IMG/VR virus record: IMGVR_UViG_3300049811_000081
Location: 1-64,000 of that record
Length of the DNA: 64,000 nucleotides
Origin: a virus
Reading direction: 5' to 3' (one strand)
The notes beneath the pieces are model-generated. The model did no database searches. It was not told where the DNA came from and saw only the letters and a program-made list of their open reading frames with translations. Both the position numbers and the translations under genes were made by a program. Shown here piece after piece: positions 1-64,000 of the stretch; position 1 is the first letter of the stretch, and the number at the start of each line of letters is the position of its first letter.

Positions 1-38
1 AATAAACATAGAATCAATCGAAAACTATTTTAAATAAT

Positions 39-488
39 ATGGAATCTTATTCGGACAAGTTTAAGGCGTATACGTCACCATCTCAGGTGATTACCATTCC
101 GACATGGATTGCAGCTATTGCCGCAGCCATATTCTTCGAGATGTGGTTTCTGGCATTGATACCCATTGTAAGAATGATTGAAATCTATTATTGGAGGTAT
201 GAATTCCATGAACGATCCGTTCTTGAGAGAAAGGGGGTATTCAGCGTAATACGCAAGGAGTTACTTTATCACAGGATTAAATCCCTGTCGGTTGAAGAAC
301 CATTCTGGTTGAGGATATTCGGTCTCGGTAACGTAACCATAAAATCCTCAGATCCATTCATGCCAGATCTACAACTATACGCAATTCCCAAACCCAATAG
401 GATCAGGGAAATCTTGAGGGAACTCACCAACAAGTACAGGAAAGAAGAGGGGTCCAAGGAGTTCGATATCTATAACCTCAACAAGTAA
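39..488 (+). CDS. Membrane-anchored bacterial PH-domain (bPH_2/YdbS-like) protein
   Basis: N-terminal TM helices then ERKGVFS..RKEL.YHRIKSLSVEEPFWLRIFGLGNVTI, the typical bPH_2 signature. Confidence 0.8.
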   Translation: MESYSDKFKAYTSPSQVITIPTWIAAIAAAIFFEMWFLALIPIVRMIEIYYWRYEFHERSVLERKGVFSVIRKELLYHRIKSLSVEEPFWLRIFGLGNVTIKSSDPFMPDLQLYAIPKPNRIREILRELTNKYRKEEGSKEFDIYNLNK

Positions 489-491
489 TAC

Positions 492-929
492 ATGAACTAC
501 TCGGATGCAAATACTATCGTCAAGACGAAGGAATCTCAACTCCCCAATATGTTTTTAATACCCTTACTAATAGTTGGGGTATTACACTGGTCTCTAACCA
601 TCCCAATCATTATTGTAATCATATGGAAAATATATGTCACCAATAAAGCAACGTATTACGTTAACCATAATGAAGTCATCATCCATAACCATTACACGGA
701 AAACAGAACCCTATACCGCACATATATCTTCGACGTAACACATTACCAGAGATGGTGGGAAAAACCATTCAATATAGGGACATTACTCCTCGATGTAAGA
801 CAACACGAATACTACGATATCGTAGTCCTTAAAAATATTGAGAACTTCAATGAATGCTATGAGGAGCTCAAAAATATCAAATCCAAAAAAGATGAATTCG
901 GGTATGACCCCTTCACCATAATAGAATAA
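492..929 (+). CDS. Divergent bPH_2-like membrane protein (probable paralogue of 39..488)
   Basis: TM segment then IFDVTHYQRWWEKPFNIGTL, similar to the PH-domain motif. Confidence 0.55.
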   Translation: MNYSDANTIVKTKESQLPNMFLIPLLIVGVLHWSLTIPIIIVIIWKIYVTNKATYYVNHNEVIIHNHYTENRTLYRTYIFDVTHYQRWWEKPFNIGTLLLDVRQHEYYDIVVLKNIENFNECYEELKNIKSKKDEFGYDPFTIIE

Positions 930-947
930 TCGTTATACACATTTAAG

Positions 948-979
948 GAAAACCCCTGACATTACAATCAGGGGTTTTT
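948..979 (+). terminator. Intrinsic terminator
   Basis: aaaacccctga-loop-tcaggggttttt hairpin just after the 492..929 stop. Confidence 0.75.
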
Positions 980-1090
980 AGTGCATGGATGTATGACATT
1001 GTTAATAAAAATTCGGCAAGATTTTTTTTTATCAAAATAAGGTGTTATATTTTTAGTACATAAATTATTAATCATTAAAAATTAAGTAAA

Positions 1091-1261
1091 ATGAAGACAA
1101 AGACAAGCAATTACACTCCCGTGAGCAACAACATCTATTTCGACGGGAATTCCTACCGAGTTCGTGTAACCCTAAATGGTGTCAGAACTTCCAAGAATTT
1201 CGAATCGAAAAAGAAAGCAATTCAGTACCGAAACCAACTACTGAAGGAAGTTGCACAATAA
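1091..1261 (+). CDS. 56-aa AP2/integrase-arm-type DNA-binding mini-protein (absent from the ORF track)
   Basis: Manual translation MKTKTSNYTPVSNNIYFDGNSYRVRVTLNGVRTSKNFESKKKAIQYRNQLLKEVAQ; A-rich leader, terminator downstream; IY..YRVR..NG..KNF...AI.YR pattern (3 strands + helix). Confidence 0.65.
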   Translation: MKTKTSNYTPVSNNIYFDGNSYRVRVTLNGVRTSKNFESKKKAIQYRNQLLKEVAQ

Positions 1262-1284
1262 TGGAGAGAGTGTGAAACCCGTTT

Positions 1285-1486
1285 TTATCCAGTTCCCTTG
1301 AAAAAACCCCCTCATTATGAGGGGGTTCTTTTTTATATAGATCCCCCTAAAAAGGGTATTAAAATGCGTTTAAAAAGATAAATATTATCCAGTGTTTTTC
1401 ATAAACCATTGATTATGTATGACACTGGATAAAATTTAAAGATCTATGCTAGTAAAAATACCACCCGTAATACACTGGATAATATT
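1285..1486. repeat. Four TTATCCAGT/ACTGGATAA boxes, including a 15-bp inverted repeat
   Basis: ttatccagt at 1285 and 1385; acactggataa at 1422 and 1472; 1381-1395 is the exact reverse complement of 1472-1486. Confidence 0.7.
1301..1333 (+). terminator. Intrinsic terminator (possibly bidirectional)
   Basis: aaaaaaccccctca-tta-tgagggggttcttttt. Confidence 0.75.
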
Positions 1487-1788
1487 CACAATGTCTAATA
1501 TTTTGGGTCTAATGTTGATACACTTAATTAGAGATGATCATAATGCATCACATATATATGGTGTATATATAACAATATAAAACGTATATATGGTGACCTA
1601 TAATAGGGTTCTTACGGCAAAAATTTGGCAAATATCCCTTACATTTGGGACGGGGGACAATACCCAAATGTTAATTAGTGTTAATAAGTGGAAATTTGTG
1701 TTAAAATCATATTTGGTTCCCGTATATCTGAGAGGGAATTCCATATATTTTTATATCTATATATCTGCACATATGTCATGATTTTTTG

Positions 1789-2043
1789 TCACGACAAAAA
1801 TTTATCTACACTGGAGCGCAAATACGTGGAATTTGTTCTTATTTCTAGTATTCCGATATGTTGATCGAAGAAATCTTCCTGACCATAAATGGTCACATAG
1901 ACATCCCAAAATACGGAGACCAGTTTTCTTTGTCTTAGTTCATTAAACCAGTTATCCAACATACATAACTGGTCTCCGTTCCTTATGACATCTCGGTATT
2001 GTTTAATGAACTCCATGATGAGTTCCTCATTAGTTATTACCAT
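1789..2043 (-). CDS. Array paralogue 1
   Basis: TNEELIMEFIKQYR..ELRQRKL..VYVTIYG. Confidence 0.85.
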   Translation of the reverse strand: MVITNEELIMEFIKQYRDVIRNGDQLCMLDNWFNELRQRKLVSVFWDVYVTIYGQEDFFDQHIGILEIRTNSTYLRSSVDKFLS

Positions 2044-2329
2044 AGGGATAGTTTATCATCGTCAACACATTAGTACAAGAATCATCGATTATATATAATT
2101 GAAAATATAACTCGTTAGCTGCCTTATCCCATTTACCATATAAAATCGTATATATTTTCGCAAATTCCTTACGCAAATTTCTGAGACCTAATTCAGAATA
2201 TAGTTTAAAAATGGGAGTCTCTTTATGACTTAAACAATTGGTTACCCATTTTTTTCTCGGTTTATGTAATTCGGTTTTGAATTCCTTCATAAATGCCATG
2301 ATGATTTCCTCATCTGATAGTTTATTCAT
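2030..2329 (-). CDS. Array paralogue 2
   Basis: LSDEEIIMAFMKEFK..LYSELGLRNL..IYTILYG. Confidence 0.85.
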   Translation of the reverse strand: MNKLSDEEIIMAFMKEFKTELHKPRKKWVTNCLSHKETPIFKLYSELGLRNLRKEFAKIYTILYGKWDKAANELYFQLYIIDDSCTNVLTMINYPYGNN

Positions 2330-2570
2330 TTGCTATCATATTTAAATCTAAGACATGGAGAAAGTCATGAATAAAATAGCTCTTACCATATAATATGGTA
2401 TAGATTTCCACAAATGTATTTACCAAACCTCTGTTATAAAGCTCTTTAAACCCACAATTAAGATCAGGCAGATCTTCATAATGGACTAAAAAACCGTGGA
2501 AATCCTTTAGGAATTTACGGAAATCCCTTACGAAATTCATCAGGACTTCCTCATCACTCATATTATTCAT
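2322..2570 (-). CDS. Array paralogue 3
   Basis: MSDEEVLMNFVRDFR..ELYNRGLVNTFVEIYTILYG. Confidence 0.85.
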   Translation of the reverse strand: MNNMSDEEVLMNFVRDFRKFLKDFHGFLVHYEDLPDLNCGFKELYNRGLVNTFVEIYTILYGKSYFIHDFLHVLDLNMIANE

Positions 2571-2576
2571 TTGCTA

Positions 2577-2822
2577 TCATAGGTTAGGGTTTCCATACAT
2601 CTGAATATCACAATATTTAAATTCTAGCGTCCATAGTAGGTCTTTGATGGAATCCCGATTACCATAAAGGGTATCATGTATTTTCACAAATGTATTCAGC
2701 AATCCTCTTTTTCTGATTTCCGCATATAATTCATGACAAACAGGGGATGCAACACAAAGATACGTATTTCTGAATTCCTTTAAGAATTCCATGATGACTT
2801 CCTCGTCTGATAGTTTATTCAT
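2577..2822 (-). CDS. Array paralogue 4
   Basis: LSDEEVIMEFLKEFR..LYAEIRKRGL..IHDTLYG. Confidence 0.85.
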   Translation of the reverse strand: MNKLSDEEVIMEFLKEFRNTYLCVASPVCHELYAEIRKRGLLNTFVKIHDTLYGNRDSIKDLLWTLEFKYCDIQMYGNPNL

Positions 2823-3054
2823 ATCTACTTAGTCTAATACTTCTCTCCATACCACGAACATATTTAGTCACACCATCATCACGATATAGTATATCATATG
2901 TTTTATACAATATATGATAGATAAACCTTTCTCTGGTTTCCATATATAAACGAATTCCGTATGGCGTGATTACTTTTTCATAACCATATATCCTGATTTC
3001 CTTTATGAACGCCATTATGACTTCCTCATCGGTCATTTGAAATAGTTTCTTCAT
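2815..3054 (-). CDS. Array paralogue 5
   Basis: MTDEEVIMAFIKEIR..LYMETRER..TYDILY. Confidence 0.85.
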   Translation of the reverse strand: MKKLFQMTDEEVIMAFIKEIRIYGYEKVITPYGIRLYMETRERFIYHILYKTYDILYRDDGVTKYVRGMERSIRLSRYE

Positions 3055-3340
3055 TGTTTCGATTACGTATCATGGTTTCAAATAAATTTAATTTTAATCT
3101 CATATCTAACAAATTTACGTATTCACGAGTTAATCCGCTCCCATATAATGAAATATAGATTTCCACAAATGTATTTACCAAATCCCTGTCATATAGTTCT
3201 TTAAAACTGTTATCAAGAACGGATAGATCTTCCAAATCTCCTTTCTTAATAAAGGTTGTTCTATTTATATAATCACGATATTCCTTTAGGAATTTCATAA
3301 GGACTTCCTCGTTTGTTAATATTTGTACTCCAATATCCAT
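3026..3340 (-). CDS. Array paralogue 6
   Basis: LTNEEVLMKFLKEYR..ELYDRDLVNTFVEIYISLYG. Confidence 0.85.
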   Translation of the reverse strand: MDIGVQILTNEEVLMKFLKEYRDYINRTTFIKKGDLEDLSVLDNSFKELYDRDLVNTFVEIYISLYGSGLTREYVNLLDMRLKLNLFETMIRNRNNEETISNDR

Positions 3341-3546
3341 AATAGATCATTTGTTACATCACTCCTGCCATAAAGGGTGCCATATATTTCCACAAATGTA
3401 TTTACCAAACCCCTGTTTCTCAATTCCCCATATAAATATAATTCATGACAATTATAAAGATCATTTTGGTTATAATCCAATTTTCTGAATTCCTTTAGGA
3501 ACTCCATCAGGACTTCTTCATCCCGTAAGTTAAAGAGGTTCTTCAC
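3316..3546 (-). CDS. Array paralogue 7
   Basis: RDEEVLMEFLKEFR..LYGELRNRGLVNTFVEIYGTLYG. Confidence 0.85.
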   Translation of the reverse strand: MKNLFNLRDEEVLMEFLKEFRKLDYNQNDLYNCHELYLYGELRNRGLVNTFVEIYGTLYGRSDVTNDLLWILEYKY

Positions 3547-3866
3547 GTAAACGTTTTATCTCCAACAGATTCAGGACTGTCTCCATATAACAAATTACGC
3601 AAACGTCTTATCTCTAACAGATTCAGGACTCTCTCCACATATAGGATTTCCCTCACATATCTGATATCCACATTTTGATGATATAATATAAAATAGATTT
3701 CTTTGAAGACATCCACAAGACCTCTTTCATGGATTTCATTATATTTATTCCGAAGGTCTTCGCTGACACCATAAATGGGTCCACCCCCGAGCAAGAGGAT
3801 TTCATGCCGAAACTCCACAATGAATTCCGCCAGGACTTCCTCATTTAATGCCTCAGATTTTACCAT
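3543..3866 (-). CDS. Array paralogue 8
   Basis: LNEEVLAEFIVEFR..EIHERGL..IYFILY. Confidence 0.85.
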   Translation of the reverse strand: MVKSEALNEEVLAEFIVEFRHEILLLGGGPIYGVSEDLRNKYNEIHERGLVDVFKEIYFILYHQNVDIRYVREILYVERVLNLLEIRRLRNLLYGDSPESVGDKTFT

Positions 3867-4111
3867 AATATCTCCTCCGTTCTTCTTCTATTCATTATTG
3901 AATATAATTTATAAGTCTTAATGTAGATATCATCACCCTCATTATATAATAAATTATAAATCCTTATGCAAGTATCTCGCAAACCCCTATTATATAATTC
4001 ACCGTAGTATATATTCAGGTCAAAAGCGTCGGGATGTTCGTATTGGTGGTAATCCAACATCCGGTATTCCTTTATAAACGCCATTATGAGTTCCTCGTTG
4101 CTCATCCGCAT
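3860..4111 (-). CDS. Array paralogue 9
   Basis: MSNEELIMAFIKEYR..ELYNRGL..IYNLLY. Confidence 0.85.
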   Translation of the reverse strand: MRMSNEELIMAFIKEYRMLDYHQYEHPDAFDLNIYYGELYNRGLRDTCIRIYNLLYNEGDDIYIKTYKLYSIMNRRRTEEILW

Positions 4112-4374
4112 ATGGATCTGTTAATTACGGCATGGAGTTCATTTTTGGTCATGGCATAATGCAACTCCCATATGTCATTAAGAATGTCTTTATTGTAACC
4201 ATATAATAACATATATAACATCGGAATATTTTTGGTTAATTTCTTCTTCCACATTACCTCATAACGGGAAACCAAATCATCGGGAGGATCGGTTTGGGTG
4301 GTAACCGACCAATTGTGTAGTTCCCTTATGAACTCCATAATGAGTTCTTCATTTGATGACTTATTTTTTTCCAT
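4102..4374 (-). CDS. Array paralogue 10
   Basis: SNEELIMEFIREL..LYMLLYG. Confidence 0.8.
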   Translation of the reverse strand: MEKNKSSNEELIMEFIRELHNWSVTTQTDPPDDLVSRYEVMWKKKLTKNIPMLYMLLYGYNKDILNDIWELHYAMTKNELHAVINRSICG

Positions 4375-4591
4375 ATAAAATGTTACCGATTTTTAATGCC
4401 GAACCATATAAACCCCTGTTTTGTAGTTCCGTTGTTATGGTGAGATCAGTACATTCCATCAATAGTAATATTCTATCCCATGTGGACAAATGTATATTTC
4501 TTTCCACTCTTTTACAATAGGTTTTGTACTCATTCAAATATGTCATAATGAGCTCCTCATCACCCAATGAATTAATCAATTCGTCAATCAT
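4361..4591 (-). CDS. Array paralogue 11
   Basis: GDEELIMTYLNEYK..ELQNRGL..ILYG. Confidence 0.8.
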   Translation of the reverse strand: MIDELINSLGDEELIMTYLNEYKTYCKRVERNIHLSTWDRILLLMECTDLTITTELQNRGLYGSALKIGNILYGKK

Positions 4592-4884
4592 TGTATAAGT
4601 CTTGGTTTAAGTTTCAAATTTCCCATAACGTTATCAAAATATTTATATCTTAACTCATTTAATACGATCTGAGCTTTCCGATCCCAAGAACCATATATGA
4701 TTTTATATAATTCCACAAACTGTTTTTTCAAACTCCTTATATTCAAATCAACATATAAGATATAAATGTCAGAATATGTGTCGTATCTATATGCAACGTC
4801 CCTGATATTCTTTAAGGCATTGAATTCCATTCGGAATTCTTTCATGAAAGCCATTATGGTCTCTTCGTTTGATAAATTACCCAT
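4588..4884 (-). CDS. Array paralogue 12
   Basis: LSNEETIMAFMKEFR..LYKIIYG. Confidence 0.85.
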   Translation of the reverse strand: MGNLSNEETIMAFMKEFRMEFNALKNIRDVAYRYDTYSDIYILYVDLNIRSLKKQFVELYKIIYGSWDRKAQIVLNELRYKYFDNVMGNLKLKPRLIQ

Positions 4885-5167
4885 GTCGATATGTGTGATA
4901 TCCGCGAATGAAATAATCTATGTCACCCATTATAATCCTCTCGGTATTTAGGTCATCCCAACCATATATGGTTACATATATATCATTAAAAGTATTTAAC
5001 AATGATTTTCTCACCATTTTATCATATAATTCCAAAATACGGTCACTGGGTTTAACAAAGGTGCTAATACCCATATTTCTTCGTTTCGGAACTTCCGTTC
5101 TGATTTCCTTTATGAACTCCATAATGAGTACCTCATCCAATAAAAATGCTCTATTCTCCAACATCAA
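4877..5167 (-). CDS. Array paralogue 13
   Basis: DEVLIMEFIKEIR..IYVTIYG. Confidence 0.8.
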   Translation of the reverse strand: MMLENRAFLLDEVLIMEFIKEIRTEVPKRRNMGISTFVKPSDRILELYDKMVRKSLLNTFNDIYVTIYGWDDLNTERIIMGDIDYFIRGYHTYRHG

Positions 5168-5405
5168 ATATTCTTGACTTGATTAAACCATTATAGAACA
5201 CCCTCTCAACGGCATCTACATATTTGGTCACTATGACATCACCATATAATATCTGATATGTTTTAAACATTTCAATAAAAACAGTTCTTTGCGCGATCTC
5301 CGCGTATAGAAATAATCCATATTCCTCAACTCGTTGATTATGGATAAACATCCTGATTTCCTTTATGAACCCCATAATGACCTCCTCGTTTGATAACTTA
5401 CCCAT
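5151..5405 (-). CDS. Array paralogue 14
   Basis: LSNEEVIMGFIKEIR..LYAEIAQR..TYQILYG. Confidence 0.85.
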   Translation of the reverse strand: MGKLSNEEVIMGFIKEIRMFIHNQRVEEYGLFLYAEIAQRTVFIEMFKTYQILYGDVIVTKYVDAVERVFYNGLIKSRIFDVGE

Positions 5406-5631
5406 GCAAAAAAATCCAAATTAATTTAGGATACAATGTTTTGTATATATTGATCGCCGTTTCCAATAAACCCCTCTTCCCCAATTCCCTTACGATCTCA
5501 TTATAGAAATTCCTATCGTTCACGTTAAATCTATTCTGCGTTCTTTCCATGTGCATGAAACGAATTATCAATTCCTCATTGGATAATTTGAGACAGATCT
5601 CAATGATGTCCATATTTGAAAGTTTATTCAT
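5398..5631 (-). CDS. Array paralogue 15 (start refined to MNKLSN)
   Basis: LSNEELIIRFMHMER..ELGKRGL..IYKTLYP. Confidence 0.8.
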   Translation of the reverse strand: MNKLSNMDIIEICLKLSNEELIIRFMHMERTQNRFNVNDRNFYNEIVRELGKRGLLETAINIYKTLYPKLIWIFLHG

Positions 5632-5869
5632 TCTTAAAAGGAAACCTTCGTATTTTACAAAGACAATCAATATACTTAATGACTTCGTAATCGTCATGAT
5701 ATAGTATTCCGTATAATGTGTCAAATTTTTGGTAAACATATCTTTTCATGAGTTCATGATATAAATCAATACCGTATTTTCTAACGTATTGATCATGCAC
5801 AAATATCCTAACCTCCCTTATGAACTCCATAATGAGATCCTCATCACTTAATTTATTGATTTTATCCAT
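5624..5869 (-). CDS. Array paralogue 16
   Basis: LSDEDLIMEFIREVR..LYHELMKR..LYGILY. Confidence 0.85.
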   Translation of the reverse strand: MDKINKLSDEDLIMEFIREVRIFVHDQYVRKYGIDLYHELMKRYVYQKFDTLYGILYHDDYEVIKYIDCLCKIRRFPFKNE

Positions 5870-6113
5870 ACGAATCCATTGATCTCATTATATCCATGTT
5901 ACGAATATACTTAATTAATTCTTTATCCCCATATAATACCCGATATATATCACTCATTTTGTGGTAAATGTATCTTCCCCATATTTCCGAATATAAATCA
6001 GTCCCATATTGTTTGATGTGTCGTGACCGAATATACATCCTGACCTCCTTTATGAACTCCACAATGAGCTCAGCATCACTTAATTTATAGATCTCTTTCA
6101 TTGACGACAACAT
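5862..6113 (-). CDS. Array paralogue 17
   Basis: LSDAELIVEFIKEVR..IYRVLYG. Confidence 0.85.
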   Translation of the reverse strand: MLSSMKEIYKLSDAELIVEFIKEVRMYIRSRHIKQYGTDLYSEIWGRYIYHKMSDIYRVLYGDKELIKYIRNMDIMRSMDSYG

Positions 6114-6116
6114 TTA

Positions 6117-6233
6117 TTATCTCAATACGAGATGACCATCTTCTATTATTCTGGTTTTGCGGAACACCCTGGTTTCGGTTATGAACGCATAAACCAACTC
6201 CTCCCTATCCGATATATGGGCTATATACTCCAT
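6117..6233 (-). pseudogene. Truncated array paralogue (38 aa, helix 1 only)
   Basis: Manual translation MEYIAHISDREELVYAFITETRVFRKTRIIEDGHLVLR*; lacks the ELxxR and LYG helices. Confidence 0.6.
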
Positions 6234-6465
6234 CTCCAATCAATTGGTTTTGCAAATGATATATGTATATGTTAAAATAAACCCAATACTGATCCTCATA
6301 TAATGCCTTATATACATTAATGTAATCATTATAGATATTCTTCTCAATTAATAACCCCCTCATATCCACATGTTGTTTATTTACGCGTTTATGGATCAAA
6401 TATGATCTGGTTTCCTTAATGAATTCCATAATGAGATCTTCATTGGAGATTTCACCACATTTCAT
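6205..6465 (-). CDS. Array paralogue 18
   Basis: ISNEDLIMEFIKETR..VYKALY. Confidence 0.85.
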   Translation of the reverse strand: MKCGEISNEDLIMEFIKETRSYLIHKRVNKQHVDMRGLLIEKNIYNDYINVYKALYEDQYWVYFNIYIYHLQNQLIGDGVYSPYIG

Positions 6466-6707
6466 AATGGATAGTATTTTAGTCTTACCAATATCCTGAT
6501 CTCTGTGAGATTAAGACCATAAATGATTTCATATATTTGTTTGAAATCAATATATAATTCCCTACGCATTAATTCACGGTACATCATCCTCAAATGATGA
6601 TCAGGGAGATAATTTCTTTGAGGTTCTAATTCCCATATGTATTTCACTTCCTCCCGTAAATTCTTAATGAATTCCATGATGACCTGTTCGTTACTTAATT
6701 CCTTCAT
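6462..6707 (-). CDS. Array paralogue 19
   Basis: LSNEQVIMEFIKNLR..YRELMRREL..IYEIIYG. Confidence 0.85.
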   Translation of the reverse strand: MKELSNEQVIMEFIKNLREEVKYIWELEPQRNYLPDHHLRMMYRELMRRELYIDFKQIYEIIYGLNLTEIRILVRLKYYPL

Positions 6708-6957
6708 AAACGTCTATTGAAGACCAACATTCCTCTCCATCTAACCAATATTTCATTATTTTGAGAATAAATTCATCTATCAGGGTATCATCATACATGG
6801 CACGATATAACCACTCACACTCCTTATATAGATTATTACCCATGATTTCAACATGTAGATCAAAATGATAAGGTCTCAGGATTTTATCCTTCCCGAACGC
6901 CCTCATTTGTCCAATGAATTCCATAATCAGTTCCTCGTTTGACATATCCCGAACCAT
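6691..6957 (-). CDS. Array paralogue 20
   Basis: MSNEELIMEFIGQMR..LYRAMY. Confidence 0.85.
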   Translation of the reverse strand: MVRDMSNEELIMEFIGQMRAFGKDKILRPYHFDLHVEIMGNNLYKECEWLYRAMYDDTLIDEFILKIMKYWLDGEECWSSIDVYEGIK

Positions 6958-7156
6958 TTTTAAAAACTATCGCACAAGTAAAATCAATACACCAATTATC
7001 ACCATATAAGACATGATATAATTCCCAATAATCCCCATACATATCGTTTTCACACAATTCCTTATATAGTTCAAAATGAAAATCCTCCACGATTTGGTTT
7101 TTGGTGAACTTTCTGGTTTCCACAATGAATTCCATTATGACATAGATATCCGTCAT
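6884..7156 (-). CDS. Array paralogue 21
   Basis: VIMEFIVETR..LYKEL..LYHVLYG. Confidence 0.8.
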   Translation of the reverse strand: MTDIYVIMEFIVETRKFTKNQIVEDFHFELYKELCENDMYGDYWELYHVLYGDNWCIDFTCAIVFKNGSGYVKRGTDYGIHWTNEGVREG

Positions 7157-7368
7157 TGTTCTAACCCCCTTAGTTCATGCATCAACCATAACATACTACC
7201 ATTTATAAAAACATGTTCGGGATAAAGAACATAAAATAACCTCATGGTGGTTACAACCAACCCCCTTCTGTGTAACTCCTTATAGAGCTCAAAATAATCT
7301 CCCTTATACATTGAACCTAAATTCAATTCCATTTTAATGAACTTCATAATAATCTCCTCGTCTGTCAT
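7153..7368 (-). CDS. Array paralogue 22 (start refined to MTDEE)
   Basis: MTDEEIIMKFIKME..LYKELHRRGL..FYVLYP. Confidence 0.8.
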   Translation of the reverse strand: MTDEEIIMKFIKMELNLGSMYKGDYFELYKELHRRGLVVTTMRLFYVLYPEHVFINGSMLWLMHELRGLEQ

Positions 7369-7529
7369 TTGAAATATAGTATTCTGTAAATGTCCATCGC
7401 TGTTCCGAAAAGTTTTCTGATCACCAGTTCTCGACAAATATGACCATATTCTGGATCATAACCGAGCTCCAATTTATTTGCTTTGCGTTCAAATTCCAAA
7501 AACCTCACTATGAGTTCTTCATCCGTCAT
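7365..7529 (-). CDS. Array paralogue 23 (54 aa, absent from the ORF track)
   Basis: Manual translation MTDEELIVRFLEFERKANKLELGYDPEYGHICRELVIRKLFGTAMDIYRILYFK; ATGA overlaps at both ends. Confidence 0.8.
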   Translation of the reverse strand: MTDEELIVRFLEFERKANKLELGYDPEYGHICRELVIRKLFGTAMDIYRILYFK

Positions 7530-7780
7530 AATCTTTTCATTCTATTTTTTTCCGCTAGTACATTTATGCTATAAAATAAAAGTGAATAAATATATTTATG
7601 ACACAAATCATCACCATATAATGCCTTATATACGTCACAATATGTGTCCTCAAAACGTCGATAACAGATCTCATCATAGATATCCTCATCGTAATCACTC
7701 AGGGTCGTTTCATTAACCCACCGTCTGGTTTGCAAAATGAACTCCATAATGAGTTTCTCGTTTGTCATAGATATAACCAT
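7526..7780 (-). CDS. Array paralogue 24
   Basis: MTNEKLIMEFILQTR..EICYRR..VYKALYG. Confidence 0.85.
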   Translation of the reverse strand: MVISMTNEKLIMEFILQTRRWVNETTLSDYDEDIYDEICYRRFEDTYCDVYKALYGDDLCHKYIYSLLFYSINVLAEKNRMKRL

Positions 7781-7974
7781 AGAATTGTGTGTATTGGGAC
7801 TTGTTCCCCGTAAAGTGTTTGATATATGGCAAAAGAAAGTCTCAACAAATTCCTATCCCCCAACTTTCTTGCAATTTTCAGAATTTCTGAATCTCTGTTA
7901 ATAATGGGTGGCACATTTCTGAGTTGATACATGAATTCCATTATGAGTTTCTCGTTTGATGTTCTCATCTCCAT
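7765..7974 (-). CDS. Array paralogue 25
   Basis: SNEKLIMEFMYQLR..DRNL..IYQTLYG. Confidence 0.85.
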   Translation of the reverse strand: MEMRTSNEKLIMEFMYQLRNVPPIINRDSEILKIARKLGDRNLLRLSFAIYQTLYGEQVPIHTILWLYL

Positions 7975-8213
7975 AATCTCTGTGAATAATGAAACAGGCT
8001 CGACGGAGAAAAACTGTGATTTGGATATAGGGTCTCAAATATTTCATAAGTGGGTTTAAAAATTCCCCTTCTACGCAATTCCCGAAACAATTTACGATAC
8101 GTCACACCATATCGATTTGGTTCTTCTAAATTCCTCTCCAACCTAATGAACGTCATCATGAGATCCTCATCACTTAATTTTTCCATTTCTTTAAAAGTCT
8201 TCTGCTCTGTCAT
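7965..8213 (-). CDS. Array paralogue 26
   Basis: LSDEDLMMTFIRLER..ELRRRGI..IFETLYP. Confidence 0.85.
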   Translation of the reverse strand: MTEQKTFKEMEKLSDEDLMMTFIRLERNLEEPNRYGVTYRKLFRELRRRGIFKPTYEIFETLYPNHSFSPSSLFHYSQRLWR

Positions 8214-8234
8214 AATTCCTGTTGTAAATTATTA

Positions 8235-8465
8235 CTATCCTTCAACAACTCTTGCATTAAAAAATGCACTAGATGAATGAAACCTATGGTCTGGATACAT
8301 GGCACAAAATATCATATATGTGGGGATCATTAATTCCCTATCAAACAATTCCGCAAATAATACACCATATGATATTCTCGATAGATTTGAATATGGTAAA
8401 TTCCTCTCTATCTTAATGTATTCCATTATGAGTTCTTCATTACTCAATTCTTCCACCTCTCTCAT
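8235..8465 (-). CDS. Array paralogue 27
   Basis: LSNEELIMEYIKIER..ELFDREL..IFCAMYP. Confidence 0.85.
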   Translation of the reverse strand: MREVEELSNEELIMEYIKIERNLPYSNLSRISYGVLFAELFDRELMIPTYMIFCAMYPDHRFHSSSAFFNARVVEG

Positions 8466-8682
8466 CGTTATTGATTTGTCTTAAAGAAAACGGAAAAAAT
8501 GCACTCATTATGGGAATTCTGTGATCTGGATATAACGATCTGAATATTTTATAAGCAACACGAGCAAGTTTCCTATCCCATAACTCCTGATATAACTTAG
8601 AATAGGTTATAGTCAATGTTTTTGATTGTGATAAACCCTTCTCTAAGTTAATGAATTCCATGATAAGCTCTTCATTACCCAT
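8440..8682 (-). CDS. Array paralogue 28
   Basis: NEELIMEFINLEK..LYQELWDRKL..IFRSLYP. Confidence 0.85.
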   Translation of the reverse strand: MGNEELIMEFINLEKGLSQSKTLTITYSKLYQELWDRKLARVAYKIFRSLYPDHRIPIMSAFFPFSLRQINNDERGGRIE

Positions 8683-8707
8683 AAACCATAAATAAAACCA
8701 AATTTAG

Positions 8708-9022
8708 TTAATATTTTCGAGATTTCCAAAAAAATATGGGTGTTTCTATTATATGGGTCTCTGTAATAATCAATCTATGGAACATGTTCTCCCACCGAAT
8801 TTCCTCAATTGCACCCAAATACGGAGCATATGATGGGACCCCATCATATATGATCTCATATATCTGTATGAAAGTTTCGAAAATACCCCTCTCGTTGGAT
8901 ACATCAATTAACAACAAGTCATTATAGGTGACTTTACATTTAAAACCCAAGTAACGTCTTGTTCTCAAAATGAGTGTCATTATTACCTCTTCATCCGAAA
9001 GATTTTCTATTTTATCACTCAT
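8708..9022 (-). CDS. Array paralogue 29
   Basis: LSDEEVIMTLILRTR..ERGI..IYEIIY. Confidence 0.8.
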   Translation of the reverse strand: MSDKIENLSDEEVIMTLILRTRRYLGFKCKVTYNDLLLIDVSNERGIFETFIQIYEIIYDGVPSYAPYLGAIEEIRWENMFHRLIITETHIIETPIFFWKSRKY

Positions 9023-9273
9023 ATCAAGAATTGTAAGATATACCTATAAAACCTCCAGCAATGAGATTTCCCATATAAGGTTTTATATATTTCCTCATAT
9101 TCGAAATAAAGTTCCCTGTCACATATATCATTAAAAAGATCGATAACATGATTACTACATCTGTGTGTAATATATTCACTATTGACCCAATTTCTGGTTT
9201 CCTTAATGAATTCCATTATCAAAACTTCATTACTGATATCGTTATCGCCGCGGGTCTGGATCCCATTGTTCAT
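9019..9273 (-). CDS. Array paralogue 30
   Basis: ISNEVLIMEFIKETR..DREL..IYKTLYG. Confidence 0.85.
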   Translation of the reverse strand: MNNGIQTRGDNDISNEVLIMEFIKETRNWVNSEYITHRCSNHVIDLFNDICDRELYFEYEEIYKTLYGKSHCWRFYRYILQFLI

Positions 9274-9484
9274 CCCAACGTGTTATTAATTCAAAGATTA
9301 AAGTGTCACTTTCATAGTCATCATATAAGATATTGTATACTTTGTGGAATTCATCAAACATAGATCTATCATACAACTCTCTATATAAGACAAAATGTCC
9401 GGGTTTAATAATTTTATGTTGGATATAGTTTCTGGTTTCTTTTAGGAATTCTATAATGAGTTCCTCACGGGTTAAATTATTCAT
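9242..9484 (-). CDS. Array paralogue 31
   Basis: LTREELIIEFLKETR..LYRELYDR..VYNILY. Confidence 0.85.
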   Translation of the reverse strand: MNNLTREELIIEFLKETRNYIQHKIIKPGHFVLYRELYDRSMFDEFHKVYNILYDDYESDTLIFELITRWDEQWDPDPRR

Positions 9485-9752
9485 ACTGACTTCTATTGAA
9501 TTTACGGTCTATGTCAAACCATATTATTTGTTTTGCATCCTTATACCCATATAGTATTTTATATATTTTTGTTGCGATTTTATATAAATCTCTTTCATGT
9601 AGAACAAAATATATTTCCTGAAGAAAATCTGGTGCAAGGATTATTGTAAGTTTTTCCCTCAACGACCATTCCATGAGCCTATTTTTCTCCATGATGTAGG
9701 AAACTACCAATTCCTCATCCGACATTTGTTTAATGTTCCTAATTTCATCCAT
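9477..9752 (-). CDS. Array paralogue 32
   Basis: MSDEELVVSYIMEK..ERDL..IYKILYG. Confidence 0.8.
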   Translation of the reverse strand: MDEIRNIKQMSDEELVVSYIMEKNRLMEWSLREKLTIILAPDFLQEIYFVLHERDLYKIATKIYKILYGYKDAKQIIWFDIDRKFNRSQYE

Positions 9753-9945
9753 AAAATTTTTGTATGTCTTCTGGATACAACTTTGAATAAACCCAATAGA
9801 ATTGAAACATCAATTTCCTGTTTCTTATTTGCATTTGGATATGACCATATTCATACATGAAATCGGGAGGTAAAGGTTCTTCATTTCTTTTTCGATATGC
9901 CCTGTCGTATTTAATTGCCTCGAAAATGAGTTCTTCTTTTGTCAC
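9745..9945 (-). CDS. Array paralogue 33
   Basis: MTKEELIFEAIKYDR..IRNRKL..VYSKLYP. Confidence 0.8.
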   Translation of the reverse strand: MTKEELIFEAIKYDRAYRKRNEEPLPPDFMYEYGHIQMQIRNRKLMFQFYWVYSKLYPEDIQKFYG

Positions 9946-10159
9946 CGTATAATGTTTTATATATTTTTATTGCTGTGTCAAGATAACCCTCACTTCTTAA
10001 TGCATAAAGTATTCGTTCTATTCTCCGCATTCTTTCGTTTTGATCATTGTGATAATCCGGTGATGTATTTAATAACCTGAATTCCCTGATAAATGACATT
10101 ATCAGATCTTCCCGATATGTATATTCCACATATTCCTTTTCCACACTTTGTTTTTTCAA
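9911..10159 (-). CDS. Array paralogue 34
   Basis: REDLIMSFIREFR..IYKTLYG. Confidence 0.75.
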   Translation of the reverse strand: MKKQSVEKEYVEYTYREDLIMSFIREFRLLNTSPDYHNDQNERMRRIERILYALRSEGYLDTAIKIYKTLYGDKRRTHFRGN

Positions 10160-10164
10160 ATATA
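10157..10164 (-). promoter_or_regulatory. Possible Bacteroidota -7 element (TATATTTG) inside the array
   Basis: caaatata on + strand at the short AT-rich gap between paralogues 35 and 34; no clear -33 TTTG. Confidence 0.4.
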
Positions 10165-10188
10165 CTAAAAAAATCTATAATATATTCC

Positions 10189-10407
10189 TTATTTCTGATG
10201 TTTGTTATATAAAGTAAAATATATTTTGTAAAATTGGATATAAAGACCCCTATCCGACAATTTTTTTCTTGTATTATAAATACACTTCATTTCCGCGGTT
10301 AATTGTTCATAAGAGTTAAGAGCGCTAAAATATGTGGTATCAAATTTTCTTCTTTGTTTTATTGCATATATAACGAGATCAACATCATTCAATTCATCTA
10401 AATTCAT
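10189..10407 (-). CDS. Array paralogue 35 (start refined to MNLDEL)
   Basis: LNDVDLVIYAIKQRR..LSDRGL..IYFTLY. Confidence 0.75.
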   Translation of the reverse strand: MNLDELNDVDLVIYAIKQRRKFDTTYFSALNSYEQLTAEMKCIYNTRKKLSDRGLYIQFYKIYFTLYNKHQK

Positions 10408-10411
10408 ATAT

Positions 10412-10639
10412 TTATCTTTTTTGATAAAGGGCTCGGTAGATACTAAAAAAGGTTCTATCAATTCTTCTATCTTCCAATATTCGCTGTAAATAATCAATGC
10501 ATTTAACCAGGTGAGTTAATTCCTCCCATGAAAAATATTTTAGATTATGGATATATTCTCTTTTCTTATGAATAAGAAGAATTATGAGTTCTTCATCACT
10601 CATTTTAGGAGCAACCATAGAGGTCATAGTAGTAACCAT
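10412..10639 (-). CDS. Array paralogue 36
   Basis: MSDEELIILLIHKKR..LEDRRI..IYRALY. Confidence 0.8.
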   Translation of the reverse strand: MVTTMTSMVAPKMSDEELIILLIHKKREYIHNLKYFSWEELTHLVKCIDYLQRILEDRRIDRTFFSIYRALYQKR

Positions 10640-10823
10640 TTAATATTTTGGAAATTTTTATTTGTTCCAACAACAACCCTCTTCTGTGTATCTCCTGATA
10701 TAATTCCATAAAATAATTTTCATATTTCGGATTTGGTTTATCGGTTCTAAATTTTTCCTCATACTTTTTTTCTTCCCTGATAAAAGTCATGATAAGAACT
10801 TCATTGCTCATATCTTTTACCAT
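10605..10823 (-). CDS. Array paralogue 37 (first transcribed)
   Basis: MSNEVLIMTFIREEK..LYQEIHRRGL. Confidence 0.85.
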   Translation of the reverse strand: MVKDMSNEVLIMTFIREEKKYEEKFRTDKPNPKYENYFMELYQEIHRRGLLLEQIKISKILNGYYYDLYGCS

Positions 10824-10826
10824 ACA

Positions 10827-11501
10827 TTAGTTTATTTTATCAAAATTTACACCTTCCGAATAATACCCATTACTTTCCCCCAACCATTTTATCGTCACGT
10901 AACCCTTAACAGTTGCGAGTTTGTAGAATGTCCATGTGAAACTATCATATAGGTTTCTTCCGAAACGATCTGTCGAATTTGTTACTTCTTCCGCTTGTGT
11001 TATTGGGGAATTCAATAAATCATTTAAATCACCCTCGATGTCGTCAATTAAAACCGATTCACAACAGTCTTGGATATGGTGCATCAAATATTGGGAACCA
11101 TCACTGGTTATGATTTTCAACCTATCTACACCGTTATTTATTTCGGTGATGGTTTTTCCCAATAGTTGCGCAATACCTTTGGTGTTATTATTCTCAGTCA
11201 TGGATGTTTTTGTTTCTAATGTGCAAAATAATTTGCAGAAGTAATCCGCGATTTTTATTGATTGTTTTTCGAATGGTTCACGAAAATCCAGATCTGTTAC
11301 TTTATCTTGAAAATATGGGTAATCTAAATCTGAAATTCTTATGGTACTCGAATGAATTCCCGAAAAGCACGCCAATTCAAAATGATCTTCTCCTATGTAG
11401 AGTTCAATAGCATCACCATCTGGACACCAGTAATCTGCCGTCCATATTTGAAAATCATTTGTTGTTTTTACATGTCTCCAGTTTGGATCTTCCGTTATCA
11501 T
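10827..11501 (-). CDS. Conserved phage hypothetical protein; C-terminal HxQDCCE..SNGYYSE domain
   Basis: HHIQDCCESV..DLNDL..TWTFYKLAT.KG.VTIKW.GESNGYYSE, a motif recurrent in large phages. Confidence 0.6.
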   Translation of the reverse strand: MITEDPNWRHVKTTNDFQIWTADYWCPDGDAIELYIGEDHFELACFSGIHSSTIRISDLDYPYFQDKVTDLDFREPFEKQSIKIADYFCKLFCTLETKTSMTENNNTKGIAQLLGKTITEINNGVDRLKIITSDGSQYLMHHIQDCCESVLIDDIEGDLNDLLNSPITQAEEVTNSTDRFGRNLYDSFTWTFYKLATVKGYVTIKWLGESNGYYSEGVNFDKIN

Positions 11502-14500
11502 GGTTTGTTTTTCTTATTTAAGTAGTAATGCAATTTGAAAAGAAGAACATATAACCATTTTGGTTTCCTGTAATGGAAATGGTAATTTAATTTCCGATGA
11601 GGATACGACCAATGATATCCAACGTTTAACTCAAACATGGTTTTTTCAAACAACTCATCAACCAATTCCTGATCTGTTAATTCAAAAATGTCCATCATCA
11701 GATCCTCACTCCAAGAATGATAATTCTCATCCTCGTATTCCTTTTCCACCATTTCATCTTCGGACTCGTGATTTATTTTGAAATAACTGATCCTATTATT
11801 AAAAATACATAGACCTTCGCGATGAAGGTCGTAATGATCTTTAATGAAAAAGAATTTAACTTTTTCGTATGGTATTGCGTCAATGTGTTTCATTAATCCA
11901 AATTTATTAATGTAGGATCTTCTATGACTTCCCATTCGAGGGCTTCCTTCAGGTCTTCAACAAAAACGGGATGAACCCTTGTTGATTTTCCCGATAACCA
12001 AACACCCTTTTCCCATTGCGATTTCCATGTTCCAATTTTCCCTTCGGGGGTTTTGACAATAACGGACCCCATATTTGTTCCACTTGACAGATCTTTGACT
12101 TTCATGATTATTTTTTTTTTAATTACCATTTTTCAATTTTGTTTTCAAGAGTTCTCAACATAAATTCACCAAATGGTGTTAATTCATTTGTCCAATCTAA
12201 CTTTACTAATCCTATTGTTTGAAGAGCAATGAGGTATTCGTTATCGGGAGCGGCAACATATTCCTTACCACTACCGATTTTTTTTAATACATTATACAAT
12301 ATTTTTTCTGTCATAATTCGTTGGGTTATTTGGTTCCGTATTCCATCACATATTTTTTCGCACTCTCTCTGTCGTTTGTCCAATCCTCACCCGACCAATC
12401 CGAAGTGACACTCCCATTTACCTTATCGATCATGACACAAAGAAGTTCCTTTTGTCGAGGAGTATCCTCCTGCAACATAGCACTGAAACTCGAACCAATC
12501 TCCATGTATTCTTTCAGCGCTTCAAAAGCTTCGGGACTGTTTGTGAAATCATACCCCTTTAATGTACCCCATTTCAAGAGCAAAAAATCATTATTTTCTT
12601 CCATGACTATTTGTTTTATATTTTACATGTAATATACCATATACCCTTCGTTTTTGTTAACGATGGCTTGCATAAGGTCTCCCCATGCTCTCCATGAAAA
12701 CCCAATATTTTGTCCATCTGAGAATGAAAATAAGGTATCGTTAGCCTTTCTATCCGCGGTCTCACCAACCCATCCCAGTTTCTCAATGGCTTCTCTAATC
12801 AGAAGTATATGTGGTTGGAATTCTTCTTTGAAATCAGAAAGATAGTCATCCCAAGAAGGGTTTCTGTCGTCCCCACCAAATAATGGTGTGTAGTTTTCTT
12901 CAACATCCTTGGTGTCAGTAACGGTCAATTCCAAACCGTTTTCGTTTTTGAGTTTTATGAATTCCATGTGGTTGATTATTTTTCCATGTTTAAGATAAAA
13001 GTTCTTTCACTCTCCATCCCGCAACTTTGTGTGTATACTGATCTGGAATAATACCCGCAACATAATGAAATGAATGGGTAATATCGTTATCTGATGGGTA
13101 ATTGTGGTAGCTAATTTGGAGGCATATAAATTGTCCAGGTTTTACCAACCTAATGGCGACACCAGGACTACCAACAGTTTTTGTTATTTGATTAATTATT
13201 TTCATTTTTAAGTTTTATGAATTCCATAATTAATTTTATTTAACGTGGAATATATATTTCACCATGTTTTAATTCAGTTAAAAAATACCATTCGTCTTCC
13301 CATTCTCTTCGACCACCACCATTTAGGAGATGATTTATGAAATCATCATTCCCACCAATTATTTCTTTTAATTCATTCTGTGTTGGTTTGTTTTCAAACA
13401 CACAAACAAGATAGTCCCCAAACTGATCGTATTCATTCACTGCCTGTGTTACTACCCACATAATGACCTCCTATTCATTTACCAGAGAATTGCATCGATA
13501 TGATTTTCCATTACTGTCCCTCCATATGCTGCGACAATTAAGTTTATTAATTGCGTCACCATATATGTTATGACAAAATTCAAGGTTCAGATCAATACAT
13601 TCTTGTATGGTCAACACACCAAACTCTTTCTTGATCCACATTTTAATTTTCTTTATCATCATTTCACTTTTCAAACCAAATAAAAATTACCCAAAAAATC
13701 ATTTTAAAAAGATCTTTTGTTTTCTGTAGTTCCCACCCAACAAACATCGTTGCGAAGAACCCACCAATTAAATATAATAAAATCACAAATATTGATAAAA
13801 TAAGTGTGACCATAATTATTCGTCATTTTCTACTATTAATAATCCCATTCTTTTCAGTTCTTCATTAAAATGGATAAATGCGTACCTAATCTTTTTTAAA
13901 TCAACAAAGTCATAACGCATTAACCATGCATCAAAATTCATATAGTTTGTGTATCCGTTAGGGGTATCTTTATCAACAAATTGGATTGCGATTTTATCCC
14001 TATCTATTTTAAATCCTTTAAACTTAAAAACATAGGTGCCTATCATACAATATTTACCAATGATGTCTTTATACTCATCGTTTAGTTTATTGAACTCTTT
14101 TTCAAGGTCGATAAGTTTTTCTTCTTTTGATTTAAACAGTTTCATCTTTGCATTTTATTTTTGGCAATATTAATCAGTTTTTCGGTTGCGTTGTTTTCAT
14201 GAATATTGACATCCACCCCAAATATTCTAAAAGCAAATCCTTTAATGTATTTATACCTTTTAAACCTCCACATCCATTTATGGATATTGTCTATGGTAAA
14301 ATATTGTGTTGGGACGTAATTAATCCTTATTTTCATTTTTATGTTTATTTAACGAGATTACCCCAATATAAATCGGTATGTACAGTCACAACATCTCCCC
14401 CTCCGCAACAATTTGATCCATATATTTGACATCCACCATATCTCAGTTCTTCTTCACAGACACTTTTCACAACAAAAACTTTATTATCATCAATCCATTC

Positions 14501-14767
14501 TTTTTGTTTTATGTTATGCACCCCACCAGAAAAATCACCCTCTATTTCCACTTGATTTTCCCTAATTCCAACAATTCTGAATGGTTCTTTTCCGTGATAA
14601 ATTTCATCACAATAGACAGGATACCTACCTAAAGTTTTATATTCTTTAATACTTTCTTTTCTGTATTTCATTTTTTTACAATTTTTGCTATATGCATGAT
14701 GTGTCGGATTTTGGTGGTTGTCCTAACTCTACGTTTAGCCCATCGTTTGGATTTATACCACATATCT

Positions 14768-15061
14768 CTAAACCTCATCATTTTCGTTTAAAGCTTTTAT
14801 CAGTGCGTCAGCCATGTGAACAGCTTCTTTACAAATAAAATCATAAGTTTCTCCATCAACAGAACCCTCAACTCTTCCATCAAAAAAAGTTGTGTTTGAA
14901 ATCAAAGACCTCATCGCACCATACGCAAAAAGTTCTCGTTTGGTTAACCCCTTTTCAAATGGGATATAGTTCTCCCCACCACTAGTGGTTATCACGAAAG
15001 TATCACCAAGATGTGGATTTGGTTTAAATGCGAATCCAGCGGAATCGTTTGGGTTTGTCAT
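14768..15061 (-). CDS. Conserved phage hypothetical protein (GLTKRE.FA..AM..ADAL family)
   Basis: GLTKRELFAYGAMRSLI...AVHMADALIKAL. Confidence 0.55.
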   Translation of the reverse strand: MTNPNDSAGFAFKPNPHLGDTFVITTSGGENYIPFEKGLTKRELFAYGAMRSLISNTTFFDGRVEGSVDGETYDFICKEAVHMADALIKALNENDEV

Positions 15062-15118
15062 ATTTCATGTTTTCTGAAAGATACTAAATTTTTTTATGAT
15101 TTAAAAATATAATTTTAT

Positions 15119-15676
15119 TTATATTTTATTTAAGAAATTGTTTAATTCCTCTACTGTTATTTGTTTATCTCCTTGGAGTAATCCCATTTCCTTTAATCTA
15201 ACAATATGTGGATTAGAATGAAATTCTTTAAATTCCGACAACCCTTTATCTGAAAAGATTTGATTTAATTTAACCCATACTTTCATTATCCATTCCCAGT
15301 TTGAATGGAATTGAAGTTGATCGAGATAATATTCGTCATCATCGTGTTGATATATGGGGATTAAACCTGGATGTAATATTGATACATCCCTAATATTGAG
15401 TAATGTCTCTTGTTCTTCTTTTGTGAGTTTCTTCCAACCCAATATATCTGCACACAGAATATTGAACTCCGTGATATTCATGGTTACATTCTCTTTTCGG
15501 ATCCATCCCCGTCCTTTACAATGGGGACATTCATTCCTCCTTCCTTTATATTTTGCGGTACAATCCTCATCGCATCTATCGCCATCACAACATTCATTAC
15601 ATCCATAACCATATATGGGATGGTATGTCCATGTTCTGGTTTCTAATCCGTATGCCAATATTATTGGAGTTTCCAT
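15119..15676 (-). CDS. Zn-finger + FHSxWxWIM-type phage protein
   Basis: Cys cluster CNECC..CPHCKG; C-terminal part similar to 22124..22522 (FHSDWNYLM). Confidence 0.45.
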   Translation of the reverse strand: METPIILAYGLETRTWTYHPIYGYGCNECCDGDRCDEDCTAKYKGRRNECPHCKGRGWIRKENVTMNITEFNILCADILGWKKLTKEEQETLLNIRDVSILHPGLIPIYQHDDDEYYLDQLQFHSNWEWIMKVWVKLNQIFSDKGLSEFKEFHSNPHIVRLKEMGLLQGDKQITVEELNNFLNKI

Positions 15677-15680
15677 TATG

Positions 15681-16139
15681 TTATTTTAAAAGAATATTTA
15701 ACCAATTATCGAAATATGCTCTAAGTTCAGAACTTCTTTCGTGTTTACCCTCATGGTATATTTTAAAATCTTTTTCGTTTTGTACTTTATCGGCATAAAG
15801 CATTTCTTTTATCTCTGGTGTTGTGAACCCAACAAAGTCTTCAATCTTATCTTTTGATAAATAACTATTCGCTACCCTTCGATATTCCATTGCTAGAAGT
15901 ATTGCTTTTGTTGGAACATCTTTAAAATCAAAATTAAGATTGGACTTGAATTCTTCATCGGATTGAAGAATTGGATGTAAGCAATATGCGTCTATTGTTA
16001 CGACATCAGAACCTATTTTTAAGAGAATATCAATTCCCTCATCAATATGGTTCATTAATCTAACTCCGCTTCTTTTAGCGGTCTTATCCCCATAGAAATC
16101 GGAGATTAACTTATATGATGTCCTTTCTTGTATTTTCAT
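15681..16139 (-). CDS. HD-domain-like phage protein
   Basis: RSG..LMNHIDEG..AYCLH..ADKVQN resembles degenerate HD/RelA-SpoT-hydrolase motifs. Confidence 0.4.
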   Translation of the reverse strand: MKIQERTSYKLISDFYGDKTAKRSGVRLMNHIDEGIDILLKIGSDVVTIDAYCLHPILQSDEEFKSNLNFDFKDVPTKAILLAMEYRRVANSYLSKDKIEDFVGFTTPEIKEMLYADKVQNEKDFKIYHEGKHERSSELRAYFDNWLNILLK

Positions 16140-17188
16140 TTTCTTCAGTGACTTCTTCAAACATTTCGTTAAAACTATTCCCCACTTCGTAGACCAACAC
16201 ACCTTTCCATTGTTTTCCCGTTAGGATTGTACCTTCCAGAATAATACCATGTGGTGAAAAAATCTCACAGCTATTTTTATACTTTTTTTTATTGTTGAAA
16301 TTACTTGCCATTTTTTCTGGTTTTAAGTCTTTTTATTGTGTTTTCGTTTTTTTTAAATGTTGTTGCAACAACATGTAAAAAGTGTTTTTTTGTACATGCG
16401 TATTTCTCAAGATAGGTATGTTCTTTACCTTTATGTTTGTTCATAAACATAATTTCTTTGTATGTATTGAATTTTCAATCGTGTACAAGTTATTCCGTGT
16501 CCCAAACAATCTGAGGAATACATACTCCAAAGACTTTCCATCTCTTCGAGTTCGGATATAAGAACTTCAATGGCTTTTTGTGCTGATCCGTACTTTTCAA
16601 TATCTTTTTCAGATCTTTCTTTTACAAGATATCTTCTTTCTTCAAATGATATGTCAACACAACTATTGTCCATGATTTTAAATTTGGTTATCATTAATTG
16701 TCCAATCCAATATTTCATTTTTGGGTATCCAAACATACCCATACCCGTTTTCATCGACCCACATTTGATCATTCTCCCTTGCTTGTGAAATTCTCAAGGG
16801 AGAAAGAGACGCTGTTGATACAATAGCACCTCCATTAATCGCAATTAATTCAAATAGTCTTCTCATTGTTTTACTCTTTTGTCTTCCTCAACGTAGAAAC
16901 CATTTTCATCGATTGCCCCTTCTTTTACTGCAAAATCATATGATTCCGGATGTAGTGTTAGTTCTTTGTTTTCAAGAATGGGTAAGAAATTGAATGAGGT
17001 TTTATCAAAGACCGCACCCCACGAGAAATATGGTGTAAACGCTATTGCGTTATTAACCAAAACAAATTCTTTACCGTCAGGAGAAGATACTCCCCAAGGG
17101 GTTTCAGTAAAGTCATCCCCATCAGTTAAACGAAATTTAACGTAGGGTTGTCCTTCAATTTTCCATGTTTGAGATCCGCGTGTGTACT

Positions 17189-17572
17189 TCATATTAAATT
17201 GTTTAAGATGTAATCAAATGCCTGTGAGTAAGCTTCTTGTGGTGTAAATCCATCAATATCGAAATGATTATTCATAGGTTCATGATTAGATCCTAATTCT
17301 ATCTTTTCTATAGCAACATTATACCAAATTTTATTTTGGTCATGACCAAGATAAATACTAATCCAAATACCATGATTAACCCTTAACCATTCTACTACTT
17401 GCCATTGTTCAGGTGCTGATTGTATATTTTCAAATCTATTATAGTTATAAGGAACTCCAATAGCTTCTTCCCAACCGTCTTTGTTTTTAAAAACAGTTTT
17501 TACTTCTACATCAAATCCTTTCTCCTTTAGTTTCTTTGCTTGTTCAAAGCTAATATATGTTGGATTTATCAT
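17189..17572 (-). CDS. KEF.PY.EALELKELGFDEPC family, divergent copy
   Basis: YISFEQAKKLKEKGFD..SAPEQWQVVEWLR. Confidence 0.65.
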   Translation of the reverse strand: MINPTYISFEQAKKLKEKGFDVEVKTVFKNKDGWEEAIGVPYNYNRFENIQSAPEQWQVVEWLRVNHGIWISIYLGHDQNKIWYNVAIEKIELGSNHEPMNNHFDIDGFTPQEAYSQAFDYILNNLI

Positions 17573-17979
17573 TGTTTTGATTTTAGAATATTAATCATTT
17601 GTTTTAAACATGCGAGTTCGGCATCTTCATATAATTCATATCGACCCAAAGAATGTGAATAATCCACCCACTTGATTTCACAAAAATATCCCCTCATCGT
17701 TGATTGATACATCGTTAAGGGATTAATATGATGATACAGTTTATGTTTTTCCCTGAACCACTTGAACGCCTGTTGATGAAGTGGCGATCCAACTAATACT
17801 GTACTGGCATTTTTTTGTATACTCGGATAAAATAAACCAAAATGAATTGTGTCGGGACCAATCACCGTACCCATAGGATAAAATGTTTTATCACCATCAT
17901 AATATGCCAAACAAGGTTCATCAAACCCCAGTTCTTTGAGTTCTAATGCTTCCTGATATGGTATAAATTCTTTTTCCAT
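17569..17979 (-). CDS. KEF.PY.EALELKELGFDEPC family protein
   Basis: Shared N-terminus, PLxQQAFKWFREKH and AELACLK motifs. Confidence 0.75.
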   Translation of the reverse strand: MEKEFIPYQEALELKELGFDEPCLAYYDGDKTFYPMGTVIGPDTIHFGLFYPSIQKNASTVLVGSPLHQQAFKWFREKHKLYHHINPLTMYQSTMRGYFCEIKWVDYSHSLGRYELYEDAELACLKQMINILKSKQ

Positions 17980-18361
17980 TTTAATAACTTGGTATTATAA
18001 TGCAGTTTTTATATTTCTTGTTTCTGATGTTGATTGCTCCCTTTAATGTTTTTCTGGTATCAACAATCACAACACCACCTTTGATGGTGGTAACAACATC
18101 ATCACAGGTTACGGGATCAATGCCATGACTTATATTTGTGTCAGAAACACCTCTTATTATAAGGTATTGTGTTGGGTTTGCGTTCATTTTGTTTTAGGGT
18201 GTGACGTTGAAAAATTTGTGACGGTTTTATCATTGTACCCTTGTAACCAATACCATTCTGCAATAATATTTTTATATGGATTAGAATTTATTTCATATCC
18301 ATTATGCTTCGCTTCTTTTCCTTGCAAGTAAGCGATTTTATTATGGTATGCAATGGTTTTA

Positions 18362-18757
18362 TTATGTTGATTTTTTGTTTTCATATTTGACAATTTCAAT
18401 GAGTTTTTTGAGACATGATATTTCCGCTTCCTCATAGGAAACAAAAGTCCCCAAAGGGGACAACCTCTCCCACTTTCCGACATTGTTATCGTTATTCCAC
18501 TTATAGATAGATACTTTATATCCTCCCATAGAAGATGAATGGGATATGTACCCTTTGATCATATGCTTCTCTCTGAACCACTTGAACGCCTGTTGATAGA
18601 GTGGAGCCGAGACATAAACCAGACTTTTATTGTGATTACCAAGTTGCAATCCATTATATAAACCTATATCATCCCAATACCAAGTGAAACATGGTTCATC
18701 AAACCCAAGTTCTTTGAGTTCTAGTGCTTCCTGATATGGAACAAATTCTTTTGTCAT
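18362..18757 (-). CDS. KEF.PY.EALELKELGFDEPC family protein
   Basis: Same motifs. Confidence 0.75.
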   Translation of the reverse strand: MTKEFVPYQEALELKELGFDEPCFTWYWDDIGLYNGLQLGNHNKSLVYVSAPLYQQAFKWFREKHMIKGYISHSSSMGGYKVSIYKWNNDNNVGKWERLSPLGTFVSYEEAEISCLKKLIEIVKYENKKST

Positions 18758-19070
18758 AAAACTATTTTAATTCCAATAAATCGTTTCTTTAAGATCTTCA
18801 ACCCTATTCATCCCTTTTGCAAATTTCAAAACCAATTCAGATGCTTCTTCTATTGAATCGACCTTAAATCTATACACTTCATGGTCTGAATAGTGCATAG
18901 ATGTAAAGCTTACCGTCATATTTTCGAATGAAAAAGATGCTTGCCACATATCAGATAATGAACCAATATATATTACATATAATGGACCATAGGGGTCAGC
19001 ATCAAATGTTGGTCTTATTATTTGCCAGTTTAATGGTTCACAAGAAACCATTTCAATATTGTTCTTTGTT

Positions 19071-19457
19071 CTATATGTTTCCATTTTTAACAATTTCAAT
19101 GAGTTTTTTGAGACAAGCTAATCGTGCCTTATCTGTGTCAAAACAATCTTGGGGATTTTCAAAAATCACTCCGTTACGACCAATCCTCCAACTATCAATT
19201 GCGTATTCGATATCGAGAATTTCATTACTGTTACAGATGACATCACGAGAAACATATAGAGAATGTTTATCTTCAAACCATCTGAATGTTTGTTGGTACA
19301 ACGGAGCATCAATATGGGGTGTTCTCGGACGAGCCACCCAGGTCGGGGTGGGGTGTAATTCCATGTCATATCTTGTCCACACCGCAAAACATGGTTCATC
19401 AAATCCCAATTCTTTGAGTTCTAATGCTTCCTGATATGGAACAAATTCTTTATTCAT
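19071..19457 (-). CDS. KEF.PY.EALELKELGFDEPC family protein
   Basis: Same motifs. Confidence 0.75.
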   Translation of the reverse strand: MNKEFVPYQEALELKELGFDEPCFAVWTRYDMELHPTPTWVARPRTPHIDAPLYQQTFRWFEDKHSLYVSRDVICNSNEILDIEYAIDSWRIGRNGVIFENPQDCFDTDKARLACLKKLIEIVKNGNI

Positions 19458-19843
19458 TTCTTGTATTTTACGTTTCCACTCTTTGTTGAGATATCACCAC
19501 CAACATCATTACAATTAACATTACCTGACATTGTTTCCACATCACCACTCACATTACCTGTAATGTCTACATTACCACTTTGGGTCTTGACATAACCAAC
19601 ATCACCATTTATGATTGCCTTATTACAGGCATCAACACTTAACTGAGTAACGTCTCCATCAACATTAATGTTGATTTCTTTGGTGTTGGGAGTGACATCA
19701 ATACCATCAATGATGACCTTTCCGTTCATTACCGAAATACTATTCCCCAAATAAGTGTTTCCATTAATTGTGAATGATGCCATATTGTTTATTTTATGTT
19801 TTCGATTGAATAAGAGTTTTCTACAATATCTTGTGCTCCGCAA
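19454..19843 (-). CDS. Beta-solenoid repeat protein (DUF4097-like)
   Basis: Repeated GDV.T.SGNV units. Confidence 0.6.
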   Translation of the reverse strand: MRSTRYCRKLLFNRKHKINNMASFTINGNTYLGNSISVMNGKVIIDGIDVTPNTKEININVDGDVTQLSVDACNKAIINGDVGYVKTQSGNVDITGNVSGDVETMSGNVNCNDVGGDISTKSGNVKYKK

Positions 19844-20064
19844 GTATGACTATCTGATAGTCTCAGATCCATTTGATGTGATATCATAGTTTTTTGTTCT
19901 TCAACGTGAAGCTTCGCAAATTCGATCGCCAACTTTATTGCATGATTTGCTGAATACAGTCGTTTTCCAGATTTTAAATCATTTTCGATAAATGATTCAG
20001 CATCTTCTTTATTATGTTCCGGATAAACCATTTTTGCAAACAATTCTTTTGCCGTTGGTAACAT
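19789..20064 (-). CDS. PTAEEF..IEFAKLHV family protein
   Basis: MLPTAKEL..AIEFAKLHV..ENIK. Confidence 0.65.
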   Translation of the reverse strand: MLPTAKELFAKMVYPEHNKEDAESFIENDLKSGKRLYSANHAIKLAIEFAKLHVEEQKTMISHQMDLRLSDSHTCGAQDIVENSYSIENIK

Positions 20065-20065
20065 A

Positions 20066-20308
20066 TTACTTAATATTTTCTGGTGGATAAGCGTTTAAAA
20101 TAGATTTTATTTGTTCTTCATTAAACAAAGGAACCACTAACATACCATATGTTGTTCTCTTAGATACAGCTTTTAACGCCTGTTCTGCATGAAGTTTAGC
20201 AAATTCTATTGCGTATTCAGAAACTTGTTTAGGACTCATATCTGAAATTAGTCTTACTCCTATTCTTTTTTTATAAGAATGTAAAAACTCTTCTGCTGTT
20301 GGTACCAT
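20066..20308 (-). CDS. PTAEEF..IEFAKLHV family protein (start refined)
   Basis: MVPTAEEFL..AIEFAKLHA..ENIK. Confidence 0.65.
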   Translation of the reverse strand: MVPTAEEFLHSYKKRIGVRLISDMSPKQVSEYAIEFAKLHAEQALKAVSKRTTYGMLVVPLFNEEQIKSILNAYPPENIK

Positions 20309-20309
20309 G

Positions 20310-20534
20310 TTATTTAATGTTTTCGAGTGGATAAAAATCTTCTTCAACTGATTGACATTCTTCTGTTGTCCAATCCCACATTTCTTTTCCTTCTTCACTA
20401 ATGGTTTTCTTCGCCGCTTGAACATGAAGTTTAGCAAATTCAATTAATCTTTTTTTCTCTGACCATCCTTTTTGTGGATTAGAAAGATTATCTTCTAAAA
20501 ACTCTTCTGCTGTTGGTATCATATTATTCATCAT
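20310..20534 (-). CDS. PTAEEF..IEFAKLHV family protein
   Basis: MIPTAEEFL..IEFAKLHV..ENIK. Confidence 0.65.
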   Translation of the reverse strand: MMNNMIPTAEEFLEDNLSNPQKGWSEKKRLIEFAKLHVQAAKKTISEEGKEMWDWTTEECQSVEEDFYPLENIK

Positions 20535-21067
20535 TTTTAATTACGTGAATGCCATTATGTACTTTAACATGATAGTTTTTTTCATTTTTACCATTTTCTT
20601 TTGAATTTAAAAAATACCCCAACCAACCAAACCATTTGTTAATCCAATTGATTTTTTTTACCAAAGAAACCGAATCTCGATAATCTCTTTCCGTCAATAG
20701 GTTTTCTCCACATTTAGGACATGGTGCATTGACGTAACTACTGATGTCCTCATCAAATTTTTTTGTTTCGTTTGGTATGTTATAATCACAATTCGGATTA
20801 TCACACTCAATTAAAATCTCGTTTTTGACATCAATCAATTTGTATTTCATTTCAAAAGTTTTTTAAGTTCTTCGGTTGATTTGAGATGTAGTTCACGCAG
20901 TACTTGATATCTTTCTTCATCAATACCCCATCCAGATGCACAAACATCATCGTGACCAAACATTTGAAAATATTTTTCTCTCACCGCCATTCGTAATGGA
21001 GAATCGGAACCCATCGGTAATGAATTTCTGTCTACCCCACCAATAATACACATCCAATATTCTTTGC

Positions 21068-21433
21068 TCATAACCCAATTAATTTAAAAGTGTAATAAAG
21101 TTGTACGTAGTGAAGTATTTGATCAAACCCAACTACTACAAATCCATTATGATAATCTTTCTTTTCCCAAAAGGGTTTACCTATTCTACTCGTAACCCAG
21201 TCTGTGATATAGTGAGATACATATGTAATTAAAGTAAAAATAAATGCTGATCTAAGACTATCTTCCAAAGCAAGAATAGTAATAAACCAAATGATGGAAT
21301 ACGTGGATACATGATAGAATAACCAAGTATTCCATAAAGTCCACCCTTCACCTTTACCCATTGCTTGTTCATGTGTCTGCAAACAGAAGTCAGCAAGGAA
21401 GTGTACAACGATAATGATTAAAAAGATATTCAT
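21068..21433 (-). CDS. DUF3307-type membrane protein
   Basis: HFLADFCLQT..H..SHYITD..GFDQILH. Confidence 0.8.
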   Translation of the reverse strand: MNIFLIIIVVHFLADFCLQTHEQAMGKGEGWTLWNTWLFYHVSTYSIIWFITILALEDSLRSAFIFTLITYVSHYITDWVTSRIGKPFWEKKDYHNGFVVVGFDQILHYVQLYYTFKLIGL

Positions 21434-23977
21434 GATTTTTATTTTGATTTATATAATTCACACATCCCATGTTTGTGATCAAAAAACACGGCGAGATCCG
21501 CAAAACTTGCTAATGTAGGACCCAAACACACATATCCCATTTGTTCTTTTACCGAACCAATCCCTATCTCCTTATTTTTAGGATGTTTCATTAATGGTAC
21601 TAGGTATTTACAGTTGCAACAACAAGTACCGTCTTTATATCCTTTATCACATTTTGTTGACATAATTTATTTTTTATCTGGTAAAGAAGCAATGAAGAAC
21701 ATCAACCCAAATCCAACCGTCATAACAACCCTGTATAGTTCGGGAGGATTACCTTTCACCGCACTTAAAGCATACATACCACAAGTAAATGCTGATAGAT
21801 GACTAAATATCCTACATAACCATTTTGGGAAGTTCGAGATCACAGTTTTTCAATTTTAAAGTTTTTTGATATTTGTTCGCTGACTTGTATTAAACATTCG
21901 TTATGATGCTTGAGATATTTGTACATTCCGTCTTCCTTATCTTTAATCAAATCATTGATATTTTTTTCAAGTGCGTACATATGGCAATTTTTTAAGGCAT
22001 CGCATATTGTTTCTCTTTTGTAATGTTCATCAACATCGTCACCTTTACCATATAGACCTTCCGGTATTTCTTTGAATATGGTTTCGAAATCCAAATCCAA
22101 TTCGATTGTTACCCTATATTTGCTCATAACTTATTTTTATTATATGATCTGGCGAAATCAGATACGGCTATGAAGACAGCTTCTTTTTTAGTTTTACCAA
22201 CAACTTCAGATACATAATCTTCATCGGGAGTTGTACAAATTTCTACACAATTTCCAAAAATGTCAATTTCATATTTTTTATTTTCAATAAACTCAACGGC
22301 GTTCATAAGATAGTTCCAATCTGAATGAAATTTCAGATCATTATTGGATCTACCTATATAATGTTCTTTAATCGGGATCATTGGATGAACCCTTTTGGGT
22401 ATTGCTGACCACCAACCAGCTTTAATATGTTTACCATATTTTTCTTCCTTGGCTTCTTGCCAAGTTACGTATTTGTAACCAAGCATTTTAGCTATCTCAA
22501 TATTGCGTTCCGATTGTGTCATTTCTTAATGTTTTTGAATACCTACCTACATATCCTTTATTGTATACGTGTTTGCACGATTTATCTATTTTCACAAAGT
22601 ATCTTCGACGTAATCTTCTTATGAACCCACGATATTTCCTTATTCGTTTAATGTATTTTCCGATATTTGATTGTTCCGTGTTCATATAAACAGATTTAAT
22701 CTATTCACAATGAATTCAGCAAATGTATCTTGGACATTTGCCGCCTCTTCCGAGGAAAGTCTGTGAGCACCAGATCCTGTTAAATTACCCCAACCTCGAA
22801 TAGTAATAACGTGGGTTGCTCCGCAGGATATCCTACCTTCATCATGAACAAAAGCTTCTCCAAATGAGACCATTAAGTTTTCACCATTTAATATGTCAAT
22901 GATGGTCTGTTCAAATTGCAACCACCCCTCTTTGTATTTTCCGTTCTCAAATTGTGGTTCGAATTGAAATACAAAATTGTAATTTGTATCATTTACTCGA
23001 TGATAATTATTCCTTAATGGAAAACGGTATATGTCTGTATATGTCATAAATCAGAATTTTTCAATCCATATTTCACCCGTCCAGATATTATAGTACTGGT
23101 GTTCTCTTGTCTGCCAGTTCGTTCCTATCCTGTGTTTAAAGGATGACTTTATCTTGTTCCAAAAATATTTAATGACTTTCATGATAGTTTATTTTAATCT
23201 GTCTCTTACTGTTTCCAAATTTTTGATGAGTTTTTCAACCTCACCTAATGTTAAAACCGCAGTATCACCTCTTTGTAGATTAAGGTTTAAACGACAAACC
23301 CTAATGGGTTCGTTTTTATCCTGATCTTCTGTTGTCCATGAAATCACTATTTCACCAGAAGCAAAAGTTTCATCATCACAAGAACTGATCAGTTTTTTGG
23401 TATAATTCATAATACTTTTTTTTGTGACTTCATTGTAACGACCAGTATGTTTGAAATGACATAGACCAGAAGAACTAATATGGCTTTTTATTGCCTTTTT
23501 CATAATGATTTATTTTGAATAACGTAATCACACCAATGTCCCCAAAAATGTTTTAAATACGTTACATCAAAATGTTCACGTATTTCTTGAATGTGAGGAT
23601 CGTTTATTGCGGTTCTTAAGATCCATCTTTCATTATCATAAAACAAAACATACCACCCAAAATTCAACGGAATTCCATTATGCCGAGAGTATTTAAATCC
23701 TTCCGGAAATTTAGATGTTATGGATTTCTATTTGAGTTTCATTTGCAACAAAATGAGAATAGGGGTATGTTTCATTGGTAATGGGGATATCAGGTTCAAC
23801 GATATAGGTATATCCTATCACAGGTAATGTAGATAATGCAACACCAACTATCATTCCCGTACCCCTCGTTTTTCCATCAAGATTAAAACCTATTCTTGTC
23901 CCCTGAGTTAGTTTTTCTTTCATAGATAAATTATTTTTATAAAGATAATTCAATTATACGAATTTGCCAAATTTTTT

Positions 23978-24196
23978 TTATGTTTTTTGGATTAAAGTTT
24001 TGACATCCTCACTTCCGTAAAGTTCAATCAATCTGACAATTAATTCTTTACTATCTGTTACGGCACCCAAGACTAATTCATAAAGTCTTGATTTCAATTC
24101 TTCTTCGGTATCCGCAACTGCGGAACATTCAGGGAACTCCTTGAAATATCCCCACCAATAATTGGTTCTTGGATCGTATTCACTAAACAATGTCAT
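23978..24196 (-). CDS. HicB-like antitoxin domain (orphan)
   Basis: YWWGYFKEFPECSAVADTEEELKSRLYE matches the HicB N-terminal pattern. Confidence 0.55.
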   Translation of the reverse strand: MTLFSEYDPRTNYWWGYFKEFPECSAVADTEEELKSRLYELVLGAVTDSKELIVRLIELYGSEDVKTLIQKT

Positions 24197-24420
24197 GATG
24201 TAAATTTTTTAATCAAAATATCCTTTTTCGTGTAATCGAATATACGCTTCACAGTCCGAAATGGATCCCTGAAAAACGGATTCCCAGTATTCATCATCGT
24301 AATCATACACTTTCTCCAACACTTCGTATGTGTTGTCAATGAAAAATCTGACTTTGTATTTTCGTGTTTCCATTTGTCTAAGATAATAAATTATTTTCCA
24401 TATTACAAATATAAATTTAA

Positions 24421-25002
24421 TTATGTTATAACAAGAAATGCTTCCCAAACTCTGGCAGCTTCATCTGGTGTATCGAACCTAAATTCCGCAAAAAAGTTAT
24501 CATCTCTACTTGACGGCATGGGTTCATATTCAAATGTCCCCGTGATCTTAGAGAAAACCAAACCACCTTTACGGATAGCCCATTTAACTGGTTTGTTTCC
24601 ATCTTTTTCATCATACATAGTTGCATCAATAGTTATCCATTGACCATGTGCATCATCAAACACTAGACCATATGAGAGTACTGTTTCTGGTTTCATTTTT
24701 TGTGGTTCTAAAACAAAACAATGAAAAACTAAATTACCGTCACCAATTTGAAACGAACCCACAAACGATCTGTGTTTGTTTTCGTGTATTGGATGTCCAG
24801 TACCAAAAATTTCAAAAGTCACATCCATTGTTGGTGAGTTTGGATCAACCAAGACCCAAATATATGGATTATCAAATTGTACATCAATAGTCAATATCTC
24901 ATATCCTTTTGGAAGTGAGATCTCTTGATAATCGGTTACCTTTAGAGAATATTTAAAAATTTTTTTGGTCATATCTTTATTTTTATTCTTTTGGTTTCCC
25001 AA
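24421..25002 (-). CDS. Two-domain phage hypothetical protein
   Basis: KIFKY.L..IFGTGH..LVFH domain fused to a KWAIR..FEYEPMPSSRDD domain. Confidence 0.5.
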   Translation of the reverse strand: MGNQKNKNKDMTKKIFKYSLKVTDYQEISLPKGYEILTIDVQFDNPYIWVLVDPNSPTMDVTFEIFGTGHPIHENKHRSFVGSFQIGDGNLVFHCFVLEPQKMKPETVLSYGLVFDDAHGQWITIDATMYDEKDGNKPVKWAIRKGGLVFSKITGTFEYEPMPSSRDDNFFAEFRFDTPDEAARVWEAFLVIT

Positions 25003-25293
25003 TCTTTTTCACCAATTATTTTAGCATCTGAATAAACTCTATTGGTTGGGTTAACTACACTATATAATCGATAATGTGGTTTATCTGAGTAATAAGATTT
25101 TGCTGACATCACGGGGAAATCTTTTGTTTCTTCCATTACAACAACATGGTGCATGTAATGAATTTTCTTTTTTGTTCTAAAATGAAACACCCTTAATAAA
25201 TCACCGGGTAATATTTCTTTTCCCGTTTGATCGAAGTATAGATTACTTTTCCTTTCATCTACTGTCATAATAGCGGTTTAATGTTTACATGAT

Positions 25294-25710
25294 TTACCAA
25301 CTACGATGGTCTTCATGGATACTTTCGATACCATCATAGTCATCAATATACCAATTAACGACATCATCAGGTATTTCGACAATCTCTAATTTAGACAAAT
25401 ACCCACTGGACTTCTCAACACCTAATTCCTCAACAACTTTAATTAAATCTAGATCATTTCTTTCAATGTTGTTGTAATAAAAATAATCCTCCTTAAATAC
25501 TTCCCAATCTTCTTCCAAATTTTCACCATAATCTTTAGTCAAAGATATATCGTGACTATCGGCATCAGATAACTCTACCTTAACCAATAAATGTTTATCA
25601 TAATCCTTTTTATAAAAGAAACAATCTTTACCTTTTAACTTAAGGTATTCTTTTATGGCAATCGGAGATAAACCAAAACCTCCATAACATTTATTTAGAA
25701 CTATTTTCAT
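25294..25710 (-). CDS. Conserved phage hypothetical protein
   Basis: KIVLNKCYGGFGLS..VVEELG..IVEIPDD..YDGIE. Confidence 0.6.
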   Translation of the reverse strand: MKIVLNKCYGGFGLSPIAIKEYLKLKGKDCFFYKKDYDKHLLVKVELSDADSHDISLTKDYGENLEEDWEVFKEDYFYYNNIERNDLDLIKVVEELGVEKSSGYLSKLEIVEIPDDVVNWYIDDYDGIESIHEDHRSW

Positions 25711-25897
25711 TTTTTTCTTTTAGTTTTTGAAATTCAATTGGTGATAATTTGGAATGTTCTTCGCAAGAGGAATATCCAAATCGTGGCTCAATTTCCGCAG
25801 GTAATTCTCCACAAATTTCACACGGTTTTTCCGTTGGGTAACCGAAGTTAAACGGTTCAACAAGATCAAATCTTGTTCTTGTAAGTTTTTTCTTCAT
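25691..25897 (-). CDS. Small Zn-ribbon protein
   Basis: CEICG..CEEH; N-terminus KKLTRTRFDL shared with the neighbouring gene. Confidence 0.5.
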   Translation of the reverse strand: MKKKLTRTRFDLVEPFNFGYPTEKPCEICGELPAEIEPRFGYSSCEEHSKLSPIEFQKLKEKNENSSK

Positions 25898-26123
25898 TTA
25901 AATTATTTTTAACCCAATCCATCACATAAATTGTTGCTCCACCTCCACAAGTACCGCATTGATATTGATCGTCACTATGGATAATATTCTCACATTCTGG
26001 ACAATCAATTGTTAAATGTTTTATTCTGTCAATTATTTCATTTCTGATATAATCAATATCTAAATCGGGACGATCATCAAGATTGGCAAGATCAAATCTT
26101 GTTCTTGTAAGTTTTTTATTCAT
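25866..26123 (-). CDS. Small Zn-ribbon protein
   Basis: CPEC..CGTCGG. Confidence 0.5.
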   Translation of the reverse strand: MNKKLTRTRFDLANLDDRPDLDIDYIRNEIIDRIKHLTIDCPECENIIHSDDQYQCGTCGGGATIYVMDWVKNNLNEEKTYKNKI

Positions 26124-26329
26124 TTCAATTCCATTTAAATGGGTTTGTATGATCTGTTTCTTTCCACAATCCGACGAAACCGAACATTAGTAGCCCAACG
26201 ATTAGAAAGATCACCAATGCGATATAACTAAGAGGGTTATATGGGTTAAGTCTTCTTGCGGTAAAGTATCCCCTTCCAAGTTTTGGGTTTCGATTTTTAT
26301 TTGAAACCTCTTGAATGACGTATATAAAT

Positions 26330-26677
26330 TTAAGAAATTTTCTCATTCAATTTTCTATTTTTGAAATGTTCTATTATACTTTTTTCCATAAAAATAAACG
26401 CATCGATATCACGGATATTGAAGATATTTAAATCAAGCCGTTCACAAACTTGTTTTGTTATAAATCTTTGTGTTTCTTCCCATGTCATATTAAATTCCTC
26501 AAGAAAAACATCAAAAACATTTTTTCTAGAACATGCTATTTGAAAATATTGATGAAGGAAAATTTCAAAATAGAGTTCTTTATTTTTAAATAAAAAAACA
26601 AATTCTGGATATCTATCGAAATCCATTTTGGCATGCAGACCTGACCATATTTCATTAAATCGTTCTTGTTTCGTCAT
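26330..26677 (-). CDS. FNEIWSGL family protein (start refined)
   Basis: MTKQERFNEIWSGL..DFDRYP..FLFK. Confidence 0.6.
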   Translation of the reverse strand: MTKQERFNEIWSGLHAKMDFDRYPEFVFLFKNKELYFEIFLHQYFQIACSRKNVFDVFLEEFNMTWEETQRFITKQVCERLDLNIFNIRDIDAFIFMEKSIIEHFKNRKLNEKIS

Positions 26678-26972
26678 TAAAATATTTTTCAGCATGAAGA
26701 ATACTGTCCTTACCACAAGGATATGGCTTAATATTTTTAATACCTAAACGTTGTTGTACTTGATCTTTTATAAAGTATTTAAATTTAAGATCTTCCATAT
26801 TAAAAATTTTGGAGACATTATCATCTGAATATGATAAGTACCGACTTTTTAAATTAAGTCCAAAATAGTATTTATTTTTTTTAAAAAAAAACACTTTATT
26901 TGGAGCAACATTAAAATCTAATTTAATTATTAACCCTAACCACATTTCGTTAAATTTTTCTTCCTTTGACAT
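26655..26972 (-). CDS. FNEIWSGL family protein (start refined)
   Basis: MSKEEKFNEMWLGL..DF..FFFK. Confidence 0.6.
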   Translation of the reverse strand: MSKEEKFNEMWLGLIIKLDFNVAPNKVFFFKKNKYYFGLNLKSRYLSYSDDNVSKIFNMEDLKFKYFIKDQVQQRLGIKNIKPYPCGKDSILHAEKYFNDETRTI

Positions 26973-28345
26973 TTTTTGCTTTTTTACGCAGATCATTCGG
27001 TAATTGATAAACCGTTATCAATGTATTCTTATTGAAAAGATAAATGACCTCCCCATGAATTTTAACATTATTGGCGGTCTTATAATCAAACCATATTTTG
27101 GTGATGTATTTATTCAAACCCCCTTTGGTATCCTTATGGGATATCCCAATTGAAAATGCCTTTTGTGCCATTTTATCCAAAACCTTTTCCGTCCAACTCA
27201 ACCTTTCTTTTGCTCTTTCGTAAGCATGTTTGGTGATGACAACCTCCAAGTCAATATTTAATTGTTCAGACATTTTTTAATGATTAGAATGTTTCTAAAA
27301 GTTTTTCTAATTCTGATAAGATAATATACTTGATTTCGTAATCCGTACTATTACCATAGTATTCATATTGTGTTTCATTATTTGTATGAATTAGTTTGTT
27401 TACCATCTTATATTGAAGATATGTGATATTTGGTTTTAACTCCATCAAAACCAAATCCAAAACTTCAAACTCGACGGTTTCCGTATTTATGTATGGTTCG
27501 GGTTCAGTACCCCAACAAGATCCCCCACTCATCCCACCAATGTCTTTACGCATGTAAATTACAGGTTCTTTAATGTGGACGGGTATACCATATGGTTCAA
27601 CAAATATCCCTTGTTCGTATGGACATTTATCGTTTATCTTCTTAATTGTTTCTTTATCCATATCGTTTTTTTTATTTGAATTCTTCAACATCGTACTCAA
27701 TCCTAAATCCTTCGTATTCGTAATCTTCTCTACTATACGATACCCTATACGCTAATTCGGGATCATTTTCATTTACCGCTCTTTCCACTTCTTCCAATAA
27801 TTTGAGTTCCTTCATTTCACTCTTAAGACGTTTTTCATTGTTCTCGATTTCCTCATCGATTAATTTAATTTTTGGGGAAACACTTTTTAGCAACTCAAGT
27901 TTATCCTGAATTTTTACAATACTTTCTTTAATCACTTCTTTATATGAATACCAACCGTCCGCATATCTATTCTTCATGACATGAAGAAAGCATTTCTTTT
28001 CACCTTCTTTACTACCCACAATAAAACTAAAAATCCCGTGTTTTTCCTCGAAAGTAATAACAGCGGGGTAGTTCTTTTCTTTCATGATAATTGATTTATG
28101 TAAAATTATAATATTTTCATAATATCACAAAATATAATTTTATGTCTTTTTTATATCATTTTCTAATTGATTTATATACCTGTGTAGTTTGGAAATAGAT
28201 CTCGACCTTCTGTTTTTCAAATCAACGAGGTCATTAATTCTGGCATCAATGAAGTTAATTATGTTGTTATGTTTTTCAATGTCTTTCCAACATCTCTCTA
28301 TTTGTTCCTGCGTTTCTATTAAAGTTCTGGTCTTTTTCATGTGAA

Positions 28346-28735
28346 TTAAATTACATTATATTCCCAACCCAATTCATTTAAACGAGATAAACTACCCCAA
28401 CGTAGTTCAGCCATTTTTGGATCCGTATGATAAAGATTAAAGGACCCATCTTCGTATTTTATAAAATATTTTTTATCGGCATACACAACATAAATTATAT
28501 CATTCTCATAAACTTCGGTTCCTTTACTGTCTTTAAATCCTGTAAATTGACCCAAAGTGTCGGGATCGATTTGATATCTCTTATCTAGATATCCCCCAAA
28601 TATTGGTTCCCATTCATGATTAACGATATAGTGGTGATCATTAATGGGATTTTTGTTTAATGGATACATATAATAATATCCATATACCCATTCTTCATTA
28701 TCTATTCTTTTTCCTCTGAACTTAATTGTTCTCAT
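28346..28735 (-). CDS. YopX family protein
   Basis: MRTIKFRGKR..WVYG..GQFTG.KD..G.E.YE.DI. Confidence 0.85.
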   Translation of the reverse strand: MRTIKFRGKRIDNEEWVYGYYYMYPLNKNPINDHHYIVNHEWEPIFGGYLDKRYQIDPDTLGQFTGFKDSKGTEVYENDIIYVVYADKKYFIKYEDGSFNLYHTDPKMAELRWGSLSRLNELGWEYNVI

Positions 28736-29228
28736 TGATTAATTCATTTATTGATTTTGGAATTAAAGTTGATTTAAGATACAACGGATGACAGGGGTTA
28801 CCATCTTTTGTTACCTTGAGAGCCTTCCAATCATCGTCAAAGAAATTCGGGGAAAAATCTTTAATAATGGGGTTACCATATGCCAAAATATATTCTTGAC
28901 ATAAAGATTTCATCCTATATGTGTGAGAAATATTTTCTGCTGGACATATCTCCGAAAAATCTTTTTTTAATAGTTGGTCTGGATTTGTTGATCTGTATGG
29001 AAATAAATTACCAACATATACCCCACCATATCCCCATGATTTCGAAAAAGAAATTACTCTCCGTATTGTTGGATCATCGTAGTTTTCATCTGCGGTAGAT
29101 GGATTGTGCATAATCCATAATACCAGTGGTTTTGTCTCATCCCATATTCTCCATAATTGAAATCTATACCTACCACATTCAGATATAACAGCACCCTTCT
29201 TCACGTATTCATTTATATGAACTCCCAT
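28722..29228 (-). CDS. DUF1643 family protein
   Basis: S.CGRYR..L.RIW..IMHNPSTAD..DDPTIRR..NLF..P.HPLY. Confidence 0.85.
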   Translation of the reverse strand: MGVHINEYVKKGAVISECGRYRFQLWRIWDETKPLVLWIMHNPSTADENYDDPTIRRVISFSKSWGYGGVYVGNLFPYRSTNPDQLLKKDFSEICPAENISHTYRMKSLCQEYILAYGNPIIKDFSPNFFDDDWKALKVTKDGNPCHPLYLKSTLIPKSINELINENN

Positions 29229-29450
29229 AATTTTTTATTTTATGACGATTATCAAGTATGTGGTCTTCTAATGAAATTCCAAGATAAAAATCTTTACTCA
29301 AATAATTATTTAAGATTTCAACCATTATTTTCATACCTACTTCACATCCATGTCTCTTACCCTTATATGTCAAATAATTTTCAGCATTTACTGGTGCGTT
29401 TTCTTCTGAATATATTTTTTCAGAAAGGTCTTTTAAAATTCGATCCATGT

Positions 29451-29741
29451 TCATAAAACTTCAATTACTTTTCCATAAACTTGTTTCGTCCAACCGTTGA
29501 TATGTCCTTTGTTATTTCCTATCAACAGTCCTTTATCGTTGTTTTTTGCAACAACCAAGTGGGTGTAAAATTTCCCCTTCACCTTACAGTAGACTATATC
29601 CCCTTCTTTGCATTCCTCCCAAGTGATTGGTTGTAATTTATGGTCTTGACCTGATTTAATAAGGGGAACCATTGAGTTTCCCTTTTCACTTGTTACAAAC
29701 GTTTCTCCGCTTTGTAACTTTTCTAATTTATAATTCTTCAT
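29451..29741 (-). CDS. Peptidase S24/S26-like domain protein
   Basis: GNSMVPLIKSG..GDIV..HLV..YGKV. Confidence 0.6.
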   Translation of the reverse strand: MKNYKLEKLQSGETFVTSEKGNSMVPLIKSGQDHKLQPITWEECKEGDIVYCKVKGKFYTHLVVAKNNDKGLLIGNNKGHINGWTKQVYGKVIEVL

Positions 29742-29747
29742 ACAATA

Positions 29748-30230
29748 TTATTTTTTTTGACATTTATAGTATTTTTCCTTGAGGGACCAAATTCTCATAC
29801 AACCTAATTGAAAAAATTTCTTTACGGTTTTATCATCTGGTCTTTTTTTATCTGGATTATGCTTAACAATTCGTTCCCATCTTGCTCGATATCCAATAGG
29901 TGTGTCTCTTACGGAGATAATACCACAATTTTTAGGTATTAGATTTCCGTGGGAATTATACAACTCTATCGGCATGGCATAAATTAATCTAGAAATGATC
30001 TCTGAAACGTGATTATGTTTTTTCTTAAAGTCGGCTTTTAAATCAGACACCGACGTTTTTATCTCAACCTCAGTAAATCTTCCCTTGTTATCGAGTATCA
30101 ACATATCACATTCATGTTTCAATCCAAGACCCCAACTAACGTTGGGCACGATTGTGTGTATTCGATAATTAATAAGTTTTGCAACCGCAACTTCTATGTG
30201 TCCACTATGCATTATGTAATCTCCATCCAA
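29748..30230 (-). CDS. PD-(D/E)XK nuclease-like protein (MmcB-like)
   Basis: ECDML..EVEIKTSVSDLKADFKK..P..CGII. Confidence 0.65.
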   Translation of the reverse strand: MDGDYIMHSGHIEVAVAKLINYRIHTIVPNVSWGLGLKHECDMLILDNKGRFTEVEIKTSVSDLKADFKKKHNHVSEIISRLIYAMPIELYNSHGNLIPKNCGIISVRDTPIGYRARWERIVKHNPDKKRPDDKTVKKFFQLGCMRIWSLKEKYYKCQKK

Positions 30231-31304
30231 TTAATACAACCAAACTCACTACTAAATCTTAATGAATTTGCAATCATTTTCGCGTCAGATGGTTCAGGCA
30301 CAAATCTCTTAATCATGTCTTCATTCAACATACTCACCTGTTCTATTGTTTTGGGGTTATCGCATATACCGATACCCTCATCGAGATACCACCCCTTGTC
30401 TCTCCACCATCGGCATGTCCGACAACGATTAAATGTGTTGTTTTCCATTTTTTTAACTTTATTATTTTGATAACGGCGGGTAGTCATTAAATGTCCACCC
30501 CTCTTTTTTCAATTTTTCAATATTTTCTGTGGTTATTATGTTATCGTGTTTTGTGCTATAACTGTCTCCAAGTCCTCCATAAACAAAATAACCACTAGAT
30601 AGATAATCTTTGATTTTTTCAATTTTTTCTTTTGTGTTTCTCCATAGGTGCTTTCTATATGTTTCATCTTCCTTATCTAACTCAACATAATACCCCTGTA
30701 TGTAACCATAATTGTTTGATGGGGTGATATTGAGATATTTTTCATGGGTTATTTTCATTTTTTCTGCCCACTCGATGTTATTATAATTTTCATCTAATTG
30801 TAGAAATACGTTTTCAACACAAAGACCAAGATCTTTCGCTTTTACTTGTATGGTGTCTTTATATTTTCTTCCCGCAAAAGTTGTTATTACCGTTTTATCT
30901 TTTGTTGTCCATTTGTGCTTTAAAATAAAGAGACGATTATTGTTTTCAATAAACTCCATTAACTTAGTTTTGGTCGTCTTTAATTCTTTCGATAATTCGG
31001 TTAATGTGACATAACTACACCCATTCGCCTTTTTAAGAAGATCAACAGTTTTTTTTACTTCATGTATATCCATTATATTATATTTGAAATCCTTCTGGAT
31101 ATTTTGGTGTTCTTGGATTTATTTCTCCACCTCCACTAATTGTGGATTTATCACATTTTTTACATTTAATGTTTGGTACGACATTGGTATGATAATATTG
31201 ATCATCATATCCGGCATCGTTTTTTTGTGTGTGACCACAAAACTCACATTCCATTATTGCGGAAAAATCTCTCCGATGTTGATAAGTAATTTCTTTAATG
31301 ATCA

Positions 31305-31697
31305 TTATTCTGTTTTTTTGGTTACTAATTCAGGATTATCATGAACGTTTCCCATCACTTCAAGATCACTTGGTTTTATTTCGACATTAAATTCTGCTCC
31401 ACCAAAAGTAAATTGACAATAATGTTGATTCCACACAACCTCATCATTTATATCTTCAAAAAAAACGGATTTAATTAGGTCTCCCTCATATATTTCTTTA
31501 CCGTTTTTATCAAGAAGTCCCGTGAATTGACCGATACTTTCAGGAACTACAGGTATAAACACATTCTCAAATCCCCATCTGTAATCATCATTAAATGCGT
31601 CATATACGATATAAGTCGCATCGTATCCTTTGACAAGATTTCCGTCTACCCACCTTCCGTTATCTACCCTTTTCCCCCTAAATTTTATTGTTCTCAT
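31305..31697 (-). CDS. YopX family protein
   Basis: GQFTGLLDKNGKEIYEGD..EVMGNVHDNPEL. Confidence 0.9.
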   Translation of the reverse strand: MRTIKFRGKRVDNGRWVDGNLVKGYDATYIVYDAFNDDYRWGFENVFIPVVPESIGQFTGLLDKNGKEIYEGDLIKSVFFEDINDEVVWNQHYCQFTFGGAEFNVEIKPSDLEVMGNVHDNPELVTKKTE

Positions 31698-32146
31698 TTT
31701 ATTTTATTGAAATGTTTTTCCACCACAATTTCGCCGAGACCCTCATCCATCAATGGAGTAACCATCACTTGATTAAAATGTTCTTCCGCCATGATTGGGT
31801 TACCCATCTCAACATGTATCTTTGTATGTGTCACTTGTTTGAAATGCTCTTCTACTTGACGAAAACTGTTGTTTAGATCTGTTTTGGGGATAGGTATCTC
31901 TTTATTGAGATGTTGTTCCACCATCCTCTTTATAAATTCTTGAATTTCGCCATATTCCATCGAATATTTATCATAAAAAATGTTCCAAACATGTCTATAT
32001 GAACACCATAAGATATCAGTTTTTAAATTCAATTCAAAATTGCAAATATCACCTTTGAAAAAAAATAGAAAATTAGGAAATCTATCAAAATCCATTCTAG
32101 TAGATAAACCAGACCATATCTCATTAAATGTTTCTTCTGGTGTCAT
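31694..32146 (-). CDS. FNEIWSGL family protein
   Basis: MTPEETFNEIWSGL..DFDRFP..FFFK; repeated VEEHF at the C-terminus. Confidence 0.6.
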   Translation of the reverse strand: MTPEETFNEIWSGLSTRMDFDRFPNFLFFFKGDICNFELNLKTDILWCSYRHVWNIFYDKYSMEYGEIQEFIKRMVEQHLNKEIPIPKTDLNNSFRQVEEHFKQVTHTKIHVEMGNPIMAEEHFNQVMVTPLMDEGLGEIVVEKHFNKIK

Positions 32147-32152
32147 GTTTTA

Positions 32153-32677
32153 TTAAAAATGTATTTTAAATCCTTGTTTTTTAAACTCTAACAAAGCCTC
32201 AGCATTTCCTTTTGCGTCATCAAGAGCATTGTGTGTATGTCTTGTTTTTCTGTAACGTCTTTTCCATTCTTGGTTTAAACCAGAATCCATTTTCATCCCA
32301 CAATAAATGTCACCAATTCTCCTACCAGAAAATCCAAATGGATTTGAACCAATGAAATAATGGAAGTACCAATTTATCCATTGCCAATCATACGCAAGAT
32401 TGTCAGAAATAAAAGTCGGTTTCCCCTTTGAATTATTTAAAATCCAATGGTTAAATCTGTGCATTTCTTCTTGGGGATCGTCGAAACCCATGTGTTCTTC
32501 CCTACTGAACCCACTAACAGATAATGCTTGGGGTATCCAATTATCGGATATCGGTTTTACCTTACTATAAAATGTTTTATCCAACGCATTATCTACGATA
32601 ACCGCACCGAAAGACACCATCGAATATTTGTGTGGTATTGGTCCGTCAGATTCAACATCAACTACTATATAACTCAT
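32153..32677 (-). CDS. DEDDh 3'-5' exonuclease
   Basis: VDVESDGP..YDW..HNALDDA. Confidence 0.85.
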   Translation of the reverse strand: MSYIVVDVESDGPIPHKYSMVSFGAVIVDNALDKTFYSKVKPISDNWIPQALSVSGFSREEHMGFDDPQEEMHRFNHWILNNSKGKPTFISDNLAYDWQWINWYFHYFIGSNPFGFSGRRIGDIYCGMKMDSGLNQEWKRRYRKTRHTHNALDDAKGNAEALLEFKKQGFKIHF

Positions 32678-33381
32678 TTTTGTTTTTCTTTTTTTATGAC
32701 TTTTTTAAGTTCTCCTTTTAGTCTTATTATTTCTTCTTTTAAATGATCCGCCTCTTGTTGTTTATAATAACCCTCCATTTCTAAATTCATCGCATCTCCT
32801 TCAACATATTCGAGTTCTTCATTTAATCTTTTAATTTCTTTTTTAAGAACCGTAGATTTTTTTATAGAACTCTTCTCCTTTTTCGTGGTCTTTTTCGTTT
32901 TCATAATTTATATTTACGGCTTCAATTATTTGTTGTTTTTCCATTTTTAAAAAAATAAACGCCTCTTCATCTGTTATTATACCCGAAGGTAGTTTTCTCA
33001 AAAGTTGGGTAAGTGCGGTATCTTTCTTATCCATATTTTATGGATTAATCAATATTGGGTTTAGATCATGTTGGTGACTTAATTTAATTGTTTTACCATA
33101 TATTCTTTTGGTGAAAAAACGTCATACCCTAACTCATTTAAACACTCCGTTAATGACTTTAAAGAAAATTGTCCCACAACATTTTTTCCGTTAGGTAACT
33201 CAATGATTATGGCAAAAGATGGTTTATCATCTACCGTTCCGTCTTTTTTATGGTGCAACTCAATAGGTCTCCCTTCAATAACATCATCAAGATGAGAGAC
33301 ATCAAGCGTATCAAATTCATGATCAAAGGTCTTTATAAACTTTCCCATGTGAATTTATTTTTGTCTAAAATAAGAATTTTT

Positions 33382-34185
33382 TTATAAAAAAAGTCTTTTT
33401 TGGATAAGTTGGACGTAATTTTCTTCTTTTTCAAATAAAATATAATTTCTATTATTGTTTTTGCAAGCAATCCCCGTTGTTCCACTACCCGCAAATGGAT
33501 CTAAAATGAGGTCTCCCTCATTTGTAAATGACTTCACGAAGAACTCAACCAACTTTTCGGGAAACGTTGCGGGATGATGTTGTTTGTCTGTGAATTGATT
33601 GGTTACATTATTAACATTTATAACATTGGATGGTCTGGACAGTTCCAAATTTCTGATATTCGTCGTATTCATTCCTGTCATTCCGCTACCATTCTTTGGT
33701 TTACCACATTGTTTTCTATATGTTCTTGCAATACTTTCTTCCTTGATTGGTGTTCCGCAAGCCAAAGGATTAAACGTGATGTCGTTTGGTGATGACTTAG
33801 TGAAATGATATATGGGTTCAAATCCATTTTTAAATCTTCCTTTCAGGGATCCAGGAAATGGATTTTTAGTCCAACAATATTCTTCAACAAAATAAAACCC
33901 CACTTGTCTCTTTAGTGAAGAAACCAAATCAAATACGTATAACGATCTCTCACCTTTATTGGTATGTGGTTTTATGTTTAGAAAAAAACTACCAGTGTTT
34001 TTCAACACTCGTTTAATTTCTTTTCCAAGAGGTAAAAACCAATCGACATAATGATCTTCATCTACTCCACCATAAGTTGTTTTTCTTCTTTGCGCATATG
34101 GTGGTGATGTAAATACCATATCTACGGTGTCATCAGGTATATCTTTAATTAAATCAAAACAGTCTCCTAATAATACATTATCCAT
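33382..34185 (-). CDS. DNA methyltransferase, beta class (SPPY; probably N4-cytosine)
   Basis: FTSPPY..HPATFP..DPFAGSGTT. Confidence 0.9.
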   Translation of the reverse strand: MDNVLLGDCFDLIKDIPDDTVDMVFTSPPYAQRRKTTYGGVDEDHYVDWFLPLGKEIKRVLKNTGSFFLNIKPHTNKGERSLYVFDLVSSLKRQVGFYFVEEYCWTKNPFPGSLKGRFKNGFEPIYHFTKSSPNDITFNPLACGTPIKEESIARTYRKQCGKPKNGSGMTGMNTTNIRNLELSRPSNVINVNNVTNQFTDKQHHPATFPEKLVEFFVKSFTNEGDLILDPFAGSGTTGIACKNNNRNYILFEKEENYVQLIQKRLFL

Positions 34186-34458
34186 TTTTATTTTCTCTTT
34201 CTTCTAATTTTATTAAATAATCTCTACACTTAGTTGCGGTTTCGTAATCTTCTTTTTCAATGGCTTTATTCATTATATCAAACAAGACATACTTCAGGAG
34301 TTCATCCGTGAGTAAATTATTGTTGTTATAAAAAGTTTGATACTCCCTGAATAAATTGTGATATAAATTCGTTAAATAATGTAGGTAAAATCCTACGATG
34401 AACACTAAGGACGAACATATAATCACTAAAATCAGATTTTCAGACATATGTAATAGAT

Positions 34459-34821
34459 TTAATCGTTATTGTTACCGTATTTCTTTTTAAGTTCTTCGTA
34501 CAGTTTTTTTTCCTCTTCTACTTTTTTGATCTCCACCATTTTTGTATGTTCTTTTAGTGCCTTCTCCAAACGCTTCCTAACTTTCATTTCTTCATCGGTT
34601 TCATACCTACATAAAGAAAAAGTGATGTTATATTCATCACAATCCGTGATTTGTATTTTATCATATTTCAGTTTTCGTTTTGAGATCTCCGATTTAATTT
34701 CCTTCTCGATCTTTTTTAAATTTAATATTACATCGTCTATAGTTCCTTGGATCACATCACGAAAATCGTGCATGAAATACTCATCCAACTCAACTAACTT
34801 TCTTTTATTATCTGTTTTCAT
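34459..34821 (-). CDS. Hypothetical protein, paralogue of the N-terminal part of 53956..54579
   Basis: ETDEE..EKKLYEELKKKYG vs ETDDE..ERKLYEELKLKYG. Confidence 0.5.
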   Translation of the reverse strand: MKTDNKRKLVELDEYFMHDFRDVIQGTIDDVILNLKKIEKEIKSEISKRKLKYDKIQITDCDEYNITFSLCRYETDEEMKVRKRLEKALKEHTKMVEIKKVEEEKKLYEELKKKYGNNND

Positions 34822-35323
34822 ATGATTTATTCAATTATTGCGTTTCTGTTTTCGTCAATGATGACGCTTTTTGCAAATCCCTGAAGAACCACCAGCGGTT
34901 GTTGTTTATTCCATTTTGTTTCAACAGGCACTTTACAATTTATGTTTTTAACGGGTATACATTGTCTATTCCAATGGATTGTGAGTTCTCCCGTAGATTT
35001 TCTAAAATGAAAAAAGAACCTTTTTTGTCTACTCATTGTGAGTTATGTTTTCATTTGATTTCTCCCCTTTCCAACCTTTATATTTAATCCAATTTCCTTG
35101 TGGGTGATCTTTACCGTCCCATTGTTCTAATGCTGCAATGGCTTCACCTAAGTTGGAAAAACAATATCTTCCCCCATATCCATATTCATCAATTTCAACA
35201 ACCAATCCATAAGTAAATAAAAATGGTAGAACCGCACATACTCCGACATTATCTATCTCTCTTGGATAAATATAACCATTTTCTTCCATTATTTTCTTAA
35301 GTGCTTCTGAAATTGCCATAATA

Positions 35324-35695
35324 TTATATTTTTTGTTGGAAAAATTCCTCAGTCTCCATTATATGTTTATGTATAGGTATGGTTGGATTAAAATATACTT
35401 CTATTCGACATGGATTACCTTGTTCAATAATTTGTGGAAAAACTGTTCTTAGACCAAAATATTGTTGTGTGTGATATTTTATTAAATCTCTGGTTTCAGC
35501 ATACCCCATACCATATTTCACATAAAAGATTTGCCATACGTTACGAAACGAACACCATAGATCTTCAGTAGGTAGAAACAATTCAAAATAAAATTTATTT
35601 TCTTTAAAGAAAAATAATGAATTGGGGAATTCTTCAAAATCTGTCTTAATCACCAATCCATTACAGATTTCTTTAAAATTTTCTTCTGGTGTCAT
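35324..35695 (-). CDS. FNEIWSGL family protein
   Basis: MTPEENFKEICNGL..DF..FP..FFFK..LWCS. Confidence 0.6.
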   Translation of the reverse strand: MTPEENFKEICNGLVIKTDFEEFPNSLFFFKENKFYFELFLPTEDLWCSFRNVWQIFYVKYGMGYAETRDLIKYHTQQYFGLRTVFPQIIEQGNPCRIEVYFNPTIPIHKHIMETEEFFQQKI

Positions 35696-35699
35696 TTTA

Positions 35700-36149
35700 T
35701 CAATTTAATCCAATCGAAACTCCGCATTGTGTATTAATACCTCTAGTGCCATATTGGGGTTCTAAGATAAACGCAAATCTGTGTCCGTCATCAACAGGAA
35801 TAACAAACCTTGTTCCAAATGATGCATAGAATTTACTAAATTGAACAACCCCAACGGTAGTTGTTATATAAATGTTTCTGTTTAATCTATACGTCGGTTT
35901 GATATACGCATCGATGCCATATTGATCGTCATCTAATAACTTATTATAATGAGATCGGTTTTCAATATACGCTCCCCCTAAAAAAATACCAAACGGTTTA
36001 TCTACCGGCCATAACCCCATCTCCAACCCAACACTGGCAAATTGTACATATCCCGTTACTGCCATAAAATTATTACGATCCATACAAATCTGTGATTTGA
36101 TTGAATACCCAAATAAAACAAACATCAGGATGAAAATTGATTTTTTCAT
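35700..36149 (-). CDS. Secreted, probable small outer-membrane beta-barrel protein
   Basis: Signal peptide, alternating aromatic/Gly beta-strands, terminal GVSIGLN. Confidence 0.45.
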   Translation of the reverse strand: MKKSIFILMFVLFGYSIKSQICMDRNNFMAVTGYVQFASVGLEMGLWPVDKPFGIFLGGAYIENRSHYNKLLDDDQYGIDAYIKPTYRLNRNIYITTTVGVVQFSKFYASFGTRFVIPVDDGHRFAFILEPQYGTRGINTQCGVSIGLN

Positions 36150-36526
36150 ATGAATTTTAATTTAAAATTAAAAAGTAGAGATTGTATTCTTTCTTTACCT
36201 ATTGGGTTCATAGAATGAACGTACACTATTGGGAATTCCTGCACTCCATTATCGATGATATAATCCACCAGCCACAAAGCACAATGATATCCATTTTTTT
36301 CATCGACATTATCATCATCGGAAACATAATGAATATCAGCCAAATCGTGATCAAATGATATGTGTGTTGGCATACCATTTTCATTTATGTATTGAACAAA
36401 TTGATCATAGCTTCTAACAATGACCCAATCATATAATCTATATTCCCTGCGTAAATCAACGGGGTACATATAATTACCAACCTCGTAAGGTTCACGAACA
36501 TCATCCAAAAATAACCTGTAACTCAT
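36146..36526 (-). CDS. Cyclic-phosphate-processing receiver (cREC) domain protein
   Basis: LFLDDVR..ISFDHDL..GY..VHSMNP.G. Confidence 0.8.
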   Translation of the reverse strand: MSYRLFLDDVREPYEVGNYMYPVDLRREYRLYDWVIVRSYDQFVQYINENGMPTHISFDHDLADIHYVSDDDNVDEKNGYHCALWLVDYIIDNGVQEFPIVYVHSMNPIGKERIQSLLFNFKLKFI

Positions 36527-37522
36527 ATTAATAATACCATCCCATTTTAAGTTTTTTAATTGGTGTTAATTGACTGGTGTAGTTTTTAAAGTTCTCCCAT
36601 TCACCCGCACAATTATAGACAACACGAACTTCTGTTAGTGAATTCTCAGGAATTTCTTTGACCACACCATTTTCAATCATTGTTTCATCACATCCCTCGA
36701 ATGGTACATAATGTACCTTGTCTCCAATTCTTAATTTCGATATATCAATCATATTTTTGTTTTATGATTTGAATATTAAATTCTTTGTTCCAAATCTATT
36801 TTTACTTCTTTCCAAAACATTATCCTTTCATCACAATGCCCAACCATGTCGTTAACAAACTTCAACTCTTCTATTAAGATCTTACAACATTCAATCGATG
36901 ACATTGTGGCCAAATGGTTATCACCTTCATGTTTAATTAAATATGTTTCTATCAATCCATTCGACATTTCCATTACTGACATCTTATTTCTATCCATGTT
37001 AAATCGTCGTTTTTAATGTGAATAAAAGTGGAGGTGGTTAATTACTTGTTTTAAAATCTATTTTAACTTCTGGTTCATGGTGTTTTTTGGGTTTTGATAT
37101 AACCAAACATTTGTTTATTTTACCTGTATTGGAATACCTTTCAGCGGTTCTATAAAGAGTATTCCTCCAATCAGGATTTAGGTTATGTAATGAGGTATGA
37201 ATGGAAGATATGTTTTCATCAATCACCTTCCTGTTATTCAAAACATTGTCATAATAATACCTATGCACACTTTCTGTTATTGCAGCCAATACAATCGGTG
37301 AATTTAGAATATGATCCTTCAATTTTTGTAATAAAATTTTTCTTTCGATATTTTCATTTTCCTCCCTGTTCTTATCAGTTACGTAATTATCGATAATCTG
37401 TGATTTCTGTTCTTCAATAAAATCAATCAGAACGTTGTGTTCGTTGATTAACGATTCACACAATTCGATTTGTGTATGAGGATCTTTATTTTCCATTGTT
37501 AATGATTTGTATGTTAAAAACC

Positions 37523-37554
37523 AATTAGGGTAGATTTAAATGTCTACCCTAATT
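37523..37554 (-). terminator. Hairpin / intrinsic terminator
   Basis: aattagggtaga...tctaccctaatt 12-bp stem in an intergenic gap. Confidence 0.6.
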
Positions 37555-39037
37555 ATTTGTCATTACAATAACCACATGATGTCTTTACGGTACATGGTCA
37601 AAAACAACATTGTTCAATTGTACCTTATCCCCCACGACTTTACCGTGTGAAAAACTCGCAACCAAAACCATGTTATTGAAATCAAGACGGATATTTTCTC
37701 CGTGATAATTCATATCATCATCACGGTTTTCAATATTCTTGAAATGTTTTTCAATTGCATATTTCGGATTTTTTTCACCGATAAATGTGAGAATGTGCTT
37801 AAGATTTTTCATTTCATTTATTTTAAAAAGTCATAACTGGTTTGTCGTTTCTGTCCATGAATTGTGTGGATTCATAGTGGAACTGATATGGAGATTGTTG
37901 ATCCGAATAGTTGTACAAAACAAAATAGGATGAACCTTTATAGTTTTTGTAGTACTGATCGAAGTAATCCATATTTGCCATGGTACAGAAATCAATTTTA
38001 CCACCCGCACTCTTGCCAAGAATATTCCTGTATTGCTTCCAAGCTTCTTTGTTTTTATGTAAAGTGCTAGGAAGTTCAAAAACTTGGTAATTATGACAAA
38101 TCCCGTGATAGATAATTCCAACACTAGTGAGCTTTTCGATATCATCCAATCCAATGAAATCGTCAGAACTCTCTTCTATGGTGAAACTGAGATCCCTTAA
38201 TGATTGAGACACCTTGGAGAACTCGTCAACAGGAATGGTCTTTCCATAATGATTGATGTCTTGGGCGGGATACTTATTTTTGTTCTTTTCAAAAATCTCA
38301 AAGTATTCCTCATACTTATAAACATCCTCCGGCAAAATGTTCTTCGCCTCAACATTTCTAACTATCCAACTGAAATATTGAAACTTGTGTTTCGCCACTT
38401 TAATAATTGACGAAACATCTTTGGTGGTAAACGTTTTGTCCTTACCAAAATGCTTCTTCAAAAATTTTTTAACGTGTGGATTTGACTTAAACTCGCTGTC
38501 CATGTTTTAAAATTTTTAGTTTTTGATTTTAACGATCATGATTAAATACAATTCTTCGGAACAAACTATTGTATAAATATAGTTATTTCTTTCTTCATTT
38601 ATCAAATACCCCTTTTCAATTTTTGCGTATCCGGTTTGGATCGATTTGTGGTAATCAACCACATCATTCAGATCTTTTAACCCAAATGTTTTATTGACTA
38701 AAGTATTGTCAACATCAATGTCGTATTTATCCAATCCTTCAATCATGTCATATATCGCAGAATTTAAGCCAACGGGTGTTGGTTTATAACATTTAGTCCA
38801 AACATCAGTCCCGTCAACATTGCTGAACAACCAAACGTTGTATTTAATTTCGTCTTTATTTAGACGTAAGGGTATTGCGTCTTTTATATCAAACTTTTTT
38901 GGTTGAGCAAATGAACCGACCCCAAACAAACATAACAACAATAACAAATGAAGTTTCATATTTAATATTTTTTCGAAAATACTAACAATATTCGAAATAA
39001 CAAAATAATTTTTGTATAATTTTTATTTTATTATATT

Positions 39038-39817
39038 TTAAGTATCAAATGTCATTTTTTCGAACCTTTTTAGGGTAATATCGAAAAATCTTTTCTCCTT
39101 TTCTATTCCGATTGATTTTCTTTTTAGTTTATGTGCTGCCAGGTTTGTCGTTCCTGACCCCATTGCGTTGTCTAAAATTAAATCCCCCTCATCTGTATAT
39201 GTTTTAATCAACATTTCTAATAATGCCATGGGTTTTTGTGTTGGGTGGATTGTCCCATCTAATTTTGTTTTTTGTTTATCGGAAGAAAATATTTGTACAC
39301 TTCTTGGATATCTATCTGTTTCACCACCACCACTAATGTCTTTATTGACTTTACCGTATATCTCCGTTTTATTACAAACCTCTTTCTTTTTTGTGTACTT
39401 GTTTACTGGTTTATGACCATACGTTTTTTGTGGATTAAATTTAGGTTGGTTCTTATAAAAGACCAAAATATTTTCGTGAGCTTTCATTGGCATTTTTTTG
39501 GCATTAAAATAACCAGTTGCTTGGGGTTTTTCCCAAATCCATTCATACCTTAACCAAGATAAATTTGAACAACCCAATACTTTATCAAATGGTGTTTGGG
39601 CAAACAATAAAATAACCCCGTTGTCTTTTATTATTCGTTTATAGTTCTCCCACAAAAGATCCAGATCTAAAATACTATCCCATTTACAGTTTGTTGTCCC
39701 GTAAGGTAAATCCGAAATAATTGCATCTATGGACTTATCTTCAATTTGTGAAAAATAATCAAAACAATCTCCATGAACTAAAGTAGTATTAATAAAATCT
39801 GTATTTTCAAAATACAT
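39038..39817 (-). CDS. DNA methyltransferase, beta class (probably N6-adenine)
   Basis: DLPYG..HENI..HPTQKP..DNAMGSGTT. Confidence 0.9.
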   Translation of the reverse strand: MYFENTDFINTTLVHGDCFDYFSQIEDKSIDAIISDLPYGTTNCKWDSILDLDLLWENYKRIIKDNGVILLFAQTPFDKVLGCSNLSWLRYEWIWEKPQATGYFNAKKMPMKAHENILVFYKNQPKFNPQKTYGHKPVNKYTKKKEVCNKTEIYGKVNKDISGGGETDRYPRSVQIFSSDKQKTKLDGTIHPTQKPMALLEMLIKTYTDEGDLILDNAMGSGTTNLAAHKLKRKSIGIEKEKRFFDITLKRFEKMTFDT

Positions 39818-39842
39818 ATGATACGATTAATATTTTAGAAAT

Positions 39843-40784
39843 TTAAATATATGTATAGTTCTTAAATTTTGCAGATTTTAACCTACCTTTTATTGTCATA
39901 GGATGAATATTAAGTTGTTTACTAGCCTCGTTAAGTGTTCTGTATTGAATGTTATCAACTATAAATGGTTTATTCCATACTCTTTGTTTACCTATTTGGG
40001 GTTTAGATAATCTTTCAAATTGTTCCTTATAGGTGTAACATTTTTTTATTTTTTCTTTAAAACGATAATTTATGTACTTTGGATTTTTACTTAAAACTCT
40101 CCATCGTATAGTGTTAGCACATATTGATAGTTTTTTAGATGCTTCACCATAAGATCTATATTCAACATCATCAATTATGATAGGTTTATTTTGTTTCCCA
40201 GCATACTTCCCCATTCTTAATTGTGATATTTTTTTCTTTGTTTCTTCTGAATGTTTTTTATTAAAAAAAGGATTATTTTCATTACTTCTTGGAACACACT
40301 TTTTACAATATGTGTGACCATATCCTATTCTTTTTCCGCATTTACAATATATGAAAGACTTTCCCCCTCTCCAATTTGGATTTTTTTCTAAAGGTTTTGA
40401 AAATATTTTCTTTTTTTCATCATCGGATAAACTATCTCTCCATCGTTTAGAACCGCTTTTTATGTTTTCAACAATTATTTTTTTATTTGGATTTTTGGAA
40501 AAATTGTCTCCTCCGCCAGCCTTTAAACCTATGTTATACTCTGGATTTGTATCAAGATATTTTTGTTCAATTTCAAATAATTCATTTTCCGAACACTCTT
40601 CAATTATCTCAAAAACGAAATTTTTTTCCCCGTATTTATTCCAAGCTCTCTGTAGTATTTGATTATCGTGAGTATTATTTTTTAATTGTTTATTGTGTGT
40701 TACCCATCTTTTATGGATATTTTTAGATGATCCGTAATAACTTTTTTGATTAATTAAATTTCTAATTCTATATACACCAACCAT
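39843..40784 (-). CDS. Free-standing GIY-YIG homing endonuclease with NUMOD3-type repeats
   Basis: GVYRI..YYGSS..R..H..E..YN; NPFFNKKHSEETKKKIS. Confidence 0.9.
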   Translation of the reverse strand: MVGVYRIRNLINQKSYYGSSKNIHKRWVTHNKQLKNNTHDNQILQRAWNKYGEKNFVFEIIEECSENELFEIEQKYLDTNPEYNIGLKAGGGDNFSKNPNKKIIVENIKSGSKRWRDSLSDDEKKKIFSKPLEKNPNWRGGKSFIYCKCGKRIGYGHTYCKKCVPRSNENNPFFNKKHSEETKKKISQLRMGKYAGKQNKPIIIDDVEYRSYGEASKKLSICANTIRWRVLSKNPKYINYRFKEKIKKCYTYKEQFERLSKPQIGKQRVWNKPFIVDNIQYRTLNEASKQLNIHPMTIKGRLKSAKFKNYTYI

Positions 40785-40791
40785 TTTTTCT

Positions 40792-40804
40792 TTATTATAA
40801 ATAT
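40792..40804 (-). promoter_or_regulatory. Candidate phage late-promoter motif ATATTTATAATAA
   Basis: Same motif upstream of 52803 (+, 52779-52791) and near-identical upstream of 63485 (63488-63498). Confidence 0.45.
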
Positions 40805-40842
40805 CATCATAACAAAGAAAGTTGAATGGTAGTCCTAAAAAA

Positions 40843-41673
40843 TTATATTGCCAATTCTAATTTAGAATTAATTTTAGTTATACCTTCAATACCGACAATT
40901 TCAAAATCATCGATGGTATATTGAAAAAAATCTTTTTTTTCTTTAAGTATTAGTTTAGGTTGTATATTGATTGGTTCTTTATTTAACAATTCAAACACAG
41001 CATCGAAATGTCTATCATAGATATGTAGATTTTGAACAAGGTGACAAAATTTCCCAACCTTATATCCACAATGTCCTGCCACCATCATTTGTAATGCTAG
41101 ATATTGTGTTTTATTTATCGCATTTGCAACTAAATAATCTGAGGATCTTTGTACTAATGTCATATCAAGCAAATACTCATTATTGATTTTTCTTATGGAG
41201 AATAAGGTTTCGTAAGCACAGGGGAATAGTCCTTTTGTTGACTTTAAATCATCATATTGATACATATTTATGATATGTCTTCTACTAAAGGGATCGTTAA
41301 TAAGATTAGTGAGTAATTCATTCATTAAATCATACTTTTTAATTGTTGCACCATATCTCTGACCTATCGTGTTATCACCAACATCCCATTCATCCCACCA
41401 ATTAATCCCCATTTCTCTAGCAATTTTTAATGATGAACTTTGTGTTTGATATATCCAAAAAATTTCTTTAATTCCTGTTTTTATTGCGGTATTTCTTAAT
41501 GTTGTGATTGGATATTCATCTTTTGAAATATCATATTCTTCAAAAACCCCTGTTATGTACTTTGAAGACGCCTTTGTTCCGTCAGAATATTTTGGTCTGG
41601 GGTTCTCATCCCAACAACCATCATTTATTATTTTTTTTAAATTTTCTAAATAATATTTATCCGCTTTATTCAT
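40843..41673 (-). CDS. thyA: Thymidylate synthase
   Basis: YG..SRR..PCAY..QRSSD..N..HIYDRH motifs; complete ORF. Confidence 0.95.
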   Translation of the reverse strand: MNKADKYYLENLKKIINDGCWDENPRPKYSDGTKASSKYITGVFEEYDISKDEYPITTLRNTAIKTGIKEIFWIYQTQSSSLKIAREMGINWWDEWDVGDNTIGQRYGATIKKYDLMNELLTNLINDPFSRRHIINMYQYDDLKSTKGLFPCAYETLFSIRKINNEYLLDMTLVQRSSDYLVANAINKTQYLALQMMVAGHCGYKVGKFCHLVQNLHIYDRHFDAVFELLNKEPINIQPKLILKEKKDFFQYTIDDFEIVGIEGITKINSKLELAI

Positions 41674-43458
41674 ACATAAAATATAAAAAAAAGATTACTC
41701 ATTTGAGTAATCTTCGACAAGTATTTTTTGAGTAAGGTTTAATAGGTTACCCTTTCTTCATACCCAGCCAAATTAGCTGCGTTAGGCACAATTAACCACG
41801 TTTTGTTTCTACCGTCAGGATAGTTAAAGTCCCGCATTTCGTTTTCGGAAAAGATGTAAGCCGCAGCATCGAAAGGACCGTTTTCAACCACACAAACCAA
41901 ATCCTTTTGGAATGTTAGTGAATTTTGATCAACAATTTTTGCATCACCTTCTTCAATGAGGAATTTGGCTTTCTGTTTTGCGGGGGCTATTTTACCGTTT
42001 ACCTGATTAATGTAGTATCCCATAATTTTTATTTTTTCGTGTGATAATATTTTTTTGATATTGTGTCTCTTTCTTTTTTTATCATAAATGTTTTAAGATC
42101 GAATGTTTCTTTCACATTAATTGTGTATTCAACAAAGTTCCAATCATTTATGGCATACACCAATCCGTTTTTTTTACATTCTTCTGGCGAAAGCGTTACT
42201 TTGGATTCATATTGTTCCAATTTATAACCATTTTTATAAATGGAATACCCATACAAAGAACGGAAAATAAAAAACGTAAAGACGAATACCGCAGAAAAAT
42301 AAATTAATCTTTTCATGGTTTGTTATTTATATTCACTTTCCCAATTTTTAATTGAAAACTTATCCTTATCGTCAAGCCATATTGCTCTCCAAAATGATGA
42401 GAATGCTGTTATCAAAATAATTGACGTAGCAGTTCCCCAATGATTATGGTTTGTTGCTATGTTAAGTCCTATTGAAAACACAAGACTTGTTAAAATACAC
42501 ATAAAAATAAAGGAGAAAGGATCTCTCATAAACCATCCCTGAATTAGGTTCCACACATTCAAATCATTACCCCATTTATGTACCAATAGGTATTGGTCAT
42601 CATTTATGGAATAAAATAGAATAGGATCCACCGGTTTCGGTTTGTCCTGTAATTTAAATGATTTGGCTGGGGCCAAAATGTAGAATTTGTATTGGTAATC
42701 GTAGCTACCTAAATTTATGTTATTTTCCTTACCAAAATTCTTGATGATTGCAGGTAAGGTCGATTCGATATATCCAGAATACTTATCACTACGCAAGAAC
42801 CTCAAGTGGTATTTTATTGCGATGTCTTTTATTTGATCTTTTGTTAGAACAGGGTTTTTATATTGTTCTATGTGATTTTTTAAAATTGCAGAATTGGATT
42901 TTTTTTCTTCAATTACTTTAATGGATTTATCAATACCCATAGACCTTAGAATTTGTCTATCCTCGGCACTATCCATTTCGAGTAATTTTTGTGCCTCATT
43001 CAAAACCGAGTTGGTTTCTTCGATGTTTGATTCACCCAGTTTTTTGATCTCGTTTTCTAACTTTACTTTAAACATGGTTTTTGGTTTTGGAGTTATTAAA
43101 TGTTATTTAGATTTTTCTTCTTCCATGATATATGATTCTAACTCAACTTCACAATCTTTACAAGTAGAATGAACATACTTAATCATACATTCCGCCAATT
43201 CTTGACTTGATGTTTGAAGAATTTTGAAATTCAGTTCTCTAACCAATTTTTTTCCGTCCAATGAATACGTTACCGCCTGCAATATTGCATATGGGTCACC
43301 TTTATAATATATCATATTCCCCACCATAGTAAATCCTTCTATCGAATAACCAGAAAGGGAAGATGGTGTTGAACAAGAAACGCTATTGAATAAGAAAAGA
43401 ATATATGCAAATATTGATATTACCAATTTCTTCATGGGTATGATTTAAATTTTTATTA

Positions 43459-43644
43459 TTAATCCTCTAAAATTCTTGTTTCGGAATTTGGTATATAGTT
43501 TTTAACCATTTCTACGGTATCCATACACGCTTGTTTGGAACTATATCCTTCGGATACCGATAAAACTTCACCGTTTGGTGCAACTAAACACCAATACCAT
43601 TCTTCCAATTTGTTTTGCTTAACTTCAATAATTAAGTTTCTCAT
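43459..43644 (-). CDS. DUF1508/YegP-like protein
   Basis: WYW.L.APNGEV..SEGYSSKQAC. Confidence 0.8.
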   Translation of the reverse strand: MRNLIIEVKQNKLEEWYWCLVAPNGEVLSVSEGYSSKQACMDTVEMVKNYIPNSETRILED

Positions 43645-44179
43645 TTCTCAATAATTTTTAAAACTGTATCATTTTTTAAAATCGTATCCTTATTAAGGTA
43701 GGAAGAATCTGGAACATTATCAACAGTATCTTTTATTTCAGAATGATCTTCCCAAACGGTTGGGTTTGTATTCTTTTGTAAGTAATAAGTTAAAACGGAA
43801 AAGAAAATAACAAAAAGAAATCCTATTAAAGCCAATTTTAGGGGATTAGTTTTTTTCATTGTTATTTTATTTATGGATTACTTATAATGTTTTATAGCAT
43901 TTTCCTCCGTTTCTTCTCCAATGAAAATAAAATCGACGGGTTGATCTTTCCCGTGATACTTCATACCGTCCCAAATACCATCACTATCCCTGTAGATGAT
44001 ATTATATTCACGAGCATCGATACCTTCTTTTTTTTCAATCTCTTCAATGACACCCTCAGCATTGTTTGTTACTGACATAAAAACTCCACCAAGATCAACG
44101 ATAGATATGATTTTGAGTTTTTCTTTGACTTTGTAATCGTAATTCGATTTAAACATGAGTTTGTTGTTTAAGATCAAAT

Positions 44180-44857
44180 TTATAATAAAGTTATGATATT
44201 ACCAAAAGAAGTTAGATATTCATAATTACCATCAGTTGAGCAAGCCGCGTTCGAGAATATAACATCAGATCCGTGTGTTCCAAATCCTTGATTTATGACA
44301 TCAGAGACATTATGTATATGACCGAAACAAACCAACTTTAAATTTTGTAGTTTATTAATTCTTTTACCCAACGATCTATCTCCACACATTTCCAAATTGT
44401 TTTTTCGATCATAAGACAAATCCCTAATTCCTTTTGGTGGTCCGTGGAGAATTAATATTTCCGTATCGTCAGGTATGGTCTCCCAAAGTAAATGGGTCTT
44501 TGCCCTGTCTTTCATAAATGCCCAATTACCGAATGTTGGTGTTATTGGAGAAGCCCATATCTTATACCCGTTTATTGTTGTGGTTTCATTTTCCAAATAG
44601 ATGATCCCATTATCTTGGAAGGTTTTTTTATTGATCATTCTTCTTTCCACACTGGTGTCATGATTACCAGCAACAAATACTTTAATTGGTATATCCAAAT
44701 TTTTATACCAATCAATGAATTCAATCATTTCATTGTTATTGATCCCACCATCCCTATCATTGGTGGCATCTCCACTATGAAAAACAACATCAGCCTTAGG
44801 TATCTGTGTTATTTGTTTGTGTAAACAATGGGTATCACTAATGTGCCAAATAATCAT
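44180..44857 (-). CDS. Calcineurin-like metallophosphoesterase
   Basis: SDTH, GD, GNHD, HGPP, GHIH motifs. Confidence 0.9.
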   Translation of the reverse strand: MIIWHISDTHCLHKQITQIPKADVVFHSGDATNDRDGGINNNEMIEFIDWYKNLDIPIKVFVAGNHDTSVERRMINKKTFQDNGIIYLENETTTINGYKIWASPITPTFGNWAFMKDRAKTHLLWETIPDDTEILILHGPPKGIRDLSYDRKNNLEMCGDRSLGKRINKLQNLKLVCFGHIHNVSDVINQGFGTHGSDVIFSNAACSTDGNYEYLTSFGNIITLL

Positions 44858-45231
44858 TACAAACTATTGGTTCTATGGTATTGAAATTCGATTACGGTAA
44901 CGATTTCATTCGCATTAAAATTGTTACCATAAACATTACTCATTTCTTCAAATAACCCCTCAATTGTTTTACAATTATCGTCATGTTCTTTTTCTAAAAG
45001 TTCTGGAGGGATGTCCTTAAATTTATATACCTTAACATCCAAAACCCTGATAAATCCATCATAAAAGGGAACCAACCCTTCCGGTTTATTTGTTGATGTT
45101 GTAAAAACAATATCACCAACTTCTAAATCAGCCCATTTCACACCCCTTCTTACGGTTATTTGAGCTTCTCTTTCTCTCAAATTAAAATTACTGAAATAGA
45201 GTATGTTTTTATGTACTCCCATATTAATCAA
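44857..45231 (-). CDS. ASCH/PUA-like domain protein
   Basis: TVRRG..VGD..V.DV..F.DI..VTVIEF. Confidence 0.55.
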   Translation of the reverse strand: MINMGVHKNILYFSNFNLREREAQITVRRGVKWADLEVGDIVFTTSTNKPEGLVPFYDGFIRVLDVKVYKFKDIPPELLEKEHDDNCKTIEGLFEEMSNVYGNNFNANEIVTVIEFQYHRTNSL

Positions 45232-45614
45232 ATTTGTGTAATATTGAATACTATCTTATTCTTTTCTTTCTTTTCATGACTGATGACATTACCACTTGTT
45301 GATAGATTATTATCTTTATGTGGTTCGGGGGTGTTGGATCCAGGTGTTACCCCAATTGGTCCAGAAACTCCTTTATGTCCCTCAATACCCTTATGTCCCT
45401 CAATACCTTTTTTATATGTGATATTATATTCACGAGCATCTATACCTTGCATTCCCGGAAGATGACCAAATTCTTTTTTTACAGATTTTTTTAATTTTTG
45501 GAGATCTCTTTTTACTTCCTCAGTCAATTTTTTGTGCAAATTTTTTGTATCATCCTTAAGTTTGTCTCTCCTCAATTTCTCTCTTTCTAAAAATCTTGCA
45601 ATTTCTGGGTTCAT
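45228..45614 (-). CDS. Hypothetical protein with a short collagen-like G-X-Y repeat
   Basis: GIEGHKGIEGHKGVSGPIG. Confidence 0.5.
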   Translation of the reverse strand: MNPEIARFLEREKLRRDKLKDDTKNLHKKLTEEVKRDLQKLKKSVKKEFGHLPGMQGIDAREYNITYKKGIEGHKGIEGHKGVSGPIGVTPGSNTPEPHKDNNLSTSGNVISHEKKEKNKIVFNITQI

Positions 45615-45633
45615 GGTATAAAATTAAAGTTAA

Positions 45634-45654
45634 GGGGGAGGGTTTACCTCCCCC
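45634..45654 (-). terminator. Hairpin / intrinsic terminator after the DUF4082 gene
   Basis: ggggagg-gttta-cctcccc. Confidence 0.55.
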
Positions 45655-45660
45655 ATATTT

Positions 45661-46476
45661 TTAATAAGGTATGTTTGTCCAAACACCATTGACTTGTCGT
45701 TCCCTTATCCAAGCACCTGTTTTGTACAATGTAAACCGAACAGTAGTATTCACACCATTCAATAATACCGTTCTTGTAAACCTGTAAAACCTTAATGATG
45801 GATCATCCTTTAATCTTTCATGTGGGGGTGCTGCACCAAATGTTGCTCTATATACCGTTGTACTATCGGGTGCCATGAATTTACCACCCTCTTCAGATAA
45901 CATCAAGACAAATTTTGTGGGGCTTGTATTCCAATCAAAATTACAGGTATCCCGATAAACAATATTTGTGCTCGGAGGTGGTATAACACCTTGTTCAAAA
46001 ATTATTGGTTCAACGTAGTAATTCGATTGTTGATATGTACTTGTTGGAAACGCGGGAGTTGCCCCATATTTGTAATAGCTGTTGGTTGCGTTATACAAAC
46101 TAAATTCCTTTGGGAAAAACCCGGCAACGATGTAGTAATTACCGGGAGTATGATATGAAACCACATAAGACTGACCCGGTTGCACATCAACAGGAGTTAA
46201 AAAAAACGCATCAACCCAACCAGCGGCGGTCGTTTCAGGAAAAGTTACCGAAGACAGTAATGTTCCAGAACTACTCCATAATTGACCGGTGGTGTTTCCA
46301 AACCAGGATTTATATAACCGTATTCCCGTAACCTTAGATGGAACCTTTGGGGAGAACTCCATAGATAAGGTTACACCTTCTCCATCATTTTTGGGTTCGC
46401 TCGATGGGGAGGGTAATTCTTGTCCTAATGTTGATAGACAAAACAATAATGCCAAAATTGATAACAACTTTTTCAT
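45661..46476 (-). CDS. Secreted DUF4082-domain protein
   Basis: Signal peptide; VTGIRLYK..LWSSSG.LL..GW..YVVSY..FP..SNYYV. Confidence 0.8.
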   Translation of the reverse strand: MKKLLSILALLFCLSTLGQELPSPSSEPKNDGEGVTLSMEFSPKVPSKVTGIRLYKSWFGNTTGQLWSSSGTLLSSVTFPETTAAGWVDAFFLTPVDVQPGQSYVVSYHTPGNYYIVAGFFPKEFSLYNATNSYYKYGATPAFPTSTYQQSNYYVEPIIFEQGVIPPPSTNIVYRDTCNFDWNTSPTKFVLMLSEEGGKFMAPDSTTVYRATFGAAPPHERLKDDPSLRFYRFTRTVLLNGVNTTVRFTLYKTGAWIRERQVNGVWTNIPY

Positions 46477-46550
46477 AGTTTTTGGTTTTTAATTTAAGAT
46501 CGAATTTAAGTACAAATTTTTAAAACCGTAAATAAAAAAATTAATTCGTT

Positions 46551-46961
46551 TTATTGATCGGAGGATACCATTAGATAGGGGTGTTCACAAACGTTACCAA
46601 TAACCTCACATTCTTTCTCCCATCCATATAAATCATCACCACAGTCTCCCATGACATATTTACCGTTTTCAAAAGTGACGGTACTAAGATCTTCATCGGA
46701 ACTAAACCTTAATATGTCCCCCTCATATATCTCATTTCCATTTTTATCAAGTAATCCAGAAAATTGATGCATTTCTTTAAATCGAATTGCTGGAACCAAC
46801 ATTTCAGCATAATTACCTCCCGAACCCAAAAATCCCGAACCGGTACTTTTTTCACATTTATGCCAACTCTTCGAAATAACGAAATCCCATTGCCATGGAA
46901 TGACACCATAATGCATTTTTTCACCATCCCATGCTCTGAATTTGTATTGATCGTATTTCAT
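46551..46961 (-). CDS. YopX family protein
   Basis: KFRAWD..QFSGLLDKNGNEIYEGDI..EVIGNV. Confidence 0.9.
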   Translation of the reverse strand: MKYDQYKFRAWDGEKMHYGVIPWQWDFVISKSWHKCEKSTGSGFLGSGGNYAEMLVPAIRFKEMHQFSGLLDKNGNEIYEGDILRFSSDEDLSTVTFENGKYVMGDCGDDLYGWEKECEVIGNVCEHPYLMVSSDQ

Positions 46962-47317
46962 GATAACAGTTCTTTATTTTCAAAAATATTACCGAGAACA
47001 ACAACATTTCGTTTATCGAAGTCTTCGGTTATGTCATGGATTGAACCATCGGTATTTTCAACGTAGTAACGAGCAAGTTTTTCTGACCACTTAATGATGT
47101 ATTTATGATCATTTATCATCAATATATCATTCTCATATATGTCTTGTCCGTCACCATCATTTAATCCTGTATAACTCATTAAAACATCACCATGATCCAA
47201 TGGATATATTTCACCAAAGAAATCCGATAAACCTCCTGTGTCCTCATTTTCGTAATGCCAAGAGTTGATCATTTCTTCTAGGTTATCCAACCAAACTCTG
47301 AATTTAAGTTCTCTCAT
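46958..47317 (-). CDS. YopX family protein (start refined)
   Basis: MRELKFRVW..YTGLND..IYENDI..LGNIFENKEL. Confidence 0.85.
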   Translation of the reverse strand: MRELKFRVWLDNLEEMINSWHYENEDTGGLSDFFGEIYPLDHGDVLMSYTGLNDGDGQDIYENDILMINDHKYIIKWSEKLARYYVENTDGSIHDITEDFDKRNVVVLGNIFENKELLS

Positions 47318-47894
47318 TTTGTATTTTTTTAATGTTGTGTTTAATCGTATAACCACCTATTGATGATAAGTTTATTTCCTCTCTTTGTCTTAGGTCTAAC
47401 ACCATCTTCGGACATAACCAATTCAATTTGTTTTGCTGTCAATGCATCGAATTCCAACATTTTAAATGTGGGAATTCCTTTAAATTTTTTTGTTGAGGCG
47501 ACAATTTTAAATTGATTGGGGAGATCATAATCATTTAAATTATCTATTTGCCACAAAGAATATGTCCCGTCCACCAATCTTTCAACACATATAATGGGAA
47601 AATTTTCTTCCATTGTTAAATGGTCATCAATAATGACATAAAAATCATCTACCTTAACAAATTTAAATTTCTTTAAAATCATAAATTACTCGGTGGCTTT
47701 TAACGCAATATCAATTTTTAATAATAGACTTTCCGTGGTGCGTAACATGGTTTGTAAAACACCCCTGATTTCTGTTATTTTTTTCCCCTCTTCTCCGTGT
47801 GTGTAGTCTTCAATCATCATTAAATCAAAATCGGCATCGTCGATTAATTCGCGAGCATCCATTAGTTTTTGTTTTATAGTTTTTGTTGCCATAA

Positions 47895-48359
47895 TTAAAG
47901 GTTCATGTCGCTAACAGTATTTTTGAAAATATTCACCAACTGATCGGATAGTTTAAACCTATCTTTATTAAATTCAATAGATTTGGTTATACTACCATCC
48001 TTCGTCCTTTCTGATGCCGCTTTCCAATCAAAAAACATTTCAACAATATCCATTAAATTCATTCCATCAACACCATCATTACCATAATGTTGGGGGTGGT
48101 GTGAATTATATTCGTAGTGATGATTTAAAGCAACATCCAATTCTTTTAAACATTCTTTGTATTCATCACTACCATATTCCAAGTCTTTTAATTTTGGTGT
48201 TAACTTGTCAAATAATTCTTTTTCCGGATAACGTAATTTACTGTCATCATGTCTGATTGATCTATCGATGATCTCCTTTGCAAATTTTAATAAGAGCTCA
48301 TTAACTCTCCTGATATGTATTAACGTTTCTGCGGTAGAATCGTATTGATTTGTATCCAT
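47895..48359 (-). CDS. HD-fold protein (DUF5662-like)
   Basis: HI..V..HDDSK..HHY..NSHHP..EM..DW. Confidence 0.75.
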   Translation of the reverse strand: MDTNQYDSTAETLIHIRRVNELLLKFAKEIIDRSIRHDDSKLRYPEKELFDKLTPKLKDLEYGSDEYKECLKELDVALNHHYEYNSHHPQHYGNDGVDGMNLMDIVEMFFDWKAASERTKDGSITKSIEFNKDRFKLSDQLVNIFKNTVSDMNL

Positions 48360-48590
48360 TTTTTTAAATATTATCGGTGAATTTGTTTTTAGGAGTTTTA
48401 GTTAGATCCTGAACTCTGACATCACGAATTTTTTTAACCTTATCCTCCATTTCTTTCTTTTTGTTTCTTATCTTATCGAAGAACTCGTTGACCTTCTTTA
48501 GTTCTTCGTCAGTTACTTCAATAACCTTTTCAGATTTCACCTCTCCGTTTGAATATGATCTCATTATTATCTTGTTCATATGTTTTGTTT

Positions 48591-49106
48591 TTAAACAATA
48601 AATCCTCGATGTTCATTTAATGTAATCAATTCCCCACTTTTCTGATATATCTGATTGGCTCTATGTGACATAACCACATTAATAGCCGCAGATAGATTTA
48701 AACAATGTGCGGTGGGTATTTGAACAAATCGATGACAATGTTGTAAAATTGTTGAGGGTATTCCACCGTCTTCGGGTCCAAAAATGTAGAATGCATTTTC
48801 AGGATGTTCAAAATCAAATAAGTTTTCAGAATTTTCAACCAATTCTATCGCCACCGGAACATATCCCTTAAATTCATCTTTAAACTTTTCTGACTTACTT
48901 AGTTCAACATCCTTATATCCCTTCATTCTTTCTTCCCTTGGCATACGATATTCCCTGAATTCTTCCGAATTCATCCAATCCTTGGGGAGAGGAACTCTAT
49001 TACCACTCCAAATTAATTTTGGGATCCTCCAACAAGATGCAGAACGGATTGCTGCCCCAACATTATGGGGAAATTTTGGATTATATAATGCAATTGCTGT
49101 TGACAT
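48591..49106 (-). CDS. SpoU/TrmH-family (SPOUT) RNA methyltransferase
   Basis: P..NVGA..R..FGPEDGG..CLNLSAA. Confidence 0.85.
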   Translation of the reverse strand: MSTAIALYNPKFPHNVGAAIRSASCWRIPKLIWSGNRVPLPKDWMNSEEFREYRMPREERMKGYKDVELSKSEKFKDEFKGYVPVAIELVENSENLFDFEHPENAFYIFGPEDGGIPSTILQHCHRFVQIPTAHCLNLSAAINVVMSHRANQIYQKSGELITLNEHRGFIV

Positions 49107-51026
49107 AATGTTTATCGGTTAAACCAAATTATGGTATCAAAATCAGTTCTGATTGATTTATGTTTAACATCACTCGGATATATGTCTATGTCCGATTCCA
49201 TGTTGTTCTTAACGTATCTTCCAAATCCATCATAATCAATAAATGATCCGTCTTCACAACACTCAATGAATTCATCCAATTTCATGACATCACCAAAGGT
49301 CGATAATTCACTAAAAATTGGTTTTTTTACCAATCGATATGCTCGACTTTTTATCGCAACTTTAGTGTTTACCTCTCTCATGAAATCATTGATTTCTTTA
49401 TAGTCTAAAAATCTGTCAATGGGTAACTCATCAAATCTTTTACTTTGTTCTTCGGACGCTTGCTCATATTCCCATTCCAACCTGTTAATATATAAATCAG
49501 TTCCTTTAGCCCAAGCAACATCAGTTGGAATACAGCCCCAAATATCTAAACACACTCTTTTGTATTCCTTATCCAACTAATTAAGATTTGATGTATCTAC
49601 GGATGATTTCGTCCTTTAAGATCTCTACCGCAACTCTATGGCAATCCATTGTATTGACATGAAGTTCTTCTGAAACTTTATCTCTAAAAGACATCAAAAA
49701 TCCTTTTTCTAATTCACCTGTTGAATGATATTCTATGAGTTCTTTTCCCATTTCTTTCAATGTGATGTCATCGAGCCCCTTCAAATAATCCAAATAGTGT
49801 AACATTTTATTACTATTTTACGATTGTGACATTGGTACTAATATAAGTAATTTTTTCGGTTTTTTTTAACCTAACATACCCGTGGACGTACTTTTTTTTC
49901 TTTTTGCTAAAGAATTGCGTTTCTTCCGAAATGTGATCGTCAATAACGGTATCCAATACTTTGGGGTCATATTCCCTGTTATAAAAGAATTCATATTTTA
50001 CTTTTTCACATTCAACAACGTAAAAACCATCCATACGTTTATAGATGATACCATTTACGTGATGATTAAACCTTCTGTGTAAAATCATATCAACCTCAAC
50101 ACCACACTCAGAATGATCAATTCCTGCCTCTTTAAATTCAATTTTATCCATAGATTTATTTTTACGCGATTAATAACAGGTAAGATAAAATCGATACTAT
50201 TGATATCATCTGATACACGGTTAACCACACAAGTCTTACACCATCTCTATTCGTTAATTTTTCCAACTCCACAAAATATCTTCTGTATGTTGAGAACAAT
50301 CCATAAAAGGGAATGAAATCGGTAATTCGATATTTCATAATAATTTAATTATTTTAACTTTACCATTGGTAAACTTAGGTTGTAGGGTTACATGTCTTGT
50401 TAAACCTTTTCCACCAATTTCATCAAGGGGTCTCAATCCACCTGAAATAACAGATTGGGTTTGTTCCATTTCCAATTCCACTTCCCATGATTTGGGTTGA
50501 GATAGAAATTTGAATTTATTTTCAAGTTCTTCAGTAATATTTGTTATAGATAATCCACTCGATCTTTTACCTTCTGCCATTAATGCTGACCAAGCCATTA
50601 ATTGTTTTATATCCTCCAACGTAAACATTCTATCTGTAAGTTCTTGTGCTTTTTGAAAGCCTTTTTGGTAGTTATTGAAATGGTCATTTTTATTAGTTTC
50701 ACCAAAACTTATGGTCTTGGTATCTTCTAGCCAATACTTCTCAACATCAAACCACCCAATCTCTTTAAGTTTATCTTCGGGTATATCTTCTGAAAAAGTA
50801 ATTTGGTCTTGTTGAGCAATTACTTTTACTACACTACTTCTTAAATTATATGGACCATAATCAATTATCTTATCATTATGACCATCTACTTTAATTATAT
50901 CAGTAACTTCTCTTATATTGGCAGGTAACCCATTTGAATAAAAATCTAATCTTTTATCACCAATTATTATTTCTTCATCAGAAACAACAACAAAACCCCC
51001 TTTCAGTTTATACAATCTATACATAT

Positions 51027-51587
51027 CTAAACCAATTTATTTTCAAACAAAAGATCCAGATATTCAATCATTTCGTGACACCAGTGAATTGACGGAGGAG
51101 TTTCTCCACAAATTCCTTTTATGAACTTGGAGTTTTCGTTCCTATAACCCTCAAACATTCTGCTTTTAGTCAGCTTACTGTACTGGACATTTGCTATCCT
51201 GTCACAGAGTTTGACAAAATCTGCACATGGAGTATTTCGAATACCCTCATAATATTTCTCATTCGCCTTTTCAGCTCTTGTTTTACCCTTTTCATTCGTT
51301 ACTGCGTATATCATATCAGCAACATCATCACCCAATTTTCTTTTTACGTCGTTATAACTTTTCCTGCAATCCTCAATTAGGTCGTGACCCCAACACGCCA
51401 TCTCGACCCTATCACGTAAACTACCGTAGGATAAATTTAGGGTATTACCAATAATTAAATGTTGAAATTGTTTAAAATTTTCAACAACCATCCTTAAATG
51501 GAATTCATACGGGAGATAATCATCGTAAAAATGATTGGTGTTTCTGTGTTGGTCAATACACCATTGGATGTTTTCTACCTTATTCAT
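51027..51587 (-). CDS. HD-domain phosphohydrolase (RelA/SpoT-hydrolase-like; start refined)
   Basis: PY..HL..V..WGHDLIED..VKLCDRIAN. Confidence 0.8.
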   Translation of the reverse strand: MNKVENIQWCIDQHRNTNHFYDDYLPYEFHLRMVVENFKQFQHLIIGNTLNLSYGSLRDRVEMACWGHDLIEDCRKSYNDVKRKLGDDVADMIYAVTNEKGKTRAEKANEKYYEGIRNTPCADFVKLCDRIANVQYSKLTKSRMFEGYRNENSKFIKGICGETPPSIHWCHEMIEYLDLLFENKLV

Positions 51588-51603
51588 AAAAAATGTTTGT
51601 ATA

Positions 51604-51611
51604 CAAATATA
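51604..51611 (-). promoter_or_regulatory. Bacteroidota-type -7 promoter element
   Basis: TATATTTG on the - strand about 17 nt upstream of the HD gene start. Confidence 0.5.
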
Positions 51612-51640
51612 CATATTTTATCTGATATAAAAAATATTTT

Positions 51641-51946
51641 TTAGTCCCCACCACACGAACTACACGAACTGCAAGAGGATCCTCCACTATCCTCACCACC
51701 AAAAGAACCTCCGGCACCTCCTCCACCAAAATCTCCTCCCCCAAAATTTGTATCACGGGATGATAAATCCGAACTCATAAATCCCGAACTATGATCATAT
51801 GAACCACCGTATTTATCGTTTCTTGATGAAACATACCCACCCCTATTTTTTTTGTTCCTTCTTTTGGATCTGTTGGCCAAAAAATAAAAGATACCAATTA
51901 AAGATAAGGTTAGTAAAATAATCGACATAAATTGAATTATAGTCAT
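51641..51946 (-). CDS. TM-anchored Gly/Ser/Cys-rich low-complexity protein
   Basis: N-terminal TM; GGGDFGGGGAGG..SSCSSCSSCGG. Confidence 0.65.
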   Translation of the reverse strand: MTIIQFMSIILLTLSLIGIFYFLANRSKRRNKKNRGGYVSSRNDKYGGSYDHSSGFMSSDLSSRDTNFGGGDFGGGGAGGSFGGEDSGGSSCSSCSSCGGD

Positions 51947-52407
51947 AACAGATGTTTTATTTCGTCAATTAATACTTTGATTATTGATTTGATGTCTCCG
52001 ATTGGAATAACCCAATATTTTTTTAAATCAACGATAAGATTATTTTGTTCGTACCACCTTGTCCATATATGTCTTGGAGCTTCTTGTTTAAAGTTTTTTT
52101 TATATAATTCTAATGTTGAGACGTAATCGTATATTTTGGTTTCCCTTTTGTCTGTGGGAACATGATGTATAAATTTTTTAAAAACGGTATCACACATTTT
52201 CTTATAGTCTTTCGTAAAAAGAAGATGTGTGTGCCAAACCCTGTCAATGGGTGGTGAGGGAGATACATTAGACATAGACGCTAAAAATAAAAATTTCTTA
52301 TACTCATCAATAACCTCCGTGGCGTATTCGATACTCCACCAATTTTCTTTCATAATTCTAGAAAGAAACAGGTCATGATTTTCTACCAATTTAAAATCAA
52401 AATTCAT
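51943..52407 (-). CDS. DUF1399/GRDP-like domain protein
   Basis: EYKKFLFL..PS..IDRVWHTHLLFT.DY..FIHHVP. Confidence 0.75.
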   Translation of the reverse strand: MNFDFKLVENHDLFLSRIMKENWWSIEYATEVIDEYKKFLFLASMSNVSPSPPIDRVWHTHLLFTKDYKKMCDTVFKKFIHHVPTDKRETKIYDYVSTLELYKKNFKQEAPRHIWTRWYEQNNLIVDLKKYWVIPIGDIKSIIKVLIDEIKHLL

Positions 52408-52802
52408 GTATTAATTAATTTACGTTTTTATGTGTATGAATGAACATTTTGATTTTAAGTGAAACCCTATTCAATTCCTCAAAAACATCGGGATCATCAT
52501 TTTTCAAATTTTGTAACTCATCATCCCTGACTTTCCTTAAAGATAAATTCTCACAATCAAAATTTGGTTTATAGAACGATAGAATTTCCCCACAACTTGC
52601 ACAAATCGAAAAATCACCGTTTTTTGGGACTTCTTCACCACCATCAGCGGGTGTTGCACCACTTAAATTGTCCCCACAAGTAGGACATAAAATTTCATAA
52701 GAAAATATTGTCGTTTTCATATAAATTAATTTCCACTAAGATATGGAGTTTTATTGATTTTACAAAAAAAAATGAATAATATTTATAATAAAATACTATA
52801 TT

Positions 52803-53129
52803 ATGAAAAGAAATTTTTGGATTGAAAAGGTAATTCCTATCGGTATTGCGATACTAATCGTTGTTGTTTTGGTTAAAAATCTAATGGATCCCACATCTAC
52901 AATTGGGTGGGAGTATGAAAGAACCAGTTTATTTAATAAGGTATTAGGGGGTGTGTTTTTAAGCATGGTACCTCTTATCTTTATTACGGGAGATAGGTGG
53001 CATGTTGTTAAAAACAACCACAATTTTGATTTAATGATAAAACTATTGATGGTTGCAATCTCTCTCGTATTGTTCTTTTTTGCTTCCGTTGGTTGGTCAT
53101 ATGATCATTTACACAACCCGTATCTATGA
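52803..53129 (+). CDS. Three-TM membrane protein (opposite strand)
   Basis: Three hydrophobic segments; ATGA-coupled to the next gene. Confidence 0.6.
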   Translation: MKRNFWIEKVIPIGIAILIVVVLVKNLMDPTSTIGWEYERTSLFNKVLGGVFLSMVPLIFITGDRWHVVKNNHNFDLMIKLLMVAISLVLFFFASVGWSYDHLHNPYL

Positions 53130-53629
53130 TTTATTTTATACCGAAGAATTGGCATAATTCAATACGATTACCGTCGTTAAAGAGAGGTCATTCATTATCA
53201 AAAAAGGTAATTCTTGATAACACCTGCAAGTATAAATTCGATACTGTTGACGATTTGGATTGGAATAAATTAATTGGTTATACGTTTAATTTTTCCGGTG
53301 TCCATCGAAACAGTTTAAGGATTGGTTGGCGATATAATTCATTGAAAGATATTTTCGAACTATCTGTTTACTATTATTTAAATGGTGTGAAATACTTTAA
53401 CATGAACCCTCAATTTGAGGTTGGGTCGGATAAAATGTTTCATGTTAAGTTTGTTCCAAACTATACGGAAAGATATATTGATGTTTTAATCGATAACAAA
53501 ACGATATATAATTTACCTATTCCTGAAAACATAAAGTTTTCTAAAAAAAGTTGGGGTTGGAAATTATTTCCGTATTTTGGTGGAAATAGAAAGTCTCCAC
53601 ATTTGATGAGAGTTGAGATAAAAAAATAA
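53126..53629 (+). CDS. Beta-rich (lectin/jelly-roll-like) hypothetical protein
   Basis: DWNKLIG..S.RIGWR..PYFGG; followed by a terminator. Confidence 0.5.
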   Translation: MIYFIPKNWHNSIRLPSLKRGHSLSKKVILDNTCKYKFDTVDDLDWNKLIGYTFNFSGVHRNSLRIGWRYNSLKDIFELSVYYYLNGVKYFNMNPQFEVGSDKMFHVKFVPNYTERYIDVLIDNKTIYNLPIPENIKFSKKSWGWKLFPYFGGNRKSPHLMRVEIKK

Positions 53630-53656
53630 ACCACCGATTGGTGGTTTATTTTATTT
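53623..53656. terminator. Bidirectional terminator between convergent genes
   Basis: aaaataaaccacc-gatt-ggtggtttatttt. Confidence 0.8.
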
Positions 53657-54562
53657 GTTTAACATCAAGGAGGGTAAAAATTAAATCGCTTCTATCTTGT
53701 TCCCAACAATAAAAGTTGATGTTCCGTTATTTTCATCAAAATTAACAAGATAACATTCGTATCCTGACACATTCATTCCTCCCACTACGGTTCCCTCAGA
53801 AAGAAGATCATGAACATCTCCATCTTCTTTCATTACCTTTCTAACTCGCTGACCTTCTCGATGAGTTACTCCATCAAAATTTTTCATTTCAGAAAAAAGT
53901 TTTTCAAACTCTTCTTTGGTGATTTTGTTTAATCCTACTTTCATTTCTTTTTATTTTATCCGAGTGATTGATGTGTGATTATTCCTTTTTCAACATGAAA
54001 ATTCAGCCTTTCTCTGTTAAGGTCTGCGGTTCCCAAATATTTAACACCGTCTTGAACCATAATTCGGAAGTCAACATCATAGGTGTTTAATATTCTTGTG
54101 AGATCCTTAATTTTTTTCCCAACATGATTTTCACTAATTAGTTGAAACCTTTTAAAATTTTTAAAATCATCATTGGTTTTCTTGATGTCTTCTCCACCAT
54201 ATTTTAATTTTAGTTCTTCATACAATTTCCTTTCATTCTCTTCAATTGTTCTTTTCTTTTTTTCCGCAGCTTCTTTCCTTTTTTTCTTTAGTTCATTTTC
54301 TTTTTTTATTCTGGTGTTGTATTCATCGTCGGTTTCTTCTTTATAACAAACCAATCTAATTTCGTATTCATCAAATGAACGCGTATGCTCAACCTCTATT
54401 TTTTTATAATCTTCTATTGGTGTTAATTTGTTCTTAAAATAATTTTCATGTTCGGTGATCGCTTTCGCAATGGTTTGTCTTAGATTGGTTAATCTTTCGA
54501 TAATGAGATCCACATCACCACTTAAAATGTCATCAATATAGACATTTGGCGCGTCTTTTATT

Positions 54563-55915
54563 TCAATCAGTTTCTTCATTTTTTTTATTTCTTTTATATA
54601 AACTATTACCCGCCATTATACAACCATAAGGAACAATTTCATCCTCTATGATCGCTAATTTATATTTGGTGATCTGATTTTTCACTTGTTCCGCATTTTT
54701 GTATGCGGAAGGTAATTCAGATAAGTCAGGATTATCAAAATAAAATCTGACATCTAACCCCTTAGTTTCTTCTTCAATATTGATTTCCTTTTTAAGGAAC
54801 TTACTTCTGGATAAATTACGTCCAGCACCATGAGGAGCAAACCCCAATGGATTTTCGGGGTGATTAGATACCACCAATACAGGTTGTGACATGTTTAATG
54901 GTATTAACCTTAATCCTGTATTGTTGTCAGGTATCATATCCATCATTGGTGTCGATCCCTTTGCATGATAAAATAAATTGTCTTGTTTAAAAACAAAATT
55001 ATGTTCGTTCCAAAAATGGAGATCAGAAACATATTTTACTTTTTCACGTATTCCAAAGTGTAAAACTTCGTGGTTAAGTTTTGTCCATTCTCTCACAATT
55101 TGCAACGCTTCCCAATATTCAACACCATCTTCGGTATCGTATGGGATCCAGGCATTAATAGAAGGTAGAGATGGGCACAATCTTTTTCTCCACTTTTCAG
55201 CACACATCATCCCTGCTTTATATAACTCAGCCCCCAACCCCCTACTACCGTGATGCGTCACTAAACAGGTTTCACCCGTACTCTTAGACGTTCCAACAAA
55301 TGAAAAGTGGTTTCCATCCCCTTGGGTTCCGAGATGGGTAATGGCCATAGCTTTCGCCTTATCACTAAAAAACCTATTTTTATTAATTCGGTCTAATAAC
55401 TCTTTAGGGGGAACAAATTTATGTGGCGCCTTTCTTTTACCAGCACCAAAATCGGTTAACCTATGAACAATATCCAATATTCTTTTAGGATCGTTACTAC
55501 CATATCCTGTTATCATAACCGAACAACATATGTCGGCACTATGCATCGCGGGATGAATGGCGTTATCGGTAATAACAACACCACCTACAGGGATGTGTCC
55601 AATAGGACCGGCAGGGCATGCGTCTGGCATGATTGCACCCTTATAAACGGTTGGTGTTTTCATCACAACATCCATCGTTTCTTCTACCGAAATAAGGTTC
55701 ACCAATTCTTCCTCAGATTCAGCATCTATGAACTTATCATAAGTTAATGCCTCTTCCTTTGGTACTAACACATTATACTTAGGTATGAAGAGTTCGATGA
55801 TCTCTTTTACATTATCAGAGTTTATCGCGTCAGGATGGTCATTGAAGTATTCAATGACCTCCCCAAACCATGCTGCTGGTTTATACCCCATCGCTATCAA
55901 ATCCTTTCCTGTCAT
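54563..55915 (-). CDS. rtcB: RtcB RNA 2',3'-cyclic-phosphate/5'-OH ligase
   Basis: MPDAC, DICC, GTQGDGNHF, HHGSRG, HN, HAKG, HGAGR and E.P.AYK motifs. Confidence 0.92.
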   Translation of the reverse strand: MTGKDLIAMGYKPAAWFGEVIEYFNDHPDAINSDNVKEIIELFIPKYNVLVPKEEALTYDKFIDAESEEELVNLISVEETMDVVMKTPTVYKGAIMPDACPAGPIGHIPVGGVVITDNAIHPAMHSADICCSVMITGYGSNDPKRILDIVHRLTDFGAGKRKAPHKFVPPKELLDRINKNRFFSDKAKAMAITHLGTQGDGNHFSFVGTSKSTGETCLVTHHGSRGLGAELYKAGMMCAEKWRKRLCPSLPSINAWIPYDTEDGVEYWEALQIVREWTKLNHEVLHFGIREKVKYVSDLHFWNEHNFVFKQDNLFYHAKGSTPMMDMIPDNNTGLRLIPLNMSQPVLVVSNHPENPLGFAPHGAGRNLSRSKFLKKEINIEEETKGLDVRFYFDNPDLSELPSAYKNAEQVKNQITKYKLAIIEDEIVPYGCIMAGNSLYKRNKKNEETD

Positions 55916-56500
55916 TTTATTTCATTTTTCTAAAAGACGACTTTAAATCAAATCCGTGTGATTGGATTTTTTCTTTATCAGTCATGTTATTTTCAATATT
56001 ATCTTTTGGGGATAACCAGTCAGATAATTTAAGATAGATTTCTTGCGGAGACATTTGCCTATTAAACCCAATCTTATCCAATTGGGGAAACGGGTAAATT
56101 CGATCATGTACCTGTAATAAAATAGGGATGTTATATTTCTCGTTGAAATTAGTTTTTCTCGGACCGAGATATACATTCATATAACTACTATTAAGACCTC
56201 CATCTTTAATAATAACATATTTCTCGTTTGTTCTATAATGGTTTTTAACATCCATAATTTTTTCCAACTCTTGACACCAGAAAGTTTTATTTTCTTTGTG
56301 TAAATAAACTCCACCATATGAAATACCACACAGGTGTAATGTCAGACCATAATTAAAATGTGATGATAACATGTGGGTATCAAATTTGAAAATAGGATAT
56401 TCATACGTCCCCGAATATCTTCTATCGAGCACAATTTTATCATCTACCCCATAGACCCCAGAGAGGTAATCATAGTAGTCTTTATATTTTGAAATAATTT

Positions 56501-56974
56501 TCATCTCAGTTCATGTTTTAATAAGGTCAATACCCAACCCAACAAATTCTGTCCTCTCCAATTTTTAGGGTCTTTAATGAGTTCATTATCTTCCCTCAAT
56601 CCAATACCCCATATTCTATCATATGGAGACGCCTCAACCAATATCTTGTCACCAGTTGCAAGTAGTGTCTCTTTTAGTTTCGGGTTCTGTGTGAATTTTT
56701 CATAATTTCCTTTGTAAACTATTTGAAAATTCTTTTCTCCCCATATTTTTTCATCGAAATTTTTAACTCTCCGACCGAGCATTTTTTGAACTTTCGGATC
56801 TTTACTTTGCATAATGAGGTCAGCCATCTCACTATCACCAAAAATAATAGATTTCCTATACATCATGTATTGTTCACAACATTTGAATTTCAATCCCTCA
56901 GTTTCAAATTCTGATGGATACCATTGCGAGAATGGACCATTCCAAAAAAATTCATATTTCTGATTTGAATTCAT
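56501..56974 (-). CDS. NADAR (YbiA-like) family protein
   Basis: FSQWY..EQYMM..K.LGR.V..KF.QN..EASPYDRIWGIG..GQNLLG. Confidence 0.92.
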   Translation of the reverse strand: MNSNQKYEFFWNGPFSQWYPSEFETEGLKFKCCEQYMMYRKSIIFGDSEMADLIMQSKDPKVQKMLGRRVKNFDEKIWGEKNFQIVYKGNYEKFTQNPKLKETLLATGDKILVEASPYDRIWGIGLREDNELIKDPKNWRGQNLLGWVLTLLKHELR

Positions 56975-58548
56975 TGTTGTTTATGATTTCAAGTTTTTCT
57001 TTTCTATTGGCTAATTTCTTACTGTTACCAATCCTTTTATGGGGGGAACATAAACCGCACTTGGGTAGATTACATTTATCCCCCGAATGGTTCTTTCTCT
57101 TCTTTTTCCACTTTTTTGTAAAGTGTCTGTTTTCTGACTTACTCATATGATTAAATATGACCCCGTTACCGTTTCTCCATCCCAACCAAGATCTTCATCG
57201 ATTTCACACAATGTCGTTTGTTTAAAAGACCACCCTTCCTCCCAAGAGATTTCACCGTCCTCACTACCAACCTTTATGATACCATCCTTAATTTGACCTA
57301 CAATCACTTTAAGGGGTATTGAGCCAGCAAGCATTCTGGTAACGACATCACCCACTTTTATTTCTTTCCCCACATTACGGTTAACCACAATTTCAGCCAA
57401 TTTTATATCCCTTTTCATACTTACGTTTTACACGTTTGATGAACAATCTATTTTTATCCATGACGTAAAATCGTTTGTGTATTTTACCATCACCCATCCC
57501 ATCACGCAAAATAGAAATTATTCTATTATAAAGTTCAAGTCTATAAGACTTTATTCTTAAAAACTTCGGTTTTTTTCTATTTGTTAGATACCCCATTATT
57601 TTTGATCATTTCAATCAACTCTTCCTTGGTTTTCTCTTTTAGAGTATCAACAGATAAATCACCCGTTAACCTTATTTCACTAATTTCGGATTTGATTTTT
57701 TCCCTCAGTAACGATGTGAGTTCATATGGGATTTGTTTACTGGAACTATCTGACGTAATAAATTCACCAACAGCTCCGCCAGCAACAATAATCAACGCAT
57801 CTTTTTTAGTGGGGATGAAAATATACCCCATCCATGATATAAAGGAAAAGATTGTGAACCATATAAAAAGTTTTCTAAAATTCGTTCCCCAATACTGTAC
57901 TGATTGTTTCTCCTTATCGGTGGGTCTTTCTGACATGGACATATGTGTAAGCACATAGACAACAAATGAGACAATACAAAGAATTGTAAACGCATTTGAC
58001 GTAAAATCAAAAAAACGTTTAACGTTGTCAGCAACTGAAATCCAATAAAAAATCTGATACCAATTCATAATATTTGTTTTTATGTAAAAAATTAAATACA
58101 CATTTGTTTCAGTTCTTCCCAAGTCGGTTTAGTTCCTTCCGGAACAAAAAATTCCCAACCATTATCAAAGATTTCTCTTTGTGTAAATACCCAATTGGGA
58201 TCGGTATCGTCAACATATTTTAAAACGGGTTTATTGTCAACCATGTGAAGATACCCACTATCAAATTTTCCCCCATCAGATTGAAAATGATCACAGGTTG
58301 AGGATTGTGCCAAATATTCGTATTCTGAATTATTCGGATTTTTTTCAACCAACTCTAAATATTTTCTCTTCGCATCATACCAATCCTTTACGAAATTTCC
58401 AGACTTAAATGAAGTTGTTTTACCTCCGTGAAATAAACTCACACCACGATATACCATATCGTTTGATATGACATTTCCATCATCGTCATAATTGTTCCCA
58501 CCCTCGTAATTGATCGATATTACTGCCATGATATTTTTTTTAAAAATC

Positions 58549-58752
58549 AAGATAACAACCGCCTTCTAAGTAGGATACTGTTTTAAGGCTGGTTTGCTAG
58601 GAAATAGCGTCCATAATTTAAGTGCTTTCACTTACCTATCAGTACATTAATCTGAACCACTCACATCTTAGAACTGTGAGGTAATAATTGGGACTCAAAC
58701 CCACATAGTAACTAGCTTATATTACTGTTTAGTATTAATCGGTTGTTATCTC
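58549..58752 (-). ncRNA. Candidate structured ncRNA (~200 nt), family unknown
   Basis: Largest ORF-free gap in the region; terminal stem agataacaaccg/cggttgttatct; internal hairpins; consensus promoter and boxA-like sequence immediately upstream. Confidence 0.55.
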
Positions 58753-58766
58753 AAAGAACTTGAATA

Positions 58767-58798
58767 CAAAGATAAAACATTTATATCAATAAACCAAA
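58767..58798 (-). promoter_or_regulatory. Bacteroidota primary-sigma promoter TTTG-N20-TATCTTTG
   Basis: caaagata at 58767-58774 and caaa at 58795-58798 on the + strand. Confidence 0.75.
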
Positions 58799-58805
58799 TT
58801 TATTT

Positions 58806-59048
58806 TTAGAAAATTCTGTCAATCAAAAGGTAACCCAAAAAAATTGATATCGAGAAATATATGATTACTGTCTGAAATTTACTCATTGGGGTTGCCCAAT
58901 ATGTGTCCTTTAAAAAATTAGGTTCAAAAAGTATATATACTCCTCTCAATAAATAGGAGATCGAACCTAACGCAAAAATGACATTTATTAAGATATTCAT
59001 AATGATAGATTTTTTAATCCCACCATTCGAGACAATCTCCGACTTCAT
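58806..59048 (-). CDS. Small two-TM membrane protein (immunity-like)
   Basis: Two hydrophobic helices; directly downstream of the lipoprotein. Confidence 0.5.
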   Translation of the reverse strand: MKSEIVSNGGIKKSIIMNILINVIFALGSISYLLRGVYILFEPNFLKDTYWATPMSKFQTVIIYFSISIFLGYLLIDRIF

Positions 59049-59604
59049 ATATCATAATCCCAACAGTAATTACCCCAGCAACCCTTCTACCGATTAATTT
59101 CAACGCACCAATAACTGTTCTTTTAGTTGCACCAGCAACAATGGATTCGTATATACTTTGTATCTCCGTAATTCCAATAAGTGTTCCAACCGCAGTTAGA
59201 AAACAACCGAAATCGTCAATGTCTTTCCTAATGGTTAAATCATTGGTTGTGGTTGGTTTTGTTCTTTGATTATACTTTTCATGTAATCCAAGGAAAACCC
59301 CAACCATAATAACACCTTCGGGATCATCAATATAGTCATTCGTTAAATCAATCCCTTCTGTGTCTTTTACATAGGATCCGATTTTATTTGCCAAATCGAT
59401 AAAAACCTCTTTAGCAAACTCCTTATCCTTATCCATTATGATCTCCTGTAAATCCAATTTTTTGTCATCAAAAATATCCTTGATCGATGTGTGAGTGTTT
59501 TTTGACAACTCCAACTTCCAAGGATTTTTGACTTCAATTTCTTCGTTCTTTTTACAAGAAGAAAATAATGTCAACATCAAAACAAAAACAATCAAATTTT
59601 TCAT
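59014..59604 (-). CDS. Lipoprotein with a C-terminal amphipathic, bacteriocin-like domain
   Basis: Lipobox LFSS-C followed by KKNEE; Gly/Ala/Ile-rich C-terminus bracketed by two Cys. Confidence 0.6.
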   Translation of the reverse strand: MKNLIVFVLMLTLFSSCKKNEEIEVKNPWKLELSKNTHTSIKDIFDDKKLDLQEIIMDKDKEFAKEVFIDLANKIGSYVKDTEGIDLTNDYIDDPEGVIMVGVFLGLHEKYNQRTKPTTTNDLTIRKDIDDFGCFLTAVGTLIGITEIQSIYESIVAGATKRTVIGALKLIGRRVAGVITVGIMIYEVGDCLEWWD

Positions 59605-59959
59605 AATAAAATTTTGTGGTTTCTCCTACCTTCAGATTATACTCTGTGTCGGAATTTCAGTAAGTTTTCATAATAAAGGATTAAATATTATCCAATATCT
59701 CTTTCATAACTTCTTTTTTCGGTTTTGTCGTCATATAGGTTTTCATAACCATTGACATCTCAACAAACTTATTAATCATGTACCTTTCTTCGGTTTCATA
59801 ATTAAACTTTTTCAATGCATCCTCCAAAGGTATTTCTTTAACAAGATAGTCTGAGTGTTTAAACATGATCTTATCCTTTGTGATATCATAACGCAAAGAC
59901 ATCACTTCCCCACGATTGTTTCTGTATGTGATTTTAAATTCCATATATAAAATTATTCA

Positions 59960-59990
59960 CAAATATAATGTGTTTTTTCGAATATCCAAA
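59960..59990 (-). promoter_or_regulatory. Bacteroidota primary-sigma promoter TTTG-N19-TATATTTG
   Basis: caaatata at 59960-59967 and caaa at 59987-59990, upstream of 59681..59944. Confidence 0.7.
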
Positions 59991-61693
59991 AAAATTTTAA
60001 ATAAAAATATAATCATAATTTTTTTATAACGTCGGTGAAAAAAAAACCGTTAATCCAGTTGTTTGATGATGTCCCTTGTTATGATGTAGAACCAAATACC
60101 AACAATTATATATCTTAAATTAGAAATTGCATACCACTCATCACCAAATAAATAATATATGGATATTGCAATTAAGACAATGTTTGTGATTATTAAAATG
60201 ATTTTGATATTTTTTACATACTTTTTCACTTCAATCGATATTTTTTAAGATGTGACTAATACAAGTGGTGTATACTTTTTTACCATGAAATTCATTTAAC
60301 TCTTTAATTTTTTTCTTTAATATTCTTAATCCATATGATTTTCCTTTTCTTGGGGAATTTTTATACTTCATTACAATTGGTTTAATAACCGAATTGTATT
60401 CATTAATATATTTTTGTTCTCCTCTGTATTTCAAATATATACAATTCATAATTAACCAACAACCCAATTTAATATTTTTAAATGCTCTTCAACCTTTCTC
60501 ATTTCGTGATCGGTGAAATCCACTTTCTTTTTCAGGTCACCACCCGAATTAACCCCATTAATTGAGATCTCTTTCAGATAATCGATCATGTATGCATCCG
60601 AAATTGTTTTATAATATTCAAGGGTGTTTTTTAATTCCTCAATTTTGGTTTTGATTTCGTTTTGTGTTCTCATCTAATTTATCGATTTATTAAATAATCA
60701 ACCATTTCTTTTATTTTCTTATTTAGAAAATCTGCGTCAGATGATGATAAACTTAAAGTCGGTTTTTCTGAGTTGTCGATATGTATGTCGATACATTTTG
60801 TTTCTTCATTGGTGTCTATTCTTATTTCATGTTTGGTACTTGTTCGAAAAGTTGATCTAACGAAAAAAGGATTTACTAATTTTTCCATAAAGAACATTTT
60901 TATCTTGTACTGTCTCGGAGACCACTTCAAAATCTACTTCCTTACCGTCATTATCCACTATCTGTGAAATGGACGCCTGCACAATATTGACATCATCGGG
61001 ATGTAAGGGGATAGTTTTTTCTATCTCATACGGCACAACACCGAATTGGTTTTGTTTTGTTTGGTAACTAATAACCCATCCTTCTTTTGTGTAATGTAAT
61101 ATGCCGTGTGACATGGTGATTAATTTACATATAACCTCTTGTTATTATAAAAGGCAACCGGATTATCTCCAGCAATTACACCATATTCGGTTTTCACGTT
61201 ATTATAAATGGAATTTTTGTCATTGTCGATGTATTCTGACAAGATATGACAAAACCCATAATTGGATTCATCAACAATATCCTGAGACGTTCCGTATAAT
61301 CCACAATAGTATGCTTCGGAAACTTCGGAAATAAACATACCACTATAAAAACCAAATAGGTTATTATTTTTAACAAATTGATCGGCGTTACACCAAATGT
61401 ATATGTTTTCCTTTTTATTTTTCAAATGGGACACAATCTTTTTGTCTATCACATACCCACCAAAATCGGGAAATTTTCCGACGGAAAATAAACCTTCGGG
61501 TGAACCATGACCCATCATCATTATCCTGTCATGTGACTTTATTAAGTCAATTAATTCACTTCTGGTAACATTACCTTTAATTACAGTTTTTTCCACAATT
61601 GGATTATATACGATTTCGAGAAAATCCGTTGTTTTGTCTTTGGGATGAATAATCAATGTTTTGTTCATAAAAACTAAATTAACGTTTATTTTA

Positions 61694-62125
61694 TTAATAC
61701 CAATTTTTTCTTGCGGGAGATAATAATTTACTCCTACTATAATTTATAGATAGTGTATCAAACACTTGTTTACAAGAATTTCGATAATCGAATTCTAATT
61801 GATATCGATTGGCAAATTCTTTAAAACCGTGAAGTACCGATGCATGATCCCTATCAACATGCCCACCGATAATAGTGCTACTTAATCCATATTTTAATTT
61901 TATACAGGCGTAATATAAATAACGAGCATTTACGTGAACAACTTTTCTTGATTTTGAAATTATTTCCTTTTCAGTTACCTTAAAAGTGTGTGCAACTATT
62001 TTAAGTATTTTTTTTTGTGATGTGTCACAATGTTTTTTGATACACGCCTCCTGAATATCTTTTGGTAAATCATCTACCCTTATACCCGGATAGATATAAG
62101 GGGAGATTATTGGTGATTTCTGCAT
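61694..62125 (-). CDS. DnaA C-terminal (domain IV) HTH protein
   Basis: I...VA..F.V....I.SKSR....V.AR..IG..RDHASVLHG. Confidence 0.8.
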   Translation of the reverse strand: MQKSPIISPYIYPGIRVDDLPKDIQEACIKKHCDTSQKKILKIVAHTFKVTEKEIISKSRKVVHVNARYLYYACIKLKYGLSSTIIGGHVDRDHASVLHGFKEFANRYQLEFDYRNSCKQVFDTLSINYSRSKLLSPARKNWY

Positions 62126-62136
62126 TTGGTTTTTAT

Positions 62137-63186
62137 TTAGAAATGGATATTTTCATCAAGTCCACTTATTGGATCGACCCCACTTATTATGTGTGACGAA
62201 CTTATCGTTAGGGTATCATTAAAGATGCCCATTTTTTTGATTATCTCTGTTCCTTCCGAATTTACGCCGTTATCTACCATATCAGATAAAAGATTATTTG
62301 CGTGATTTACATATCCTTCGGACAATGGGAAGTTTTGGGTAATGTTCCCACTCATGACTGTTAGCGGTGGAGCGGCTTCATTTACAATTATACGATCATC
62401 ACCTAAATCAAAATCATCTTCGGAGTTGAAAGTGATATTGGCAATTCCATCACTACTGATTATGTGGTCTTTTATGATACCTAATATTTTTGGGTCAATA
62501 TTGGACATCATGGAATCTATTCTAACATCTATTTGATCCCAAAAAGTTAATTCCCTATCACTAAATCTAAAGTGTGTGGCAACTTTTAGTCCTGTTTTTT
62601 TATTGATGGTATAAATCAGAATTCCATTTGATGCCCATTGAGCAAAATAATGACGCCTACCTGTGTCGGTTGATGACGTACACCATTTTGTGTTTTTCCC
62701 ATACTTAATCGAAGCCTCCCAAGTCAATGGTTTTAAAACCAGCCACTCATTATCTTCATAAATTTTTGTGATTTGCTTTTCAAGTTCTTTTTCCTCCAGA
62801 GTTAATTCAACAACATTCAAGATGTTTAAAATTTGTGAATACGATTTGATATTGTTTAGGTCTTCTTTTATTCTGTTCTTTTCATAATGAGATATAAATT
62901 TTTGAATATTCTTTATTTTTTCTAAATCATCAGAATGGAAGTGTTTATTCACCAAATAATCAAATTCATAATGATTAAGGTTTTTATTATCATCATTAAA
63001 ATACACCTCTTGTTTTTCTAGTTGAAACCTAAGTTGCGGTCGGTCTACGTCATGAAAGTTTGGTTTAAAAAAGCTCATCAAAAATGGTAAATATTTGTGT
63101 GGTTTTTCTTCACAAAAACACTCAAATATTTTTGCCAAATTGATATTGTTTTCCTCATTTGATCTAATCTCTTTAATTTTTGACAT
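62137..63186 (-). CDS. Large-phage conserved protein (PcfJ-like S.KYG..TKWC motif)
   Basis: WLVLKPLTWEASIKYGKNTKWCTS; weak relative at 37823..38503. Confidence 0.5.
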   Translation of the reverse strand: MSKIKEIRSNEENNINLAKIFECFCEEKPHKYLPFLMSFFKPNFHDVDRPQLRFQLEKQEVYFNDDNKNLNHYEFDYLVNKHFHSDDLEKIKNIQKFISHYEKNRIKEDLNNIKSYSQILNILNVVELTLEEKELEKQITKIYEDNEWLVLKPLTWEASIKYGKNTKWCTSSTDTGRRHYFAQWASNGILIYTINKKTGLKVATHFRFSDRELTFWDQIDVRIDSMMSNIDPKILGIIKDHIISSDGIANITFNSEDDFDLGDDRIIVNEAAPPLTVMSGNITQNFPLSEGYVNHANNLLSDMVDNGVNSEGTEIIKKMGIFNDTLTISSSHIISGVDPISGLDENIHF

Positions 63187-63236
63187 GGATATAAAATTTT
63201 AATTTTGGAAATTACGATAAAGATATACAAAAAATA

Positions 63237-63262
63237 AACCCCACAAAAATTTTTGCGGGGTT
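63237..63262 (-). terminator. Hairpin / possible terminator
   Basis: aaccccacaaaaa..ttttgcggggtt. Confidence 0.45.
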
Positions 63263-63284
63263 AAAATAAAATGGTTTGGTAATT

Positions 63285-63485
63285 TTATTTTCGTTCTATG
63301 ACTTCATTTGTGTCAATGTCAATTATGTAATGTGTGCCGTTTCTATCCACCCCAACAACATACCTACCGTTTTCGTTTCCGTCGCTCGGAGTAACTGATG
63401 TTGTCTCGTCTTGATTTATTTCGTTTACGATTTCGGTAACTATTTTTTCTAAATCCGATTCTTTTAATTTAATAATCTTTTTCAT
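63285..63485 (-). CDS. Small protein with a KKIIKL.ESDL..IV N-terminal motif
   Basis: MKKIIKLKESDLEKIVTEIVNE; preceded by ATATTTATTA. Confidence 0.6.
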   Translation of the reverse strand: MKKIIKLKESDLEKIVTEIVNEINQDETTSVTPSDGNENGRYVVGVDRNGTHYIIDIDTNEVIERK

Positions 63486-64000
63486 ATCTAATAAATATCC
63501 CCATTATTTCTTTTTTTTGACACTTTTTAATTCATTATATGGGATATAATCAATTTCTGTTTCCCCTTCGGGTATATCCGATACCTCAACCTTTTTCTGG
63601 TCTGATAACCAAATAGAATAAATGAGAACTAAAAATAATGAAATCAATAAGACAGACAATAATAACGTCATTAAAATCCTCACACCAATATGTGGAGATT
63701 TTAAACCGGGTAAAATCACTAATTCAACTAAGATCAATGATGCAATACCAAACGAAATGGGGTTAATAATTTTCTTAAACATAAAGTGGTTTGTGTAACA
63801 ATCTAGTAATAAATAATTGTGTATTTGTAAATAGAAAAATCTTTTTATTTTTTTAAGAAAACTCGGTGCTCGATGATACCCTTAATCCATCGATATAGAT
63901 GTCATGGTATTTTTCATCATAGTGCATATCGTGTTCTTTACTAAAGGTCTGGGTATCCCATCCATCAACATACCAACTTAGTGCCATATCGATAAATTTA

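Follow-up and report, generated by a model that had tools for sequence, protein, structure and literature searches.

For the jumbo phages G and 121Q, runs of over 30 tandem genes have been published, with copies described as "very similar" and attributed to tandem duplication (Hua et al. 2017, mBio, PMC5646251). Two other described systems concern proteins of the phage head. Phage T4 has the internal proteins IPI, IPII, and IPIII, which carry a capsid targeting sequence (Mullaney and Black 1996; reviewed in PMC3012670 and PMC9026906). Family B of the Salmonella giant phage SPN3US and the inner-head paralogues of phiKZ are lineage-specific and range in size from 2 to 20 members between phages (PMC5694885). 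We analyzed a window of 64,000 nucleotides from a viral record (IMGVR_UViG_3300049811_000081) and found in its minus strand, between positions 1789 and 10823, 38 tandem copies of a single gene family. Like the loci of G and 121Q, this is a jumbo-phage run of a single gene with over 30 tandem copies, and the arrangement is not without precedent. In contrast to the arrays of G and 121Q, its copies are ancient, with a mean pairwise identity of 26% and a maximum of 57%. We detected no sequence relation to the G and 121Q genes: there is no PHROG match, and tblastn of two copies against 50,697 GenBank phage records gave nothing at E<=0.01.

A profile built from the copies matched the 110,304-base contig exactly 38 times, always on the minus strand and always within the array. 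This agrees with the first reading of 37 intact genes and one truncated copy, with no unrelated gene between them. Intact copies encode 54-107 aa. Coding sequence covers 99% of the 9,035-base stretch, and most junctions are overlapping stop and start codons (ATGA and similar). We number the copies in the direction of transcription and give for each the E-value of its hit by the family profile. The first transcribed is copy 1 (10605..10823, 72 aa, an ORF, 2.7e-17), followed by copy 2 (10412..10639, 75 aa, 1.1e-13), copy 3 (10189..10407, 72 aa from the ATG at 10407, with the frame open to 10497, 2.7e-15), and copy 4 (9911..10159, 6.1e-15), whose start is uncertain and which has 82 aa if the TTG at 10159 is used. 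Then come copy 5 (9745..9945, 66 aa, GTG start, 1.1e-14), copy 6 (9477..9752, 91 aa, 9.1e-19), copy 7 (9242..9484, 80 aa, 1.3e-23), copy 8 (9019..9273, 84 aa, 3.6e-23), and copy 9 (8708..9022, 104 aa with a long tail, 4.5e-19). A subgroup ending in L-Y-P-D-H comprises copy 10 (8440..8682, 80 aa, 9.4e-20), copy 11 (8235..8465, 76 aa, 1.4e-21; 44% identical to copy 10), and copy 12 (7965..8213, 82 aa, 6.1e-22). Copy 13 (7765..7974, 69 aa, 9.6e-18) and copy 14 (7526..7780, 84 aa, 8.2e-22) precede the shortest intact gene, copy 15 (7365..7529, 54 aa, 2.1e-16), which lacks a tail. The start of copy 16 (7153..7368, 71 aa, 1.7e-18) was corrected to the ATG at 7368, which overlaps the stop of copy 15 (ATGA). 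It is followed by copy 17 (6884..7156, 90 aa, 2.6e-23), copy 18 (6691..6957, 88 aa, 2.1e-20), copy 19 (6462..6707, 81 aa, 4.2e-20), and copy 20 (6205..6465, 86 aa, 2.4e-20). The truncated copy 21 (6117..6239, 40 aa, 7.5e-5) retains only helix 1 and the loop, matching profile positions 1-37.

The second half of the array starts with copy 22 (5862..6113, 83 aa, 2.9e-21), copy 23 (5624..5869, 81 aa, 2.4e-23), copy 24 (5398..5631, 77 aa from the ATG at 5631, with the frame open to 5739, 1.6e-18), copy 25 (5151..5405, 84 aa, 1.9e-22), copy 26 (4877..5167, 96 aa, TTG start, 4.0e-17), copy 27 (4588..4884, 98 aa, 2.8e-17), copy 28 (4361..4591, 76 aa, 1.4e-15), copy 29 (4102..4374, 90 aa, 2.6e-22), and copy 30 (3860..4111, 83 aa, 1.0e-21). 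The longest is copy 31 (3543..3866, 107 aa, 5.4e-17) and the best profile hit is copy 32 (3316..3546, 76 aa, GTG start, 5.1e-24), which is 57% identical to copy 35 (2577..2822, 81 aa, 8.8e-24). Between these two lie copy 33 (3026..3340, 104 aa, long loop and tail, 5.9e-19) and copy 34 (2815..3054, 79 aa, 3.8e-20). The array ends with copy 36 (2322..2570, 82 aa, 1.8e-23), copy 37 (2030..2329, 99 aa, 1.2e-21), and the last transcribed, copy 38 (1789..2043, 84 aa, 1.4e-22).

The contig is about one third of a jumbo phage (CheckV completeness 33%), which puts the whole genome at roughly 330 kb. Contigs matching it without differences were found in three wetland metagenome runs from different studies, and a variant about 95% identical in a subsurface run. 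Hence, an assembly artefact is ruled out, as had been anticipated. In the variant, the leader of copy 4 has one stop and a 1-base insertion. The genes for RtcB, thymidylate synthase, methyltransferases, and a homing endonuclease lie on the same strand as the array. The nearest relatives of this RtcB are in Tenacibaculum and Cellulophaga phages, and genes lack Shine-Dalgarno sites and have A-rich leaders. The host is probably a Bacteroidota bacterium living in wetlands, in line with the earlier proposal of a Bacteroidota host.

The alignment of the copies bears out the scaffold described in the initial annotation. An N-terminal motif, S/T-[DN]-E-E-L-I-M-E-F-I-K-E-x-R, is followed by a loop of variable length, then by L-Y-x-E-L-x-x-R-x-L, I-Y-x-x-L-Y-[GP], and a variable tail. 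The hydrophobic core is kept in helix 1 (L-I-M-x-F-I), helix 2 (L-Y-x-x-L), and helix 3 (I-Y-x-x-L-Y), together with the polar residues E19, R30, R80, and Y94. Variation is free in the loop that joins helices 1 and 2, in the C-terminal helix or tail, and in the surface charge, with isoelectric points from 4.6 to 9.4. No hydrophobic leader or membrane segment was seen in the array proteins. AlphaFold models of copy 35 (pLDDT 90, pTM 0.79, five helices) and copy 33 (pLDDT 84, helices at 10-28, 40-51, 55-66, and 68-101) have the same helix order, with the variable loop at lower confidence, and neither matches a specific known fold.

At conserved Ser, Arg, and Leu positions, codons of both families occur, and this scrambling of synonymous codons at conserved residues indicates that selection acts at the protein level. 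Neighbouring copies resemble each other slightly more than randomly paired ones do (p=0.0005), in keeping with tandem duplication long ago and not with a recent accordion. A gene accordion, as first proposed, implies recent, dosage-driven amplification and is at odds with ancient copies at 26% identity and scrambled synonymous sites. Unconstrained sequences are expected to show replacement and synonymous changes at roughly 3:1, as a rule of thumb rather than a computed value. The only polymorphism data, the comparison of the array with the ~95% identical strain, give 16 synonymous and 13 non-synonymous changes. They suggest purifying rather than diversifying selection, and do not support the selection for diversity previously put forward. 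The array genes are real, old, and under purifying selection at the protein level.

No named family was found to include these proteins, as expected from the first inspection: searches of Pfam, PHROGs (E<=0.001), NCBIfam, and PDB sequences gave no match. Among 1.84 billion representative proteins, the family profile retrieved the window's own genes and, weakly, an archaeal repeat. By these searches the family is an orphan, and no other phage or virus carrying it was found in public data. The archaeal repeat, of about 57 residues (P0039, P0041, P0042), matched with E-values of 6e-6 to 8e-4 in hmmsearch and a probability of 93.7% (E 2e-7, 43 columns) in hhalign. In the alignment, its pattern, W-x-S-M-S-D-E-E-L-V...G-L-Y-x-x-L-x-R-R-x-L-L-D, spans the stretch from helix 1 through the loop to helix 2 of the array proteins. 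However, the archaeal repeats lie inside one long cellular protein whereas the array consists of separate genes, and the likeness may reflect common helix-capping motifs only. The repeat is uncharacterised and has no Pfam family. One relative is labelled Candidatus Micrarchaeota.

Our preferred interpretation, to which we give a probability of roughly 0.4 (0.42), is that the array is a panel of small cytoplasmic protein-binding modules serving host takeover or counter-defence. This single figure includes the view of the array as a multigene family of one jumbo-phage lineage. The starting point would have been a single gene for a small protein of ~80 aa, soluble and entirely helical, duplicated in tandem long ago to give 38 genes in one overlapping same-strand run. 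Selection would then hold the core and a few polar residues while loop, tail, and surface charge vary from copy to copy, so that each module, on a common frame, could bind a host protein or allele of its own, for example a component of defence, signalling, or transcription. The constant helical scaffold and variable loops and tails, already apparent in the initial annotation, are consistent with this proposal. We infer the expression timing, the binding function, and the targets. No array copy resembles a known anti-defence or host-takeover protein, which counts against the proposal. The conserved exposed charges and the fixed rare codons described below point tentatively to a common partner or a nucleic-acid element, for which a panel of binders does not account.

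Among the alternatives, the one that survives best, although we regard it as unlikely, is that the copies are internal virion proteins ejected into the host, with the constant N-terminal helix as an address tag like the T4 capsid targeting sequence. The 38 bodies would be loaded into the prohead, cut by a protease after I-x-E, and injected against host defences. In both systems, diverse small bodies follow a short N-terminal segment that stays constant, and the T4 internal proteins are diverse defence-countering proteins with only a 10-residue N-terminal tag in common (PMC3012670, PMC9026906). The ipII/ipIII tag, MKTYQEFIAE, shares E-F-I-x-E with the M-E-F-I-K-E of the array; in T4, processing depends on tag positions 8 (I) and 10 (E). 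Yet the shared piece has only five residues, so that chance is a likely explanation. The I-x-E of the consensus fits the prohead-protease pattern (L/I)-x-E, but Glu is present at the would-be cut in only 58% of the copies. T4 has three dispersed genes with unrelated bodies, whereas the array has 38 genes in a row with mutually homologous bodies. Unlike the T4 tag, the constant segment follows variable leaders of 2-18 residues instead of standing at the extreme N-terminus, is predicted by AlphaFold as part of the fold, in a confident helix (pLDDT 92-96), and is conserved together with the motifs of helices 2 and 3. Furthermore, the array lies among metabolism genes and not head genes, and the contig, about a third of the genome, has no prohead protease or capsid gene. 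The head paralogues of giant phages, with families of up to 20 members (PMC5694885), lend the idea some plausibility. These are virion proteins by mass spectrometry, and no sequence relation between them and the array proteins was found.

Another improbable possibility, ranking next, is self-assembly of the copies or their joint assembly with one phage machine, giving mixed oligomers or a lattice with a structural or regulatory role, instead of each copy having its own host target. The conserved E19, R30, R80, and Y94 could form one common interface, and the tight packing with overlapping stop and start codons could link the translation of neighbouring copies. The spread of isoelectric points is nevertheless unusual for equivalent subunits.

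The codons of the N-terminal motif raise a different issue. Its Leu codon is CTC in 17 of 25 cases (4% genome-wide), its Phe codon TTC in 26 of 31 (22%), its Lys codon AAG in 13 of 19 (20%), and its Glu codon GAG in 21 of 35 (19%). This conservation of rare synonymous codons is a new and unexplained observation. A nucleic-acid element in the head of each gene might be the main selected feature, in the form of a 12-nt periodic ..GGAr yTCATn occurring two to three times, and acting as an RNA or DNA site for a regulator or as a recombination patch for expansion and shuffling of the array. In its favour, the rare codons are fixed at specific sites and the context of neighbouring bases does not account for them. 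A 16-nt form of the motif is present 24 times in the window, where 1.4 would be expected, and the single instance beyond the array (13217-13232) is in a duplicated gene head flanking an inserted ORF. But protein-level conservation reaches far past the motif, and third positions of Ile codons are free inside the tract, which is therefore not the result of simple gene conversion. Moreover, just 3 of the 38 copies have a candidate hairpin in full, and RNAalifold finds no structure, leaving this reading a slim chance as the main explanation. Such an element may well exist alongside any of the proposed protein functions.

We give an equally slim chance to the array being mostly filler, i.e., redundant or near-neutral duplicates kept to fill a larger headful capsid. 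Tandem duplication followed by locking to larger capsids has been proposed as a route of jumbo-genome growth (PMC5646251), and one copy is truncated. However, 37 of the 38 copies are intact with their core residues kept, and polymorphism leans to synonymous changes. Given the base composition, one codon in ~12 should be a stop, and 3,106 open codons would arise by chance with a probability of ~1e-122, so neutral copies with 26% identity and scrambled synonymous codons would have gained stops.

The least probable reading, a very doubtful one, is that the proteins are histidine-kinase inhibitors like Sda. Their N-terminal hairpin would bind sensor kinases at the dimerisation domain, and the set of 38 would cover a Bacteroidota host's many two-component sensors. 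The hairpin of copy 35 does superpose on Sda of the KinB-Sda complex (PDB 3d36, chain C; Foldseek TM 0.78, 31% identity; VIA Z 5.0, rmsd 1.9 A over 42 of 42 residues, 26-31% identity across the comparisons), Atlas models of two copies list Sda clusters (TM 0.77 and 0.73), and both families share a start in L-S-D-E and a helix 2 end in R-[RK]-x-L. Against this, the Foldseek match has an E-value of 6.5 and a probability of 0.28, no helical motif is simpler than a two-helix hairpin, the model of a long-loop copy does not retrieve Sda, and there is no profile-level similarity: neither the six-frame translated contig nor any of the 38 proteins matches PF08970 at E<=10 (family cut-off 22.6 bits), and the profile search of PDB sequences does not return Sda at E<=10. 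Moreover, Sda is a single helical hairpin of ~46 residues found in Bacillota and not in Bacteroidota phages, whereas the array proteins have 54-107 aa, a loop of variable length, and models with four to five helices, two or three more than Sda.

Returning to the proposed panel of binding modules, its genes stand at the far end of a ~60-kb same-strand block of small genes and nucleotide-metabolism genes. Judging from the neighbouring genes only, expression of this block probably falls in the early or middle phase of infection. A two-way terminator-like hairpin at 1305..1327, with a 10-bp G+C-rich stem and T runs on both strands, is probably the end of the array's transcript. It lies between the array and converging plus-strand genes.

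The array is an unbroken run of small genes, which the ORF listing places on the minus strand from position 10823 down to 1789. All 38 translations fall into one family alignment, and the array profile has exactly 38 matches in the 110,304-base contig, all within the run, of which 37 are full length and one is truncated (6117-6239). Coding sequence accounts for 99% of the 9,035 bases. With this base composition, chance would place a stop roughly every 12 codons, and the probability that 3,106 codons stay open is then around 1e-122. Hence, the open frames are not accidental, and the 38-copy tandem run described in the initial annotation is borne out. At most junctions the genes share 4 to 35 bases, often as ATGA overlaps; together with the dense coding, this suggests that the array is transcribed as a single long unit whose translation may be linked. 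The end of this transcript is probably set by a two-way terminator, a hairpin at 1305-1327 with a perfect 10-bp G+C-rich stem and T runs on both strands, located between the array and the plus-strand genes that converge on it, among them one for a bPH_2 membrane protein (39-488). A DUF7448-domain gene (phrog_2650) lies directly upstream of the array at 10827-11501. A scan for sigma-70 promoters gave as many matches as expected from shuffled sequence.

Contigs from three wetland metagenome runs, which come from different samples and studies, match the array without a single difference, and a subsurface metagenome run contains pieces of a variant that is about 95% identical. The array is therefore not an assembly artefact, a possibility that had been raised. 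None of the RNA runs was listed as containing this stretch. Copy 4 (9911-10159, minus strand) has a stop and a 1-base insertion in its leader in this variant, which makes the TTG start at 10159 doubtful. The 38 bases at the annotated start of this copy (10113-10150) have 9 substitutions in the variant, far above the neighbouring sequence, and are probably a spacer rather than coding.

We found no match of any weight to Pfam, PHROG, or NCBIfam for any of the 38 copies, and a profile search of PDB sequences gave no match. Among 1.84 billion representative proteins, the profile had 42 matches, 37 of which are the genes of the window itself. The searches support the earlier statement that no named family with this arrangement was recognised. 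A word-indexed protein search returned the proteins of the window only, and no match to two copies was obtained by tblastn in 50,697 GenBank phage records. The neighbourhood was no more informative. The DUF7448 domain is widespread in viral contigs (45-63% identity) and the array family is absent from all 80 loci with this neighbour, while searches with the 145-aa neighbour and with a 608-aa protein found no relatives. The phrog_21276 gene led to 27 loci that share with the contig that gene alone, and hence no close relative of the phage was found; five whole IMG/VR records reached in this way, two of them complete, have no match to the array family. In total, the family occurs in none of the 107 loci fetched.

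Three of the five profile matches from outside the window are long archaeal proteins (P0039, P0041, and P0042) made of a tandem repeat of about 57 residues, W-x-S-M-S-D-E-E-L-V ... G-L-Y-x-x-L-x-R-R-K-L-L-D, in up to about 20 units. The repeat has no Pfam family. Proteins related to P0042 are unnamed, and one carries the label Candidatus Micrarchaeota. Over 43 columns, the repeat unit aligns to the part of the array proteins that runs from helix 1 through the loop to helix 2 (hhalign probability 93.7%, E 2e-7). Both have S-D-E-E-L opening one helix and R-R-x-L closing the next. The likeness may reflect true distant homology or merely these common helix-capping motifs.

The contig, an IMG/VR virus record, has a CheckV completeness of 33%, which corresponds to a jumbo phage of about 330 kb. 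The strand of the array also bears RtcB, a thymidylate synthase, two DNA methyltransferases, and a GIY-YIG homing endonuclease, and a peptidase and glycosyltransferases are found elsewhere on the contig. The closest RtcB sequences are those of Tenacibaculum jumbo phages PTm5 and PTm1 (56-59%), and Cellulophaga phages come next; the array family has no match in either PTm1 or PTm5. A Shine-Dalgarno signal is absent from the genes of the contig (7%, the background level), and their leaders are A-rich, with A enriched at positions -14 to -10 and -3. A-rich leaders without Shine-Dalgarno are the Bacteroidota style of translation initiation. Together with the kinship of RtcB, these sequence features make a Bacteroidota host likely. 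Two methyltransferase genes, at 33382-34185 and 39038-39817, are paralogues. Three extra families of small paralogues, dispersed or in short runs, were also found on the strand of the array. They have 5 members (window 26330-27014, 31694-32149, and 35324-35704; contig 71795-72127), 4 members (window 28346-28738, 31305-31703, and 46551-47356), and 3 members (window 17569-19493).

To our knowledge, large arrays of small paralogues are a notable part of jumbo phage genomes and none of them has an assigned function. Giant phages such as SPN3US have families of head paralogues with up to 20 members (PMC5694885). In jumbo phages G and 121Q, arrays with more than 30 tandem genes have been read as the result of tandem duplication (PMC5646251). 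The array described here is a new family within this known kind of jumbo-phage feature.

The predicted structure of copy 35 (2577-2822, minus strand) has five helices (pLDDT 90, pTM 0.79). The model of copy 33 (3026-3340, minus strand), a copy with a long loop and tail, keeps this helix order, has a loop of lower confidence, and ends in a single long helix (pLDDT 84); the two predictions were built on one alignment and are thus not independent. Column entropy is 0.2-1.5 bits in helix 1, L-Y-x-E-L-x-x-R-x-L, and I-Y-x-x-L-Y-[GP], and exceeds 3 bits in the tail and in the loop, whose length also varies. The initial description of a constant scaffold with variable parts thus agrees with both the alignment and the models. 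Foldseek searches against the PDB and viral models (BFVD) retrieved nothing at E<=0.001, and the best hit of the wide structural search in VIA (Z 6.7) was among generic helical bundles. Clusters labelled MEDS in the Atlas feature search (0.83-0.88) were rejected, as they score below a level that shuffled proteins also reach.

The copies are old. Their mean pairwise identity is 26% and the maximum is 57%, between copies 32 (3316-3546, minus strand) and 35. Conserved serines are encoded by both AGY and TCN, conserved arginines by AGR and CGN, and conserved leucines by TTR and CTN, which shows that synonymous sites are saturated and that conservation is at the protein level. Neighbouring copies are more similar than random pairs (0.287 vs 0.261, p=0.0005), and copies three genes apart are marginally so (p=0.03). 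This slight excess in similarity was left by old duplications, both tandem ones and ones of small blocks, and not by a recent accordion, contrary to the proposal that the array was built by accordion expansion. Without constraint, one expects as a rule of thumb, rather than from a computed value, roughly three replacements per silent change. The variant differs from the array by 16 synonymous and 13 non-synonymous changes, which suggests purifying selection, with small numbers drawn from low-depth contigs, and does not favour the selection for diversity proposed initially.

We consider it most likely, with a probability of about 0.4, that the copies are a panel of small cytoplasmic binding modules for host takeover or counter-defence. 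No hydrophobic leader was seen in them, and they range in net charge from -8 to +4 and in pI from 4.6 to 9.4. DNA mimicry was rejected because they are not uniformly acidic. If the copies bind host proteins, they would constitute a natural one-scaffold library and give a view of the host systems that a giant phage must neutralise. The array is also a clean test case: its 38 copies are packed into 9 kb, the small fold is predicted with confidence, constant and variable parts are clearly separated, and for the probable Bacteroidota host genetics is available in Flavobacterium.

The most original lead comes from fixed rare codons, which suggest a nucleic-acid signal overlaid on the protein motif in every copy. 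Synonymous sites are constrained within E-E-L-I-M-E-F-I-K-E-x-R. Leucine is CTC in 17 of 25 copies (4% of leucine codons genome-wide) and, where this column has valine, GTC is used in 9 of 10, while TTC encodes 26 of 31 phenylalanines (22% genome-wide), AAG 13 of 19 lysines (20%), and GAG 21 of 35 glutamates (19%). Some third positions are as informative as the first and second, and the fixed codons produce a DNA pattern with a period of 12 nt, roughly ..GGAr yTCATn, repeated two to three times. The next base fails to account for these codons, and since the third positions of isoleucine in the tract are free, recent ancestry and simple gene conversion do not fit; neither codon context nor gene conversion nor antisense ORFs explain them. 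An RNA hairpin (GAACUC/GAGUUC) was also rejected: just 3 of 38 copies have it in full, and no consensus structure was obtained with RNAalifold. Candidate explanations for this layer are a regulator binding site, a start-region signal, or a recombination patch.

The binding-panel reading has several rivals. The first is an internal-protein system with an address tag. The internal proteins of T4 are a diverse anti-defence set whose sole common part is a 10-residue capsid targeting sequence (PMC3012670, PMC9026906). This tag, MKTYQEFIAE, has E-F-I-x-E in common with the array motif, a suggestive but short likeness, and the array motif is a confident helix within the predicted fold. By analogy, the constant N-terminal helix and the rare-codon pattern could form one address for many bodies, that is, a tag or cis-element that would deliver or co-regulate 38 effectors, each matched to its own target among host defence and signalling proteins. 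Such a set would be much larger than that of T4, would be built on an unrelated fold, and would belong to a phage with a Bacteroidota host; we regard it as improbable. The copies might alternatively assemble with one another. An embedded nucleic-acid element, a further rival, would draw on the rare codons, whereas conservation across the copies is otherwise at the protein level. Near-neutral filler is another rival; the open frames of such diverged copies and the suggested purifying selection speak against it. Least probable are kinase inhibitors like Sda (46 residues, PF08970): the N-terminal hairpin repeatedly superposes on Sda (Z 5.0 and rmsd 1.9 A at 26-31% identity; four comparisons gave TM 0.73-0.78), yet the Sda profile matches none of the array proteins even at E<=10 and a two-helix hairpin is the simplest of motifs, so we do not assign the family to Sda.

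In a 16-nt form, the rare-codon motif occurs 24 times in the window (1.4 expected), 23 of them in the array. The 24th (13217-13232) lies in the duplicated 5' end of an unrelated gene at 12623-12967, which starts M-E-F-I-K-L-K-N-E-N. The first ~33 bases of this gene (12936-12970) are duplicated upstream at 13200-13232 on the minus strand, where they form an 11-codon stub at 13226. Its codons ATG GAA TTC ATA AAA are those of the array motif, and the two copies enclose a 71-aa ORF (12990-13205) in the manner of an insertion or recombination scar.
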